From positions 9,854 to 73,853 of IMG/VR virus record IMGVR_UViG_3300033183_000058: a DNA stretch of 64,000 bases; one strand, given 5' to 3'. Below are positions 1 to 64,000 of the stretch, piece by piece. Position 1 is the stretch's first letter. Each line of letters begins with the position of its first letter. The DNA comes from a virus. The notes under the pieces were generated by a model. The model was given only the letters and a program-made list of their open reading frames with translations, was not told the DNA's origin and made no database searches. A program made the translations under genes and the position numbers.

Positions 1-648
1 TGTTATTCTAAGTTCTTTGAGTGTCTTGTGTAGATCGGATTCCCACCACTTGAAGAAGGCCTCAATGTAAGGATTATGCTGACCATAAGTATACAACTGA
101 CTACTGTCGTGAGTATGAGTAAAGTGGTTGCGGCCATCACTAACCAAGTTGGTATAACTACCTTTGAACTTAATGTCCCTAACCCAACTACTGCTAAAAG
201 CGGGGTTGCAATAACTACAAGCCAACTGGCAAGTCCTATCAAAAGCAATTTCCAAAGTTCTAAGTTCAACATCTTGTGTCCATTTAGTATGGTAAGCATC
301 GTCTAACTCCTTGTCCTCATATATAACTGTTTTATAAACTCTATCCGATATAGCATCCTTGCCCATATCTTCAATCTTCCAGCAGTATTCGCACCCTTTA
401 GGTCTCTCACCTGCCTGCATCATAGCACGTTCTTTTTTCTTTTGTTCTGTATTGTGTAATGCTTTTGGATTGCGTTCTACTTCTGTAGTAGTAATCTTGT
501 GTGGTAAAGGATGATGACAACTGGTAGTCATGCCACTGCCTAACCATATGGTAGCGTTATACCATTTGGCCGCACAGAAACTATCACTCTTAATATCAAT
601 GACTCTGCGTTTATATTCTAAGTCTGTTTCGTTATGCTTTTTTGGCAT
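1..648 (-). CDS. Radical SAM protein with N-terminal twitch/SPASM-like Cys domain (partial; runs off the window; absent from the ORF track)
   Basis: Manual translation from ATG at 648: MPKKHNETDLEYKRRV...FCAAKWYNATIWLGSGMTTSCHHP...CEYCW...FDRTCQLACSYCNP (CxxxCxxC). No stop before position 1. Paralog of 632..2062. Confidence 0.9.
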   Translation of the reverse strand, partial: MPKKHNETDLEYKRRVIDIKSDSFCAAKWYNATIWLGSGMTTSCHHPLPHKITTTEVERNPKALHNTEQKKKERAMMQAGERPKGCEYCWKIEDMGKDAISDRVYKTVIYEDKELDDAYHTKWTQDVELRTLEIAFDRTCQLACSYCNPAFSSSWVRDIKFKGSYTNLVSDGRNHFTHTHDSSQLYTYGQHNPYIEAFFKWWESDLHKTLKELRIT

Positions 649-2062
649 ATTGTTCACACTCCTTCCACCATGCAGACATTTCTGGAAATGTCTTTAAAAA
701 GTCAGTGCCTCTCCTTCGATCGTGTTCACTAAAGTATCTATAGAAATCTGCTTTTTGTTTATTTTTATAGTTATCATCTAACTGTTGGCCTGATCTCATC
801 CAAGTGATATCTCTGTCAAGTCTTTTTATTTCGTAGTCTTTAAACCCTTTAAATCTAGTTTCTTCTGTTTCATGCCACTTAACCATCCAGGCCCATAGTC
901 TTTCTAGTTTATCAACATATGGTTCAGGCAGTAAGTCCATACGCATCCACTCAGGTGTTCTCAATATAGGTGTGTCAAACCACACACGTTGATATGTGTT
1001 TGAATGCACTTGTCTAAGTCCGTGTATACCTGCAAACAAGTTTTCAACTGATGTAACATTTAAGTTATTCATAGTTATGATAAATGTTATGCTTGAACGT
1101 TCTGGCACTTCAAACAAGAACTGATTAACACGTTCCCATAACAGTTTAAAGTCTAGTCCATCTCTGATATATTCTGCTTGTTCGCCAAACCCGTCCACAC
1201 TCACATACTGCATAAAGTGTTCTACATTATCATCTGCACATATCTTTTTAACATAACCTAAATACTTTTGCCATAGTTTTTCATCTACTGAAAAGTTTGA
1301 AGTTACATTTAAATGTAAGTCTGGTTTAGGGTTTTCTAAAACATAATCAAATACCTTGAAGGTATTCTTGTCCATTAAAGGTTCTCCGCCTGTCATGCGG
1401 AAGTGTTTAAGTTCAGGGTAAAGATCAGGCCACCAATCCCAAAACGCAGTTAGGTATGGATTGTGTTCTCGGAAAGGTATAGGCTTTCTCCTACCCTGAA
1501 AATAGTTAGGGTCATTGTGTGGCGTTGATGTTGGCCACGCACCCAATTCGTTTGACTCTTTCTCCCACGCTGTAGAGTATTGTGGTGAGCAGTAAGAGCA
1601 TTTTAAATTACAGTTGTGATTAAAGTTAACTTCTACATAACTTGGTATAACATCTTGATCCCAAGGTGCGTTAACTATTTCATTAAATGATTCTGCGGCC
1701 CAAGGTTCACCTGAGCGATAGTGCCTGTCGCTGAGTTTACCATTGTCTTCCATAGTCCAACAGTAACTACATTCTTCTGGGCGTTGCCCTTCTAACATCT
1801 GCTTACGTGCAGATTTCTTTTGTGCTGTATTATGTAAGGCACTAGGATGAAACTCTAAAGGTTTAACATCTATTTCATGTAAGGGTGGATGGTAGCATGA
1901 GTTAGTCATGCCCGTGGTGAGATGTAGGCTAACCTGTTTCCATTTAGCCAAGCACATACTAGGACTTACTGTGTCTAACTGTTCTTTAGCAACTTCTGCG
2001 TCACTTAAGAACTTAGACTTAAAGTCCTTGTTTACTTCATCACCTTTATTTTGAATAGACAT
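632..2062 (-). CDS. Radical SAM protein with N-terminal twitch/SPASM-like domain
   Basis: CNLKCSYC motif and MTGGEP motif; N-terminal CLAKW..SCYHP..CSYCW auxiliary cysteines. Confidence 0.9.
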   Translation of the reverse strand: MSIQNKGDEVNKDFKSKFLSDAEVAKEQLDTVSPSMCLAKWKQVSLHLTTGMTNSCYHPPLHEIDVKPLEFHPSALHNTAQKKSARKQMLEGQRPEECSYCWTMEDNGKLSDRHYRSGEPWAAESFNEIVNAPWDQDVIPSYVEVNFNHNCNLKCSYCSPQYSTAWEKESNELGAWPTSTPHNDPNYFQGRRKPIPFREHNPYLTAFWDWWPDLYPELKHFRMTGGEPLMDKNTFKVFDYVLENPKPDLHLNVTSNFSVDEKLWQKYLGYVKKICADDNVEHFMQYVSVDGFGEQAEYIRDGLDFKLLWERVNQFLFEVPERSSITFIITMNNLNVTSVENLFAGIHGLRQVHSNTYQRVWFDTPILRTPEWMRMDLLPEPYVDKLERLWAWMVKWHETEETRFKGFKDYEIKRLDRDITWMRSGQQLDDNYKNKQKADFYRYFSEHDRRRGTDFLKTFPEMSAWWKECEQYAKKA

Positions 2063-2957
2063 CTACTTCTCTTACCATAGGCCCTTGGTTACGCCAATTT
2101 GATCTATAGTGTCTTTTGAAAAACTTACTTTGTTCTTGATCTAGTTCTACCACATCCAGATCTAATCTACTGAGTTCTTTAGCATTCTCTCTTGCTATCT
2201 GATCTGGATCTTGTGATTGCATTTCCGTCCATAACTTTTCCAAGTTATCAAACCATTGAACTTCTGTATGATCCCACTCACTTAACATAGTCATTAGTGT
2301 GCCTTGTCTGGCTCCTGCTATTGCCCATATACCATTTTCAACATCACGGCCTACTGTGTGCCATATGTTGAGATTATCTAAGTTACGTTTATGAGCTCTA
2401 TCTTTAAATTTATTTATTGTTGGTTTATGTCCTCGATCTAAACACATCTTAACACCTTCGCGGAATCCTGCACGCCATGCTTGGAAAGGTGTAGCATTAG
2501 GGTATGTAACTGAGTAGCAATCGTGCATGGCCCAGTATAAAGGATCAAAACAAAACTCTACATTAGTATCATCACTACCGTCACTGTTCTCATGTGTTTT
2601 CATATTATAGACAAAGTCTTTGGTCCATGAACTAAGTCCACCGTTGCCATACATTAATCCATTTATATGATTACGAGCTCTCCAACGGAACACTGCCTTT
2701 TCATAATCCTCATCTTTGAGTTCTAGTGTAAGATCAAAGAAGTCCGGGCTAGGCATATTGTCACCATCTATTAGGATAAATCTATCTGTATTACTAGCAT
2801 CAGCCGCGGCTTTGTGTGCGGCGTCCGATCCTTTAACACCGTCTACACGAGTTGCCCATGGAATCATATTTTTAATTTGAACCCAAAACTCTTCCTTTTG
2901 TGGTTCATCATAACTTAAGTATATGCAGTCTAAATCTGCTACATCAATCTCAGTCAT
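2046..2957 (-). CDS. Putative glycosyltransferase-like (GT-A fold) protein
   Basis: Hydrophobic strand followed by DxD (RFILIDGDN); N-terminal CIYLSYDEP; clustered with other GT-like genes. Confidence 0.55.
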   Translation of the reverse strand: MTEIDVADLDCIYLSYDEPQKEEFWVQIKNMIPWATRVDGVKGSDAAHKAAADASNTDRFILIDGDNMPSPDFFDLTLELKDEDYEKAVFRWRARNHINGLMYGNGGLSSWTKDFVYNMKTHENSDGSDDTNVEFCFDPLYWAMHDCYSVTYPNATPFQAWRAGFREGVKMCLDRGHKPTINKFKDRAHKRNLDNLNIWHTVGRDVENGIWAIAGARQGTLMTMLSEWDHTEVQWFDNLEKLWTEMQSQDPDQIARENAKELSRLDLDVVELDQEQSKFFKRHYRSNWRNQGPMVREVDVYSK

Positions 2958-3276
2958 AGTATTTTACTTTCCATTTCTGCCCTTGTCCTATTATAGTAAT
3001 GTCATCAACTAGTGTTTCTGTCCCCTCATCACTAGGAACAAGTTTACGATACTGCGTAATCTTATTTGGATTTACCAGTTTACCGTTTTCAACTTTAACA
3101 TCAACTCTACCTTCAAAAAACTCTTGCTTAGTGACAACAATATAACTACCTTCTAGCTCTTGTCTTGAATATTCCTTAGGAGTTCCGTCCTCATTATAGT
3201 ATAAACGATATTCATCTGATTGCTCTTGCCTTTTAACAGGCTGTCTATTTTTAATTACTTCCCAAAAGGCTGTCAT
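2950..3276 (-). CDS. Hypothetical protein
   Basis: 108-aa ORF overlapping both neighbours in an operon. Confidence 0.75.
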   Translation of the reverse strand: MTAFWEVIKNRQPVKRQEQSDEYRLYYNEDGTPKEYSRQELEGSYIVVTKQEFFEGRVDVKVENGKLVNPNKITQYRKLVPSDEGTETLVDDITIIGQGQKWKVKYYD

Positions 3277-4042
3277 AATGTTTCTCTAACACATCAGCAA
3301 AAGATTTGACTTGATAGTGTGTAGGTATTTGTTGTTGTATAGTCTGTATACGAAGTCCGCAATCTGTTAACTCCCACACAAGTTCTTTTGTCCAGTCTTC
3401 ACCATGACAAAAATTTATCTTGCCTTTCATGTGTGCAAACTGTGGATATGTGCTAGGTAGTAGGAAGTTTTCTCTACCTAGTAACACTATAGCTAATGCG
3501 TATACTGTATCAGTGTCTGGTTCAGATTGATCCCAATTACGCAATTTAACTTGATCCCAATTATCAAATAGTTCTCTACATGTTACAAAGAACTTAGCGG
3601 CTAATTCACTTCGTCTCCAATATGTTATTGCGTTATACACATCAGGTAGTTTGTTGTCATCTAAATGACGTCTATAGGTTCTATCTGTAGTCTTGTGCCC
3701 ATAAAAGTTTCTAGTGCCTTGTGCTATAAACACATCACGTTTTTCGACCATAGCCCACCAATGCTCTATTGAACCATTAAGAATCATATCTGCTTCTAGT
3801 TTAATAGTCTGACGAAAAGGTGTTGCTTCAAATATCTGCCAGTCATTTTTTAATCCGCCTTGGTCACCATAAGGTAAAGGTATTTCATAATCAAATATAG
3901 GATCTTGACAATCACCTACAACTGCTACTTTGGCTTTGGGCATAAAGTATTTTATTGACTTTGCAAGAGCTCTAGCACACGGGTGATATGTGTCGCCTTG
4001 TGCTACAATTAAATAACCTTGTTCTGCTTTAACTGCCTGCAC
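3251..4042 (-). CDS. Putative GT8-like glycosyltransferase
   Basis: GYLIVA...ARALAKSIK N-terminus; TPFRQTIKLEADM (DxD-like); late FAHMK His motif. Confidence 0.6.
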   Translation of the reverse strand: MQAVKAEQGYLIVAQGDTYHPCARALAKSIKYFMPKAKVAVVGDCQDPIFDYEIPLPYGDQGGLKNDWQIFEATPFRQTIKLEADMILNGSIEHWWAMVEKRDVFIAQGTRNFYGHKTTDRTYRRHLDDNKLPDVYNAITYWRRSELAAKFFVTCRELFDNWDQVKLRNWDQSEPDTDTVYALAIVLLGRENFLLPSTYPQFAHMKGKINFCHGEDWTKELVWELTDCGLRIQTIQQQIPTHYQVKSFADVLEKHYDSLLGSN

Positions 4043-4799
4043 AGATCGCCTCCATTGATTGTTTATTCATTACGTGAATATCTAAACCTTTAATATTTTG
4101 TATTACCGCTTTTTGTTGTAGGTATGTTATGTAAGATAAAACAAATGTATTTTCCTTCTCTCCAGATCTAACATCAACATCAGTGGTTGCTGTAACTAGT
4201 GGCCAAGGAATCGAATATTTGCTAGATTCTACATGTCCACCTAATAGGCCAAGTGCTATTGAAAATGCCCAATCATTACGAAAAGTCTTGCTGTCAAACT
4301 TATATAAAAATCCATAGTGTTTCCAATCTCGTTTGATCATCTCAACTGTGTCAAATACTTCTTTAGCAAAATTAGATCTATTAAAATACATCACTGTGGC
4401 CCAACGACTGGGAAACTTATGCTCACCAAATCTATCTAGTGCTATGAACTCTGCTCTCCTTGTTACATCTGTTGCTGTCTGATGAATCATAAAATCTTTG
4501 TCTGCGTCAAACAATAAATTTAATATTTCACTGTTAACAATGTAGTCAACATCTAGCACTATTGTTTCATCATAAGGACTATGATCCCAAGCACGATTGC
4601 GACTAGCATTATACCATAACTCTCCACCTTGGGTAGCATTGAATACTCTGGTGCCACCCAGTTCAGCATCATCTTGGTTTGATATAATTGTTGTGGGTAG
4701 ACCTAAGTATCTTTCAATACGTTCAGCAGACCATTTGGCCATAGAAAGATAATCCGTGGTGCCATTGTTAAATGCGTAGAGTAATACTCCTCGACTCAT
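4029..4799 (-). CDS. Putative GT8-like glycosyltransferase
   Basis: SPYDETIVLDVDY (DxD); RNDWAFSIA; IHVMNK; paralogous to 3251..4042. Confidence 0.65.
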   Translation of the reverse strand: MSRGVLLYAFNNGTTDYLSMAKWSAERIERYLGLPTTIISNQDDAELGGTRVFNATQGGELWYNASRNRAWDHSPYDETIVLDVDYIVNSEILNLLFDADKDFMIHQTATDVTRRAEFIALDRFGEHKFPSRWATVMYFNRSNFAKEVFDTVEMIKRDWKHYGFLYKFDSKTFRNDWAFSIALGLLGGHVESSKYSIPWPLVTATTDVDVRSGEKENTFVLSYITYLQQKAVIQNIKGLDIHVMNKQSMEAICAGS

Positions 4800-5095
4800 C
4801 GTTGTCTCGATTGTTCTGCTAGTTCAACACTCCAAGCATTTAACTGTTCTTGATGTCTCTGCTTGGCCTCTTTGAGTAAGGATGGTCTATCAACTTCTGT
4901 GGGATTATTAAATTCATCAAGTATGACCACAGTGTCTGTGTCAAATGATGATAATAGGACTATTAGATCTGCACCTGCACGGAACATGCCGCCTTGGTGT
5001 GCGAATAGTAGTTTTGCTTCGTATTTTTCACGCAAGACCTGTTTAGCGGCCTCGTGATCAAAACGAGCTTTGATCTTTTTGCTGATTGTATCCAT
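4796..5095 (-). CDS. Hypothetical protein
   Basis: 99-aa ORF with SD (TAAGGT), first gene of the GT/radical SAM operon. Confidence 0.75.
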   Translation of the reverse strand: MDTISKKIKARFDHEAAKQVLREKYEAKLLFAHQGGMFRAGADLIVLLSSFDTDTVVILDEFNNPTEVDRPSLLKEAKQRHQEQLNAWSVELAEQSRQR

Positions 5096-5123
5096 ACCTT
5101 ATTATAACACATACTTATCAGAC

Positions 5124-5154
5124 AAAAAGAAAGGCACCTAAAAAAGTGCCTTTC
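5124..5154 (-). terminator. Rho-independent terminator after the tail/fibre operon
   Basis: Perfect 9-bp stem GAAAGGCAC/GTGCCTTTC followed by a U-tract on the minus strand. Confidence 0.8.
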
Positions 5155-5172
5155 AATTCTACCAAAAACTTA

Positions 5173-6180
5173 TTATAATGCTTCTTGTGTTGATATTGTT
5201 GGTGTTCCCCATGCCGCACTTGTTAAGTAAGTTGAGCTTGGGTAGATAAAGTTAACATTTGATGTTAATGTTCCATTAACGATATCTAATGAAGCAGGGT
5301 TTGTGCCCGGTGTTGGGTAAGTTGGGTTACCTGTGTCAGCCGCCGCATCAACAAAAGTTGTTCTAATGTCAATGTAGGTTGCTGAGCCAGCCGCCGCATT
5401 AGTAAATGCTTCAATCTTAATATAGTTTGCTGTGTATGGTGCTGTGTCAGCATACTTAATGATTAATTGTGTTGCTGAAGTTGTTAGGTCATATACATCA
5501 ACTGTTGCTTTTGATGAACCTCCACCACCTGCACCACCACCAACCTGTGTAACACCTGTTAGTGCCTGTGAGTTAACAGTGTGGCTAGTTGAGCCTGATA
5601 AGTAGATTGTGCCCATCTTAGAGCATAAATCTGTCCATTCAGTGTTCTTGTTGCTTGATGTGCCACCTGAACGTGAATATGTCATTCTGATCAAACCACC
5701 TGCATTAAAGAAGTATCTTAATGCGTTTGCTGATGCAAATGTCACACGCTGTGTGGTGTTAACTGAAGTCGTCCAGTTTGATGTTCTTGACGAAGCACCG
5801 CTGGTTGTCACGGTCGAACCCGAAGCCGCCGCATCCAATCTTGATGTTGTTATGGTTGCTAAGTCAGTGGCCACTGTTGCCAGTGCTGTAATAGTGTCAC
5901 CAGCTGATAAACTTGTATAGTTAGTCACTGTTGAACCTTGGTGCGCCGCAATATTTTCAATTCTTGATAAGAAGTTGTCCCATTGTGTCGCTGTAATTGT
6001 TGATCCTGCTGATACTGAACTTAGTGTTGAGCCTGTCTCACCGTAACCTTTGTCAAGTGTTCCAGCACCCCATAACGTGTTAACGTTGTTTACACTATTG
6101 TCGCCAGTGCCAGCCGCATTACCTGTGACAAACGTATTATATTCGTCGTCTAGTATTGTATCGCCTGCTGTATATGCCAT
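5173..6180 (-). CDS. Virion structural protein (tail/baseplate-associated)
   Basis: Ser/Thr/Gly/Ala-rich; MAY- start; YFFNAGG motif; lies in the baseplate operon. Confidence 0.65.
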   Translation of the reverse strand: MAYTAGDTILDDEYNTFVTGNAAGTGDNSVNNVNTLWGAGTLDKGYGETGSTLSSVSAGSTITATQWDNFLSRIENIAAHQGSTVTNYTSLSAGDTITALATVATDLATITTSRLDAAASGSTVTTSGASSRTSNWTTSVNTTQRVTFASANALRYFFNAGGLIRMTYSRSGGTSSNKNTEWTDLCSKMGTIYLSGSTSHTVNSQALTGVTQVGGGAGGGGSSKATVDVYDLTTSATQLIIKYADTAPYTANYIKIEAFTNAAAGSATYIDIRTTFVDAAADTGNPTYPTPGTNPASLDIVNGTLTSNVNFIYPSSTYLTSAAWGTPTISTQEAL

Positions 6181-6207
6181 TTGTTATGTTCCTCTATATT
6201 ACTTATA

Positions 6208-7560
6208 TTAGTGAGATACTGTGACAACTGCTAACACAGTGCCTTCTTCACTTGATGTTTTAGTTTCTAGTGCTCTGCCAATAACGTTAAATGGCGTAAT
6301 TTCATCTGCTAAAGCCGCCTTTGCTTTACCATTACCTGCTGATACTAGTCTATCACCTTTGTTCACTGTGCCAATAACTCTCACAGGAACTCGACCGTTC
6401 ATAGCGATTGGTGGGTGAGTTTCGTTATTACCTGCACCTGAGTTCATTAAGTAAGCCGCCGCTGTTGATATAACACCGAACACTTGATCACTTAATGCAT
6501 CTTGTGCCATTGTAATTTCTTTTACACCGCCTAGTTCTACAACTGTGCCTGCTGGATATACTGTGTCTGCTTCAAATCTTTCAGCCAAGTCAGAGTATTC
6601 AGCGGCCGACGCTGTTCCGTTAAAGTTAACAGCATATACGTTGTTATACTGTAAACTTGTAGTGCCTAAGTCAATAGTTGCGTTAGCACCTGGATTCATT
6701 GCTGAAGTAGCGCCATCAAAGTTAACAACAGTTGTTGTTGAACCACCATCGTTGACTTTAATTGAAATATCACCGTCTTGTGTTTGGTTTGCAATAGAGA
6801 TATCAGTGCCGGATACGCTTACTCTGAAGTCACTGTCTACACCAACTGCTAGACCTGTGTCATTTAACACGCCTAATGTGCCTGATGTTGTGTCGTTTGC
6901 AATAGCACTTAAGAAGTCTGTTGAATCTAAACTATCTAATGTTTGTGCGTTTGTAGCATTACCTTTAAACACAGCATTTGAAACTGATGAGCTTAATTGT
7001 ATACCTGGGCCAATTGTTGCAAAACCAGTGATGGCTGTTCCTGGTGTAAATGTTGCGTCTTTAGATACTGTTGCTACAATATCATCTTCAACATACATTT
7101 TAACAACAACGTGGTCAACTGCTACGTTATCTTCTACAGTGTCAACAATAGCACCTGAAGTTCCTGTGCCTGCTGTAAATGAAGGACCAACTAAAATAAA
7201 TGCTGAACCATCATATACTTTTAACTGTGCATTTGCTGAGTCAAACCATAAGTCACCAGCAACGTTTGATGTTGGTTGTGTAGCAGAACTTGTAGCTGAA
7301 CCTAGGTTCTTAAATGTTGTTCCGTTATAAACTTTTAATAATGAATTTGATTTATCAAACCATAGTTGACCTGTTAATGGGTCACTTGGTGCTGTTGTAT
7401 TAGCACCGCTTTCAAGTAGTTTCACTACGTTTTCGTTTAAGAACTCGCCGTAACCAGCGTAGTTCTTACCTACTAGTGTAAGTGAACTATCAGTATTGAT
7501 AGTGCCGTCTGCGACTGTGGCAAAGATCGTTCCATCAGTTAAATTAATTGTATAAGCCAT
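6208..7560 (-). CDS. Baseplate wedge/short tail fibre protein with C-terminal putative autocleaving chaperone domain
   Basis: N-terminal LTLVGKNYAGYGE..NEN; repeated GQLWFD...LKVYNG modules; C-terminal YSDLAERFEAD...GRVPVRV. Confidence 0.7.
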   Translation of the reverse strand: MAYTINLTDGTIFATVADGTINTDSSLTLVGKNYAGYGEFLNENVVKLLESGANTTAPSDPLTGQLWFDKSNSLLKVYNGTTFKNLGSATSSATQPTSNVAGDLWFDSANAQLKVYDGSAFILVGPSFTAGTGTSGAIVDTVEDNVAVDHVVVKMYVEDDIVATVSKDATFTPGTAITGFATIGPGIQLSSSVSNAVFKGNATNAQTLDSLDSTDFLSAIANDTTSGTLGVLNDTGLAVGVDSDFRVSVSGTDISIANQTQDGDISIKVNDGGSTTTVVNFDGATSAMNPGANATIDLGTTSLQYNNVYAVNFNGTASAAEYSDLAERFEADTVYPAGTVVELGGVKEITMAQDALSDQVFGVISTAAAYLMNSGAGNNETHPPIAMNGRVPVRVIGTVNKGDRLVSAGNGKAKAALADEITPFNVIGRALETKTSSEEGTVLAVVTVSH

Positions 7561-7617
7561 CTCTTATTACTCCGTATCCTTATTGTATTATTTATCAGAC
7601 CTATTAACTAAGCACAT

Positions 7618-8268
7618 TTAAGTGGTGCTCAAATTGGTCAATGTTTGTATTCGCACCGTATAATCAATTTGAATCTGTCTGTTCAATGACTTTTGAACAG
7701 GGTGGAATACTACGTGTGTTACCAAGTCAAGGTCTGATGTTGATCCTTGCCATGTTTTTAATCCTAATTCATCAAACACATAATCGCCATCTAGGTTTGT
7801 TGAATTATCAAAAGCCTGCTGTCCGCTAGGCTCACCATAGTCTAGTAAGCAACTTACTAAAATGTCAGTATATACTTTACCTGATGTATGTAACACTGTC
7901 AACTTATTTCGAGTAGAATCAGTGTTTGCTGATGATGTATCATCGACTACCTTTTGATAAGTTTGATTATACAAGTCAGCATTTTGTCCTGTAACGTTTG
8001 GTGGTAGATATGTAATAACACCTGTAGTGTCTACACTTGATCCGCCATTACCAAATGCCATTTGATAAATGTATCCTTTATCCTTGTTAGCCATTGATTG
8101 TGCTAGGCTATTAGAGAAGTTTTCATAATGGATAGCGTTACGCTTGTCTACCATAACTTCTTTAGAGTTTGGGTCAAAGATCTTTAAGTGTCCTTGAATA
8201 AGGATACCACCGTTCTCGTCTGGTTTTTTATTTTCGTCTGTCATTTTAGTTTCTTGTGTTTGTTCCAT
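7618..8268 (-). CDS. Baseplate/tail structural protein
   Basis: Beta-rich (FDELGL, HVVFHPVQKSLNR); directly downstream of the giant wedge gene. The start is more likely the ATG at 8268, just after a late promoter, than 8283. Confidence 0.65.
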   Translation of the reverse strand: MEQTQETKMTDENKKPDENGGILIQGHLKIFDPNSKEVMVDKRNAIHYENFSNSLAQSMANKDKGYIYQMAFGNGGSSVDTTGVITYLPPNVTGQNADLYNQTYQKVVDDTSSANTDSTRNKLTVLHTSGKVYTDILVSCLLDYGEPSGQQAFDNSTNLDGDYVFDELGLKTWQGSTSDLDLVTHVVFHPVQKSLNRQIQIDYTVRIQTLTNLSTT

Positions 8269-8282
8269 ACTATATTTATCCA

Positions 8283-11200
8283 CTATGAATTTTCACCCCT
8301 TAAGAACTTAGCAGGCACTGTGTTAGCATCCTGTAAACTCTTAGTAGTTCTTACAGTTGATCCATCATCTACTGTAGGTAGTTCATACAATGTTTTATTG
8401 TATGCGTAATCTAGTTTTGTTCCTAGTGATGTATCATAAACTACTGCGTCTACTGCATGAGCTGATGCACCTGTTCCTGCAACTCCTCTACGCAGTCCGC
8501 TGATAGTATTATTAGTTACATCACGTTCTCTGTATGTTATGCGTTCGCCGTCTATTGTAACAACACCAAAGATATTATTTGCTAAGTCTGGTGCTGAAAC
8601 TTTTGAAGCATCTTTAAGATAAATTGTGTCAGCATCAGCTGTTAGTGCCTGTGCTAATTCTGTTCTATAATCCTTGTTGGTTCTATAGATAACATTGTTG
8701 TCTCTCATATCTTTAAAGATTGCAAAGTCTAGTGTATCTGGAACTTGTTTTTCAGTTTGTAGAGTTACTACAACTACATCGTTATCACTAACTGTTGTTG
8801 ATAGGAACTCAAGAGTCTGACCGTCTGCATTAATTCTCCAATCACGGCCAAGGTATTTGCGTAGTCCGTTAACAGTTACACGTAGTCTATCTGGACGTGT
8901 AATTGTTCTATCTAAATCGTATTGACTTAGATCAGTTACTTGTCCTGTAGTTTCGTCAAACGTGGCACTGTCAAATCCTGATGCTTCTGAATCAAAGCCA
9001 ACTGTTAACACTGATCCAATCGCTGTTGGTCCATTGAAACATCTTGTTAATATGTCAAGCTCACTTGTATTGTTGTCTGTTGTTACTAGAATTCTTGCAC
9101 CAGTAATAGGAGCAGTGTTAAATGTAATACGATTCAATGAATCACTTACTGGAACACCTGAGTATGATATCTTATACTCTGCTGATGTTTCAACAAAGAT
9201 TTTAATATCTGCATCTGCATCTGGAACTTCGTTAAGTTCAACATATCTTATTGAACTAGCATCTGCAGGACTTAGTGTAAAGTCTTCATACAATTTAAGT
9301 TCTTTATAGTCAACAAACACATGGACATCGTTATCAGCAATTAATGTTTGGAATAGATCTTCTGTTGTTTTCCAGTTTGTTAAATTTAAATAGTATATTG
9401 CACTTGAGCCATCTGCTGTAAACTCTAATCCTTCTGCAGGTGTTAAACGTTTACCATCTACTTCAACAACTGCTGTGTATGCGTTGTGACCTTGAATATC
9501 ATTTTCTAATACAAACTCTGTGGTTGTATTATCACCATACATAATCTGTGATGTTGGGTGACTTGATGAGTGAGGTAATGATTCATCATGTGTTACATAG
9601 CCTGGAATACTTGAAGGATCTCTACCATCGTAACCAAATATAGCAACAGCCATATAGTCACCATCTTCTAGTGGTTCAGTGCTAAACTCTTTAACTTTAT
9701 CCCAATCCGATGTGCCATTGTTATCTAAATCTTGATCACCAAATGTAATTCTTGTAGTATAATCATCTACTTCACGGAAAGTATAATTTGTTACTCTTGA
9801 TCCGTTGACTTTAATCATTGCTTCGTAGATTTCATCAAATGCTACAGGAACATCAATGTAAGCGCCTTCACTTGAATCATCTATTAATATATCTCCTACA
9901 TCATAGTTGTCAACCCATAGTTGATTGCCACCGCCAATACCATATGATTCAATTCTTAAAACATCACCAACTGAAATGTTGTTGCCGTTAAATGTAATTG
10001 TTTTGTTTAACCAATCTACTGTATAGTCTACAGTATTTTCTGCAGGTGTTACATATTCAAATCTCAATGTAAGTCCTGTTGTAGCATTAAATGCTCTAAC
10101 AGCAAATGGATTTTCAACTAAGTTAGCAAAACTAAATGTTGATTCAACACCAGTATACTCAAACATTTCTGATTTAAATGGAGCACCGTGGCCATCTTCG
10201 TTGTAATCAAATCCAGGACGTGTAAACACTTTGATGTTTAATGTATCAAAGATAGAACTTGGAACTAGCTCTTCAGGTGAATGACTTGAATATGTGTCAA
10301 TGTAAGCACCTCCATCAACATTGATATCACTTACCTGAGTTCCTAGATATGTATCTGTATAGTCACCCGGAGCATACTTAGTATCCAACAGTGATGGACT
10401 GTATGTTGGTTCACCTTCGTCACCAAAGTCTAAGTTATCATATGGGTTAATATCATAATTGCCTATGTCAAAACCTGTGTTCTGGCTGTATAGAACACCT
10501 TTAACTTGAACGCCTGGATAATCAATACCTGCTATCAATAGGCCTAGATCAATACCTGGCTCATCTACTGCTGGTGTATAATAACCTCTGGTTCTATTAA
10601 CGCCTGTTAACTCATCTGCTGTTACTAATTCAAAGTCATCTGGATCAAATGTTGCACCAGAAACAACTAATGCAGAGTCATCTTCATTCTTAGCTCTGTA
10701 AACTTTGTTATTGTATCTTACTAGATCACCTGCATCATAAGTTTCATTTGCTTCCCAGTCAACAATTTCTGATTGATATTCATATCTATCGTATTTGATT
10801 GTTGTTTTATATGAACGCACTGCACCAGGGCTAGTAATAGCAACTGCTGTTGCACCTGAGCCCGAGCCGCCTGATATTGTAATTGTTGGTGGTTCTGTAT
10901 ATCCTTCGCCTGCGTTTACAACTTCAATTTCAACTACTTCGCCTGCTGTGTTAATTCTTGCTTTCAACACTGCTGTAGTTGTTGCTGTGCCTGTAACAGT
11001 AACTTCAGGTGCTGTTAAGTAACCTGAGCCACCTTCTGTAATTGACACAGAGTCAATACTCAACGAATAGTTGTTATACCATGATGTATAGTTACCTGTT
11101 GACCAAATGTTAGCAGTTGATGGGTAACTACCTACTTTGCCATCATCGCTTAGCCTTGGGCTAATAAATGTTGTTTCTACTTCATCATACTGTGCCGGTA

Positions 11201-14200
11201 AATCAAAGTCTGTAGCATCACCGTAGAACAATTCATCACCGTTATATTTTAGAGTAAACTCTTTGATCTGAACATGATAAGGTTTAACTTCTTCAATATA
11301 CTTCTCAACGAACTCTTGATTATCAACTTGGTAAATGTCGTATGGTATTAAGTCTCTTAGAGTATGCTGTATGTCAACCAATGAAGTTTTCATTAACCAG
11401 TTAACAGCAGTTTGTTCACTCTTGATATATTCAAATGTTAAGTTAATTAAGTCAATTCTATGATCTGCAAGATCGTCAATTAGTATTTCATCATTGATTG
11501 ATTTAATAATTTGTCTAGTTTCAACGACTGGTTCTGCATCAAAATATTGTGCGTCAAACACTTCAACATCAAAGCCGTTACGTCCTGTAGAATAATCATA
11601 AACACTAGTATTAATTGCAATAGTGCCGTCTTCTAAGCCAATACGACTCCAGCCTGTTGCAGTTCTTTCATACAATTCAAACTTACTATCTGCATTAGCT
11701 GTAACTTTAACTATATCACCTTCAACAACAAGATTTTCAACAGTTACTAGTCTAGAGTATGATGCTACTTCTTCCTTAGGTTTATCTAAACTTGAATAGC
11801 CCTCAGCATACCAATCAACATATGACCAATAGTTTGATGTTTTATAGTTTTGAACTCTGGTTAATAATAAAGAATCATCTGCTTGAACTTCGTAGATAGT
11901 CCATAAGTTGCCATTTGTTGAATCATTAACAACAAGATACTTGTAACCAGTTGCTACTAATTTTAGATTTTGATAAGTTAGTTCATCGTAAGTATTAAGT
12001 TTTTTATCCCATGCACCTGACCCACTAGCAGGTGTTGCTTCTTCACTTGCTAATATATCAAGTGTTCTCATTTCTGTAATAGGATGTTCTGCAAACACTT
12101 TATTTGCTCTTGTGATATAGTTTTTCAATGCAGTGAATCTATCTTCAAACATTGATTGTCTTGGACGGAATTCTACACCGTAAGAATCTGCTTCGCTTAA
12201 GAATGGATCCGGCACTTTATTGCCAATTGAGTCAACACCTGCATAACTGTCAACAAACTTTTTATATAACTGTGTGCTTAAAAACTCAGTTGGGTCATTT
12301 GTTTTAATTAATTCATATTCAACGTGAACATTGTTATCTGTTTTAACTTTATCAAATTCAACATGTAAGATTCTATCTTTAGCACTTAGATATTCTTGTG
12401 AATTGTATAGTGCCAGTGTTGAACTGTCTAATGGTGTAAAGTATGCAATACCACTTGACTTAGGATCTTCAGTATACTGTTTCATTGTTAACGAACTTAG
12501 AGTTTTACCTCGACCTACATTTGGATTATCTTTTACCCAGAAATAGTATTTGGTTTCTATTGTTCCACTAACAGCAACGCTTGTTTTAACTACAAAGTTT
12601 TCAGTAGATAATACCTGTCCTTGACCACTATACTGTGCAGGCGGTTGTGAACTTTCTGTCCACTCATAGAACTCTGCCACAGACCCTTCAAACAGTTGTC
12701 CTAATCGTTTTGCTCTGTATTCTGAATCACCTTGATAGTAGTTGATAAATCTAATATTTTCTGTGTTCCACCATATTTTACCAACTGATTCAGCACCCCA
12801 TGTTTGTCCTGAATTATTAACAGCACCTAGGTTGTATTGTGCAGGATCTGTTGGTCCTATGATATCAATATTTTGTCTAACTGCACCAAGTATTTTACCC
12901 TGCAGTGGATCAAAGTGATCTAAGTTTGCTTTAACTTCTTTATCAAGTCTGTCATAGATAAAGCCTGTGTTAATACGATCAATATCAACTACTGATTCTT
13001 CTTCTCTGATTACTTTCCATGCAAACTCTCTATTTGGATTATCCCAGATTGCTATTCTACCAACAGTTGATGATCCATCGCCAGCTGTGTGTCCTGGACT
13101 TGTAACAATAACTGAGCCTGACTTATAATCAACAGCATGACCAAACTCTGCTAGTTCACTGACTACAATGTCTGATATTTGTTGTCCAACCACAAATTTA
13201 CCTGGGTTACTAATAATATCAGGAGCACTGCTTAGATAATCAAATGTGTAAACTGACCCGCTTTGTGTAACAACTTCTTTAATTTCGGTAGCGTTACCGT
13301 CGAATTCAGTTGTTTCTGAATCAAATGTTGTTGGTAATTGGCTAACACCTCTTGGCGAACCAACTACTAGTGTAAGTGCATCTGAACTAACCGATAGGCT
13401 CTGACCAAATCTCGAATTATTAACCGGAACTGGTGATGTAATAGTCTGCACCGATTTAAATATTTCTAAACCTAGATCATCAAGTGCATCACTATTATCA
13501 CCTGCAGGATAGACATAAAGTTTGTTTGACACTGCTCCTGCATTGATATTTGTTAGACTAATTGTTAGTTTGTTGTTAGTTTTTGTTGCTGTTACATTTG
13601 GTATTACAGCATCATTAATATCTTCAACAACTTGATCTAATGTTGTTCCTGTAAACTCTACAACAACGTTGTTGATTCTAATTTTCTCACCCTGTGTAAC
13701 AGTTGGGTTTGCTACAGTGCCTGTGATAGTTCCGTAGAGCCTTGATTGATTAACTGCACGTTGCACTGATCCTTGTTCTGGCCCAACTAGGCTATCGTAT
13801 GGTGCTGACGCATACAGTGAGCAGTTAGTTGGACATATTGTTACATCATAACCAAACTCTGCATCTGCTGATGATTCTGTTTTTGTAACTGTGTCTAACA
13901 ACATAAAGTTGTTGGTTTCAATTTCAACAAAGTCGCCTAGATTAGGTGCTGTGTCGAGTGTAACTGTGCTACCTGACAATGTATATGTTCCACCGAGGTA
14001 ATGTGCTTTATTAGTTAAGTATTCACCATTGATCGAAACAGCAACTCTGCCCTGTGGTGATTTATCTGACACGTATGTTTTGTCAGTGTCATCTGTTACT
14101 ACAATTCTTTCTACATCTCTGTCATAGACATAAACTTTACCTTCTCCACCTGCTGTTCTAGCACCAACAATAACTTGTCTACCATCTGTAGTAGTTGCTA

Positions 14201-17200
14201 GACTATATCCAAAGTCTTCGCCCACTGACCCAACAATACTTGATACATATTCAAAGTAATCACTTGAACGAACCGTTATAGTTGCACCGTCTGCTGGTGC
14301 ATTTTCAAATGTAAATGTATCACTAGAATCATAACTAAAGTCAAAATCAATTTTAGGAATTTGAACTATACCGTCAACTGTTACAAATATTGAATTAAAA
14401 CCGTCTGCTGTATACAGGCCTGTAATATCAAATATTTCAGTTGATCCGTCACCAGTTAGTGTAACTGTTTCTCTTCTAGTTACTACAACAGTTTCGCCGT
14501 CGCCTGGAGCAGTGTCTAGTGTAAGAACACCTGTTGATGATACTGTGGACGTAAACGAATATTCATTTGTTTCTAATTCAACATTATTAACCACAACTAC
14601 TAGTTGATCAGCGTCATCTGCTAATACAAAACCTGTTAAATCATACTGTCTAGTTGAACCATCGCCTGTTGATCTAAACTGTTGCACCTGTCTATCAACT
14701 CTTTGATAAGCATACACAGAATTCTTACCTGGTGCTGACACATAAGCCCAACGACCGTCATCTGATATTGCTACAGCATGTCCATAGTTTGCTTCATCAT
14801 TAGCATCGCTTGGATTAACCATTAACTGGTGTTCAGAAATTTGATTTGAGTTTTCTTGTTTAAGAACCCAAACATATCCTTCACCGTTGTTCGATTCAGA
14901 CGCACCTGCTAGTCCCCAAGTTTCATCTGCAAACGCTACGTCATTGCCGTAGCCTTCTAAGTTACTTGCTGAACTACCTGTTAGTATCGAGTTTTGTGCA
15001 AATTTATTATTAGCCGTTTCAACAAATGTAAACACAGCACCATTGCCGCCATCATAATTATCAGCACCTACTAGAGCAGTTAAATTGTTTGCATTTTGTG
15101 CTACACTTGAGCCAAAATTAGTATTAACTAGATCTTCGTCTGTTACAGTATTTTCATAAACACCGTATGGTTCAAATGAATTTTGTTTTTCAAATGGGTT
15201 TACTTTTTCAATGACCTGCCACTTATCTGAACCGTTATCATTAATCCAAACTCTATTACCTGGATCTAGTTCATTGGCAAATGGCAAATCAGCAGTGTCA
15301 CTTGGTTGTGCCACTCTTACTGAATTTAACTTAAACACTACACCTTCAGATTCAACTACTGTGATATCTGCTGGTAATGATTGTAATATTGTTACTTTGT
15401 GCAGTGCTGGAACTGATTGCACTCTATAGGCAAAGTTTATTGCGGCATCAAAGAATCTTACAATAATGATATCATCTTTGGCTAACCCATGATTGCCCTG
15501 GAATGATAATGTAGTTGTTCCATCTAAATTGTCTGTTGCTGACAACAATGTTGGTTCAACTGTTCCTGCTCTGTATATGTTCCAATCATGGCTATTATCT
15601 TTAGCAACCCATATTGTTGTGCCTTCGCCTAGTGTTTCTAAGTATGGAGTAATTAATCCTAGATTACTTAAATCCCATGTCTGTATATCTACATCATCTG
15701 TGTTAACGTATCCTGCTGTTGATAAATTATTTTCGCTTGATACATATTCAACTGTTGGTAAAACATTTGCTGATGTAATTTTATAACTTTGTTTATAAAT
15801 GTCAGACAATATAACAGTTTGATCAACATCTGTTCTTGAATCGCTTACTGCTAGTCCTGTTGTTGCAGGGTTTGCACTCATTAAACTTTCATCTAAACGT
15901 AGTTCATAGAAACTTCTATTTGCTGATGCACCATATGTGCCTTGTTTAACTGCCCAATTTTCTGAAACTGAATAGTCTGCTAATTCCTTAGGTAGTCTTG
16001 CTGATTTAAATAGATCAACTGCTCTATTGGTTCCTTTATTACCAATAAAGTTTTCATATACACGAACCTGACTGATGTCAGTTAGACCCATGTTAGTCAT
16101 GTAGTCACGTTCACTAAAGCCCACTAAGTGGAAACCAAGTTGATCAGCATCTGTTTCTAAGTTTGCTATGTTATGATCATAGTAGTTGCGTAGTTGATCT
16201 GTTTTAAGATTTAAGTTAGGTAGTAGACCTTTCTTAATTTGATCATATTCTGTTTCTAACCATTTTGAATAATCAAATGTGTCGCTAGGTGGAACTGATT
16301 CTGCCGCGGCATAATATTGATTTTTATATAAAACTATGTCACCTTTAGCATAGCGTTTTATGCCTGCCCATTCAACAACATTGTCAAAGTTAAATATAAA
16401 GCCTTGTGCTTCAATGTTACCGTTCCAATCACCTGTGTTGTAACCTACAACTTTTAATCTATTCTGTCTTGAACCGGTGATTGGATCATATATTAAGTCA
16501 TTAAAAATACTTGAGTTATCAAACACTAGAACATGTTCATAACTTGTCATCTTCATCTTAGCATATGATATAGCATTTTCATTTACAGTTTTAACTTCAA
16601 ATTCATTTTCTTGTCGATTAAACACTAGATCACTGTTTGAAATTGCTCTAAGGTTTTGATTTAAAATAAAGTCATCTGCTGTCTGACCTGTAATTGGTGC
16701 AACAACTGTATTATCTTTTTGTAAATATAATCTATTTGCATTAGGGTTAATGTTAATCAATGAACCTGTGGTCCAGCCTTGTTGACTCCAGTAGAGGAAT
16801 TCACGAATCATTTGTGTCCAGTCAAGCAAGTAAGCATTGTCTACATCATCAAATACCATGCCTTTTGCTTCTAGGTATCGACCGTAACTTATTAAGAAGT
16901 CACACATTGTTGAGCGACTAGTAAACACATAACCATATGGTATTCTTGTAACTGCTGTTTCGTAATCACTTGAAACTCTAACAGACTCTGAACCTACTGA
17001 AATTGTTTTATAGTTGCCATTTGGAATACTTGTAAATATTTCAAAATATGGGTCTAGTTTTGAATTACCGTATACTGCCCAGCCATCGTCGGTTTTTTGT
17101 ATAATAACTGATGAATATTCTACTGTATCAAATACTTCGTTATTGTGTAAGAATATTTCATAACTTTCGTCAGGTAATAGCAAACTTGTATTGTTTGAAT

Positions 17201-20200
17201 TAGGTGATGTTTTTTCAGTAAAGATTTTTAAGTATTCTTTGTCTGAATAACTAGCCATTCTATAGGTCAGTTGCACATCCATGTTGTCTAGTGTTTCTTC
17301 GATCGCTGTGTTAGTATCTATACCTTGTTTACGAGCATAATCTACTGACCAATTAATGTAAGAATGTTTAGGAGTGTCTGCACCGTATATAACTAGGTCG
17401 CTGGTTGTAATTCTTGAACGACCGTTATATAAAATTTGATCTAATCCTGAATCACGTTTGTATAAATCTCTATCTGCATTTAGTGCAAAAAACTCTGCTG
17501 GTTTAGTTAATGCTAGTAAACGCATTACAGCAAATGGATATGCTGATGACTTACGCCACGCAGATTCTACTGGGCCTTGATCACCAACTACCCAAGACTT
17601 CTTAAGACTTAGACTGTCATAGTTACCAGTCATTGTATCAAATGCTGTTTTTAACTCGCCTTCATCTGTAATAGGTAATACTGATGATAGTCCTGTTCGT
17701 TTATATTTTTCGTCTACAGTGTATGAGTCTGTGCCATCCCAGATTCGGCCTGCTTCTAAATCGTCCCAAAGAACTTCGTTGCCTGATGTATAAGGTGCTG
17801 GGCCATATTTGGTATTCCACCAACTTGGTTTTTCTGTAAAGCCAATCATTTCCCACGGACGAACATGTGGACTATCAGTGTCATAAAAGTCATTGAATAT
17901 ACCTCTCCAATGTCCTAGTAGTAGTTCACCGTCTACTGTATCCTGTGCCGATGAATAGTTCCATGTCTTCTGATCATCAGCATCATAATCTTGATCTTTA
18001 TAGTCAAGTCTATTCCATGCCACCCATGATAAGAAACTTGTTCCTAATATGTCTGTGATCTCTGCCTGTGTGTAGTCTGTTGTTCTAAATTTACCTGGAG
18101 CAACATCTTGGTAGCATAATGGTATTGTATTTGTTAAATCAACTTTAATGTTGTTGTAGATACGTTTTTCAAATTCTAATAATAAATCATCTCTAGCATC
18201 ACCAAATGCTACAGTTCTTGACCCATCATGTCCAACAATTACATTTTTTGTTTCTGTATATGTGTCATCGCTGACTATTTCTGGATCGTAACGACCATAC
18301 AAACCTAGTTTAGTAGGTGTGCTAGGAATATATGAACCTGCTGTCGATTCATATTCTCTGATTACTAAAACATCACCAACTGCTAGTGTTTTTGATATAT
18401 CAACTCGAGCCACATTAGCAGGAACTGTATAGTCTGTATTGTATAATAACTGTTCGTCATTTAGGTAAACCAATAGACCTTTATAGTTTGCTTTGGTAAA
18501 GTCATAGGTCTGTGTAAGATCAAATATACTGTCATCAATTGCTGTTACTGTGTATGTTGTTTCGGTGTAGACATCGCCACATGGTATTGTGTCTGACCAA
18601 TAAAATGGCATTGAATTTTCTTTACCAGTATTAACAAATTGTATTGCTTGATCAAGTTGATCTCTTACAGTGCCTTGGAAATCATTGTTTGAAAATGCTT
18701 CGACTAGTTTCCATTTATATTTTTCATATTCTGTAGCGGCAAAATCTAAAGCCTTAAAGAAATTAATATTAGAATCACGCATAAATGTTGCGGCAAATTG
18801 TATTGGTGATCCCTGTTGAACAATTTTATTACCATAAGGAACAACATCACCTAGATCTCTAATATTATTTTTACCTAAAACTGAGCCTGATAATTCTGTA
18901 ATGTGCTGTGCTAGATCAATATAGTGATTTCTAATAGTGCCCAGTGTAATATCATTAAACGTTCCATTAACTGAATTATTTGCTAAATTATCAGGAACTT
19001 CATAAAAGCCTGCTGTTGATGCTAGGTCACTTTGTAATTTAACTACAACATTATCTCCTGCAGTAGGTGTATAGTCTGTGCCAAATGTTACAGTGGTCTG
19101 TGTTGAGGATGTTGTATATGAATATCTACTTGGCTCTTGATAAACATTGTTAACATAAACAATTACTGGATTTTCTACTGATGTTTTTGCAGGAACATCA
19201 CAAATCAGATCAACTCCGGCCCAGGTAAATGTTAGAACTTGATACTGTATTGATTTGTTATTATGTTTTTTCCAACCTATTTCCTGATCATAGGCAGTTC
19301 TTGTTGTATAGTTATGAACAAAGCCAAAATTAATTGATTTAGTAGTTGATGTTGAATCTACAGTGTAGGTAAATGTGTCTTTTTCTAAATTATTATCAAA
19401 TACAATATCGCCAACGTTGTCGATGTTTAAGTATTTTAATTTTTGATTTAGTATAGGATCAACCGCGCCACTTCCATCTGCATAACTGAATAATTTAGTG
19501 CCTGTGAAATTTGTTGATGGATAATATGTATTATCGCCTAGACTGCGTCCATTTGAATCAAATATATCAAATAACGGTGATTGGTTTACTGATGTTTTTT
19601 GCTGTGCTTCTACCCAACTAGTGCCGTTGTATCTATATGCTTTACCCTGAAGTGTAGCACCACTTGAAAGATAAACAACTTGGTCTGTTGTTATTGATGC
19701 ATCGCTGGCCTCAGTTAAATTAATAATTTTTGCAGTTGACGAAACACCGTCTTGGTCAATTAATTCAACTTGATATATTTTATTTCTTACTTCAGGATCT
19801 AGATCATTGGCAAAAATAATTCTAGAACCTGTTACCAGACCGTAGCCATCTGTTGAATATCCTGTCTTACCATTGACATTTGATAGTGCGTCTGTTTGAT
19901 TTAAATCAATAATATCAATTTCTTCTAGTGCTTCTGTGCCATAGTTATATAATCTTAATCCTGGTTTGAATTCTAACACAGGTCTTTTTGCTCTCAGATT
20001 CTGATCTAAGATTGCTGTGGTATTATTATATTCTGCTGTTTTTGTAATTACATCAACATGGAACCAACGATTTGATCTTGTCCAGGCATTTTTATCTAGA
20101 CTTGCACGATTAATTGTGTAGTAGTCTGCATCCTTTGGAGCATTTAATGATTCGTCCCAAGGACTTGCGTCATATGCTGTTGAATCAAATGGCAGTGTTT

Positions 20201-21686
20201 CCGAATCGGTATATGTTTCTGGTGTTTTAAAATCTTCTACTGCTAGTAATTTAATTGCAGTGCCAACACCTTCTACATAATATTCTTTATCCTGGTATAA
20301 AGCAGGTTCTGTTGTGCCACGGAATTGAACTTTTAAGCCATTGGTAAATTCTACACCGTTAGGGCTAGTATAAGCAGTTTTACCTACAATATCATCAACA
20401 TCCAGTGTTAATTGATCAGCTTGATCAACAATTTTAATTACGCCAAACTTAGTAGCATCATTGCCATCCTGATACCATAGTTGGTCCATGACTGCTGTTA
20501 ATAGAGGTTGTTCCTCAAAGTAACCTTCTGCATTTTTCCAGAATGTTCTTGACGCATTTACTGTGCCATATTGTATTTCTACTTTTGAATTCTGTGCAAC
20601 TGTCTGAATTGAGTTTAGTTTAATATAATCTCTACCATCAGGTCCTTCTACATATTCAATACGCCAAATTGAATAACGCTGTGCCTGTGTTGATATCTCT
20701 GTTTCCTGTGCATATGAATCTATATCAAAGTTAGCATTGTCAAATTGCTCAGTTCTGCGCCATCCTGATATCTCTGGATCAGTTTGCGTGTTGCGATTTA
20801 AAAAGATTAAAGTTCTACCTTCTAGATCTCTAATTTCATCAATACCATCTGTATCTTCTAAGAAAGTGTCAACGTAACGACCATTAATTTGGTCAAATTT
20901 AAGATCAGTTGCTAGATCTACTTCGCCTAGATCAGTTAAATTAAAATAAAAATTCTGTGCAGTTGAATCAGGAACATTAAACGTTACTGTGCCGTTATCT
21001 TCACCATTGTTGGTAACACCTAGTATACCTCTTGCTGATATGTTAGGGCTCTGTGTTAGACCACCCTGTGTTCCTGGTGATGCTTGTATCCAAAAAGGAT
21101 TACCTGTTTGCCCTAGTTCAAATGTATAGTTGCCGCCTCTGACTAAAGTAATAGTTGGATTATCACCTGCTTGACCTTCAAGACTATATCCATCGTCACC
21201 TCTAGTAACTTCATAACTATCACTGGTAGCAATTTCTGTTGCTTGAACATCAACTGAATCTGGGCCACCACTGAGCCAATAGTATTGGCTAAAGTTAACA
21301 AACTTGTCGTAGTCTATAAATGGGTCCCAGGTATAAAATTCACTTGAAAATAATCGATCGTGTCGGCTAGTATTACCACCCGCTACACCAATGGTATCAA
21401 TTATCTCAGGATATGTAACTAAATCTTCAGTTTTAGTTGTATTTGCTTTTTTATATGTAACAGCTGGTTCTAATTGATAGTTAGTGCGTTCAGTATCGCT
21501 TTCTAATACATAACTGTCTGCAGGATTTACACCTAGACCATACTTACGACCAATGTATCCTTCTACACGCTGTAGGCGTGATGGTTGAATCATTTGATCT
21601 AAAGTAGATGCTAGAAACTTTTTATTAGTCTCTGTTCTAAATATTTCAGGTAGTAGATCTACTGATCTTACTCTAGTTGTTGCCAT
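8283..21686 (-). CDS. Giant baseplate wedge protein (gp7-like), 4467 aa
   Basis: Follows the gp6-like gene; ITEGGSGY..P.V motifs; FG-GAP-like repeats; VKPYH motif; GDGS..F modules. Confidence 0.75.
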   Translation of the reverse strand: MATTRVRSVDLLPEIFRTETNKKFLASTLDQMIQPSRLQRVEGYIGRKYGLGVNPADSYVLESDTERTNYQLEPAVTYKKANTTKTEDLVTYPEIIDTIGVAGGNTSRHDRLFSSEFYTWDPFIDYDKFVNFSQYYWLSGGPDSVDVQATEIATSDSYEVTRGDDGYSLEGQAGDNPTITLVRGGNYTFELGQTGNPFWIQASPGTQGGLTQSPNISARGILGVTNNGEDNGTVTFNVPDSTAQNFYFNLTDLGEVDLATDLKFDQINGRYVDTFLEDTDGIDEIRDLEGRTLIFLNRNTQTDPEISGWRRTEQFDNANFDIDSYAQETEISTQAQRYSIWRIEYVEGPDGRDYIKLNSIQTVAQNSKVEIQYGTVNASRTFWKNAEGYFEEQPLLTAVMDQLWYQDGNDATKFGVIKIVDQADQLTLDVDDIVGKTAYTSPNGVEFTNGLKVQFRGTTEPALYQDKEYYVEGVGTAIKLLAVEDFKTPETYTDSETLPFDSTAYDASPWDESLNAPKDADYYTINRASLDKNAWTRSNRWFHVDVITKTAEYNNTTAILDQNLRAKRPVLEFKPGLRLYNYGTEALEEIDIIDLNQTDALSNVNGKTGYSTDGYGLVTGSRIIFANDLDPEVRNKIYQVELIDQDGVSSTAKIINLTEASDASITTDQVVYLSSGATLQGKAYRYNGTSWVEAQQKTSVNQSPLFDIFDSNGRSLGDNTYYPSTNFTGTKLFSYADGSGAVDPILNQKLKYLNIDNVGDIVFDNNLEKDTFTYTVDSTSTTKSINFGFVHNYTTRTAYDQEIGWKKHNNKSIQYQVLTFTWAGVDLICDVPAKTSVENPVIVYVNNVYQEPSRYSYTTSSTQTTVTFGTDYTPTAGDNVVVKLQSDLASTAGFYEVPDNLANNSVNGTFNDITLGTIRNHYIDLAQHITELSGSVLGKNNIRDLGDVVPYGNKIVQQGSPIQFAATFMRDSNINFFKALDFAATEYEKYKWKLVEAFSNNDFQGTVRDQLDQAIQFVNTGKENSMPFYWSDTIPCGDVYTETTYTVTAIDDSIFDLTQTYDFTKANYKGLLVYLNDEQLLYNTDYTVPANVARVDISKTLAVGDVLVIREYESTAGSYIPSTPTKLGLYGRYDPEIVSDDTYTETKNVIVGHDGSRTVAFGDARDDLLLEFEKRIYNNIKVDLTNTIPLCYQDVAPGKFRTTDYTQAEITDILGTSFLSWVAWNRLDYKDQDYDADDQKTWNYSSAQDTVDGELLLGHWRGIFNDFYDTDSPHVRPWEMIGFTEKPSWWNTKYGPAPYTSGNEVLWDDLEAGRIWDGTDSYTVDEKYKRTGLSSVLPITDEGELKTAFDTMTGNYDSLSLKKSWVVGDQGPVESAWRKSSAYPFAVMRLLALTKPAEFFALNADRDLYKRDSGLDQILYNGRSRITTSDLVIYGADTPKHSYINWSVDYARKQGIDTNTAIEETLDNMDVQLTYRMASYSDKEYLKIFTEKTSPNSNNTSLLLPDESYEIFLHNNEVFDTVEYSSVIIQKTDDGWAVYGNSKLDPYFEIFTSIPNGNYKTISVGSESVRVSSDYETAVTRIPYGYVFTSRSTMCDFLISYGRYLEAKGMVFDDVDNAYLLDWTQMIREFLYWSQQGWTTGSLININPNANRLYLQKDNTVVAPITGQTADDFILNQNLRAISNSDLVFNRQENEFEVKTVNENAISYAKMKMTSYEHVLVFDNSSIFNDLIYDPITGSRQNRLKVVGYNTGDWNGNIEAQGFIFNFDNVVEWAGIKRYAKGDIVLYKNQYYAAAESVPPSDTFDYSKWLETEYDQIKKGLLPNLNLKTDQLRNYYDHNIANLETDADQLGFHLVGFSERDYMTNMGLTDISQVRVYENFIGNKGTNRAVDLFKSARLPKELADYSVSENWAVKQGTYGASANRSFYELRLDESLMSANPATTGLAVSDSRTDVDQTVILSDIYKQSYKITSANVLPTVEYVSSENNLSTAGYVNTDDVDIQTWDLSNLGLITPYLETLGEGTTIWVAKDNSHDWNIYRAGTVEPTLLSATDNLDGTTTLSFQGNHGLAKDDIIIVRFFDAAINFAYRVQSVPALHKVTILQSLPADITVVESEGVVFKLNSVRVAQPSDTADLPFANELDPGNRVWINDNGSDKWQVIEKVNPFEKQNSFEPYGVYENTVTDEDLVNTNFGSSVAQNANNLTALVGADNYDGGNGAVFTFVETANNKFAQNSILTGSSASNLEGYGNDVAFADETWGLAGASESNNGEGYVWVLKQENSNQISEHQLMVNPSDANDEANYGHAVAISDDGRWAYVSAPGKNSVYAYQRVDRQVQQFRSTGDGSTRQYDLTGFVLADDADQLVVVVNNVELETNEYSFTSTVSSTGVLTLDTAPGDGETVVVTRRETVTLTGDGSTEIFDITGLYTADGFNSIFVTVDGIVQIPKIDFDFSYDSSDTFTFENAPADGATITVRSSDYFEYVSSIVGSVGEDFGYSLATTTDGRQVIVGARTAGGEGKVYVYDRDVERIVVTDDTDKTYVSDKSPQGRVAVSINGEYLTNKAHYLGGTYTLSGSTVTLDTAPNLGDFVEIETNNFMLLDTVTKTESSADAEFGYDVTICPTNCSLYASAPYDSLVGPEQGSVQRAVNQSRLYGTITGTVANPTVTQGEKIRINNVVVEFTGTTLDQVVEDINDAVIPNVTATKTNNKLTISLTNINAGAVSNKLYVYPAGDNSDALDDLGLEIFKSVQTITSPVPVNNSRFGQSLSVSSDALTLVVGSPRGVSQLPTTFDSETTEFDGNATEIKEVVTQSGSVYTFDYLSSAPDIISNPGKFVVGQQISDIVVSELAEFGHAVDYKSGSVIVTSPGHTAGDGSSTVGRIAIWDNPNREFAWKVIREEESVVDIDRINTGFIYDRLDKEVKANLDHFDPLQGKILGAVRQNIDIIGPTDPAQYNLGAVNNSGQTWGAESVGKIWWNTENIRFINYYQGDSEYRAKRLGQLFEGSVAEFYEWTESSQPPAQYSGQGQVLSTENFVVKTSVAVSGTIETKYYFWVKDNPNVGRGKTLSSLTMKQYTEDPKSSGIAYFTPLDSSTLALYNSQEYLSAKDRILHVEFDKVKTDNNVHVEYELIKTNDPTEFLSTQLYKKFVDSYAGVDSIGNKVPDPFLSEADSYGVEFRPRQSMFEDRFTALKNYITRANKVFAEHPITEMRTLDILASEEATPASGSGAWDKKLNTYDELTYQNLKLVATGYKYLVVNDSTNGNLWTIYEVQADDSLLLTRVQNYKTSNYWSYVDWYAEGYSSLDKPKEEVASYSRLVTVENLVVEGDIVKVTANADSKFELYERTATGWSRIGLEDGTIAINTSVYDYSTGRNGFDVEVFDAQYFDAEPVVETRQIIKSINDEILIDDLADHRIDLINLTFEYIKSEQTAVNWLMKTSLVDIQHTLRDLIPYDIYQVDNQEFVEKYIEEVKPYHVQIKEFTLKYNGDELFYGDATDFDLPAQYDEVETTFISPRLSDDGKVGSYPSTANIWSTGNYTSWYNNYSLSIDSVSITEGGSGYLTAPEVTVTGTATTTAVLKARINTAGEVVEIEVVNAGEGYTEPPTITISGGSGSGATAVAITSPGAVRSYKTTIKYDRYEYQSEIVDWEANETYDAGDLVRYNNKVYRAKNEDDSALVVSGATFDPDDFELVTADELTGVNRTRGYYTPAVDEPGIDLGLLIAGIDYPGVQVKGVLYSQNTGFDIGNYDINPYDNLDFGDEGEPTYSPSLLDTKYAPGDYTDTYLGTQVSDINVDGGAYIDTYSSHSPEELVPSSIFDTLNIKVFTRPGFDYNEDGHGAPFKSEMFEYTGVESTFSFANLVENPFAVRAFNATTGLTLRFEYVTPAENTVDYTVDWLNKTITFNGNNISVGDVLRIESYGIGGGNQLWVDNYDVGDILIDDSSEGAYIDVPVAFDEIYEAMIKVNGSRVTNYTFREVDDYTTRITFGDQDLDNNGTSDWDKVKEFSTEPLEDGDYMAVAIFGYDGRDPSSIPGYVTHDESLPHSSSHPTSQIMYGDNTTTEFVLENDIQGHNAYTAVVEVDGKRLTPAEGLEFTADGSSAIYYLNLTNWKTTEDLFQTLIADNDVHVFVDYKELKLYEDFTLSPADASSIRYVELNEVPDADADIKIFVETSAEYKISYSGVPVSDSLNRITFNTAPITGARILVTTDNNTSELDILTRCFNGPTAIGSVLTVGFDSEASGFDSATFDETTGQVTDLSQYDLDRTITRPDRLRVTVNGLRKYLGRDWRINADGQTLEFLSTTVSDNDVVVVTLQTEKQVPDTLDFAIFKDMRDNNVIYRTNKDYRTELAQALTADADTIYLKDASKVSAPDLANNIFGVVTIDGERITYRERDVTNNTISGLRRGVAGTGASAHAVDAVVYDTSLGTKLDYAYNKTLYELPTVDDGSTVRTTKSLQDANTVPAKFLRGENS

Positions 21687-24600
21687 TAAGCGACTCCACT
21701 GTTAGTTGCTGTTCTTAATACTGTTGATGTTAGTGCGTCTACCACTTCAACGTCGTTGACTGTGGCCGCATTAACAAATATTTCATTTGGTGCTGAACGA
21801 ATTTCATATAAATCACCAAATGACTTTGTTGGATCACTTGGAACCAGAACAACACTTGATACAATATCACCTAGTTGTTCATGTAGATATGCTGATAATT
21901 CTGAGAAATAAAATGTATCACCAAAGTCCCATTTATCAATTGTAAAATATTCATTCATTGCTTCAATTACACGTGATTTAATTTCACTGGTTGAAGTAAT
22001 TACGCCCTGATACTTGATAACTTTAATTGTTGCCTGTAGTTCGCTGGCACTCTTTGCACCAAATAGTGGTTTAAATTTAACAGAATTCATAATCATGTTG
22101 TCACTCAACATCTTATAATCCTGTAGTCCTGCATAAGCAACTGTTAATTCATCAATGGTAGGTCTTGTTGGTTCTGTAACTTTGCCAGTTGTATCATTAA
22201 TCCAGTTTTGATATGCTGTATAGTAAGCATTAGTTGCCAAATATAGATCAACAATGTTGGTAATCGCTGGATCAATTCTATGTCCATCACCCGAATTATG
22301 TTTATAATGGAAATATAAATTCTGTCGACCTGTTTTTGCTTCGTAGTCTGTGGTCTGTGTCAGTGTATATGTCGTGCCTGACACTGTAAGTTCATAAAAC
22401 TTTTCATCAGTTATGCCATAAAATACTTGTCCGTCTAGATATTCTGTTTTTGCTAGTTCCATAGCATCTAGATCAGCATACAGTGTATTAACAACTCCAC
22501 TGGCTACTGGCACATATCTTTCTAGGTTGTCAAAGTCTGTAGTTTTCTGCAGGAATACTTTTTTAGTTGCGGCATTTACTGTTGGCGCCACAATGTCCTT
22601 AAAGATGTCTGGGTTATCTGCTACACCATCTGCATCTGAGTCTGCATAACTCACTAATACTTTAAAGTTGTCAATAAATCCATCTGTTTCAACTGTTTGA
22701 CCAACAACATCTAATTTAATATCTGTTGACAGTGCTGAATTTGAATCAGGTTGTGAATTCATTTTAATAACATTTACAAAGTCATTGACTACTTTACCAG
22801 TAGTAGCGTCATAAATGTTGTCATTGTCATCATAGATAAATCTATTTTCTGCTACTGAAGCAAAATAATAATTTAAATTACGATATTTTACTGTATAGGT
22901 AGTGCCATCTGTGGTAAACTGTGCTAACCATGATGCATCTCTCTGTAGTCTGTCTGTGTTTTTAGCATAACTTAGGCTAAATTCAGCATCTTCGTCTAGG
23001 TTGTCTGCTGAAATAATATACCAGTCACCTGTTTGATTATCGAAGCCTATACCAAAGTCTCTATAAAGTTCAACTTGCTCAATCATTGATGTTTCAATTG
23101 AGTTTGGAATGTCTGTTACAAACACTGGAATTATTTCAGTGACATCAGCACCTGTTGGTAAGAAGTCATTTAGTGTTACAGGACCAGATCCATCGCTTAA
23201 ATTACCGTCACCAAAGTTAGTGCCGTCTCCTGTTAAACTTGTCACAGTTGCCCATACAACTAATTTCTCATCAGCACCTGTTGGTGTGCCTGCTTTTAAT
23301 TTATTATTACTATCAAAATAATATCCTGTTGGTGCCTCGAATTTAATTAATGCACCGTTGACAATGTATTTTGTATTACCCGAAGCAATTTCTCCAACTG
23401 ATATTGGATTACCAGCGGCATTTTTAAAATAACCTGTTGACTGATTAGTTGTTGTAGTTGACTGTTGCCATAATATGTCTGTTGATGTTAGATCAATTCT
23501 AGCAAATTTATCATTATAAAAATGACGCATACTGCGATCTGCTAGTTTAGGCTCTAGTGTGTTTACAATAGCACTTGAAATATCATTAGTGTCAACAAAG
23601 GTAAATGTAAAGTTTGGATCAAGATATTCTTGATATATCATGCCGTCACTGCAGAATGAATTAGTAGATGAATATTTGCCTGTTGGATCTAATAAATCCA
23701 AATATCTATTAAGACCAATACTTGATCTGCCAACTGCTTTTGATTTTAATATTGATGTATACTGTGTGTATGGGAAGTTATTGTAGTCTTCACCATTGAC
23801 CATTCTATTCTGTGTATAGAATCTAGCAGGAGCTCTAGTTTTAATTTCATCTAGTGTTTCTCTTGCTTTGGCATTTGTTACAGGTTCTTGTAAGCCAAGT
23901 GTAAATATAATAGTTTCGTTTCTGCCATTACGTGATGTATATGGTAAGCTCACTGTCACTGATTGAATTTCGTTTGGATTAATTACATATTCTAAACCAT
24001 TTGAAGTTCTTAGATATGTTCTATATGTGCCTACAGGTATTTTTGAAAATACACCATCACCAAAATTAATTGTAATAGTATCATTAGCACCTGACTCCAC
24101 TGAATAAACTGTTCTTTGTTGTCCGTCTACTGAAGGTGTAGCACCTACACCATAAATTGAATCTACTTTAGTCCATTCAGTTAATAAATTATTTTCAACT
24201 TCAAATAACCACACGTCTGAATTATTAACACCATCTATAGCAACGTCAACTTCTCTGTTTGAAATGCGTTCACCTAGATTAAATTGTTGATTAACTAAAC
24301 TACCTTGTTTGAATAGGAAGAAGTAACCAGTATTTGCTGAGCCATAGCCTAGTTTATCGTTACGATAAAGAACATTCATTTGTCCATCGGGCTGTGGTGC
24401 TGGTTCATAGATATATGTTTTGTCTGCTGATGTTGCTGATGTTACTTCAAATGTCATACCTACGCCATCTACAGTAGCATCAAAAGGCACAACTGGCAAA
24501 TAACCAGAAGTTACATTTAATTCATATTCATCTGTTTGCACACCTAGTAGACTTTGACCGTGACCTGGACGACCATAACGTTGACTACTGACCATAGCGG

Positions 24601-25084
24601 CATTCATAACAGCATTAAATTGCTCAAACCAATCACCATTGGTAGCATCATTCCAACGCACTGTTACACCTGATAAATTTAGACCATTGTAGTCAGTAAC
24701 TGATTCAGTAGTTGATACTGCTGTAACTTTAATATAGCCCTGTGCGTTTTGATTACGTTTAGGTTTATATCCAACTAGCTCTGCTAGTTTAACTACTGAT
24801 TCTCTACGCTCTGCTGTGTCAATAAAGTTTTCACGTGCATTTAAGTCATTGCGGAAAGCAAGACCTTGTCCCATAAAGGACATAAGATCTAATAGAGCAA
24901 TAAACTCACTGGATTCAATAAAGTCATTGAATGTCTCAGGATAATATAATCTGAGATAGTCAACCATTGACTTTCTTAGAGTCTCGTAGTCGTAACTTTG
25001 TAGGTCTGCTTCACGGAAAGTCTGATATAATCTCTTCCAGTCCTCCGCTCCAAATATTGCTGTTTGTCTAGTAGTTTTCGCCAT
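21686..25084 (-). CDS. gp6: Baseplate wedge subunit gp6-like
   Basis: DYETLRKSMVDYL, SVVKLAELVGYKP, INFGDGVFSKIP, ETLDEIKTRAP..F.TQNRMVNGEDY match the gp6/baseplate J pattern. Confidence 0.88.
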   Translation of the reverse strand: MAKTTRQTAIFGAEDWKRLYQTFREADLQSYDYETLRKSMVDYLRLYYPETFNDFIESSEFIALLDLMSFMGQGLAFRNDLNARENFIDTAERRESVVKLAELVGYKPKRNQNAQGYIKVTAVSTTESVTDYNGLNLSGVTVRWNDATNGDWFEQFNAVMNAAMVSSQRYGRPGHGQSLLGVQTDEYELNVTSGYLPVVPFDATVDGVGMTFEVTSATSADKTYIYEPAPQPDGQMNVLYRNDKLGYGSANTGYFFLFKQGSLVNQQFNLGERISNREVDVAIDGVNNSDVWLFEVENNLLTEWTKVDSIYGVGATPSVDGQQRTVYSVESGANDTITINFGDGVFSKIPVGTYRTYLRTSNGLEYVINPNEIQSVTVSLPYTSRNGRNETIIFTLGLQEPVTNAKARETLDEIKTRAPARFYTQNRMVNGEDYNNFPYTQYTSILKSKAVGRSSIGLNRYLDLLDPTGKYSSTNSFCSDGMIYQEYLDPNFTFTFVDTNDISSAIVNTLEPKLADRSMRHFYNDKFARIDLTSTDILWQQSTTTTNQSTGYFKNAAGNPISVGEIASGNTKYIVNGALIKFEAPTGYYFDSNNKLKAGTPTGADEKLVVWATVTSLTGDGTNFGDGNLSDGSGPVTLNDFLPTGADVTEIIPVFVTDIPNSIETSMIEQVELYRDFGIGFDNQTGDWYIISADNLDEDAEFSLSYAKNTDRLQRDASWLAQFTTDGTTYTVKYRNLNYYFASVAENRFIYDDNDNIYDATTGKVVNDFVNVIKMNSQPDSNSALSTDIKLDVVGQTVETDGFIDNFKVLVSYADSDADGVADNPDIFKDIVAPTVNAATKKVFLQKTTDFDNLERYVPVASGVVNTLYADLDAMELAKTEYLDGQVFYGITDEKFYELTVSGTTYTLTQTTDYEAKTGRQNLYFHYKHNSGDGHRIDPAITNIVDLYLATNAYYTAYQNWINDTTGKVTEPTRPTIDELTVAYAGLQDYKMLSDNMIMNSVKFKPLFGAKSASELQATIKVIKYQGVITSTSEIKSRVIEAMNEYFTIDKWDFGDTFYFSELSAYLHEQLGDIVSSVVLVPSDPTKSFGDLYEIRSAPNEIFVNAATVNDVEVVDALTSTVLRTATNSGVA

Positions 25085-25138
25085 AATATTTCTCTGTTAT
25101 CCAATATTTATCACTTGGATAAACTGTGTATATTATAA

Positions 25139-25513
25139 TTACTGGGCTAAAACTGTATTTTTATTTTGATCAAAAAATAAGGATAAACGTTGAACTTCTG
25201 TGGTAGGTAATACTGTAACATCAAGTTCTATTAGGACTCCGTTTTCCTGAGGATATACTGTTTGTCTTTCTAATTTTACTCTAGGGTCTTGTTCAATGGT
25301 TCTACGTAGTTCTACTTCAATGTCTTGCATGACTTCATCTGTCATTGGTTCAAATATTATGTTCCATATTGAAGTGCCGTAACTAGGATTACCAGGTTTT
25401 TCTCCCTGTTTAATTAATAGACTGTTGAGAATATCTCGTTTAACTAATTCGTAGTCTTCTAAACGAAATTTCTTTTCTTGTCCAATTGTATTAAATCCGT
25501 AGTAGGTTGCCAT
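25139..25513 (-). CDS. gp25: Baseplate wedge subunit gp25-like
   Basis: LLIKQGEKPGNPSYGTSIWNIIFEP...IEQDPRV; position between gp5 and gp6. Confidence 0.9.
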   Translation of the reverse strand: MATYYGFNTIGQEKKFRLEDYELVKRDILNSLLIKQGEKPGNPSYGTSIWNIIFEPMTDEVMQDIEVELRRTIEQDPRVKLERQTVYPQENGVLIELDVTVLPTTEVQRLSLFFDQNKNTVLAQ

Positions 25514-25521
25514 AATAGTAT

Positions 25522-27642
25522 TTATTCGCCGGTGATTGTTGGATTGTTAATGGTTGCATTAACTGTGTCAGTTATGCCTTGATCGTTAATTGTGTTTGAA
25601 TATCCACCCGGTGAACTAAATGCTGACACTGTGGTAGACACTTTTTCATCTGTAAATGCTACAGCAAACTGTCCGTCTCTCACTGACTGTGATATTCCAT
25701 TTTTAGTTACTGAATTTAAATCTCTACCTTTGGCCCATTTAACTGTGTTGTCTACTCCATACTCTACCGAACCTGTGAGTATACCACCTAGGTCTCCGGG
25801 TGCTTCTGTGCCTTTTAATACACCATTGGATCTTAATTTTGAGAAACTGTCTTGCATGGTCAACTGCACTGCCGACTCCTGTGCTGATGTTGAATTTAAA
25901 AATGCTGGTAAGTCACTGATGCCATCTTTTTCTGTCCAGAAGTTAGTGTTGTTTAATAGTCGTTCAGTGTCTGCAGGATCCTTAAGATAGTTTGCTGTAG
26001 TTCCTGGTGTTAGATACCCTGCACGTTCTAATTGTTCTGCTGATATTCCAAACTTACCTGCACCTTTTGCCAGACTAAAGTCTTGATAACCTTGACCAGT
26101 ATTTTTAGCAATCTGTGCTTTAATACCTGTTAATTGATCTTGATTCAATGTGCCAATTTCAACAGTTGCTCTTTCTACACTGGTATAGTCATCAATAGCA
26201 ATACCGTTAGGTGAAAATTGTGCCGCTGACTGTAGAGCTTCTGTGGTATATTCTGGAAATTCTGTGTTTAATGTTCCTGTGTAGTCTACAGAGTTCTGTG
26301 TTCCTCTGTTGTGATATGGCCATGGTTCATGTGAGGGCACTCTAGTAGCAATAGTTTCTAACTGCCCGCCTTGTGCTGTCCATTCGGTAGTAAACTCTGT
26401 GTCTGCTACTTTATTTTTTCTTATACCTGTAGCCGCTGATACTGGAACACCTGCACCCGAATTAAGTGAAATACAGTCTGCTGAAAATACTAGACTGTCG
26501 CCTCCATCAAATGATCCTAATTCTTCTGCGTCTAAAGCCAAGACATTATCTGAACGTGCTACTAATTTTAATTTCGAATATAATTTTAATTCTGCTTCAC
26601 TGCGAATACTTGTCAATGTAGACTCTAATTTCATATTAGCATTACTAAACGCATTAAAGTTTCTACCTGCATACATGTTAATATCATTGTCAGCATGTAG
26701 ATTAATATCACCTTTGGTTCTTACGTTGACTGAATTAGTAGAAAATACATCTAGTGTTCCTTCTCGGCCTAGTTCAACCCAAGCATGTCCATTGGCATGT
26801 GTAATATAAATTGAGTTGCCACTGTCACTGAGTGTAATTTGATGACCTTTTGATGTTCTAATACGAACTAATTGATCATTTCCGTCTTTATCACCGTCAT
26901 CCATGACAAAACTATGACCGCCTCGTCTAGCCAGTGTATTAATTAGTGTAGCGTCAACTGCGATTGCAGGCCCTGGTGTTGAAAAGCCAAATACTTTTGA
27001 AGGTGATTCTCTGTGACTTGATGATCCAATAACACCTCTAACAGGATCTCTTAATAGTCCTTGAAATGCTAGTTGTCCTGCTAATACATCATGGACAGGT
27101 TTTGCTCTGTTATAAAATTGAGGATCTTCAGATATGTCAACTGATTTTACATTAATTTCAGTTACTGGCAGTTTATTATATGTGTCGCCCCAGTTTGATG
27201 TTTTAACATAGTTACTGGTAGCACCAATTGCAGGTAGCATGTGACCAATACCTGGTTCTATAATACTGCCAAGATAGTAGCCTAGGTTAGGATCACCATT
27301 GGCAAAGAAACATAATACTTTAGTGCCAATGTCAGGTGCTGACCACCACATACCATAACTCTGTCTATTAAAAAAGTCGCCTGTTTCATCAGCGCCAAAG
27401 TTTTGATTATTTTGATTAGTTACACCCATGTAAGGAGAAAGGTAACTCACAGTTCTCCATGATGCTGGGTCGTTTTCATTACCGCCGTAGGTTTCTAAAT
27501 ATACCTGTATCCTACCGGAACGTGTTGGGTCAATATTATTTTTTACTATGCCTACTAAAGGGCCTGGTGTAGTAACTGCACCGCCTTTATCATATTTGTA
27601 AGCACCTGCTTGTCCAATATTTCTGTTTATATTTTCTGCCAT
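25522..27642 (-). CDS. gp5: Baseplate central spike gp5/VgrG-like
   Basis: OB-fold motifs GIVKNNIDPTRSGRIQV and PDIGTKVLCFF; beta-helix repeats; HEPW tip motif; C-terminal extension. Confidence 0.8.
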   Translation of the reverse strand: MAENINRNIGQAGAYKYDKGGAVTTPGPLVGIVKNNIDPTRSGRIQVYLETYGGNENDPASWRTVSYLSPYMGVTNQNNQNFGADETGDFFNRQSYGMWWSAPDIGTKVLCFFANGDPNLGYYLGSIIEPGIGHMLPAIGATSNYVKTSNWGDTYNKLPVTEINVKSVDISEDPQFYNRAKPVHDVLAGQLAFQGLLRDPVRGVIGSSSHRESPSKVFGFSTPGPAIAVDATLINTLARRGGHSFVMDDGDKDGNDQLVRIRTSKGHQITLSDSGNSIYITHANGHAWVELGREGTLDVFSTNSVNVRTKGDINLHADNDINMYAGRNFNAFSNANMKLESTLTSIRSEAELKLYSKLKLVARSDNVLALDAEELGSFDGGDSLVFSADCISLNSGAGVPVSAATGIRKNKVADTEFTTEWTAQGGQLETIATRVPSHEPWPYHNRGTQNSVDYTGTLNTEFPEYTTEALQSAAQFSPNGIAIDDYTSVERATVEIGTLNQDQLTGIKAQIAKNTGQGYQDFSLAKGAGKFGISAEQLERAGYLTPGTTANYLKDPADTERLLNNTNFWTEKDGISDLPAFLNSTSAQESAVQLTMQDSFSKLRSNGVLKGTEAPGDLGGILTGSVEYGVDNTVKWAKGRDLNSVTKNGISQSVRDGQFAVAFTDEKVSTTVSAFSSPGGYSNTINDQGITDTVNATINNPTITGE

Positions 27643-27650
27643 GTGTCTAT

Positions 27651-30314
27651 TTAACCTGCATCATCATCTGGTGCTGAAATTAATATTGATGGTATATAGT
27701 TTACTTCTCTGACGTTAGTTGATACAACAGGACCATTATCCAGTGTTGACCCTTCTGTTTCCTCAACGTCAGGATATTGTTTTAAAATTCCTTGTATATC
27801 TTGTGTAAACACACCTTTTGAAAATTGATTATTGACCTGTGTTACTTGATATATCAAACCTTTATATACTTGCCCAGAGCCTGTGGTTGTATTTTCTATT
27901 TCATTTTGATCTTTAAGTTCGATTGGTCTTAGATCTGCCATGCCAGTTGTTTCGTCATAGTCTTCCATAGTGTTGTAATCAACTTCAATTAAACACTCTC
28001 CTGAATCATAATCAACTGATCCGTCGGGCAAATAACCAGGATTGTTGTCTTGAACACCTAGGCTTCTCCAGAATATATCTCCCTGCTGTATATAATCAGG
28101 ATCACCTAAGATTTTCATGTTTAATAATGCGTAATCTGTTGGTGAATATAACACCGACGCCGCACGAGCCGCTGGGTCTGCAGACAAGTCACTGCCTTGT
28201 ATCACTGTTTGATCTGGTGGTCCAGGGTTTGTTGTTTCTCCTATTGTCGAAACATCTGCTTTATTTTGTGCAATCAACGGACTCGATGACACATAATACA
28301 GTGCGTTGAAGTCAACTTCGTAATTTAATATTTCTGTATTTTCTCCAGTAAACCAATATTTGTATCTTTTTTGGCAACCATTGAATTTTCTTCTAGGAAA
28401 TGCAGGTGATTTAACATCACTGACTGCACTTGGAGTTACTTGATATATTATTTTATAAGCATAATCCTTGCGAATTTCGTCCCAACCCAATACTCGAACG
28501 CTGGAAGTTATTCTATACCACTGTAATAAATTATTACTTGATTTATTTTTTACGTCTCTGGTATTAGGATCTATATATTTTTTCTGCTGTGCTGTAATCC
28601 ATTCGCTGGCTCTGATACATTGATCTAATATATGTTGTATTTGACTACCTGCGTTAATTGAAAAATTAAGTATATTTTTCTGCACTGTGTTACTTGATGT
28701 AGATATCAATGCTGGATTAACGTTGGCCATGGCCGTTCTTTCTTTTTTAGTTGTGCCTGGTGCTTTTACTTTTTGCTTACCAATACCACCTCTGAATTTA
28801 ACTTCAAATTCAGGTGCAATACCAATAACGCCTTTTGCTTCTAGTTCTTTATAGTGTCTATTCAGTGATTCAAGCATGCCAGTTGACAATAATCTAGTAT
28901 CATTGCCATCCACTTCTTGACTTAGTTGACCATTAAATAAATTCTCAAGTGTCTGTCCTTTAATCTCAACTTGATATTTTGCTGTTGAGTTTTTCTGACC
29001 CATAGCCTGCAAGTGATTAATTGGCACTGCTGAACACATGTATTCTACTGCGCCTGTTGCGGCTCTTGTAGTAATATTAGTAAATTGAAATGGAATATAT
29101 TTTTCTGTTAATGGTCTACTAGCAGTGACATTGACTGTGCCATCTGCACCTGTTCCGCCACCTGTTTCAACATCAGATGCTGTAGCTGATTGTCCTTCTT
29201 CGCCGTAGAATCTTATGACCATGAGATAATGCTGTTTAATCCAATCTTTAGCACCTAGTCGTGCCTCAGGGTTTTCATTAGCTATTAAATCTTCACTGGC
29301 ATTTTTTAATCTATTTAAAAATGTAAAACCATATGGTTCTGTAATTTTAAAGTTTAACTGTGTTACGTTAGTAGCACCTCTGACCTGTTGTGGCATTAGT
29401 GTCTGTATTTCTAAATCGTCAATGAAATAGTCTAGGTCAAAAAATCTATTTCTAAATGCTCCGCCTGCAGTATACGGATCGCCTACAAATCCTCCTGGTA
29501 ATCCTCCGCTGGCTAATATAGCATTAAATCCTTCAACACTTTTAACTGCCTGTGCATCTGCATCATTGGCATTTGCTTCTTCATCATAACCCATCATTTT
29601 GTTATATTGATCAGGTGTTATCATGTATATGGTTATGTTATATGTTGATGTGCCAAATTTTGATAAAACATTACTGCTAGGATTAATTTCTTTATCATAA
29701 CCTACAGCAACACGAATATTGTTTTGTCCACTCTGTGTAGTTGGATTAGTAGGTGCCTGTAGTCCGGTGTCTTCGCTGACAGCATTAGTTGTTTGATCAT
29801 TAAAATCTGCAAGACCTCTAGTAGTAGTTTCATCAGCATTTGAATTAGTTTCGATAGCATTTGCACCTTGGTCTGACTCTAGTTCTGGGTTTTGAACTGT
29901 GGCATCTTCTGTTCTGTTTAATCCGTCGTCACCTGCTATCTGCGCCGCAGAATTAGTAGCATCCTCAGGCAGAGGTTCACGTGTGCCTGCATCTGCTATA
30001 GCTTGTTGTAACTCTGTTAATGCGTCAGCAGTAGTATTTCTAGACACAGCAAGATCTGTTACTGCTTCTGCTACTCTATTACTCCATTCAGGATCACTGC
30101 GTCCTTCTAATACATTTGGTGTTTCTCTGGCTGTATTGATATTTCTAATTAGATCACTGGCTCTTTCTACTAGATCGTTTGCCGTGTTAACAGCAAAATC
30201 AGAATTAATTGTAGCCAGATACGAATTAATGTCAGCAACAACTGCGTCAGCCTGAGCACCTAAGGCATCACGTTGAAGTTCAATCTGTTTGACATCAGCT
30301 TCTCTTAATGCCAT
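27651..30314 (-). CDS. Baseplate hub protein (gp27-like)
   Basis: Position between gp53-like and gp5-like genes; KITEPYG; MKILGDP; YQVTQVNNQFSKGVFTQ C-terminus. Confidence 0.65.
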   Translation of the reverse strand: MALREADVKQIELQRDALGAQADAVVADINSYLATINSDFAVNTANDLVERASDLIRNINTARETPNVLEGRSDPEWSNRVAEAVTDLAVSRNTTADALTELQQAIADAGTREPLPEDATNSAAQIAGDDGLNRTEDATVQNPELESDQGANAIETNSNADETTTRGLADFNDQTTNAVSEDTGLQAPTNPTTQSGQNNIRVAVGYDKEINPSSNVLSKFGTSTYNITIYMITPDQYNKMMGYDEEANANDADAQAVKSVEGFNAILASGGLPGGFVGDPYTAGGAFRNRFFDLDYFIDDLEIQTLMPQQVRGATNVTQLNFKITEPYGFTFLNRLKNASEDLIANENPEARLGAKDWIKQHYLMVIRFYGEEGQSATASDVETGGGTGADGTVNVTASRPLTEKYIPFQFTNITTRAATGAVEYMCSAVPINHLQAMGQKNSTAKYQVEIKGQTLENLFNGQLSQEVDGNDTRLLSTGMLESLNRHYKELEAKGVIGIAPEFEVKFRGGIGKQKVKAPGTTKKERTAMANVNPALISTSSNTVQKNILNFSINAGSQIQHILDQCIRASEWITAQQKKYIDPNTRDVKNKSSNNLLQWYRITSSVRVLGWDEIRKDYAYKIIYQVTPSAVSDVKSPAFPRRKFNGCQKRYKYWFTGENTEILNYEVDFNALYYVSSSPLIAQNKADVSTIGETTNPGPPDQTVIQGSDLSADPAARAASVLYSPTDYALLNMKILGDPDYIQQGDIFWRSLGVQDNNPGYLPDGSVDYDSGECLIEVDYNTMEDYDETTGMADLRPIELKDQNEIENTTTGSGQVYKGLIYQVTQVNNQFSKGVFTQDIQGILKQYPDVEETEGSTLDNGPVVSTNVREVNYIPSILISAPDDDAG

Positions 30315-30315
30315 A

Positions 30316-30615
30316 TTAGAAACCTAGTGCTTTTTTAAGTGTTGAAATTTTAGGCAAGTAGATAGTTGTTCCTACTTTAAAATCATATATAGGATCTACC
30401 AATGAGTTTGGGTTACGCTGAGCAAATACCCACCATAAATCAGAATCATCATACAAATCTTGTGCTAATAGATCAGGACGATGTTGATAGGTCTGTGTTA
30501 TTGTATATTGTTGATCATCACTATACTTTGGTATTTTACGATTCTGCATAACACCTAGATAACCATCTTGTGTTCTTGTGGTGTAGTATGGTGACTTTGA
30601 TGAATATTTTGCCAT
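30316..30615 (-). CDS. gp53: Baseplate wedge gp53-like / LysM-like protein
   Basis: RPDLLAQDLYDDSDLWWVFAQRN...GTTIYLP. Confidence 0.8.
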   Translation of the reverse strand: MAKYSSKSPYYTTRTQDGYLGVMQNRKIPKYSDDQQYTITQTYQHRPDLLAQDLYDDSDLWWVFAQRNPNSLVDPIYDFKVGTTIYLPKISTLKKALGF

Positions 30616-31424
30616 TACCAGAAACCTCTCTTAAGACCTGACCCACTGGCATAATCTTTGAGACTGAACTCTTGACTCTGTCTCTTACGTGACACAATAG
30701 GATGCAGTGTTAACATAAATTCTATTTTAGTTGGAACGTAACTTGATGTTCTACTAGATAAATCACCTGTGCCAGATCCATAATATTTGTTTTCAGCACC
30801 TTTGCTTATGCCTTGTGTGAATAATTCAAATAGTCTTGTTAATGGTGATCTATATCCATTTCTTGCTGTTCTTTGTTCGGATAAATCAACACCAGAATCT
30901 GCATTTGATGTTCTTACATAGTCAACGTCCGGTGGTAACACATAGTTAAATTGCTGTATTACACAAGGCTGATTATTAAATTGATCATCACCAAAACCTT
31001 CTAAGAACACCAACGGTGGTGGATTGCCACGTTCTGCTGTGTCCTGACCATAAAACATTTTAGTTGCTGAACGGAAGAAGTGCGTTGTGGCCAACAAATA
31101 GTCTGCTTCTTTAGTTGACTGTGCTGTAAATGTTCCAGTAATTTGTATATCGGATATTTGACTTGATTGATAAAAATACTGTTTATAGTTTGAATGTGTT
31201 GGAGTAGTTTCACTATAATTTGCTTGATAGTTAACCATGACCTGTGGTGTGTATGGAAATATAACACCATCAGTTCCTCTGAGAGGTGACAATATGCCCG
31301 GTGTGTCTGATTTATACAACACATTTGATCCAGGTGCAAGACGCATTCTAAATCGCCAATCTCTAGCATCTGTTTCTACTGTAGACTGAGCGGTTACGTC
31401 ATTTGGGTTAGTAATGTCTGCCAT
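30615..31424 (-). CDS. Tail tube initiator/baseplate tube cap (gp48/gp54-like)
   Basis: VIFPYTP, GNPPPL..L.GFG, PCVIQQFNY, VPTKIEF.LTL; first gene of the baseplate operon. Confidence 0.65.
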   Translation of the reverse strand: MADITNPNDVTAQSTVETDARDWRFRMRLAPGSNVLYKSDTPGILSPLRGTDGVIFPYTPQVMVNYQANYSETTPTHSNYKQYFYQSSQISDIQITGTFTAQSTKEADYLLATTHFFRSATKMFYGQDTAERGNPPPLVFLEGFGDDQFNNQPCVIQQFNYVLPPDVDYVRTSNADSGVDLSEQRTARNGYRSPLTRLFELFTQGISKGAENKYYGSGTGDLSSRTSSYVPTKIEFMLTLHPIVSRKRQSQEFSLKDYASGSGLKRGFW

Positions 31425-31494
31425 TTATTTTCTCCGTTTCTACTATTTATTAATATCATTATAACCCATTATAATTGTCGCTTACCAAAAAAGG

Positions 31495-31522
31495 TTGACA
31501 GGGGTCTAATCGGCTGTATAAT
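31495..31522 (+). promoter_or_regulatory. Sigma70-type promoter for the gp55-gp47-gp46 operon
   Basis: TTGACA (31495-31500), 16-nt spacer, TATAAT (31517-31522); A-tract upstream. Confidence 0.8.
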
Positions 31523-31550
31523 TAATAGTATTGTTAACGGAGAAACTAAC

Positions 31551-32468
31551 GTGTCAGAAGATAAAGTAATTACCAGAACCGGACGTAGAGTAAACTATCT
31601 CAACAACAGAGATATCCTTAAAGAAATACACAAGTCAAAAAAGACCTACTGTAGTTACACTAATATTGAAACTGATTCAGACTTTGATATTATTGTTCCT
31701 GATATTAAAAAAATTAATAAAACTAGAATCAAAGAAGCACGTCAGTTAAAGATCACTAAGTGGAAAAAAGAAACAGGCGAAGAATTAAATCCTAAAGATA
31801 TAGCAGATACTGATCTAGTATTTCGTGTTATGACCTGGGACCATATTCCTCTAGTGCCTAAAAAGCCTACTAAAGCACAGTTAAAGAAACGTGCTAAGAT
31901 TGAGGAAATGTTTGATGACATTGAAGAAGCCAGAGAACAAGAAGATTACGGCATTGATGATCATATTCATGCCAAAGTAAACTTTCCTCCGTTTCAACAC
32001 TACAAAGTTGATGAAGATGGCGTCCCATATAAGGTAGGACAAAGCCATTGGCGAGGTGATTTTGAAACAGGTAAGTTCTCAAAAGATCACGGACAAATGA
32101 CTAACAAACTAGCTCATATGTTTATCAAATTGTGTGAGCGTTATGCTACTAGATCAAACTGGCGTGGTTATACCTATAACGAAGAAATGCGTGGACAGGC
32201 GCTACTTCAACTATCACAAATTGGTCTACAGTTTGATGAGTCAAAATCGGACAATCCATTTGCTTATTACACTGCGGCCATTACTAATTCATTTACTCGT
32301 GTGCTTAATATTGAAAAGAAAAACCAAAGCATCAGAGACGATATCTTAGAAATGAACGGATTGAATCCAAGTTGGACTAGACAAAACGCCGATGTTGATG
32401 CTAAACTAGAAGATAAGTTTTACGAAAAGCAACGAGAAAAACAAAAAGAGAAACAAAAATCAAAGTAA
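31551..32468 (+). CDS. gp55: Late-transcription sigma factor gp55-like
   Basis: NYLNNRDILKEI; NWRGYTYNEEM; FDESKSDNPFAYYT; adjacent to gp47/gp46 as in T4-like phages. Confidence 0.85.
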   Translation: MSEDKVITRTGRRVNYLNNRDILKEIHKSKKTYCSYTNIETDSDFDIIVPDIKKINKTRIKEARQLKITKWKKETGEELNPKDIADTDLVFRVMTWDHIPLVPKKPTKAQLKKRAKIEEMFDDIEEAREQEDYGIDDHIHAKVNFPPFQHYKVDEDGVPYKVGQSHWRGDFETGKFSKDHGQMTNKLAHMFIKLCERYATRSNWRGYTYNEEMRGQALLQLSQIGLQFDESKSDNPFAYYTAAITNSFTRVLNIEKKNQSIRDDILEMNGLNPSWTRQNADVDAKLEDKFYEKQREKQKEKQKSK

Positions 32469-32493
32469 AACCCTGTAACTACTAAGGAAGGTT

Positions 32494-33510
32494 ATGGCAA
32501 ATTTATTTAAGAAGGCGGCTGTCCTTACTGACATTCACTTTGGACTAAAGTCAAACTCAACTACACACAACGAAGACTGTTTAAATTTCGTAAAATGGTT
32601 TATTGAAAAAGCCAAAGCGGAAGGTTGTGAAACCTGTATTATGATGGGCGACTGGCACAACAACCGTGCCGCAATCAATATCGTCACACTCAACTATAGT
32701 TTAACAGCACTAGAACTACTAGGCGATGCTTTTGATCGTGTGTTCTTTATTCCAGGTAATCACGACTTATACTACAGAGACAGGCGTGACATACAGTCAG
32801 CAAGTTGGGCTAAACATATCAAAAACGTTCACATCATGAACGACTTCTACTCAGAGGGCGATGTTCAATTCATACCTTGGCTGGTTGGTGACGAAGCAAA
32901 GAAAGTTAAAAAGATGGAAGGCAAGTATGCTTTTGGACATCTAGAGTTACCTCACTTCTTTATGAATGCTATGGTGCAGATGCCAGACACAGGTGAGATA
33001 CAGCGTGAAGACTTCCGTGGATTAGAATCTGTTTATACAGGACATTTCCATAAACGTCAAAGCCATAATAACATTATCTATACTGGTAACTGCTTTCCTC
33101 ACAACTACGCAGACGCAGGCGATGATGACAGAGGTATGACCATTATTGAATGGGGTAAAGATCCAGAATATCATTCATGGCCACAACAACCTAGATATCG
33201 TGTCTATAACTTAGATGAGATGCTGAACAATCCAGAAGAACTCTGTAAGGAAAAGATGCACATCCGTGTGAACTTGAATATTGATATTAGTTATGAAGAA
33301 GCAAGTTTCATCCGTGAGGAGTTTGTAGGCAAATACAACCTACGTGAACTTACACTGATACCTGTTAAGAAAGATGTAGAGTTTGCAGATGTTCAACCAG
33401 GAGAGTTGAAGTTCGAATCGGTTGACACCATAGTAACAAATCAGTTAACATCAATAGAAAGCGATCATTACGATCCTAAACTACTATTAGAAATTTACAG
33501 AGATCTATAA
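32494..33510 (+). CDS. gp47: Recombination endonuclease subunit (Mre11/SbcD-like)
   Basis: Metallophosphoesterase motifs TDIHFG, GDWH, PGNHD, GHFH. Confidence 0.95.
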   Translation: MANLFKKAAVLTDIHFGLKSNSTTHNEDCLNFVKWFIEKAKAEGCETCIMMGDWHNNRAAINIVTLNYSLTALELLGDAFDRVFFIPGNHDLYYRDRRDIQSASWAKHIKNVHIMNDFYSEGDVQFIPWLVGDEAKKVKKMEGKYAFGHLELPHFFMNAMVQMPDTGEIQREDFRGLESVYTGHFHKRQSHNNIIYTGNCFPHNYADAGDDDRGMTIIEWGKDPEYHSWPQQPRYRVYNLDEMLNNPEELCKEKMHIRVNLNIDISYEEASFIREEFVGKYNLRELTLIPVKKDVEFADVQPGELKFESVDTIVTNQLTSIESDHYDPKLLLEIYRDL

Positions 33511-35280
33511 TTGTTTAAACTAAAAACACTAACAGTTAAAAACTTTATGAGTGTGGGTAATGCCACGCAGGCAGTTAACTTTGATCGTAGAGACCTAACA
33601 CTAGTATTAGGTGTTAATATCGATCTCGGAGGCGATGATAGTGGCGCAAGGAATGGAACAGGTAAGACCACTATCATTAACGCCCTTTCATATGCACTGT
33701 TTGGACAAGCATTGACCAACATCAAACGTGATAACTTGATTAACAAAACAAACTCAAAAGGTATGTTGGTTTCATTAGACTTTGAACATAATGGACAGCA
33801 GTATAAAATAGAACGTGGACGTAAGAAAAATGTCATGCGTTTTTATGTAGGTGATGAGGAACAAGAAATCACAGACATGGCACAGGGCGATAGTCGAGAA
33901 ACACAAAAATATATTGAATCAATGTTGGGCATGAGTCATGAGATGTTCAAACATTTGGTTGCACTAAACACCTACACTGATCCTTTTTTAAATCTACGTG
34001 CTAACGATCAAAAAGATATCATTGAACAGTTGCTTGGTATTACCATGCTTTCAGAAAAAGCAGATGCTCTTAAAGAAAAACTTAAAGAAACTAGAGATGC
34101 AATCAAAGAAGAAGAATATCGCATCAAAGCACAGCAGGAAGCCAACGCTAAGATCAAAGATCAAATTGAAGGTCTCAAACGTAGACAAACATTATGGATT
34201 CAGAAAAAAGAAGATGATATCGATTATCTAAATGCAGGACTAGCAAAACTAGAAGAGATTGATATTGAAAAAGAGTTAGAGCTACACAAAGAACTTAAGA
34301 CGTGGAAGGAACAATCTACACAGATAGAACAAGTTCAAACAGCAATCAAACAAGCAGAGCGTGACTACAAGCGTGAAGAAGATGCTATCGGTAAACTAAA
34401 AGCAGACTTAGAGTTAGTTAGAGAACATAAGTGTCATGCCTGTGGACAAGAGGTGCATGATGAGAAACATGGTGAGATTCTAGCACAAAAAGAAGCAAGT
34501 CTTAAGGATGCTGAACAAGAACACGAGCGTCACTACACAACCTATCAAGAACTAGTTAAAGCAGAACAAGAATTGGGTGCTTTAGGTATTAGACCAGAAA
34601 CATTCTACTCAGATGAAAAAGATGCTTATGAACACAAAAGTTCTATGGCTAACTTAGAATCACAGATTAAACAACGTGAAGCAGAAGAAGACCCATATGA
34701 TGAACAGATCAAAGAGATGGAAGAAAGTGCAGAGTCTGAGATAGATTATTCCACAACGAATGATCTAGAAAAACTGCGTGAGCATCAAGAGTTCTTACAA
34801 AAATTGTTAACAAACAAAGATAGTTTTATTAGAAAACGTATCATCGATCAAAACTTGAGTTATCTTAATTCACGGTTAAGTTATTATCTTGACAAGATTG
34901 GACTGCCACACACAGTCACCTTCCTTAGCGATCTGTCAGTAGAGATACAGGAACTTGGCCGTGAGTTAGATTTTGATAACTTGTCTAGAGGTGAACGTAA
35001 TAGACTGATACTTTCACTGTCGTGGTCATTCCGTGATGTCTATGAAAGCCTCTACGACCCTATTAACTTACTATTCATTGATGAATTGATTGATAGTGGT
35101 ATGGATTCTAGTGGTGTTGAATCAGCACTGGCAATCCTTAAGAAGATGTCAAGAGAGCATAACAAGTCAATATGGCTAGTGTCACACAAAGATGAACTAG
35201 CAGGTCGTGTTAATAATATTATGACTGTGACTAAAGAGAATGGTTTTACTACATACGGTAACGACGTTGAAACAGTTTAG
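33511..35280 (+). CDS. gp46: Recombination ATPase subunit (Rad50/SbcC-like)
   Basis: Walker A RNGTGKTT; coiled coil with CHAC zinc hook; signature LSRGE; Walker B LLFIDE. Confidence 0.95.
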   Translation: MFKLKTLTVKNFMSVGNATQAVNFDRRDLTLVLGVNIDLGGDDSGARNGTGKTTIINALSYALFGQALTNIKRDNLINKTNSKGMLVSLDFEHNGQQYKIERGRKKNVMRFYVGDEEQEITDMAQGDSRETQKYIESMLGMSHEMFKHLVALNTYTDPFLNLRANDQKDIIEQLLGITMLSEKADALKEKLKETRDAIKEEEYRIKAQQEANAKIKDQIEGLKRRQTLWIQKKEDDIDYLNAGLAKLEEIDIEKELELHKELKTWKEQSTQIEQVQTAIKQAERDYKREEDAIGKLKADLELVREHKCHACGQEVHDEKHGEILAQKEASLKDAEQEHERHYTTYQELVKAEQELGALGIRPETFYSDEKDAYEHKSSMANLESQIKQREAEEDPYDEQIKEMEESAESEIDYSTTNDLEKLREHQEFLQKLLTNKDSFIRKRIIDQNLSYLNSRLSYYLDKIGLPHTVTFLSDLSVEIQELGRELDFDNLSRGERNRLILSLSWSFRDVYESLYDPINLLFIDELIDSGMDSSGVESALAILKKMSREHNKSIWLVSHKDELAGRVNNIMTVTKENGFTTYGNDVETV

Positions 35281-36181
35281 TAATACACCAATAAAGTTGT
35301 TACATCTAGAACCTACAACAGACTGTAACGTTGCTTGTCCTCAGTGCAATAGAACTATCGGACTTCCTTACTACAATGATAAAAAAGATAGATCTGAACT
35401 TTCGTTAGACGATATTAAAAAATTATTTACTGTAGAATTTATAAAAAACCTTGACAAAATGTTTATGTGTGGAAACTTTGGCGAGCCTGCGGCCGCTAAG
35501 GATTGCCTGGATATATTTCGTTACTTTAAGGAAGTTAACCCTAACATAACACTGGGCATGAATACCAATGGTAGTCTACGAACCAAAGGCTGGTGGAAGG
35601 AACTTGCTGAAATCTTTTCAGGTCCATTGGATTATGTTGTTTGGTCAATTGACGGATTAGAAGATACCAATCATATCTATCGTGTTAACGCAGTATGGGA
35701 TAAGATTATTGAAAATAGTCAAGCATTTATATCAGCAGGCGGCTCAGCACATTGGGATATGCTGATATTTGACTATAATGAACATCAAGTTGATCAAGCA
35801 GAAAGTCTAGCACGTGAACTAGGATTTAGTTGGTTCAGGGCAAAAGTAAGTAAACGTTTTGACTATGCTCCTGTTGGGTTTTTAGAACCACCTAAGAGTT
35901 GGAATAAACCCAATGTTGTTGAAGCAGATAAAATTGAATGTATAGCCCTTAGAGAGCAAAGTTTATATGTTGCCGCAAATGGTGAAATTTTACCTTGTTG
36001 CTGGTTTGGTGCAGAGGCATTCAGTTTAGATCAAAAAGCCAAAGAGCTAACAAAAGATTTAACTAAATTAGAACATAGTTGGACCAGCGACCCCCATAGG
36101 ATTTGCTTGACTACTTGTGGTGTAGATGAACAAGGAACAAGTTTTGATAAACAATGGCAAAGAGAAACACAACTTCGTTAG
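35240..36181 (+). CDS. Radical SAM protein with C-terminal twitch-like domain
   Basis: CNVACPQC; CGNFGEP; C-terminal C...LPCC...C..TC. The start may be the TTG at 35267. Confidence 0.88.
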   Translation: MVLLHTVTTLKQFSNTPIKLLHLEPTTDCNVACPQCNRTIGLPYYNDKKDRSELSLDDIKKLFTVEFIKNLDKMFMCGNFGEPAAAKDCLDIFRYFKEVNPNITLGMNTNGSLRTKGWWKELAEIFSGPLDYVVWSIDGLEDTNHIYRVNAVWDKIIENSQAFISAGGSAHWDMLIFDYNEHQVDQAESLARELGFSWFRAKVSKRFDYAPVGFLEPPKSWNKPNVVEADKIECIALREQSLYVAANGEILPCCWFGAEAFSLDQKAKELTKDLTKLEHSWTSDPHRICLTTCGVDEQGTSFDKQWQRETQLR

Positions 36182-37695
36182 ACATAGCACTATTAAGTGT
36201 TCCAAGAATTGCACCTGTGAGGCCACAGATGGCTCCTGCTGTCTTAAAGGGTATATGCAATAAACTTGATCTATCATCTAAAATATTAGATCTTAATCAA
36301 GACTTTTATCTAAAGTGGGGTAAACAAAACGAATCAGCAGTTCAGACTTTAGATGATTACTTTATTGAATTCTCTAAATCATTAGATTCTAATATTAAAG
36401 ACATTTACTACCAATGGATAGACTCTTGGGTTGAGCAAATTAACAAACTCAATCCTAAGCATATAGGTATCAGTGTGTTCAGTTGGCAAAGCCAAAGATT
36501 TACTAGAGATCTATTAACACGCCTCAGACCTAAAACCCAGGCAATAATACACATTGGCGGTCAAGGTCTAACACATAATCAAAATTTAAGTGCTCACTGG
36601 TCAAGCCGAGTAACATTTGGATGGGAGATGTTAGATTCTAATCTCATCGATTACTTTATGAAAGGCGAAAGCGAAGAAACATTTGAACGTTTCTTACAGG
36701 GAGAAAGAGATTTACCTGGACTCAACAATGATTCTGTTGTTAAGTTTTCAGCATTAGACAATGTGCCTTTGCCTGACTATGATGATTTAGACATACAAGG
36801 ATACCAAAATGGTTATAGTGCCGGTGTGTTGCCTATAGAAAGCAGTCGCGGTTGTGTGCGTAGTTGTAGTTTTTGCGAAATGAGTTCAATGCACGGTAAC
36901 TTCAGACGTAAGTCAGGACACAGTGTAGCACGTGAAATGATTGAATATTATAAAAAATATGGAGTTAGAGATTTCTATTTCCATGACGATCTAATGAACG
37001 GTAATCTAGATGATTTTAGAGACACCCTTAATGATCTAATAGAATTTTATGAACAAGAAAATTTAGGAGATGCTTACTTTAGTTTAAGTGGGTATTGGAT
37101 CATACGTAGCCAGCGACAGTTTGGAGTCAAAGATTGGCAGACACTAAAACGTGCAGGTGGTAACTTGTTTGTAGTTGGTATCGAAACAGGATCAGATAGA
37201 TTAAGAAAAATAGTTCGTAAAGGATTTACCAACAAAGATCTAGAGTTCAGTGTTAAACAAATGAGTAACAATGGTCTTAAGTTTTACTTTATGTTAATAT
37301 CAGGCATACCTGGAGAAACCAAACAAGACTTTCAAGATACATTAGATATGCTGACTAATTGGCAACGTTATGTTGCAGACGGAACTATTATTGGTATTAA
37401 TCTAGGAACAACAGCAACTATCGAAGAAGGCACAGACTTTTATAACAAGCCTGAGAAATACAATGTTGTTGGCTTCCAAGGTAAAAAGCCACAGGGCATC
37501 AACTGGATGAGTTTAGACACACCTGAATTAGATTATAAAGAACGTGTGCGTAGAAGAATTAAAATACAAGAACACGTTATGAGTTTAGGTTATCCATTAT
37601 GGAAAGGTGATGATCATCTTAAGATAATCAAAGATCAATATATCCTTAATAAGGATCAATGGGAACAGTATCGTTCAGGATTAATAATGCCGTGA
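36154..37695 (+). CDS. B12-binding-domain radical SAM protein (class B methyltransferase-like)
   Basis: N-terminal Rossmann-like region (IGISVFS, IHIGG, KGESE); SRGCVRSCSFC; GIETGS; GIPGET. Confidence 0.85.
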   Translation: MAKRNTTSLDIALLSVPRIAPVRPQMAPAVLKGICNKLDLSSKILDLNQDFYLKWGKQNESAVQTLDDYFIEFSKSLDSNIKDIYYQWIDSWVEQINKLNPKHIGISVFSWQSQRFTRDLLTRLRPKTQAIIHIGGQGLTHNQNLSAHWSSRVTFGWEMLDSNLIDYFMKGESEETFERFLQGERDLPGLNNDSVVKFSALDNVPLPDYDDLDIQGYQNGYSAGVLPIESSRGCVRSCSFCEMSSMHGNFRRKSGHSVAREMIEYYKKYGVRDFYFHDDLMNGNLDDFRDTLNDLIEFYEQENLGDAYFSLSGYWIIRSQRQFGVKDWQTLKRAGGNLFVVGIETGSDRLRKIVRKGFTNKDLEFSVKQMSNNGLKFYFMLISGIPGETKQDFQDTLDMLTNWQRYVADGTIIGINLGTTATIEEGTDFYNKPEKYNVVGFQGKKPQGINWMSLDTPELDYKERVRRRIKIQEHVMSLGYPLWKGDDHLKIIKDQYILNKDQWEQYRSGLIMP

Positions 37696-38222
37696 TATTA
37701 GAACTACACTTTGAATCAGACAATCATTTTGGACATCCAACACTAGAGATTGCTGTTGACGATCAACAGTTGTATCAGGGTGGGATTCGTAATCGATTCC
37801 AGTTTAATATAGAACTAAGCGATGGCCAACATCAACTTAAGATCACACACTATGGTAAAAATAAAAACGAAACCACAGTTACTAATGATAAACATTTTAA
37901 GTTAACAAAAGTATTAATGGACTCGGTTGATTTAGATCTTAAAGAACATTGTAGATTATCGCACCAAGGGATATTTAGACCTGACTATCATCCTGACTTT
38001 GTTAAAGATCAAACATTGTTGGGTGTAATACCTCCTGAGACCATACAGCCTAATCATTACTTTGGGCATAACGGAGTTTGGATATTAGATTTTAAAACTC
38101 CTGCACTGCTTTGGATTATCGAATCACAGAATCCATCAGGTATGCACTTAGAGGATACTATTTTTAAAAGTGGGCAAGACACTATTAATGATATAAAAGA
38201 ATTTTTTGGAATAGATGACTAA
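37659..38222 (+). CDS. Hypothetical protein (beta-rich)
   Basis: ORF coupled to both neighbours; likely GTG start at 37692 (GTGA overlap with the upstream stop). Confidence 0.7.
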   Translation: MGTVSFRINNAVILELHFESDNHFGHPTLEIAVDDQQLYQGGIRNRFQFNIELSDGQHQLKITHYGKNKNETTVTNDKHFKLTKVLMDSVDLDLKEHCRLSHQGIFRPDYHPDFVKDQTLLGVIPPETIQPNHYFGHNGVWILDFKTPALLWIIESQNPSGMHLEDTIFKSGQDTINDIKEFFGIDD

Positions 38223-39327
38223 GTTTGATTACACTGCAATAGACGAATATCAATTGGAAATTACAACTTACTGTAATGCTAGTTGCCCACAGTGTCCTCG
38301 TAATGACCTAGGTGGCAAATTAAATCCTTACATGGATCTAGTTCACTTGGAACGTGATGTAATTGATCGTGCATTTACACCTGAACTATGTAGTAGACTA
38401 AGACAGGTATTCTTCTGTGGCAGTTATGGCGATCCTATAGTGCATCCAGAGTTTTTAGATATACTAAAAGACTTCCGTCGTAAGAATCCAACATTATGGT
38501 TATATGTGCATACCAATGGCGGTGCTCATAATCCTGCATACTGGCACGAGATGGCTGAGATAATGAATGGCTATGGTCAAGTAGACTTTGGCTTAGATGG
38601 ATTACAAGATACTCTACACCTATATCGCAAACACGTAGACTATGATAAAGTTATAGAAAACGCCCAAGCATTTATTTCTGCAGGTGGACGTGCTATGTGG
38701 CAGATGATTGTGTTTAAGCACAACGAACATCAAGTTAAAGAAGCAGAACAGATTGCTAAAGACATGGGCTTCTTTAAGTTTCTTGCTCGTAAGACTGGTC
38801 GTTTCTTCCATCATGGCGAAGAACGTGAACTAGATCATTGGCCTGTTAAAGATATGCAAGGCGAAGTAGAATACACACTGGAACCGCCGGAAAGTGAACA
38901 ATGGCGTAACCAAAGTGTTATTAAATTACCAGAACTTAAAAAGCAATATAACGACCTACAGCAATACTTTAAGACCACAGACATACATTGTGATAGCCTA
39001 CACGGTAAAAAAGTTGCTATGAACGCACAAGGCGTGTTGTTGCCCTGTAACTTCTTTAATCATAACCTCTATGATGCTAGGTTTAGAGATGGCACACTGC
39101 CAGGTAGTAATCGTGGACACACAGTAGACGGAAAGAATCAAGTAAGAACATTTTTAGAACAGTATGGACTTGACAATTTAGACATACACAATTATAGTAT
39201 AGAGGACATATTTAAAAATCCTTTCTGGTCGGACCTAGTTGACACTTGGTCAAATAACAATAGAATTTTTGAATGTGCTATGACTTGTGGTAAACAATTT
39301 ACAAAAGTATGGGATCAAACTCGATGA
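38215..39327 (+). CDS. Radical SAM protein with C-terminal twitch-like domain
   Basis: CNASCPQC; CGSYGDP; LPCN; CAMTCG; paralog of 35240..36181. Confidence 0.88.
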   Translation: MTKFDYTAIDEYQLEITTYCNASCPQCPRNDLGGKLNPYMDLVHLERDVIDRAFTPELCSRLRQVFFCGSYGDPIVHPEFLDILKDFRRKNPTLWLYVHTNGGAHNPAYWHEMAEIMNGYGQVDFGLDGLQDTLHLYRKHVDYDKVIENAQAFISAGGRAMWQMIVFKHNEHQVKEAEQIAKDMGFFKFLARKTGRFFHHGEERELDHWPVKDMQGEVEYTLEPPESEQWRNQSVIKLPELKKQYNDLQQYFKTTDIHCDSLHGKKVAMNAQGVLLPCNFFNHNLYDARFRDGTLPGSNRGHTVDGKNQVRTFLEQYGLDNLDIHNYSIEDIFKNPFWSDLVDTWSNNNRIFECAMTCGKQFTKVWDQTR

Positions 39328-39908
39328 AAATATTAGTAACCGGAGACAACAGAGGCCTAGGCCTAGACATAAAGAACGAATTTTCTGCAGATGGCATAAG
39401 TAGACAGTCAGGCTTTGACATTACTCGAGACGTTAAGCAAATTGCAGAGAAAAGTTTGGAGTATGATGTCTTTATCAACAACGCATTTGATGGTCCCCCA
39501 CAAGAAGACTGGGCTAACTTTGGCCAAGTTAACTTACTGCTAGAAGTATACAAGCAGTGGCGTGAACACAACAAAACAGGTTGGATATTTAACATAGGCA
39601 GTATTGGCGAGAAGAGCATAGTTGCTCCAGACCCTGATTGGGAAACCTACAGGATAGCTAAGTCAGCATTGAGACACGCTAGTCAACAATGCACTCGTGC
39701 CTTTAAAGACAACAAAGTCAAATTTAGGACTACGTTGATTAGTCCTGACAGGCTTGACACTGAATTATCACGTTCTCGTGATAACTGGACAGGTAACGGT
39801 ATACAAACTAAGGATATCATTGATTTTATTAAGTATTCTTTGGAAGTAAATCCTAACACTGTCATCGAGGAGGTCACTTTTTACTGTGGCCTTGATTACT
39901 CGGCATAA
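39324..39908 (+). CDS. Short-chain dehydrogenase/reductase
   Basis: VTGDNRGLG Rossmann motif; INNA; NIGS; catalytic YRIAK (YxxxK); ATGA overlap start at 39324. Confidence 0.88.
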   Translation: MKILVTGDNRGLGLDIKNEFSADGISRQSGFDITRDVKQIAEKSLEYDVFINNAFDGPPQEDWANFGQVNLLLEVYKQWREHNKTGWIFNIGSIGEKSIVAPDPDWETYRIAKSALRHASQQCTRAFKDNKVKFRTTLISPDRLDTELSRSRDNWTGNGIQTKDIIDFIKYSLEVNPNTVIEEVTFYCGLDYSA

Positions 39909-39944
39909 ATGTTAGTGCTACAACTCTTTTAGAAAGGAAACATA

Positions 39945-40385
39945 TTGTCATACGAAAACCCTTGGATGTTACAAGACTCAATCTTTGACTCTGAAGATAT
40001 CGGTGACAACTACGGTTTCGTCTATAGAATCACAAACACTACAAACGGACATGACTACATCGGCAAGAAGTTCTTTTGGCGTAAGGTCACACGTCCGCCA
40101 CTCAAAGGCAAGAAAAATAAAAGAAGATCATTGGCAGAATCTGATTGGAAGGAATACTGGGGCTCCAGTGACCGACTACAGGCAGATATAGAAAAATTAG
40201 GCAAAGACAAATTCTCAAGGCAAATAATCCATTTGTGCAAATCCAAAGGCTCAACAAACTATTTGGAGTGCTACTATCAAATGAAAGAGAACGTGCTGTT
40301 ACGTGATGACAATTACAACGGCATTATTAACATTCGACTTGGTGTAGGATCTGTTAAAGACGTATTATTAGAAGATTTAAAATAA
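39945..40385 (+). CDS. Stand-alone GIY-YIG family endonuclease
   Basis: GFVYRITNTTNGHDYIGKK (GIY..YIG); YWGSS; conserved Glu (NYLE) and Asn (YNG); TTG start with SD AAGGA. Confidence 0.85.
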   Translation: MSYENPWMLQDSIFDSEDIGDNYGFVYRITNTTNGHDYIGKKFFWRKVTRPPLKGKKNKRRSLAESDWKEYWGSSDRLQADIEKLGKDKFSRQIIHLCKSKGSTNYLECYYQMKENVLLRDDNYNGIINIRLGVGSVKDVLLEDLK

Positions 40386-40805
40386 ACAGCCACTGATGCA
40401 GATGTATTCTGTGTCCTACGAGGTGATCACTGAGAAGTGTGGAACTCCTGAGAATAGACTTAGGAACGGGACGGCAACAGGCGAATAAGTTTAAAAACTA
40501 AATGATGTAGGCTCTGAGAAAAAGCAACCTACGTGTTGATATAGTTTGGCTAATCACGGACTATACAGCATCCGCCAGATGAATCTAGAGTAGGGAGCAC
40601 CGGCTGACCACTTCCGTCCTTAGGGAATCTCTTTTGATTAGTATGACGCTAACACGGATGATGCGTGGTCATAATTTGCCTGCGGATAGGTGAATTATGA
40701 CTTAAATCAGGATGATACGCGAAGGGTATGTAAAAGAAATCAATTAACTCTAGTTAAGAATAAAAGGTATGAGCGATAGCGAAATACAGATGTCGTAAGA
40801 CATCT
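40386..40805 (+). ncRNA. Candidate large structured ncRNA (alternatively a structured origin element)
   Basis: ~420 nt with no ORF in the track; about ten stems with G-U pairs favouring the plus strand; GNRA tetraloops; 8-bp loop pseudoknot 40549-40556/40635-40642. Confidence 0.6.
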
Positions 40806-41491
40806 TAAAATGTGTATCCAAAATGATCAATCCAAACACGATGTGCTTCAGTAACAGTTGCTAGAGTCTTTGGGTTTGTGTAATAGTCCTGATAAGGATT
40901 AGGTCTTATCCTGTAACCTGATTTATACTTTGGCATTGTGTCTGGTTTATACACTTCACCTATATTCTCACAGATACGTGCTACCTCATTATCAAAATCC
41001 TCATAACGAATAACATCATCTACAATAACTTCATCACCAATAGTAAAAACATCTAGGTCATCTGCTAACCATCTAGGTTTCATATCAATAAACCACTCAA
41101 ACGATTCCCTTACTTCGTCAAATGGCATGTGTGGTTTACGAGCAATCTTCTTACGTATAGAGTGCATGGTCCACCAAAACTTAGATACCATACGATCCCA
41201 AGGATTGCGAATAACACAGATCTTGTAGTAAGACTTCCATACATCCTCACCTAACAGACTACGCAGTCTTTTAGCACTCATATGATTCCAATATTGATCT
41301 TCTTTGATCTTTCTACCATTGTGTCTGGCTCCTGCTATACCATACTCTGATATAGTTTCTACTCTGTTGTGATCGCCTAGGTCTACTGTGTCGGGTGGTA
41401 AACAAAACTGTTCAAGGTATGCTTCAACAGAAGTGCCACCTGTCTTTTTGGTTTTGAGATATATGAATTTGTGAGTGTGGCTTACAAGCAT
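40805..41491 (-). CDS. Sulfotransferase family 2 protein
   Basis: PAPS-binding motifs FIYLKTKKTGGTS (5'-PSB) and IRNPWDRMVS (3'-PB); IRYE; C-terminal FGY. Start reassigned to the ATG at 41491. Confidence 0.85.
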   Translation of the reverse strand: MLVSHTHKFIYLKTKKTGGTSVEAYLEQFCLPPDTVDLGDHNRVETISEYGIAGARHNGRKIKEDQYWNHMSAKRLRSLLGEDVWKSYYKICVIRNPWDRMVSKFWWTMHSIRKKIARKPHMPFDEVRESFEWFIDMKPRWLADDLDVFTIGDEVIVDDVIRYEDFDNEVARICENIGEVYKPDTMPKYKSGYRIRPNPYQDYYTNPKTLATVTEAHRVWIDHFGYTF

Positions 41492-41507
41492 AACATTACT
41501 TATAGTC

Positions 41508-41544
41508 AAAAGAAAAGGCCCAGGTATCTCAACGTGAGCCTTTT
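41508..41544 (-). terminator. Probable terminator after the small membrane protein gene
   Basis: Minus strand AAAAGGCTCA...TGGGCCTTTT stem followed by CTTTT. Confidence 0.55.
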
Positions 41545-41564
41545 AGTAGGTTTATGCTAGAGAC

Positions 41565-41798
41565 TTACTTCTTGTCCCAGATTGTATATAAAACCCATAC
41601 TGCGATTAAACCAGCTACGCCTTGATCGCCTAGTGATTTAACGATGCCAGTTACAGAACCAATAACGTCTGTGCCTGGAAGAAATGGAACTGTGTTACCG
41701 CCAAATAAAATTTCTAAAGCGATGAACATTGCCATTAAAGTTACTGCTAAATGAGCAATCTCGTTAGCCCACTTCTTTACGTTTTCCAATACTTTCAT
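41565..41798 (-). CDS. Small membrane protein (77 aa)
   Basis: Two to three hydrophobic or amphipathic segments; strong SD AGGAGGT; own promoters and terminator. Confidence 0.8.
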   Translation of the reverse strand: MKVLENVKKWANEIAHLAVTLMAMFIALEILFGGNTVPFLPGTDVIGSVTGIVKSLGDQGVAGLIAVWVLYTIWDKK

Positions 41799-41948
41799 GT
41801 AGTATTACCTCCTAAGAAGCCACGCCCTAGTTTATCATCTTCACCACAAAACTTTGGTGCGTGAAATAGTATTTAGAGTCTAACACGGGTATAAACAACA
41901 CAGTTTTTATATTTGTGTTCCGTGCATAATTATAGGCTCTAATACATT

Positions 41949-41977
41949 ATTATAGCATTAAATGGCGATTTGGTCAA
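41949..41977 (-). promoter_or_regulatory. Sigma70-type promoter with extended -10
   Basis: Minus strand TTGACC, 17 nt, TATAAT, with TG at the extended -10 position. Confidence 0.7.
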
Positions 41978-41978
41978 T

Positions 41979-42209
41979 CTAAAAGAAGGGCATTCTGCTC
42001 TTTTTGGTGGTTTCTAGATTTTCCTTGATTATGTCGTTTATGATAGATCTTTCTTCCATTGACAGGTGCATGGCTTCTGTATAGCTCAAACCACCACGCA
42101 TATACCATGCCATTTTGAGACTATCGTTTCTAATACTCTTAGTCTCTTTTTCCATTCCTTCAACTAGGCCCTCGATCTCTTCAGAGTTCAAGGTCAAGAG
42201 CCTTATACG
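41979..42209 (-). CDS. gp51-like hub/tail assembly chaperone C-terminal part (-1 frame extension of the upstream gene, or independent start at ATG 42155)
   Basis: MAWYMRGGLSYTEAMHLSMEER resembles small tail-chaperone/gp51-like domains; the frame stays open through the slippery site. Confidence 0.65.
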   Translation of the reverse strand, partial: RIRLLTLNSEEIEGLVEGMEKETKSIRNDSLKMAWYMRGGLSYTEAMHLSMEERSIINDIIKENLETTKKSRMPFF

Positions 42210-43042
42210 AAAAAATTTGACATATCCAATGTAAATGGTTGACTGTATTCTTTGCCACATTCCTCGTTAGAACATTTAATGGTCAATGGTTTTATTTCTG
42301 TTCCAGCTCTGAGATCACTTAAATGATCACGTATTCTATTAAACACTTTGCTGTCGCAGTTGGTCATAAACTCTTTGATATGCTCTGGATTGTCTACAGT
42401 TTCTCCGTTTACACGAATCAACGATATGCTGTCTCCGATAGCACCCATGGTAAGTTTGGTTACGTTTGCTAAGGCTTGTCCTAGTGCAGACATCTTATCT
42501 GCTTCTGGTATGTTTTCATCTGCCTGCGCCATCTGCATAACCTTTTGTTGTTCAAACTGTGCTTTGGCAGTTTCGTTTAGATCAAAGTATGTCATAGGTT
42601 TAAAGAATACTTCAAGGTCACTTATCTTTGCAGACTTTGCATAGTCTGGTGCACGATATTGATCAATGACATTACGTAGATCAAGTGCGTAGTCCTGTGT
42701 TTCGTTGCAGTGAGGACAAGTCACAGTCATTTCCATTTCGTGACCATAACTGGCAATTCGAACTGCTGTTAACAATAGGTCAACGTCTGTTTGTGGGATC
42801 GCCCATGGATCTTTGATGTTTGGTATACAGCTCTTAAATATTTCAGCAACTGCTGAACCGTTAAACAATGCGTCAGGTGTTCTGTTTACGATCTCATCCA
42901 TAGCAGTCATTGGAAAGATAGGTATCTCTCCGTTAACAGGCATATCTAGTGTGCCAGGTGGATAAAATTTACCATCACTAGGTAATTTAACGTAGATTGC
43001 AGGTTGTCTAAAATACTTCTGTAAGGGGTTATTTTCGCCCAT
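42203..43042 (-). CDS. gp26: Baseplate hub assembly chaperone gp26-like
   Basis: YVKLPSDGKFY; PMTAMDE; AVRIASYG; two Cys pairs (CPHC, CSNEEC); ends NFFV. Start at ATG 43042. Confidence 0.75.
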   Translation of the reverse strand: MGENNPLQKYFRQPAIYVKLPSDGKFYPPGTLDMPVNGEIPIFPMTAMDEIVNRTPDALFNGSAVAEIFKSCIPNIKDPWAIPQTDVDLLLTAVRIASYGHEMEMTVTCPHCNETQDYALDLRNVIDQYRAPDYAKSAKISDLEVFFKPMTYFDLNETAKAQFEQQKVMQMAQADENIPEADKMSALGQALANVTKLTMGAIGDSISLIRVNGETVDNPEHIKEFMTNCDSKVFNRIRDHLSDLRAGTEIKPLTIKCSNEECGKEYSQPFTLDMSNFFV

Positions 43043-43054
43043 ATTCAAATACCA

Positions 43055-43083
43055 TAAATAGTTATATAACACAAATATTTATA
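43055..43083. promoter_or_regulatory. Face-to-face pair of late promoters serving the tape measure and chaperone genes
   Basis: TAAATA on plus (43055-43060) and TATAAATA on minus (43076-43083), with palindrome GTTATATAAC between them. Confidence 0.6.
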
Positions 43084-43109
43084 TGCGTATATAACCAGGT
43101 ATTTAATTA

Positions 43110-45029
43110 ATGGAAGAATATGATCCTCAGATAATGCGACAGTTCATGGACGAGCTCCAGAGAACCGGTCGAGTAACTAAAGAAACCGCTGACCAAATTG
43201 CGGCCTCGGGTTCCACTTTAGAAAAATACATGCAGGAACTTGGCAAGGCATCAAAAAATGCTAGCGGCGAGATATTAAAAGGTGCTAAAAATCTAGCATT
43301 TGGTCTTGTTGAAGGTCAAAGAAGATTCCAAGATTTAAATCCAGTTATCGATGGTGTTACTAATGCTATTACAGCACTTAGTGATGCAGTTCCGTTCTTT
43401 GGCGGAATAATATCCGGTGTAGCAAGAACAACAGCAGAAGCAGGCAAGATCATGCTTCGCCAAATGGACATACAGACTAAAGCATTTACTGATGTAGGTG
43501 ATATTGGCGGACTGGCGGCTGATGGTCTAGAAGGCCTCAAAGATCAATTTTTAGATTCTGGATTAACATTAGAATCATATGCAAAAGCTCTACGCAACTC
43601 ATCAACAACACTAGCAAGATTCAGCGGAACAGTAGCATCAGGCGCTCAGGTATTTTCACAAGCGTCAGGTATATTAACACAAGGTGTTGATGTTGAACTA
43701 CGTAGACTAGGCTTTTCAGCAGACGACCTAGGTGAAACACTAGAAGCATTTATTGGTCGACAAACAAGATTAGGCAGATCGCAAGGATTAACTGCAAGTC
43801 AGTTAGCAAATCAAACACAGGCATACGCAAAAGAACTTGACCTATTAAGCAGAGCTACAGGTATGAGTCGCAAGGCCATAATGCAACAACAGGATGCGGC
43901 CTTAAGTGAAGCAAGATTTAGATCTAGTATAGAAAGTATACAAAACGAAGGTGTAAGAACTAATCTATTAAACTTCCAGACCAGTGTTGCTTCAATTAGT
44001 CAAGGGCTCGGACAAGGTATTAGAGATTTAACCTCAGGTTTCTTCAACACTGAAGAAGCACAGGCGTTAATGATACAAACAGGCGGAGCGGCGGCATCTA
44101 TCCTGGGTGACCTCAGAGGCGGCCTAATTGATGAGTTTGAAGCAAGAAGAAGATTACAGTCAGCGTTGAGAGATAATAGTAGACAACTACTAACTGATTT
44201 AGGTCCAGCAATTGGCGAAGCAAGTTTAGCAACACGTAATGCCGCAGGTGTATTTGATATTATGAATGCTGACCTAACAGCATCTGGTTTTGATATCCGT
44301 AGAGAACAAGATGGTCTAGCAAGTGGCACAAATGATCTAACATCAGATATGGTTCAAGCTCAGAAAAACATTGAAGGTATGAATATCGAAATGCAGAGAT
44401 TGTTCTTGGCCGCTATGCCTAAAGCCGCTGGTGCTGTTGAAGGATTTACAGACATCATGCTCGAGGCTATCGGAAAGATCAGTAACCGATTCTTAGGCGA
44501 AGCAAAAGAAGAAGACAAGACCAAGTTTGAAAATATTATGGGTCCTATAAAGGGATTTGGTAATCCTTTTGATGGATTAGTCATGCAGTCGACTGACGAA
44601 GCAACAAAAAACTTGTTAGCCGCTAATGTCAAACCAGATGTAGCAACAGTTAAGACAGCACAGATTGCAGGTCTGCATGATGCTAAGAAAATAGCAGGAG
44701 CCAGCGACGATGCTCCTTTAGCAAGTATTTTAGGTTTTGATGCTGTATCAAAATTTGGTGTAGCAACAGTTGGAGAATTTAAGTCTAAGATCGCAGACAT
44801 GGACCTATCAAAACCATCTGGTCCAAAACAAACATACTCATCAATGACTGCAGGATTAGATACATCAACAGTAGCGACATCTACTACAGAGACTACACAA
44901 CAAGCAACAATGTCTACTGATATGTCTAATATGTTCAAAATGTTAGCTGGTAAACTAGACGAAACCAATGATATTCTTACCAAAGGCAACAGAATTGGCG
45001 AGAGAACATATCGTTCCAATTTGGCATAA
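43110..45029 (+). CDS. Tape measure protein (gp29-like)
   Basis: Ala/Gly/Leu/Gln-rich helical composition; adjacent to the chaperone genes and upstream of the portal. Confidence 0.7.
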   Translation: MEEYDPQIMRQFMDELQRTGRVTKETADQIAASGSTLEKYMQELGKASKNASGEILKGAKNLAFGLVEGQRRFQDLNPVIDGVTNAITALSDAVPFFGGIISGVARTTAEAGKIMLRQMDIQTKAFTDVGDIGGLAADGLEGLKDQFLDSGLTLESYAKALRNSSTTLARFSGTVASGAQVFSQASGILTQGVDVELRRLGFSADDLGETLEAFIGRQTRLGRSQGLTASQLANQTQAYAKELDLLSRATGMSRKAIMQQQDAALSEARFRSSIESIQNEGVRTNLLNFQTSVASISQGLGQGIRDLTSGFFNTEEAQALMIQTGGAAASILGDLRGGLIDEFEARRRLQSALRDNSRQLLTDLGPAIGEASLATRNAAGVFDIMNADLTASGFDIRREQDGLASGTNDLTSDMVQAQKNIEGMNIEMQRLFLAAMPKAAGAVEGFTDIMLEAIGKISNRFLGEAKEEDKTKFENIMGPIKGFGNPFDGLVMQSTDEATKNLLAANVKPDVATVKTAQIAGLHDAKKIAGASDDAPLASILGFDAVSKFGVATVGEFKSKIADMDLSKPSGPKQTYSSMTAGLDTSTVATSTTETTQQATMSTDMSNMFKMLAGKLDETNDILTKGNRIGERTYRSNLA

Positions 45030-45035
45030 TCAAGG

Positions 45036-45081
45036 TTGACACATTCCTTTTTATCCGTTAATCTAATAGAGTCGATAAATA
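45036..45081 (+). promoter_or_regulatory. Tandem sigma70-like and late promoters upstream of the portal gene
   Basis: TTGACA, 17 nt, TAATCT (45036-45064); GATAAATA (45074-45081). Confidence 0.55.
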
Positions 45082-45104
45082 CACCTAGACACTAGGAAAA
45101 ACGG

Positions 45105-46826
45105 ATGGCAACATACAGAAAACATTTTTCAGCGAGAACAGACGGATCACTAAGCCCAATTAGTGGTATCACAATGGATCGAACCAGCGGACAAGGTGGT
45201 AACAACAACGACTTTGCATTCCGCAACTACCAATCAAGATTACCTGAGGTATATTCAGGACATCCTAACAGGGTAGAGCGTTACAATCAATACGAAGCCA
45301 TGGACATGGATTCAGAGATCAACGCATGTTTAGATATTATTGCAGAGTTCTCAACACAGCAAAATGAACAAAACGGCACAGCATTTGATATTGAGTTTAA
45401 CGACAGTCCAACTGATCGTGAAATTGATATTATCAAGAAACAACTACAGCAGTGGGTTAAACTAAACAAGTTTGATCAACGTGCATTTAAAATGTTCCGT
45501 AACACCATCAAGTATGGTGATCAAGTATTCATCCGTGACCCAGAAACATTTGAACTATACTGGGTTGACATGTCAAAAGTTTCTAGAGTTATTGTCAACG
45601 AAGCAGAAGGTAAGAAACCAGAACAGTATGTGGTTAGAGACATTAACCCTAACTTTGAGAACTTGACAGTAGCGGCCAAAACAACACAAGACGTTGCTAT
45701 GAATCCTCCTACACAGGGCGGATATACAGCACCTAACAACTACACAGCACCGAATGCCGCATATGGTGCAGGCAATAGATTCCAACAAGCACTGAACGAA
45801 TTATGTATTGATGCCAAACACGTGGTCCATCTAAGTCTATCAGAAGGACTGGACAGTTCCTGGCCATTTGGTATGTCAGTGTTGGAAAACGTTTATAAAG
45901 TATTCAAACAGAAAGAATTGTTAGAAGACGCACTATTGATCTACAGGGTGCAACGTGCTCCGGAACGTAGAGTATTTAAGATTGACGTAGGTAACATGCC
46001 GAGCCACATGGCAATGGCCTTTGTGGAACGTATTAAAAACGAAGTGCATCAACGTAGAATACCTACAGCAAATGGTGGGTCAGGTAGTTTAATGGATGCC
46101 ACATACAATCCATTATCAATCAACGAAGACTACTTCTTCCCAACGACAGCAGACGGTAGGGGGTCAAGTGTTGACGTATTACCGGGAGGACAGAATCTAG
46201 GCGAGATTGATGATCTACGTTACTTCAACAACAAACTATCAAGAGGACTAAGAGTTCCAAGTTCATACTTGCCAACTGGTCCAGACGATAGTCCAGCACC
46301 ATTAAATGACGGTCGTGTAGGCACGGCACTTATCCAAGAGTATAGATTTAATCAATACTGTATGCGTCTACAGAACCAGGTCAGCCAGAAGTTAGATGAC
46401 GAGTTCAAGATGTTCCTGCGTTGGAGAGGCTTTAACATTGATAGTTCGATCTTCACTATCAAGTTCAATAGCCCACAAAACTTTGCAAGTTACAGACAGG
46501 CAGAACTGGACAGTCAACGTGTCAACGTATTTGGACAGCTAGAAGCATTACCATACATGAGTAAACGTTTCTTGATGCAGAGATTCCTAGGTCTAAGTGA
46601 AGAAGAGTTATTAGAAAACGAGAACCTATGGTCAGAAGAACGTGCAGAATCTGAACCATTAACACCGAGTGGCGCGGACATGCGTTCAGTTGGCGTAACA
46701 CCGGGTAACATTGAAGGTGATCTAGAAACGGCAGATGATCTAGATGCTGACCTAGAAGCACCGGATATTACGGAACCAGCAGGTGATGAAACACCGCCAG
46801 GTGCGGAAACTCCTCCAGGAACATAA
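45105..46826 (+). CDS. gp20: Portal protein
   Basis: LEDALLIYRVQRAPERRVFKIDVGNMP; EDYFFP...GRGSSVDVLPGGQNLGEIDDLRYF; LRVPSSYL. Confidence 0.96.
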   Translation: MATYRKHFSARTDGSLSPISGITMDRTSGQGGNNNDFAFRNYQSRLPEVYSGHPNRVERYNQYEAMDMDSEINACLDIIAEFSTQQNEQNGTAFDIEFNDSPTDREIDIIKKQLQQWVKLNKFDQRAFKMFRNTIKYGDQVFIRDPETFELYWVDMSKVSRVIVNEAEGKKPEQYVVRDINPNFENLTVAAKTTQDVAMNPPTQGGYTAPNNYTAPNAAYGAGNRFQQALNELCIDAKHVVHLSLSEGLDSSWPFGMSVLENVYKVFKQKELLEDALLIYRVQRAPERRVFKIDVGNMPSHMAMAFVERIKNEVHQRRIPTANGGSGSLMDATYNPLSINEDYFFPTTADGRGSSVDVLPGGQNLGEIDDLRYFNNKLSRGLRVPSSYLPTGPDDSPAPLNDGRVGTALIQEYRFNQYCMRLQNQVSQKLDDEFKMFLRWRGFNIDSSIFTIKFNSPQNFASYRQAELDSQRVNVFGQLEALPYMSKRFLMQRFLGLSEEELLENENLWSEERAESEPLTPSGADMRSVGVTPGNIEGDLETADDLDADLEAPDITEPAGDETPPGAETPPGT

Positions 46827-46834
46827 ATATTACT

Positions 46835-47056
46835 ATGACACTCAATGAAATGTATGACAGACCTCAACCTGGTTACCAAGACGTAGAAGACGATCAAGGT
46901 CAAGTTAAACTAGGTGATTTACGCAAAACTAAACTGACTCTTAAACAGATCAGTAAGATGCGTCAAATGAATGACGTCCGTGCATTTGAGAATGATCAAA
47001 AGCTAAAACGCATACAAAAACAGTATGCTCCAGCACCAGAAGCACCAAGTTTCTAA
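46835..47056 (+). CDS. Small head-cluster protein
   Basis: 73-aa ORF between portal and core genes; RKTKLTLKQISKMR. Confidence 0.7.
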   Translation: MTLNEMYDRPQPGYQDVEDDQGQVKLGDLRKTKLTLKQISKMRQMNDVRAFENDQKLKRIQKQYAPAPEAPSF

Positions 47057-47166
47057 TAATATTATAAAAATATTACATTTCTGACCATTTTTAGGCTAAA
47101 AAACACCCATATATTCCTAAAACCTGTAAATAAGTTACACTAGCCCCATATATGGAGAATTAAAAC

Positions 47167-47934
47167 ATGAATAAATTTGAACAACTTATCGAATACATCA
47201 TTAATGATGAAGAAGATAAAGCTAAAGAGTTGTTCCACGAAGTAGTAGTGGAAAAATCTCGTGATATCTACGAGAGCTTAATGGCTGAAGAAGAAACAGT
47301 TGAAGAATCAACAGAAGAAACAGTTGAAGAAGCAACTGAAGAAACAGTAGAAGAAGGAACTGAAGAAGTTGCTGAAGACGCTGTTGAAGAATCAATCGAA
47401 GAAGAAATCACAGACGAAGAAATTGGTGGTGATGCCGCTGACGACTTAGTTGACGAAATTGAAGCAGACGAAGAAGGCATCGCTCTTGAAGGTGAAGAAG
47501 ACGAAGATTTAGAAGATCGTGTTGTTGACTTAGAAGACAAATTAGACGAATTAATGGCTGAATTTGAAGAGTTAATGGCTGATCAAGACGCTGAAGAAGC
47601 ACCAGAAGAAGAAGGCGACATGGAAATGGGCGACGAAGCTGAAGAAGAAGGCGAAGAAGAAGAGGAAGTTGAAATGCCAATGGAATCTGAAGAAGAGATC
47701 GCTGAAGAAACAGAAGAAGAGCAAGTTGACGAAGCAGTATCATTAAAGCCAGTTAAGGCTGATAACGCTGATCACGCTACTAACAAAACATCTCCAACAC
47801 CAACAAACGGTGGTGCTAAAGAGAAGTTAGCAGATGCTCATCCAGCTAAAACAGAAGAAGAAAAAGGCGCTCCTGCTCCTAAGGCAAAAGAATTGCCACA
47901 TGGAACTACAGAGCCTGATCCAAAAAAAGTTTAA
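47167..47934 (+). CDS. Acidic prohead core/internal protein
   Basis: Extremely Glu-rich; SD GGAG; between portal and protease. Confidence 0.7.
   Translation: MNKFEQLIEYIINDEEDKAKELFHEVVVEKSRDIYESLMAEEETVEESTEETVEEATEETVEEGTEEVAEDAVEESIEEEITDEEIGGDAADDLVDEIEADEEGIALEGEEDEDLEDRVVDLEDKLDELMAEFEELMADQDAEEAPEEEGDMEMGDEAEEEGEEEEEVEMPMESEEEIAEETEEEQVDEAVSLKPVKADNADHATNKTSPTPTNGGAKEKLADAHPAKTEEEKGAPAPKAKELPHGTTEPDPKKV
47290..47361 (+). repeat. 24-nt tandem repeat, 3 copies (EETVEExT)
   Basis: GAAGAAACAGTwGAAGAAnnAACw units at 47290, 47314 and 47338. Confidence 0.85.
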
Positions 47935-47951
47935 TTTAGGAATCTACTAAA

Positions 47952-48578
47952 ATGGCAATGCACCTTAAGGAACACTTGAACTATAATGCGGCGAACATCA
48001 TCGTTGAAGGTTCAGAGTCAGGCAAAGACCTTTACATGAAAGGTATTTGTATCCAGGGTGGTGTAAAAAACGCCAATGAGCGAGTATATCCAGTGAAGGA
48101 AATTGAGAATGCAGTTAAGACACTCAATGAACAAATTACTGGTGGTTACTCAGTTTTAGGTGAAGTAGATCACCCAGATGACTTAAAAATTAACCTAGAC
48201 CGTGTAAGCCATATGATCACAGAAATGTGGATGGATGGCCCAAACGGCTATGGTAAATTAAAGATTTTACCAACACCAATGGGTAAACTAGTAGAAACTA
48301 TGTTGACCTCAGGTGTTAAATTAGGAGTTTCAAGCCGAGGAAGCGGTAACGTTTCTGAAAGCGACGGACAAGTCAGTGATTTTGAAATTATCACTGTCGA
48401 TGTAGTGTCACAGCCTAGTGCTCCAAATGCTTATCCTACAGCGATTTATGAAGGTCTTATGAATATGAGACACGGTCATAAAGTATTGGATATGGCTAAA
48501 GAGGCTAACGGTGACGCCAAAGTGCAGAGATACTTGAAGAGTGAAGTTATGCGACTCATCAAGGATCTCAAATTATAG
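47952..48578 (+). CDS. gp21: Prohead protease
   Basis: NANERVYP; LGEVDHP; RVSHMI; GVSSRGSG; DVVSQPSAPNAY. Confidence 0.95.
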   Translation: MAMHLKEHLNYNAANIIVEGSESGKDLYMKGICIQGGVKNANERVYPVKEIENAVKTLNEQITGGYSVLGEVDHPDDLKINLDRVSHMITEMWMDGPNGYGKLKILPTPMGKLVETMLTSGVKLGVSSRGSGNVSESDGQVSDFEIITVDVVSQPSAPNAYPTAIYEGLMNMRHGHKVLDMAKEANGDAKVQRYLKSEVMRLIKDLKL

Positions 48579-48587
48579 GAGAATGGC

Positions 48588-49679
48588 ATGCTAGATGTTA
48601 TAAAACCATTGCTCGATAGCGACTTAGTTAACGAAGAAACACGCAACGAAATCAACGAAGCGTGGGAATCTAAGTTAAATGAAGTTCGCGATCAAGTTCG
48701 TGCAGAAATCCGCGAGGAATTCGCACAGAAGTATGAACACGACAAAACAACAATGGTTGAAGCAATCGATCGCATGGTAACAGAAAGTCTTGAAACTGAA
48801 CTTGCTGACGTTAAAGCAGAAAAAGCTCAGTTAGCAGAAGATCGTGTTAACCAAGTTAACAAAATGAAAGAATCTGCAGAAAAATTTAATAACTTTATGG
48901 TTACTAAGTTAGCAGAAGAAATCAAAGATCTTCGTGAAGACCGCAAACAACACGGTGCTACAATGGAAAAATTGGAAAACTTTGTTGTTGCTCAATTAGC
49001 AGAAGAGATTAAAGAATTTGCACAAGATAAACAAGATGTTGTTGAAACTAAAGTTAAACTTGTTGCAGAGGCTCGTGAGAAACTAGAAGAACTTAAAACT
49101 AAGTTCGTTACAGAATCAAGCGAAAAAATGTCAACTGCTGTTGCCAAGCACTTGAAAGCTGAACTTTCTCAATTACAGGAAGATATCAAAGTTGCTCGTG
49201 AGAACAGTTTTGGTAGAAAAATCTTTGAAACATTTGCTAGTGAATTCGCAGGCACTCATTTAAACGAGAATGCTGAGATCCGCAAGTTAATGGCTCAAAT
49301 CGAAGAAAAGAACCAGCAATTAGAGGAATCAACCAAGGCACTCGACGAAACAAGAATGTTGGTCGAAGCCAAAGAAAGAGATATCCGCATTATTAACGAA
49401 ACTAACGAGCGTAATGCTAAGTTAGATGAATTGCTTGAAACGTTGAATGACGAAAAAGCAGAAGTGATGCGTAATTTATTAGAAGGCGTTCAAACTAAGA
49501 AATTAGAGAATGCTTTTAACAAGTATCTCCCAGCGGTGCTTAACGAGAATGTAGTGAAGTCTAAGAAAGCGACACTTACAGAATCTGTTAAGGAAGTTAC
49601 TGGGGATAAACCTGCGCCAGTTGAAGCAAAAGATGATGACTCACAAGTTATCGACTTACGCAAATTGGCCGGACTATAA
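48588..49679 (+). CDS. gp22: Prohead scaffold protein
   Basis: Long Glu/Lys coiled coil between the protease and major capsid genes. Confidence 0.85.
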   Translation: MLDVIKPLLDSDLVNEETRNEINEAWESKLNEVRDQVRAEIREEFAQKYEHDKTTMVEAIDRMVTESLETELADVKAEKAQLAEDRVNQVNKMKESAEKFNNFMVTKLAEEIKDLREDRKQHGATMEKLENFVVAQLAEEIKEFAQDKQDVVETKVKLVAEAREKLEELKTKFVTESSEKMSTAVAKHLKAELSQLQEDIKVARENSFGRKIFETFASEFAGTHLNENAEIRKLMAQIEEKNQQLEESTKALDETRMLVEAKERDIRIINETNERNAKLDELLETLNDEKAEVMRNLLEGVQTKKLENAFNKYLPAVLNENVVKSKKATLTESVKEVTGDKPAPVEAKDDDSQVIDLRKLAGL

Positions 49680-49701
49680 GTAAAGACATTAGGAGAAAGA
49701 T

Positions 49702-50877
49702 ATGTCACAAGAACTACTTGAAAGCCGTTGGGGTGAAACTAAAGAAGCATTATTAGAAGGCCTCCAAGGTAATAAGAAAAATTCAATGGGTGTTGTTTTA
49801 GAAAACACTCGTAAGCACTTGATGGAGACATCAGCGGCTGGCACAACAACAGCTGGTAACGTTGCTACATTAAACCGTGTGATCCTTCCAGTGATCAGAC
49901 GTGTGATGCCAACAGTTATCGCTAACGAAATCGTTGGTGTTCAACCAATGACAGGCCCAGTTGGTCAAATCCATACATTAAGAGTGCGTTATGCAGAAAC
50001 AAACAATGCTACTGGCACTGCTAACGATGTAACAGCAGGTGACGAAGCATTATCACCATTCAAGATTGCTACTGCATATTCTGGTGATGGCACTGCAGGT
50101 AATGCAGATGTAACAGCGGCTAAAGAAGGAACAGGCGGTCGTAAGATCTCAGTTCAAATCTTGAAACAAGCTGTTGAAGCAAAAACACGTAAATTACAAG
50201 CACGTTGGACATTTGAAGCGGCTCAAGATGCACAAGCTATGCACGGCATCGACGTAGAAGCAGAAATCATGGCGGCTTTAGCACAAGAAATTACTGCTGA
50301 AATCGATCAAGAAATCTTAGCATCTTTACGTTCATTAGCGGCTACAGAGTTCACATACAACCAGAACACAGTTTCAGGCACAGCGACATTCGTTGGTGAC
50401 GAGCATGCGGCACTTGCTGTTTTAATTAACAGAACTGCTAACTTGATCGCTCAAAGAACACGTCGTGGCGCAGGTAACTGGGCTGTTGTATCTCCAGCGG
50501 CATTAACAGTATTACAATCTGCTACAACTTCAGCGTTCGCAAGATCAACTGAAGGCACATTTGAAGCACCAACAAACACTAAATTCGTTGGCACATTAAA
50601 CGGTGCTATGAAAGTTTATGTTGACTCATATGCTTCAGATTCTACAGCAGTATTAGTTGGTTACAAAGGCTCAAGCGAATCAGATGCGGCGGCGTTCTAT
50701 TGCCCATACGTTCCACTAATGAGCTCAGGTGTTGTTTTAGATCCATCAACATTTGAACCAGTAGTATCATTCTTAACACGTTATGGCTACGTAGAATTAA
50801 CAAACACAGCATCATCATTTGGTAATGCTGGTGACTACGTGGGAGAAATTGCTGTTTCTAACTTATCATTCTCATAA
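49702..50877 (+). CDS. gp23: Major capsid protein
   Basis: GVQPMTGPVGQI; AKTRKLQARWTFEAAQD; EITAEIDQEI; FYCPYVPL; TRYG. Confidence 0.97.
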   Translation: MSQELLESRWGETKEALLEGLQGNKKNSMGVVLENTRKHLMETSAAGTTTAGNVATLNRVILPVIRRVMPTVIANEIVGVQPMTGPVGQIHTLRVRYAETNNATGTANDVTAGDEALSPFKIATAYSGDGTAGNADVTAAKEGTGGRKISVQILKQAVEAKTRKLQARWTFEAAQDAQAMHGIDVEAEIMAALAQEITAEIDQEILASLRSLAATEFTYNQNTVSGTATFVGDEHAALAVLINRTANLIAQRTRRGAGNWAVVSPAALTVLQSATTSAFARSTEGTFEAPTNTKFVGTLNGAMKVYVDSYASDSTAVLVGYKGSSESDAAAFYCPYVPLMSSGVVLDPSTFEPVVSFLTRYGYVELTNTASSFGNAGDYVGEIAVSNLSFS

Positions 50878-50904
50878 GTTGATACAGCACACGCTGTTAA
50901 CATT

Positions 50905-50935
50905 AAAAGAGGACTTTTCGGAGTCCTCTTTTTTT
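50905..50935 (+). terminator. Rho-independent terminator after the major capsid gene
   Basis: AAAAGAGGACTT-TTCG-GAGTCCTCTTTT stem with U-tract. Confidence 0.9.
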
Positions 50936-50947
50936 GACTCAAATTTC

Positions 50948-51048
50948 TATAAATACTATTACTCGCACACGGGGTGCGTTTTTATGCTGTTACCATATCA
51001 GCGTAGCGGATAGAACCCGCATTGGACTTCTATAAGGAGAAATATAAA
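50948..51048 (+). promoter_or_regulatory. Late promoter plus structured 5' leader
   Basis: TATAAATA at 50948-50955; four consecutive hairpins, the last containing the SD. Confidence 0.6.
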
Positions 51049-51405
51049 ATGGGTAGACCAATAGACAAATACTTTTTAGGTGCAACCGGCGGTTCGCCAG
51101 CAACTATTCCAGTTCGTGCAGACATTAGTGGAACAGACTTTGAAGGTTACATCGTTAATCAAAAAGGTTCTAAAACTTTCACAGTATCAAACGACGCAGG
51201 CACACTTCAAGGTGAATGTGTTTTAGTTGACAAAGTTAACGGTCACGATGCAGGCGAAATGTCTATCGTTGGCTTAGCAGACGGTTCTGCGACAACGATT
51301 CAAAAGATCACAGCTCACAAAGCAGTTGACTATAATGGCAACGCTTACTCATGGGCAGTGGCAGACGATTCATCTGAATCACTATTAATCTTAACAGCAC
51401 TATAA
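51049..51405 (+). CDS. Probable capsid decoration/structural protein
   Basis: Starts MGRPIDK at ATG 51049 after SD TAAGGAG; immediately after the major capsid gene. Confidence 0.65.
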   Translation: MGRPIDKYFLGATGGSPATIPVRADISGTDFEGYIVNQKGSKTFTVSNDAGTLQGECVLVDKVNGHDAGEMSIVGLADGSATTIQKITAHKAVDYNGNAYSWAVADDSSESLLILTAL

Positions 51406-51425
51406 TTTAAGATTATTATCGACGC

Positions 51426-51463
51426 AAGTCCCTTCTTAGTAAATACTCTAAGAAGGGATTTTT
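51426..51463 (+). promoter_or_regulatory. Hairpin sequestering the RBS, with a late promoter in its loop (may also act as terminator)
   Basis: 14-bp stem 51426-51439/51448-51461; loop TAAATACT; the 3' arm carries AAGAAGGGA just upstream of ATG 51464. Confidence 0.65.
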
Positions 51464-52042
51464 ATGACAGTAGCATTTGTATTAGGTAATGGTAAAAGTA
51501 GACTAGCAATAGATCCACAACAGGATCTAATAGGTAGAGGAACCATATATGGTTGTAATGCTATATACAGAGATTTCATGCCACAGGTTCTTGTGTCAAC
51601 AGACAAACCAATATCAGATCAAATACAACTTGAGGGAATACCTGAGCGTGTAAAGCACTGGACACGCAGACCTTTACCAGATTCAAAGTCACTAAAGATA
51701 GAGAGACCATACTATGGCATGAGCTCAGGACCAGTTGCCATAAGCCGTGCGGCCATAGATGGACATACACACATATACTTTATTGGGTTTGATCTAGGAT
51801 CACCTGATGGTCTACTTAACAATGTCTACGGTGGCACAGAATTCTATAAAGCCAATACCGATAAAGCAACGTTTGCGGGTAACTGGGTTTATCAAATAGA
51901 TCAGATAGCAGATCTACATAGAAAATCAATATTCTTTCGAGTTCTTGGTCAAGAATCTACAGCAATTAAATTTAAAAATAAATGGAAGAACATTGAGGAT
52001 ATCTCAATGGAGCAGTTTAAACTGAAGATAAATAAGTTGTAA
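51464..52042 (+). CDS. Maf/DUF115/sialyltransferase-like protein
   Basis: AFVLGNGKSR; YGCNA; SSG..A; IYFIGFD motifs typical of the GT29/GT42/Maf-like fold. Confidence 0.6.
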   Translation: MTVAFVLGNGKSRLAIDPQQDLIGRGTIYGCNAIYRDFMPQVLVSTDKPISDQIQLEGIPERVKHWTRRPLPDSKSLKIERPYYGMSSGPVAISRAAIDGHTHIYFIGFDLGSPDGLLNNVYGGTEFYKANTDKATFAGNWVYQIDQIADLHRKSIFFRVLGQESTAIKFKNKWKNIEDISMEQFKLKINKL

Positions 52043-52055
52043 ATAGGACAGGACC

Positions 52056-52727
52056 ATGGCAACAGTAAAAAGAACATCAGGTGATTACAACATATACACA
52101 TACGATGCCGCAGGCAACGTAGATGGTAACGTAGGTATCACTACACATACAGTTACTATCACTGGTAACCTCAACGTATTAGGAACAACTACCGAAGTTA
52201 CTTCAACAGATACAGTTATTGCTGATAGATTGATTACACTTAACAATGGTGAATCAGGCGCTGGCGTAACTGGTAACTTATCTGGCATTGAAGTTGATCG
52301 AGGCACAGAAACAAATGCTAGACTTGTTTATGTTGAGTCAACAGATATGTGGTCAATTGACAACGGTGACGGAACTGTAGTTGCTATCGCTACATCAGTA
52401 TCTGGCAACGCAGGCTTAGATAACATTGTAGAAGATACAACACCACAACTAGGTGGCGACTTAGATGTTAATGGTCAAAGCATTGTGTCAGCAAGTAACG
52501 GTAATATTGTTATTGCCGCCAACGGCACAGGTATTTTACACGTTGATGGTTCAGCAGTAAGATTACAAAATGAAGGATCAGATCCAACAGGGCAATCAGG
52601 TTACACAACTGTTTATGCTAAAACAGCAGGGTCAGGCGGCACAGGTCTATATGCTGTGTCAGGATCAACATCCGCAGACGAATTAGTAAGCAAATCAAAA
52701 GCCGTAGTATTCGGTATTATATTTTAG
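52056..52727 (+). CDS. Virion structural protein (fibre-like)
   Basis: ITGNLNVLGTTT; GIEVDRG; DTTPQLGGDLDVNG module. Confidence 0.7.
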   Translation: MATVKRTSGDYNIYTYDAAGNVDGNVGITTHTVTITGNLNVLGTTTEVTSTDTVIADRLITLNNGESGAGVTGNLSGIEVDRGTETNARLVYVESTDMWSIDNGDGTVVAIATSVSGNAGLDNIVEDTTPQLGGDLDVNGQSIVSASNGNIVIAANGTGILHVDGSAVRLQNEGSDPTGQSGYTTVYAKTAGSGGTGLYAVSGSTSADELVSKSKAVVFGIIF

Positions 52728-52737
52728 GAAGTAACAA

Positions 52738-53052
52738 ATGGCAATTTCAACAAACGCAGTAGGAAATACAGCAACAACAGTTTACACATCAAGTGGTAAT
52801 ACAGCAATTACATACATGACGTTTACTAATCACACTGCATCAACAGTAGCAATTGATATCAATGTAGTGCCAAGTGGTGATTCAGTTGGTAATGTAAACT
52901 TAATTGCAGATTCTTTAGATGTAGCGGCCAATGATACATATCAAATTTATGCATCAGGTGAAAAGTTATTGTTAGAAAACGGTGACTTTGTTAGTGCAAC
53001 ATGTAATACAGCGTCGGCACTAAACTGTGTAGTATCATACACTTCTATCTAA
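52738..53052 (+). CDS. Small virion structural protein
   Basis: Beta-rich 104 aa; KLLLENGD; structural cluster. Confidence 0.65.
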   Translation: MAISTNAVGNTATTVYTSSGNTAITYMTFTNHTASTVAIDINVVPSGDSVGNVNLIADSLDVAANDTYQIYASGEKLLLENGDFVSATCNTASALNCVVSYTSI

Positions 53053-53060
53053 GGTAATCT

Positions 53061-53477
53061 ATGTCAACAGGTAGATTTTTAAAAGAGCCAGTTATAGCAA
53101 CTACTGCTAAAAGTATTGGCGTGCCAACTGGTAGCACTGCTACCAGACCTGAAGCACCTACCTTTGGCACATTTAGATATAATTCAGACGTGGGTCGTTT
53201 AGAATATTATAACGGCACAGCATTTAAACAAGTAGCACTTGACGGTGAGAAAACAATGACTGTTGACACTTTTACAGGTGACGGCACAACAGCAACATTT
53301 ACACTATCAGAAACTCCAACAGGCACAGGACAAATTCTAGTGTTCATCAGTGGTGTTCATCAAGAACCAGACACTCACTATACTCTAGCAACAGACGATC
53401 TTATTTTCAACGAACCAGTTCCAGACCTGGAAACTATTACAGTTATTATTGGTATGGGCGAAACTCCAGATTCTTAA
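53061..53477 (+). CDS. Virion structural/adaptor protein
   Basis: PTGSTATRP..G.FRYN....LEYYNG module followed by FTGDGTTATFTL module. Confidence 0.65.
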   Translation: MSTGRFLKEPVIATTAKSIGVPTGSTATRPEAPTFGTFRYNSDVGRLEYYNGTAFKQVALDGEKTMTVDTFTGDGTTATFTLSETPTGTGQILVFISGVHQEPDTHYTLATDDLIFNEPVPDLETITVIIGMGETPDS

Positions 53478-53482
53478 TTAGA

Positions 53483-53579
53483 TAAATAAACGCATAACCA
53501 ACACGGTGTTGGGGACAAACCGAGGTAAACCTGCGATTGAACAAGGTTATCCGTGAAACACGGAGGATGAGGAGATACT
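53483..53579 (+). promoter_or_regulatory. Late promoter plus structured 5' leader
   Basis: TAAATA at 53483-53488; hairpins CCAACA/TGTTGG, AACC..GGTT enclosing AGG-TAAA-CCT, and TCCGTG-AAA-CACGGA; SD GAGGAG. Confidence 0.6.
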
Positions 53580-56500
53580 ATGGCTCAAGGGCGAATTTCT
53601 GGTAGACTCTTGCGAGATGACCTTGCGAGAGATGACAACTTAACATTTGATACAAATACCCTAGTAGTTGATTACGGCAACTCTAAAGTTGGTATTGGCA
53701 CGGTATCACCATCAGACATCCTCACAGTATCAGGCAACGCTACGCTTGGTAACATACAAGTTTCAAACAATCAAATAATTTCAGTCAATGCCAATGCACA
53801 TATTGTGTTAAATCCAAATGGCACTGGTAACATTGACGTATCGTCAACAACTATAAACAATTTATCAGATCCAACACAAGCACAAGATGCGGCCACTAAA
53901 GCCTATGTAGATTCACAAATGGCAAGCTCAATTGGCAACAGTATTGACTTAGGCACAGCAACAGACGGAAATATAATAGATGGTGCTTATCTAGGCTGGA
54001 CTACATCAACAAAAGTAACAGATGCTATTGATGACCTAAACGAAGTAATGCTTAATGTTTACAATGATACTTTTGTAAGTTCAGTAGACTTTACAGCAGA
54101 TGTAACATCAGGTGGTGCAGGCACTACAGTTACACTGACAATTACACACGTTGGCAATGCTAACAGATATGACATTACCTGGGGAGATGGTGACACAACC
54201 ACAGGCACAATAGACACAACACCAAGTCATACTTACAACACAAACGTAGGCTCTCCATTTGATGTAACAGTGAGAGCATACAACAACAGTGGAACTGGAT
54301 CAGGTTCTGAAGCAAGTAAAACTAGAGAAGACTATATCACAATCTACACAGCAGACCCTGTGGTATCATTTGCAATATATGCGGCCGCAAGCGGGGGGAG
54401 TGCGTTAAACTATTGGGACGATGGCAACACAGTCTACTTAGAAAATACAACAACAAACATTGGCGGTGCGACAATTCAATATACGATTGATTGGGGCGAT
54501 GGATCAAGCGATGATGTTATCACAGATGACACTGCCGCAGGTGGATCACAAGGTGCAAGACTGGCACATACATTTACAACATCAACAGAACAAGAACAAC
54601 AAAGAACAGTTACAGTTACACTAGACAGTCACTCAACTGCCACACCAGGTGTAACACCAACAAGTAATTCAGATGTAGTTGAGATATATGACACCCATAC
54701 ACCAACGGTTACATTAAACGATAATTCAGGCGTTAATGAAGAAGCAACGTCAGGGCACGTTGTAACATTTACTAACACAACAGAATCAACAATTGGTAGT
54801 TATGCAACATATGGTATCCAATATCAATACCAATGGGGTGACGGAACATCATCAACAACAGTTAACGTAGGTTCAGGTGCCGCAGGTGATACTGGTGGAA
54901 CCATACAACATACATTTGCTTTAAGTTCAGGTGATCAAGCATCGGGCACTGCCCGAGACTACACAGGTAACATCAGAGTAATTAGTAATCACACAAGCTC
55001 ACCTTTTATTAGTTCAGACTTTACAGTTCACGTTGAGCCAGACGTTCGTGCTATTGTAGCAGGAACAGCAAAAACAACAAGTGATAGAACAGGTGACAAT
55101 CAGTATGATATCTATGACTACACAACCTATGACGGAAATGATCTAGCCATAGTTCAAATAACCAACACATCACAGAACGCAGACGACTACGTTTATAACT
55201 TTGCTGATGGCACAGGCAATATTGCTGTTACAGAAGATGGGTCTAGTGATGGATCATTGGGTAACATTTTAGAACACGACTTTGGTGGACAGTCAACAGG
55301 CTCATATAACCTAACATTTACTGCCAACGGCACACCAGACTTAACAGCACAGACTGATCAAGATACTGGTATTACATTTACAATGAATGCCACACCAAGT
55401 GCACCTAGCAACTTATCCGCATTCACATTGACATTGGCAGATAGTTACCAAGGCACAAGTCCAAAACTGTGTGCTAGTTTTGATGATAACTCAGCAACAA
55501 CACCTATATCAGCAGGCACTGCATTAACGTCTACAACAGCACGTAGATACACAAGTGGAACAATTGATACCCAAGTTATTAATAATGCGTATGACGGCAC
55601 TACAGGCACCCTTACAGCGAACATTAACGGTAGTGATGCGGGTAACACAACATTCTCAACATCATTAAATGAGACAGGAACATTTACAAGCCTAGTTGTT
55701 AGCCAACAAGGTGACGCACACAACACAATTAGTTCGTTAACATATCCAACAGGATTCTATCAAACATTTGATGCTAAGATTACACAGGCACTGACAAGTT
55801 ACACAGTTGGCCTAAATGATCAAAGATTAGAACATTCAACAACAGGTAACACTAACTATGTTTCTGTTGTCTATGATGATGTTACATCAGCACCAACGAT
55901 ATCATCAAATGGCACTCTAGTAGAAGGCACAGCAGGAACTAAGAGATACATTTCAGGCATACCTTATTATAACTCAGGTAGCCCAACAGTATTATTAACA
56001 GGTGTCCAAGTTTCAAACTTGACTGGGCAGGCATATACAGATGTTACAAACATTGTAGAAGTTGACAACGGCACTAACCAAGAAGGAACATCATTAGCAG
56101 GAACTATAAACACAGATTATACATATTCAGCTATTGATGGTTCAGTGACAATGTTATCAAGTGGTATTCCAATAGCAGACACAGGTGTTGCTAGTGCTTA
56201 CACACTAGGTAACTTAGAAGTTGGCATTACAACATCTTCAGTGAGAACAATTGACAGAGTTAAAGTTCGTGCTAGAAACTGTAACGGTGCTGGTAGTTAT
56301 TCAGAAAACACAACAAACATTCAAGTTCATAAATCAGCACAGTCAGGCATTTCAGAAATTGCTATTGCTGTTGCTGACGCACTGGGTGCTACTTATGATG
56401 ACGATGGTATACGTATTGCAGACTTTTTAAGTGAAACAACAGACACACCAAGTTATACAGGATCAACAAACTTTTATACAAACGATCCATACAGTGAATC

Positions 56501-57014
56501 AAGTGATCCGGGTGTAGCAGGAACTAGAGAAGCGACTATTAGATTAGGTGTTCTCAAACACGACACAACAGATTACTCTACTGGCTACTTACCAGTAGGC
56601 CCAGATAGATCAAGTGACACAGGCACACAATACTTTACATTTGCATTCCGTAGAAGTAACATGGCTAACTTTGATATCAACATTACATCAACAGGTATTG
56701 CTGGTTTATGGATAGCGGCGCCGGGCACTGCTATTGATTCAGCATCAGGACTGAACGGTTGGTTAAGAGCAGATACTACCTACGGTGGTTCAGGTGTTCC
56801 AGGTTCAGACACAGGTAATGGTGGTAACGGATCTGACGGATGTGCATTTACATCAGGTGATAGAATAGCAACATCAACAAGTTTATCAGGGGGTTACACA
56901 ATGACGTTAGGAACAGAGAATGGTTCCAACGCAACAGGTAACGTTGTATTAGTTCGCATAGCATTGACTAGTGGTCAGAGTGTTACTGCGTTATCAGTAG
57001 GAGTGGCGAGCTAA
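53580..57014 (+). CDS. PKD-domain-containing fibre/adhesin-like virion protein
   Basis: Four PKD-like motifs (YDITWGDG, YTIDWGDG, YQYQWGDG, YVYNFADG); QDAATKAYVD trimer motif; Thr/Ser-rich. Confidence 0.75.
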   Translation: MAQGRISGRLLRDDLARDDNLTFDTNTLVVDYGNSKVGIGTVSPSDILTVSGNATLGNIQVSNNQIISVNANAHIVLNPNGTGNIDVSSTTINNLSDPTQAQDAATKAYVDSQMASSIGNSIDLGTATDGNIIDGAYLGWTTSTKVTDAIDDLNEVMLNVYNDTFVSSVDFTADVTSGGAGTTVTLTITHVGNANRYDITWGDGDTTTGTIDTTPSHTYNTNVGSPFDVTVRAYNNSGTGSGSEASKTREDYITIYTADPVVSFAIYAAASGGSALNYWDDGNTVYLENTTTNIGGATIQYTIDWGDGSSDDVITDDTAAGGSQGARLAHTFTTSTEQEQQRTVTVTLDSHSTATPGVTPTSNSDVVEIYDTHTPTVTLNDNSGVNEEATSGHVVTFTNTTESTIGSYATYGIQYQYQWGDGTSSTTVNVGSGAAGDTGGTIQHTFALSSGDQASGTARDYTGNIRVISNHTSSPFISSDFTVHVEPDVRAIVAGTAKTTSDRTGDNQYDIYDYTTYDGNDLAIVQITNTSQNADDYVYNFADGTGNIAVTEDGSSDGSLGNILEHDFGGQSTGSYNLTFTANGTPDLTAQTDQDTGITFTMNATPSAPSNLSAFTLTLADSYQGTSPKLCASFDDNSATTPISAGTALTSTTARRYTSGTIDTQVINNAYDGTTGTLTANINGSDAGNTTFSTSLNETGTFTSLVVSQQGDAHNTISSLTYPTGFYQTFDAKITQALTSYTVGLNDQRLEHSTTGNTNYVSVVYDDVTSAPTISSNGTLVEGTAGTKRYISGIPYYNSGSPTVLLTGVQVSNLTGQAYTDVTNIVEVDNGTNQEGTSLAGTINTDYTYSAIDGSVTMLSSGIPIADTGVASAYTLGNLEVGITTSSVRTIDRVKVRARNCNGAGSYSENTTNIQVHKSAQSGISEIAIAVADALGATYDDDGIRIADFLSETTDTPSYTGSTNFYTNDPYSESSDPGVAGTREATIRLGVLKHDTTDYSTGYLPVGPDRSSDTGTQYFTFAFRRSNMANFDINITSTGIAGLWIAAPGTAIDSASGLNGWLRADTTYGGSGVPGSDTGNGGNGSDGCAFTSGDRIATSTSLSGGYTMTLGTENGSNATGNVVLVRIALTSGQSVTALSVGVAS

Positions 57015-58204
57015 TGGCAATTTCAGATACCCAGAAGGTTGATTATCTTTGGAAGAAACTAGGTTACGGTGCTACTAAAACTGATACCAATGCCAACAAG
57101 TTTGCTCCTAACGAAGCGATTGCTTCTCCGTTAATCTTACGTGGCGACAAAGTTTGGCAACAAGCAGGTAATATTCCAACAGTTCAACCAGGTTCATCAT
57201 CAGGTGTTGTCACTGTATACCCAACATCAGCACCACAGGAATGCACAGAAGATATTACAGCAACATCAAATAGATCTTGGAAAACAGGAGTAACAGATTG
57301 GATTCCGCCGGAGATTGGTTCAACATATCAAGCAAAAGTTTATATAGCAACATCAAGTGATGCAGGTAATGCGTCGAGTGGTGACCAAGTATTTGCCACA
57401 GGTTCAGGTAATGATGACGAATGGTTCTTTGACTATCAATCAGGCGTTCTACATTTTATTGGAACTAATTTACCCAATGGTGTTAGTTTTACAGGTAAGA
57501 GTGTTTATGTAGCAGGTGCAAGATACACAGGCACATTTGGTGTTGGTTCATCAGGAGGAGGTATAGGCAACCTTGAAATTAATGATACCACGATCACATC
57601 AGCAACGGCCAGTGATGACATCACTATAGATGCTGAGTCTGGAACATTTATAATATCTGGAACGACTGGGTTTGTCATACCAGTTGGTAATACAGCACAG
57701 CGAGATGGTTCACCTGACACAGGCTTAGCAAGATATAATTCAGAAACAGGTTACGTTGAAATCTACACAGGGTCTGGGTGGGACTCGATAGGTGATTATT
57801 CTCCAACAGTAGAATCATTTGACGGTGACAACTCAACAACACAATTCACAATGTCAGAATCGTCAACAACTGATGGAACATTTGTTGACATCAATGGTGT
57901 TGTTCAACTTGGCGGAACTGCTTATACAGTTGCAGGTAATGTTGTAACATTTACATCAGCACCAGCAAGTGGTGATAAAGTCACAGTTAGATTCACAACA
58001 AGAACATTAGGTAGTTCAGTAGGCTCGTATGTTAAAACAACAGCAACCACAGTCAGCGGACTACCATCAGCATCCACAGCAGGAGTAGGAGCCAGAGCAT
58101 TCGTAACTGATGCAACAGCAACCACATTTGCCTCAACAGTCTCAGGCGGTGGTGCTAACAAAGTGCCAGTATATTCAGATGGCACTAACTGGAAAATAGG
58201 CTAA
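57014..58204 (+). CDS. Virion structural/fibre protein
   Basis: WFFDYQSGVLHF; PVGNTAQR..G.ARYN; FDGDNSTTQF modules. Confidence 0.7.
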   Translation: MAISDTQKVDYLWKKLGYGATKTDTNANKFAPNEAIASPLILRGDKVWQQAGNIPTVQPGSSSGVVTVYPTSAPQECTEDITATSNRSWKTGVTDWIPPEIGSTYQAKVYIATSSDAGNASSGDQVFATGSGNDDEWFFDYQSGVLHFIGTNLPNGVSFTGKSVYVAGARYTGTFGVGSSGGGIGNLEINDTTITSATASDDITIDAESGTFIISGTTGFVIPVGNTAQRDGSPDTGLARYNSETGYVEIYTGSGWDSIGDYSPTVESFDGDNSTTQFTMSESSTTDGTFVDINGVVQLGGTAYTVAGNVVTFTSAPASGDKVTVRFTTRTLGSSVGSYVKTTATTVSGLPSASTAGVGARAFVTDATATTFASTVSGGGANKVPVYSDGTNWKIG

Positions 58205-58369
58205 ATTAACTACGTAGTTTATCCAATAATATTAGCAGTTTATACACTGACCTAACAGGTCAATATACACAGAATCGCATAAATATTGCTAATAGCGGGG
58301 AACAAAGACCGCTATCTAACGTTAGATAGGGGGTAGCTCCTCTAAAATCATTTTAGAAGGAAAAAGAAA

Positions 58370-61267
58370 ATGGCAGTCACAAGGATTAAGAATAACCAGA
58401 TTACGGACACCACTATCACTGGTGGTAAGCTGGTTAACAATACTATTACTGCTGGTAAGTTGGAAAACAACATGACTTATGGTTCTAACCTGACGATCAC
58501 AGGTAACCTTACAGTCAATGGTGCAACTACAACTGTTTCAACAACAAACACCACTGTTGAAGATACCATAATGGTATTGAACAGTGATGCGTCAGGTTCT
58601 AACACAACTGACATTGGTATTTACGGTGAACGTGGAACTGATGCTTCAGTGTTCATGGGTTGGGACGAGTCAGCAGATCAGTTTGCGTTAGTTGAAACAT
58701 CATCAGCAGGCACAGACACAGCGATGACAATCACTGACTATGCTCCATTGAGATTGGGTGCATTAACAGCAGACGACACTGTGACAGCAACAGGTAACGT
58801 AACTGGTGGTAACTTACTAACAGGTGGTTTAATTGATGCAACTGGCAACATTGACGGTGCTAACCTAAACACAGGCGGTCTAGTATCAGCAACTGGTAAC
58901 GTAACTGGCGGTAACTTGGTAACAGGTGGTTTAGCATCAGTAACTGGTAACGTAACTGGCGGTAACTTGGTAACAGGTGGTTTAGCATCAGTAACTGGTA
59001 ACATCACAGGTGGTAACTTAATCACTGGCGGTTTAGCATCAGTAACTGGTAACATCACAGGTGGTAATTTACTGACAGGTGGCCTGATTGATGCTACAGG
59101 ATCAATTACTGCAGGCACAACAGTTACAGCAACAGGTAACATCACAGGTGGTAACGTAATCACAGCAGGTTTAACTTCAACAGGTGACTTAACAGTATTA
59201 GCGTCAGCAACTATTGAAATGAACGAAAACGTGATTGGTAACGTTGCAGATCCAGTAGCAGACCAAGATGCGGCAACAAAAGCCTATGTTGACTCACAGG
59301 TATCAACAGGTTTTGATATTACTGATGGCACAACAACACAAAACATCTCATCAGGTGACACATTAACATTTGCAGGCACGTCCAACGAAGTTACAGTCAC
59401 AGTTTCAGCAACTGATACATTAACAATTGGTTTACCAGATGACGTTGTTATTGCAGGTAACTTGACAGTTCAAGGTTCACAAACGGTATTGAACACTGCA
59501 ACACTACAAGTTGAAGATAAGAACATTGTTCTAGCAAACGGTGCGGCTGATTCAGCCGCGGCCAATGGTGCTGGTATCACAGTTAATGGCGCAAGTGCTA
59601 CTATTATATACACTCATGCAACAACATCATGGGATTTCAACAAACCAGTAAACGTGACAGGTGCATTTGATGCAACTGGTAACGTGACAGGTGGAAATAT
59701 CATCTCTGATGCATTAGTGTCAGGAACAAGTATTACAACAAGTGGCACTGTTGTAGCAACAGGTAACATCACTGGTGGCAACTTATTGACAGGTGGCTTA
59801 ATTGATGCTACAGGTTCAATCACAGCAGGCACAACAGTTACAGCAACAGGTAACGTTGCAGGCGGTAATTTAACCACAGCAGGACAGGTAGCGGCAACTG
59901 GTAACATCACAGGCGGTAATTTGATCACAGGCGGTATTGTTACAGCGACCGGCAACGTGAGCGGTGGTAATGTTACAACAGCAGGTGTTGTTACAGCAAC
60001 AGGTAATGTTACAGGTGGTAATTTAGTAACAGGTGGTCTTGCTTCAGTAACAGGCAACATCACAGGCGGTAACTTGTTAACCGGCGGATTAGTTTCAGCA
60101 ACAGGTAATGTTACTGGTGGTAACTTGACTACAGGTGGTGACGTAGATGCTACAGGTTCAGGCACATTCGGTAATGTTACAATTGACACAGACGACATCA
60201 CAACAGCAGGTGCAACATTAACAATCAACGAAGCAGGTGCTGACAAAGACTTCCGAGTTGAGTCAAACAACAATGCTAACATGTTGTTTGTTGACGGTGG
60301 TGCAGATCAAGTGATCGTTGGTGCAGGCTCAGGCACAACTGACGTATCATTTAAAGTTGCTACTACAGACTCAGTTATGATTGCAACTGGTAACACAGCA
60401 CAGCGTCCAGCGACAGGTGTTGTTGGTATGCTACGTTTCAACACCACAGCAGACTCACTTGAGCAATATTCAAGTGCGGACGGTTGGGAAACAGTTGGTG
60501 TTCCAGCGTTCACGGTTATTGCTTCAGAAACATTCAGCGGTGACAACTCAACAGTGGCATTTACACTGAGTGATTCACAGACGACAGCAAGTTGTATCGT
60601 GTCAATCAACGGTGTGGTTCAATTACCAACAACTGCTTATGGTGTGTCAGGAACGACATTGACGTTCACAGAAGCACCGTTATCAGGTGATACAATTGAA
60701 GTTCGTAAGATCACGACAACCACAACAGTTACTAACATCTCATCATCATCAGGTGGTGCAACTGTTGAAGCAAACAACGAGACAGAGATCGACATTAAGG
60801 GTAACTTGATGCCAGCGGCTGACGCAACTTACTCAATTGGTAATGCAACAGTAGGTTGGACAACAGTCTACGCTGAAGCAACTTCAGCACAATATGCTGA
60901 CTTGGCTGAGAAATATGAAGCAGACGCTGACTATGAACCAGGCACAGTTTTACACTTTGGTGGTGACAAAGAGGTTACAGAATGTGACCAAGATCACTGC
61001 ACGAAAGTGGCAGGTGTTGTTTCAACAAGCCCGGCTTACAGAATGAACGATGGTCTTGAAGCAGAACACACAGCAATGGTAGCATTAGTTGGTCGTGTTC
61101 CATGTAAGGTCCAAGGTCCAGTTGCTAAAGGTGACATCATGGTATCAGCAGGAAATGGTAAGGCGAGAGCTGAAGCAGATCCTAAAGTTGGTGCAGTCAT
61201 TGGTAAGGCTTTAGAAGACTTTAACGGTGAAGAAGGCGTGATCGAAGTAGTGATCGGCAAACACTAA
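58370..61267 (+). CDS. Tail fibre protein with TGN(V/I)TGGNL repeats and C-terminal putative chaperone domain
   Basis: Many 17-aa repeats; DAATKAYVD; C-terminal YADLAEKYEAD...GRVPCKV. Confidence 0.8.
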   Translation: MAVTRIKNNQITDTTITGGKLVNNTITAGKLENNMTYGSNLTITGNLTVNGATTTVSTTNTTVEDTIMVLNSDASGSNTTDIGIYGERGTDASVFMGWDESADQFALVETSSAGTDTAMTITDYAPLRLGALTADDTVTATGNVTGGNLLTGGLIDATGNIDGANLNTGGLVSATGNVTGGNLVTGGLASVTGNVTGGNLVTGGLASVTGNITGGNLITGGLASVTGNITGGNLLTGGLIDATGSITAGTTVTATGNITGGNVITAGLTSTGDLTVLASATIEMNENVIGNVADPVADQDAATKAYVDSQVSTGFDITDGTTTQNISSGDTLTFAGTSNEVTVTVSATDTLTIGLPDDVVIAGNLTVQGSQTVLNTATLQVEDKNIVLANGAADSAAANGAGITVNGASATIIYTHATTSWDFNKPVNVTGAFDATGNVTGGNIISDALVSGTSITTSGTVVATGNITGGNLLTGGLIDATGSITAGTTVTATGNVAGGNLTTAGQVAATGNITGGNLITGGIVTATGNVSGGNVTTAGVVTATGNVTGGNLVTGGLASVTGNITGGNLLTGGLVSATGNVTGGNLTTGGDVDATGSGTFGNVTIDTDDITTAGATLTINEAGADKDFRVESNNNANMLFVDGGADQVIVGAGSGTTDVSFKVATTDSVMIATGNTAQRPATGVVGMLRFNTTADSLEQYSSADGWETVGVPAFTVIASETFSGDNSTVAFTLSDSQTTASCIVSINGVVQLPTTAYGVSGTTLTFTEAPLSGDTIEVRKITTTTTVTNISSSSGGATVEANNETEIDIKGNLMPAADATYSIGNATVGWTTVYAEATSAQYADLAEKYEADADYEPGTVLHFGGDKEVTECDQDHCTKVAGVVSTSPAYRMNDGLEAEHTAMVALVGRVPCKVQGPVAKGDIMVSAGNGKARAEADPKVGAVIGKALEDFNGEEGVIEVVIGKH
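58891..59002 (+). repeat. Exact 51-nt tandem duplication within the fibre gene
   Basis: 58891-58941 is identical to 58942-58992, plus a 10-nt partial third copy. Confidence 0.9.
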
Positions 61268-61286
61268 TCGTTAAATTGGCTAGTGG

Positions 61287-61313
61287 AAAAAGGCACATTT
61301 TTGTGCCTTTTTT
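61287..61313 (+). terminator. Rho-independent terminator (possibly bidirectional)
   Basis: AAAAAGGCACA-TTTT-TGTGCCTTTTTT. Confidence 0.85.
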
Positions 61314-61357
61314 CTTGTCTGTTAATTGTGATAAATAGTTGTGGAGAATAGAAAGAT

Positions 61358-61828
61358 ATGGCAAAACAGACAATCAACATCGGAACAGCGGCCAACGACG
61401 GAACGGGTGATCCATTACGCACCTCGTTTGACAAGACAAACGACAACTTTGACGAGATATACCTCGCAGGTCCAGTTGGCACTAACATACGAATTCAATC
61501 AAACACAATCATCAGCACTGATGAAAACGGAAACATCACACTAGATCCAAACGGCACAGGTATTGTTACTATCAACAGTGACTTGGTCATATCAGGATCT
61601 GTCCGAGGTGATTCAAGTTCTGTTGTCCAGTTTGAGTCTGAGGTCGGAATACAGAATCTAGGTGCAGGCGGACAAGAGGCCATCACACTGGAAGATCCGA
61701 TCCGTTTGCCTAACTTAACAACAGCAGAGAGAGATGCACTAACAGCCGCCAATGGTTGGCTAATATATAACGCAACAACATCTAAGATACAGGCCTATGC
61801 AGGTGGTTCTTGGGTAGATTTACATTAA
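61358..61828 (+). CDS. Virion protein with T4 gp9/gp10-like N-terminus
   Basis: MAKQTINIGTAANDGTGDPLRTSFDKTNDNFDEIY; late promoter GATAAATA at 61330-61337. Confidence 0.75.
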   Translation: MAKQTINIGTAANDGTGDPLRTSFDKTNDNFDEIYLAGPVGTNIRIQSNTIISTDENGNITLDPNGTGIVTINSDLVISGSVRGDSSSVVQFESEVGIQNLGAGGQEAITLEDPIRLPNLTTAERDALTAANGWLIYNATTSKIQAYAGGSWVDLH

Positions 61829-61838
61829 GGAATACTCG

Positions 61839-64000
61839 ATGGGATTAACTAGGCCCAGAGCCCACCAACTACAAGATTCAGACTTTAAAGCATCTTGTAG
61901 AGCATTATCAACATCAAACGTAACCTTATCAGGTGGAGCACCAGCTACAGTAGATGGTGTTAGTCTCGCAGTCCAAGATAGAATCTTAGTAACAGGACAG
62001 ACAACAGGTTCTGAAAATGGTCTTTATCGTGTAACCACAGTGGGCACAGGCTCAAACGGAACTTGGGTAAGAGCCGCTGACGCTGATGCAACGGGAGATA
62101 TCACTGCCGGCTTAACAGTAATGGTCACAGAAGGCACGACCTACGCTGACACGTCATGGAAACTGACAACAGACGATCCGATAACAGTTGGCACAACAGC
62201 ACTAACATTTGAACAAGCATCAGCATACGCATTTGGCACAGTATCAGCAAACGGCACAAGTCTGGTAGCAGATCAAGTAGGTGACACATTAACAGTATTA
62301 CAAGGTAATAATATGGTGATAACTGGTAATGCAATATCTGACACAATGACTATTGCGTTATCTAATGATCCAAGTGTTACAACAGTTACAGCCTCGGGTA
62401 ATGTTACAGCCGCTAACGTTACAGTAAGTGACGTATTAAGAATAGCACAGTCAGGCAGTGGTCTACGCATGACCAACGTAGGTGCGTTTGACAATGATGG
62501 TTCAGACAACTTTAGAATATTTGCTACAAATGATTTATCAATAGGTGCAAATGGCCAAAACGGTAATTCAATCTATATAGGAACAGGTAATGCTGTTACT
62601 ATCAATCACAACACAACTATTAAAGACGGCGCAATTGATTTTGATGTTGCTAGTCACGATGGCACAAATGGTTTAAAACTAGGTGGCACTCTTGTAACAG
62701 CAACAGCCGCTGAACTTAACTATACTGATGGTATGTTTGATAATACTGTTGCTAATAGTATTCCATCAATGAACGCATCAAATGACGGCTTTACTGATTC
62801 GGGCATGATCTACAATAGTTCTACAGCAAGTTTAGGTATTGGTGTAGCAAGTGCCGCAGATATTGATGCAAGGTTACACATTGTAGGAACAGGTAACGCT
62901 AACCAGCGTGAAACACTGTTCAAGGTAAACAACTCAAACGATCATGATAGAATTGAGTTTATTGACGAAAGCAGTGCTGACAGTTTACCAAGTGCATTGA
63001 GAAACAGAAACGCTACCTACGGTTTAGGCATTATTGCAGAATCAGGACCTGTAAGACTTTATTCTGGCGGTAGTGCGGCAAGTAATGAAATATTAAGAGC
63101 GGCTAATGTGGGTGTTAGATTTAACAATGCTTATACTTTCCCAACATCAGATGGTTCAGCTAACCAGGTTCTTGTAACAGATGGTAGTGGTGCATTAAGT
63201 TTTGCTGATCAGAGTGGTATCAGTGAGGTATCTGATGACACTACACCTCAACTAGGCGGTGACTTAGATCTAAATAGTAACGACATAAATGGTTCGGGTA
63301 ACGTTAATGTCACTGGTAATATCAGTGCTACAACTACAATTACAGCAACTGGCAATATCACAGGTGGTAACCTAGTTACTTCAGGAACGGTTACAGTTGA
63401 CAGACTAGCACTAACTTCAAGCCAGACAACAGTTTCACCACTACAGTTAACAGCAAACTCACTTAGTGATGGTGTTGGTGCCTTGAGAATAGATGGTTCA
63501 CAAGCAGACATATTCTTAAATCCAGCCACTGCTACACATACCACAGTGACTTTCGCTGTAAACAATGATCAAAGAGTAGCCTTTGGTATGGACAACAGCA
63601 GTGACTTCTATATCACAAGAAGAACTGGCAATACCTGGTATGATGACACACTGGTAATAGATAGAGACAGTGGTCAAGTCAGTTTAGGGTATACGTTGGA
63701 TGTTGTAGGTAATATCACATCAGGTAACCTACACGCTGACAACTTAACCACAGCAAATGCTTTTGTGGTTGTAGGCAGTAGCGGTCACCTAACAGAATCT
63801 ACAACACTGACTGTAGACACTAGCAGTAACTATCTAGGTATTAATCAAACATCACCAGAAGTTACCTTACACATGACAGGTGATGGCGCCCAGTCAGCAC
63901 AGATTAGAATGGAGCAGTATAATGACACAGCAGATGCTCCAGACATGAGAATAAGAAAAGGTAGAGGCACAGAGGCTTCTGCTAGTGATACTGGTGCAGG
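61839..64000 (+). CDS. Tail fibre/virion structural protein (partial; runs off the window; absent from the ORF track)
   Basis: Manual translation: MGLTRPRAHQLQDSDFKASCRALSTSNVTLSGGAPATVDGVSL...DRILVTGQTTGSENGLY; SD TAAGGA; later DTTPQLGGDLDLN and TGNITGGNL modules. Confidence 0.85.
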   Translation, partial: MGLTRPRAHQLQDSDFKASCRALSTSNVTLSGGAPATVDGVSLAVQDRILVTGQTTGSENGLYRVTTVGTGSNGTWVRAADADATGDITAGLTVMVTEGTTYADTSWKLTTDDPITVGTTALTFEQASAYAFGTVSANGTSLVADQVGDTLTVLQGNNMVITGNAISDTMTIALSNDPSVTTVTASGNVTAANVTVSDVLRIAQSGSGLRMTNVGAFDNDGSDNFRIFATNDLSIGANGQNGNSIYIGTGNAVTINHNTTIKDGAIDFDVASHDGTNGLKLGGTLVTATAAELNYTDGMFDNTVANSIPSMNASNDGFTDSGMIYNSSTASLGIGVASAADIDARLHIVGTGNANQRETLFKVNNSNDHDRIEFIDESSADSLPSALRNRNATYGLGIIAESGPVRLYSGGSAASNEILRAANVGVRFNNAYTFPTSDGSANQVLVTDGSGALSFADQSGISEVSDDTTPQLGGDLDLNSNDINGSGNVNVTGNISATTTITATGNITGGNLVTSGTVTVDRLALTSSQTTVSPLQLTANSLSDGVGALRIDGSQADIFLNPATATHTTVTFAVNNDQRVAFGMDNSSDFYITRRTGNTWYDDTLVIDRDSGQVSLGYTLDVVGNITSGNLHADNLTTANAFVVVGSSGHLTESTTLTVDTSSNYLGINQTSPEVTLHMTGDGAQSAQIRMEQYNDTADAPDMRIRKGRGTEASASDTGA

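What the first reader, a model, noticed from the sequence alone, without database searches (positions are those of the whole stretch)
39945..40805. Minimal GIY-YIG nuclease followed directly by a ~420-nt pseudoknotted structured element: candidate nuclease-ncRNA system
Seen: the largest non-coding gap in the window begins at the GIY-YIG stop codon and is densely base-paired. Domain 1 is closed by CTGATGC/GCAACAG (40393-99/40474-80) and GTCCT/GGGAC (40413-17/40468-72), and contains CACT-GAGA-AGTG (GNRA loop) and TCCTGAG/CTTAGGA. Next come GTAGG/CCTAC (40507-32) and a long stem (40534-40570) whose 8-nt loop GCTAATCA (40549-56) is complementary to TGATTAGT (40635-42), forming a pseudoknot around a nested domain (AGAG/CTCT, GGGAG/CTTCC). 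A 15-bp hairpin (40667-40702) is flanked by two GGATGAT copies, and a terminal AGATGTC-GTAA-GACATCT hairpin ends the element. Repeated G-U pairs and GNRA loops indicate folding of the plus strand. The 146-aa protein is a bare catalytic domain with a basic insertion (RKVTRPPLKGKKNKRR) and no separate DNA-binding domain. Established: large ncRNAs partner nucleases in HEARO/OMEGA (IscB) systems. Inference: a phage ncRNA possibly acting with the nuclease as scaffold, guide or regulator. A ssDNA-structured replication origin or a nuclease-independent RNA are the alternatives.
Basis: partly seen in the sequence, partly recalled or inferred. Interest (0 to 1): 0.85.

Follow-up and report, generated by a model that had tools for sequence, protein, structure and literature searches.

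The report
Large twin-box phage RNA beside nuclease
The gene-free 420 bases behind a small nuclease gene of this uncultured T4-like aquatic phage encode a real, knotted non-coding RNA shared by over a hundred phages; its job is unknown, it carries one 7-letter word twice, and the nuclease looks like a habitual neighbour, not an obligate partner.

Summary
Window 40386-40805 (+) is a real, multi-domain, pseudoknotted RNA. Only the proposed closing helix fails, and the gap is the fourth-largest ORF-free stretch, not the largest.

The core hairpin pattern finds at least 120 IMG/VR loci and no cultured phage. RNA-library contigs from salt marshes cover the gene and the element.

No Rfam family matches the window. 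However, Burkholderiales genomes with a Polynucleobacter-1 (RF01718) hit carry the same downstream architecture. RF01718 is therefore the 5' third of a sister branch of this larger, undescribed RNA.

The word GGATGAT occurs twice (40656-62, 40710-16). In 38 diverse relatives the word differs but the two copies stay identical. I found no complement within the RNA. The boxes change at the background rate, so they do not behave like guides.

The nuclease reading is weak:
- About 90% of RNA loci have the SegE-type GIY-YIG gene just upstream.
- Most homologous nuclease genes lack the RNA.
- Eight phage loci and seven bacterial loci have the RNA without the nuclease.

This scan has reported the same family before on other DNA. 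Function remains unknown.

The parts
39945..40385 (+). 146-aa SegE-type GIY-YIG nuclease gene, immediately upstream of the RNA
   Evidence: Pfam PF19835 E 1.4e-40. PHROG 447 E 2.8e-42. The GIY, YIG, Glu108 and Asn125 columns are invariant in 12 homologs.
40386..40805 (+). Whole structured RNA element, about 420 nt
   Evidence: No ORF. Conserved downstream of the nuclease gene in L002-L006. Covariation. RNA-library contigs cover 39916-40839.
40398..40472 (+). 5' domain: hairpin GCAGA/TCTGT (40398-402/40408-12), GTCCT/GGGAC (40413-17/40468-72), CACT-GAGA-AGTG (40428-39), TCCTGAG/CTTAGGA (40446-52/40459-65)
   Evidence: All are kept with compensatory changes in the close clade. This domain differs between clades and is not detected by RF01718.
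40507..40532 (+). Core hairpin GTAGG-CTCTGAGAAAAAGCAA-CCTAC with a near-invariant loop
   Evidence: The pattern GGCNNTGAGARAAAGCAACC hits at least 120 IMG/VR loci. The stem is 94% paired, with 4 of 5 pairs doubly changed in 96 sequences.
40540..40565 (+). Long stem TATAGTTTG/CGGACTATA with the 8-nt loop GCTAATCA (40549-56)
   Evidence: 9 of 9 pairs change on both sides; 87% paired in 96 sequences; many U-G pairs.
40635..40642 (+). 3' strand of the pseudoknot (TGATTAGT), pairing with loop 40549-56
   Evidence: The loop and this strand covary across clades, e.g. GCTGTTAT/ATAACAG and GTTTGTGA/TCACAAA. 7 of 7 pairs are doubly changed although the pseudoknot was not in the model.
40587..40632 (+). 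Nested domain inside the pseudoknot: AGAG/CTCT, GGGAG/CTTCC, GG/CC, small hairpin TCC/GGA
40642..40663 (+). Pseudo-repeat unit 1: TATGAC, 8-nt linker, box 1 GGATGAT (40656-62), then G
40668..40701 (+). 13-bp hairpin GTCATAATTTGCC/GGTGAATTATGAC between the two boxes
   Evidence: 95% paired in A2. The upper stem is recovered by RNAalifold on 38 diverse sequences.
40696..40717 (+). Pseudo-repeat unit 2: TATGAC, 8-nt linker, box 2 GGATGAT (40710-16), then A
   Evidence: Box columns are 100% identical between the copies in 37-38 diverse sequences, against 0.35-0.54 in shuffles.
40718..40765 (+). AT-rich linker, variable in sequence and length
   Evidence: Alignment A2 columns 358-415; absent in L005.
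40767..40805 (+). 3' domain: GTAT-GAGCGATAGCGAA-ATAC hairpin and terminal hairpin AGATGTC-GTAA-GACATCT
   Evidence: (pairs 416-439 with double changes). The same two hairpins occur in the Polynucleobacter copies. No U-tract terminator.
40805..41509 (-). Convergent sulfotransferase-like gene; its stop codon abuts the terminal hairpin (context only)
   Evidence: Pfam PF03567 E 4.6e-08.
41979..43072 (-). Small 'WYMRGGLSY' gene and baseplate hub gene: the conserved downstream synteny partner of the RNA
   Evidence: phrog_150. The hub gene lies on the opposite strand within 4 kb downstream in 58 of 79 loci.

Best explanation
The gap encodes a stand-alone structured non-coding RNA of about 420 nt. 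It is transcribed on the plus strand as the tail of the operon that ends with the GIY-YIG gene. It belongs to a large, mostly undescribed RNA family of uncultured T4-like aquatic phages and a few Burkholderiales genomes. In one sister branch, the 5' third of that family was catalogued as the orphan motif Polynucleobacter-1.

Shown: its architecture is a variable 5' domain; an invariant-loop core hairpin; a long stem whose loop forms a pseudoknot around a nested domain; two roughly 22-nt pseudo-repeat units flanking a 13-bp hairpin; and two 3' hairpins. Each unit ends in the same 7-nt box.

Inferred: the RNA acts in trans, and the two boxes, which are mostly unpaired, are twin docking sites for two copies, or two halves, of one partner that co-evolves slowly with the phage. 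That partner could be a nucleic acid encoded elsewhere or a dimeric protein. The GIY-YIG gene is a frequent syntenic neighbour and probably supplies transcription, but it is not required for the RNA.
For: Structure:
- 83.3% of cells pair in 96 distinct sequences, against 60.8% in shuffles and 44-51% with slid partners. 35 of 37 pairs change on both sides, including the pseudoknot that was not in the model.

Strand:
- U-G or G-U is the commonest pair at four positions (48-69 sequences each). These would be A-C mismatches on the other strand.
- Plus-strand fold z is -2.66, against -1.52 for the minus strand.

Expression:
- Contigs of four salt-marsh RNA libraries cover 39916-40839. One runs across the stop codon (40303-40718).

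Spread:
- At least 120 IMG/VR loci carry the core pattern.
- 98 of 98 pattern loci searched and 17 of 80 nuclease-selected loci are hit by model R1.

Twin boxes:
- They are identical in 37-38 diverse sequences at variable columns.
- Mean unpaired probability is 0.62 and 0.58, against 0.44 overall.
- Box divergence tracks core divergence.

Independence from the nuclease.

Kinship with RF01718-linked RNAs.
Against: - No function is shown and no partner of the boxes was found.
- The RNA-library evidence comes from assembled contigs of relatives. It gives no ends, strand or level.
- About 90% linkage to the nuclease gene, kept through inversion of the pair relative to the hub gene in some loci, is more than loose synteny would predict.
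- The bacterial copies are not detected by my covariance model. Their homology rests on shared architecture read by eye.
Confidence: 0.55

Rival explanations
1. Nuclease-RNA ribonucleoprotein: the bare GIY-YIG domain uses the RNA as scaffold or guide, with the twin boxes reading two half-sites of a target.
For: The gene ends 106-235 nt upstream of the core hairpin on the same strand in roughly 85 of 95 evaluable loci that were found through the RNA alone. An RNA-library contig bridges the gene and the RNA. The protein has no separate DNA-binding domain. Protein and RNA distances are positively correlated (Mantel r 0.34, 0 of 999 permutations).
Against: The RNA occurs without the nuclease in 8 phage loci and in Burkholderiales genomes, 4 of 5 of which have no PF19835 anywhere. 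The nuclease occurs without the RNA in most homologous loci and in cultured phages. The basic insertion is not specific to RNA-linked proteins. The boxes diverge at the background rate, unlike guides. Neither the box word nor its complement is enriched or depleted in flanking phage DNA.
Confidence: 0.08
2. Homing-endonuclease neighbour: the GIY-YIG gene is a Seg-like free-standing homing endonuclease that sits beside, and perhaps cuts within, the conserved RNA gene of nuclease-less relatives. The linkage would then reflect homing, not a shared function. This explains the adjacency only, not what the RNA does.
For: The protein belongs to the SegE family and PHROG 'homing endonuclease' families also match it. 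RNA-only loci exist in the same synteny. Extra genes lie between the pair in five loci and the nuclease gene is inverted in two. The protein-RNA distance correlation is only modest. From general knowledge, not tested here: T4 SegB lies in and targets the tRNA gene region.
Against: The gene family is near-universal in cyanomyophages (824 phage records) rather than sporadic. No cleavage site is known.
Confidence: 0.2
3. Cis-acting 3' element: a structured 3' UTR that stabilises or terminates the upstream operon, or insulates it from the convergent late genes.
For: It always lies at the 3' end of a plus-strand gene. In 58 of 79 loci it faces a convergent baseplate hub gene. The terminal hairpin abuts the convergent stop codon. 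An RNA contig bridges the stop codon.
Against: About 420 nt with a pseudoknot, invariant loops and twin boxes is far more than a terminator needs. There is no U-tract terminator. The bacterial copies sit in other contexts, with the upstream gene divergent.
Confidence: 0.1
4. DNA-level element: a single-stranded DNA origin, or twin protein-binding repeats (iteron-like).
For: Identical direct repeats that co-vary are typical of sites bound by one protein. G-T wobble is tolerated in single-stranded DNA.
Against: There is a long-range pseudoknot, GNRA-type loops and many G-U positions. RNA libraries cover the element. Only two 7-bp repeats are present.
Confidence: 0.03

Closest known systems
Polynucleobacter-1 RNA motif (Rfam RF01718; Weinberg et al. 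2010, PMC2864571)
   Same: RNAs with an RF01718 hit in Burkholderiales genomes continue 3' with the same order of parts as the window. These are an AAAGAU-flanked hairpin; a long stem whose loop pairs downstream; an 'ACCGCC' nested domain; CUC-box-G, hairpin, UCU-box-A; a GAGCGA..AGCGAAA hairpin; and a terminal hairpin (flanks in the authors' own Stockholm file). The paper places the motif downstream of a gene resembling P-SSM2 locus 218.
   Different: RF01718 models 141 nt of the 5' domain only. It does not match the window or 39 related loci, even at E up to 10 where tested. My core model does not detect the bacterial copies. The core, pseudoknot and twin-box module are not described in the paper.
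HEARO / OMEGA RNAs of IscB and TnpB
   Same: A large structured RNA directly 3' of, or overlapping, a small nuclease gene, with a pseudoknot.
   Different: No RuvC/HNH protein and no Rfam HEARO hit. There is no terminal guide, the only variable words diverge at the background rate, and the RNA and nuclease are separable.
T4 Seg endonucleases (SegE family, PF19835)
   Same: The protein is a member by profile, with the GIY, YIG, Glu and Asn positions conserved.
   Different: At 146 aa it consists of little more than the catalytic domain: Pfam covers residues 7-123. The matching PHROG family profile is itself 148 positions long.
Large orphan bacterial and phage RNAs (GOLLD, ROOL, raiA, OLE)
   Same: Large, ornate, widespread, function unknown, often phage-borne.
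   Different: No sequence or structure match in Rfam. Co-varying identical twin boxes are not, to my knowledge, a described feature of those classes.

Membership tests
Polynucleobacter-1 RNA (RF01718) | Match to the Rfam covariance model at or above 37 bits | tested here: not met
   No hit in the window at the gathering score, at E up to 10 over 39800-41000, or in the whole virus record at E up to 10. No hit in 39 related loci.
Polynucleobacter-1 RNA (RF01718) | Same full-length RNA as the sequences that do match the model (shared architecture 3' of the motif) | tested here: met
   Seven Burkholderiales loci with RF01718 hits of 75-104 bits show the same part order, including CTC-AGCGAAA-G and TCT-AGCGAAA-A. 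This was judged by eye; model R1 does not score them.
Polynucleobacter-1 RNA (RF01718) | Lies downstream of a GOS11034 / P-SSM2 218-like gene (paper's supplement) | not tested
   The window's RNA follows a SegE-type GIY-YIG gene. I did not check whether that gene is the paper's GOS11034 family (one search gives the paper's wording only).
OMEGA / HEARO nuclease-guide systems | IscB or TnpB (RuvC) protein with an RNA that carries a variable guide at one end | tested here: not met
   The protein is GIY-YIG. No HEARO hit. The boxes are internal and diverge at the background rate.
Group I intron with GIY-YIG homing endonuclease | Interrupts a host gene; match to the intron model | tested here: not met
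   No Intron_gpI hit at E up to 10. The upstream ORF ends at 39908 and the downstream gene is on the other strand.
SegE-type GIY-YIG nucleases (PF19835), for the protein | Profile match above 25 bits and conserved GIY, YIG, Glu and Asn positions | tested here: met
   138.8 bits, E 1.4e-40. The columns are invariant in 12 homologs.
tRNA / tmRNA | ARAGORN detection | tested here: not met
   No gene found in the window.

The most novel reading that the evidence does not exclude
The two co-varying 7-nt boxes are twin recognition elements that let an RNA-protein particle, possibly with the domain-only GIY-YIG nuclease where it is present, read two identical half-sites of a nucleic-acid target. This would be a new kind of RNA-specified nuclease or decoy in abundant aquatic phages.
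Probability: 0.05. Interest if true: 0.9.

Novelty: new variant of a known kind. Interest (0 to 1): 0.6.

Why it matters
Large, intricately folded RNAs of unknown function are rare. When solved, they have repeatedly revealed new biochemistry. This one is common in uncultured T4-like phages of seas, estuaries and lakes, and also occurs in Burkholderiales genomes. Only a third of it, in one branch, was ever catalogued.

The concerted evolution of two identical short words, with no complement in the RNA, is a concrete and testable puzzle. For the scan, the useful result is negative: the tempting 'new RNA-guided nuclease' reading is not supported by the distribution of the two genes or by the rate at which the boxes change.

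Tried and rejected
- Rfam at gathering score and at E up to 10 gave nothing for the element. The weak snoRNA-like rows are chance.
- blastn of three clade representatives against 50,697 phage records found no match.
- I searched each RNA for a full complement of the box, G-U allowed. Only scattered hits with no consistent position turned up.
- I counted each locus's own box word and its complement in about 0.8 Mb of flanking phage DNA against other loci's words and letter permutations. There was no clear excess or deficit: 97 observed against 88.6 expected, and 57 against 65.3. In the window the complement occurs once, inside a coding gene, at chance level.
- A search of five Burkholderiales genomes for two copies of AGCGAAA 5-35 nt apart gave chance-level counts, and that spacing excluded the RNA's own.
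- Model R1 on the bacterial RF01718 loci gave no hit with default filters, and a mis-registered 9.4-bit hit with filters off.
- R1 with filters off on eight nuclease loci with 343-543-nt ORF-free gaps found nothing.
- PDB by sequence returned no relative of the protein.
- The promoter and terminator scan found nothing above chance and no U-tract terminator.
- RNA-library contigs give no cover over 40840-41455. Because the contigs come from relatives, I draw no conclusion from that hole.
- A CsrA-site reading of ACACGGAUGA fits this clade only. Other clades lack GGA in the box.
- A T4 gene-60-like bypass reading (matching words about 50 nt apart around a hairpin) is rejected because no ORF enters the region.

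Full report
**Setting.** The window is part of a 73.8-kb IMG/VR virus record, about 21% complete. It carries T4-like portal, major head and baseplate genes.

ORF 39945-40385 (+) is a 146-aa SegE-type GIY-YIG protein (Pfam PF19835, E 1.4e-40). The next 419 nt hold no ORF longer than 47 codons. They end at the stop codon of a convergent sulfotransferase-like gene. By a 75-codon criterion this is the fourth-largest ORF-free stretch of the window, not the largest.

**Is the structure real?** Yes.
- The plus strand folds better than shuffles (z -2.66); the minus strand gives z -1.52.
- The element is conserved directly behind the nuclease gene in close relatives at 73-84% identity.
Shuffles give 83.1% and slid partners 37-49%. 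27 pairs change on both sides.
- Only the proposed closing helix CTGATGC/GCAACAG fails (46-59% paired). RNAalifold instead finds a local hairpin GCAGA/TCTGT.

**Spread of the family.** One of these, L183, is a spurious GC-rich match.

I built covariance model R1 from 21 sequences. It recovers all 98 loci searched.

On that alignment, 83.3% of cells pair, against 60.8% in shuffles and 44-51% with slid partners. 35 of 37 pairs change on both sides. The nested helices were fitted by the model, so those counts lean towards it. The pseudoknot was not in the model, and all 7 of its pairs still change on both sides. Read per sequence, loop and partner covary, for example GCUAACUA/UAGUUAG, GCUGUUAU/AUAACAG, GUUUGUGA/UCACAAA and GGUAGUAU/AUACUAU.

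U-G or G-U is the commonest pair at four positions. The plus strand is therefore the folded one.

**Expression.** Contigs from four salt-marsh RNA libraries, possibly one campaign, cover 39916-40839. One 444-nt contig runs from inside the nuclease gene across its stop codon to 40718. These are assembled contigs of close relatives. They show presence in RNA libraries and continuity with the gene, but not ends, strand or level.

**What is it related to?** No Rfam family matches the window, at gathering score or at E up to 10. None matches 39 related loci. No cultured phage holds the RNA by blastn.

Earlier notes of this scan pointed to Polynucleobacter-1 (RF01718). I tested that lead.
- RF01718 does not match the window's record, even at E up to 10.
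- The authors' own alignment file includes flanks. Seven Burkholderiales loci with RF01718 hits of 75-104 bits continue 3' of the motif with the same order of parts as the window, down to CTC-AGCGAAA-G, hairpin, TCT-AGCGAAA-A and the two 3' hairpins.
- My model R1 does not score those copies. The kinship therefore rests on architecture read by eye.

I conclude that RF01718 describes the 5' third of a sister branch of a larger RNA that has not been described as such. The one paper that names the motif is the 2010 survey.

**The twin boxes.** GGATGAT occurs at 40656-62 and 40710-16, on either side of a 13-bp hairpin.
- In a MAFFT alignment of 38 diverse relatives the word differs between clades: ACATGAT, TCGTGAT, GAATAAT, AAATGAA, TGGTAAT, AACAAAA and others.
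- The two copies are identical in every sequence at the variable columns, where shuffles give 0.35-0.54 identity.
- Box 1 is usually followed by G and box 2 by A, and this also holds in the bacterial copies.
- One bacterial locus, L241, shows a one-letter difference between its two copies.
- The boxes are more exposed than average in thermodynamic ensembles: 0.62 and 0.58 unpaired, against 0.44 overall.
- No complement exists at a consistent place in the RNA.
- Neither the word nor its complement is enriched or depleted in flanking phage DNA.

New here: the boxes diverge at about the same rate as the RNA core. Box distance is 0.02-0.08 per site where core distance is 0.03-0.07, and the two rise together. 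The boxes are kept in step, but they are not hypervariable, unlike guides or spacers.

The boxes are also the ends of two roughly 22-nt pseudo-repeat units, TATGAC-N8-box. Both TATGAC copies (40642-47 and 40696-701) can pair with the single GTCATA at 40668-73. In L005 all three changed together. This hints at two mutually exclusive folds, but it rests on one event.

**Partner or neighbour?**

For partnership:
- In roughly 85 of 95 evaluable loci found through the RNA alone, the GIY-YIG gene ends 106-235 nt upstream of the core hairpin on the same strand.
- The pair stays together where its orientation relative to the baseplate hub gene is reversed.
- Protein and RNA distances correlate modestly (Mantel r 0.34).

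Against:
- Eight phage loci have the RNA in the same synteny without the gene. Five have other genes in between, and in two the gene is inverted.
- The seven bacterial loci have no adjacent GIY-YIG gene, and 4 of 5 of those genomes have no PF19835 match at all.
- Of 80 loci chosen by the protein, only 17 have the RNA.
- 47 of the 57 RNA-negative loci that hold at least 500 nt of downstream DNA have the next ORF within 200 nt.
- P-HM2, S-SM2 and Melnitz have the gene but not the core motif.

The more constant neighbour is the convergent baseplate hub gene, found within 4 kb downstream in 58 of 79 loci.

**Reading.** The gap encodes a stand-alone, probably trans-acting, structured RNA made from the end of the operon that usually ends with the nuclease gene. 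Its twin boxes are likely docking sites for two copies of one slowly co-evolving partner that I could not identify.

The RNA-guided nuclease reading is not excluded, but I put it under 10%. A Seg-like homing endonuclease parked beside a conserved RNA gene is a reasonable account of the linkage. Function remains unknown.

This family has been reported several times by this scan on other DNA. My results agree on the structure and the twin boxes, and on 'neighbour rather than partner'. They disagree with the description of the boxes as fast-changing.

Noticed in passing
window 50963-51051 (+): Rfam freshwater-2 RNA (RF02980), 68.1 bits, just downstream of the major head protein gene (49702-50877). 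It is a second catalogued orphan RNA motif in the same phage.
   Followed up: no
window 61829-64000: ORF-poor end of the window. ORF-free stretches of 444, 738 and 435 nt are all larger than the one studied here, with no Rfam or tRNA hit.
   Followed up: no
window 40642-40647, 40668-40673, 40696-40701: TATGAC occurs twice and both copies can pair with the single GTCATA between them. In L005 all three changed together (TGCGAC / GTCGTA / TACGAC). This suggests two mutually exclusive folds of the twin-box module.
   Followed up: partly
window 8283-21686 (-): A single 4467-codon ORF, followed by an 1132-codon ORF, in the structural region.
   Followed up: no
window 31551-39908 (+): A run of plus-strand genes upstream of the nuclease gene: ORFs with cysteine-rich CxxxCxxC-type motifs (radical-SAM-like, from the translations), then a weak short-chain-dehydrogenase match just below Pfam's cut-off. 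A sulfotransferase-like gene lies on the other side of the RNA. This looks like an auxiliary modification cluster.
   Followed up: no
L235 2150-3440; L257; L222: In Polynucleobacter and other Burkholderiales genomes the RF01718-plus-twin-box RNA lies beside a conserved divergent gene of about 146 aa (MSTLNSLKMVNSKKP...) and near a conserved 188-aa gene (MSQARVLNPQELRRVLDHV...). No GIY-YIG gene is present. It may be a small mobile island.
   Followed up: partly
window 40385-40485 (RNA-library contigs of runs X15, X16): A relative in the salt-marsh RNA libraries has the same nuclease 3' end and RNA core, but a different 103-nt stretch in place of the 99-nt 5' domain. This shows modular replacement of that domain (table 5).
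   Followed up: no
L087, L027, L083, L171 (3' of box 2): In the most populous clade, the variable region between box 2 and the terminal hairpin holds short tandem words (ACGAAG, AATGAA, GAAAC).
   Followed up: no
L012, L019, L020, L035, L064, L072, L074, L075 (downstream of the GIY-YIG gene): Eight homologous nuclease loci have ORF-free gaps of 343-543 nt behind the gene that model R1 does not recognise, even with filters off. They could hold other or very divergent RNAs.
   Followed up: partly
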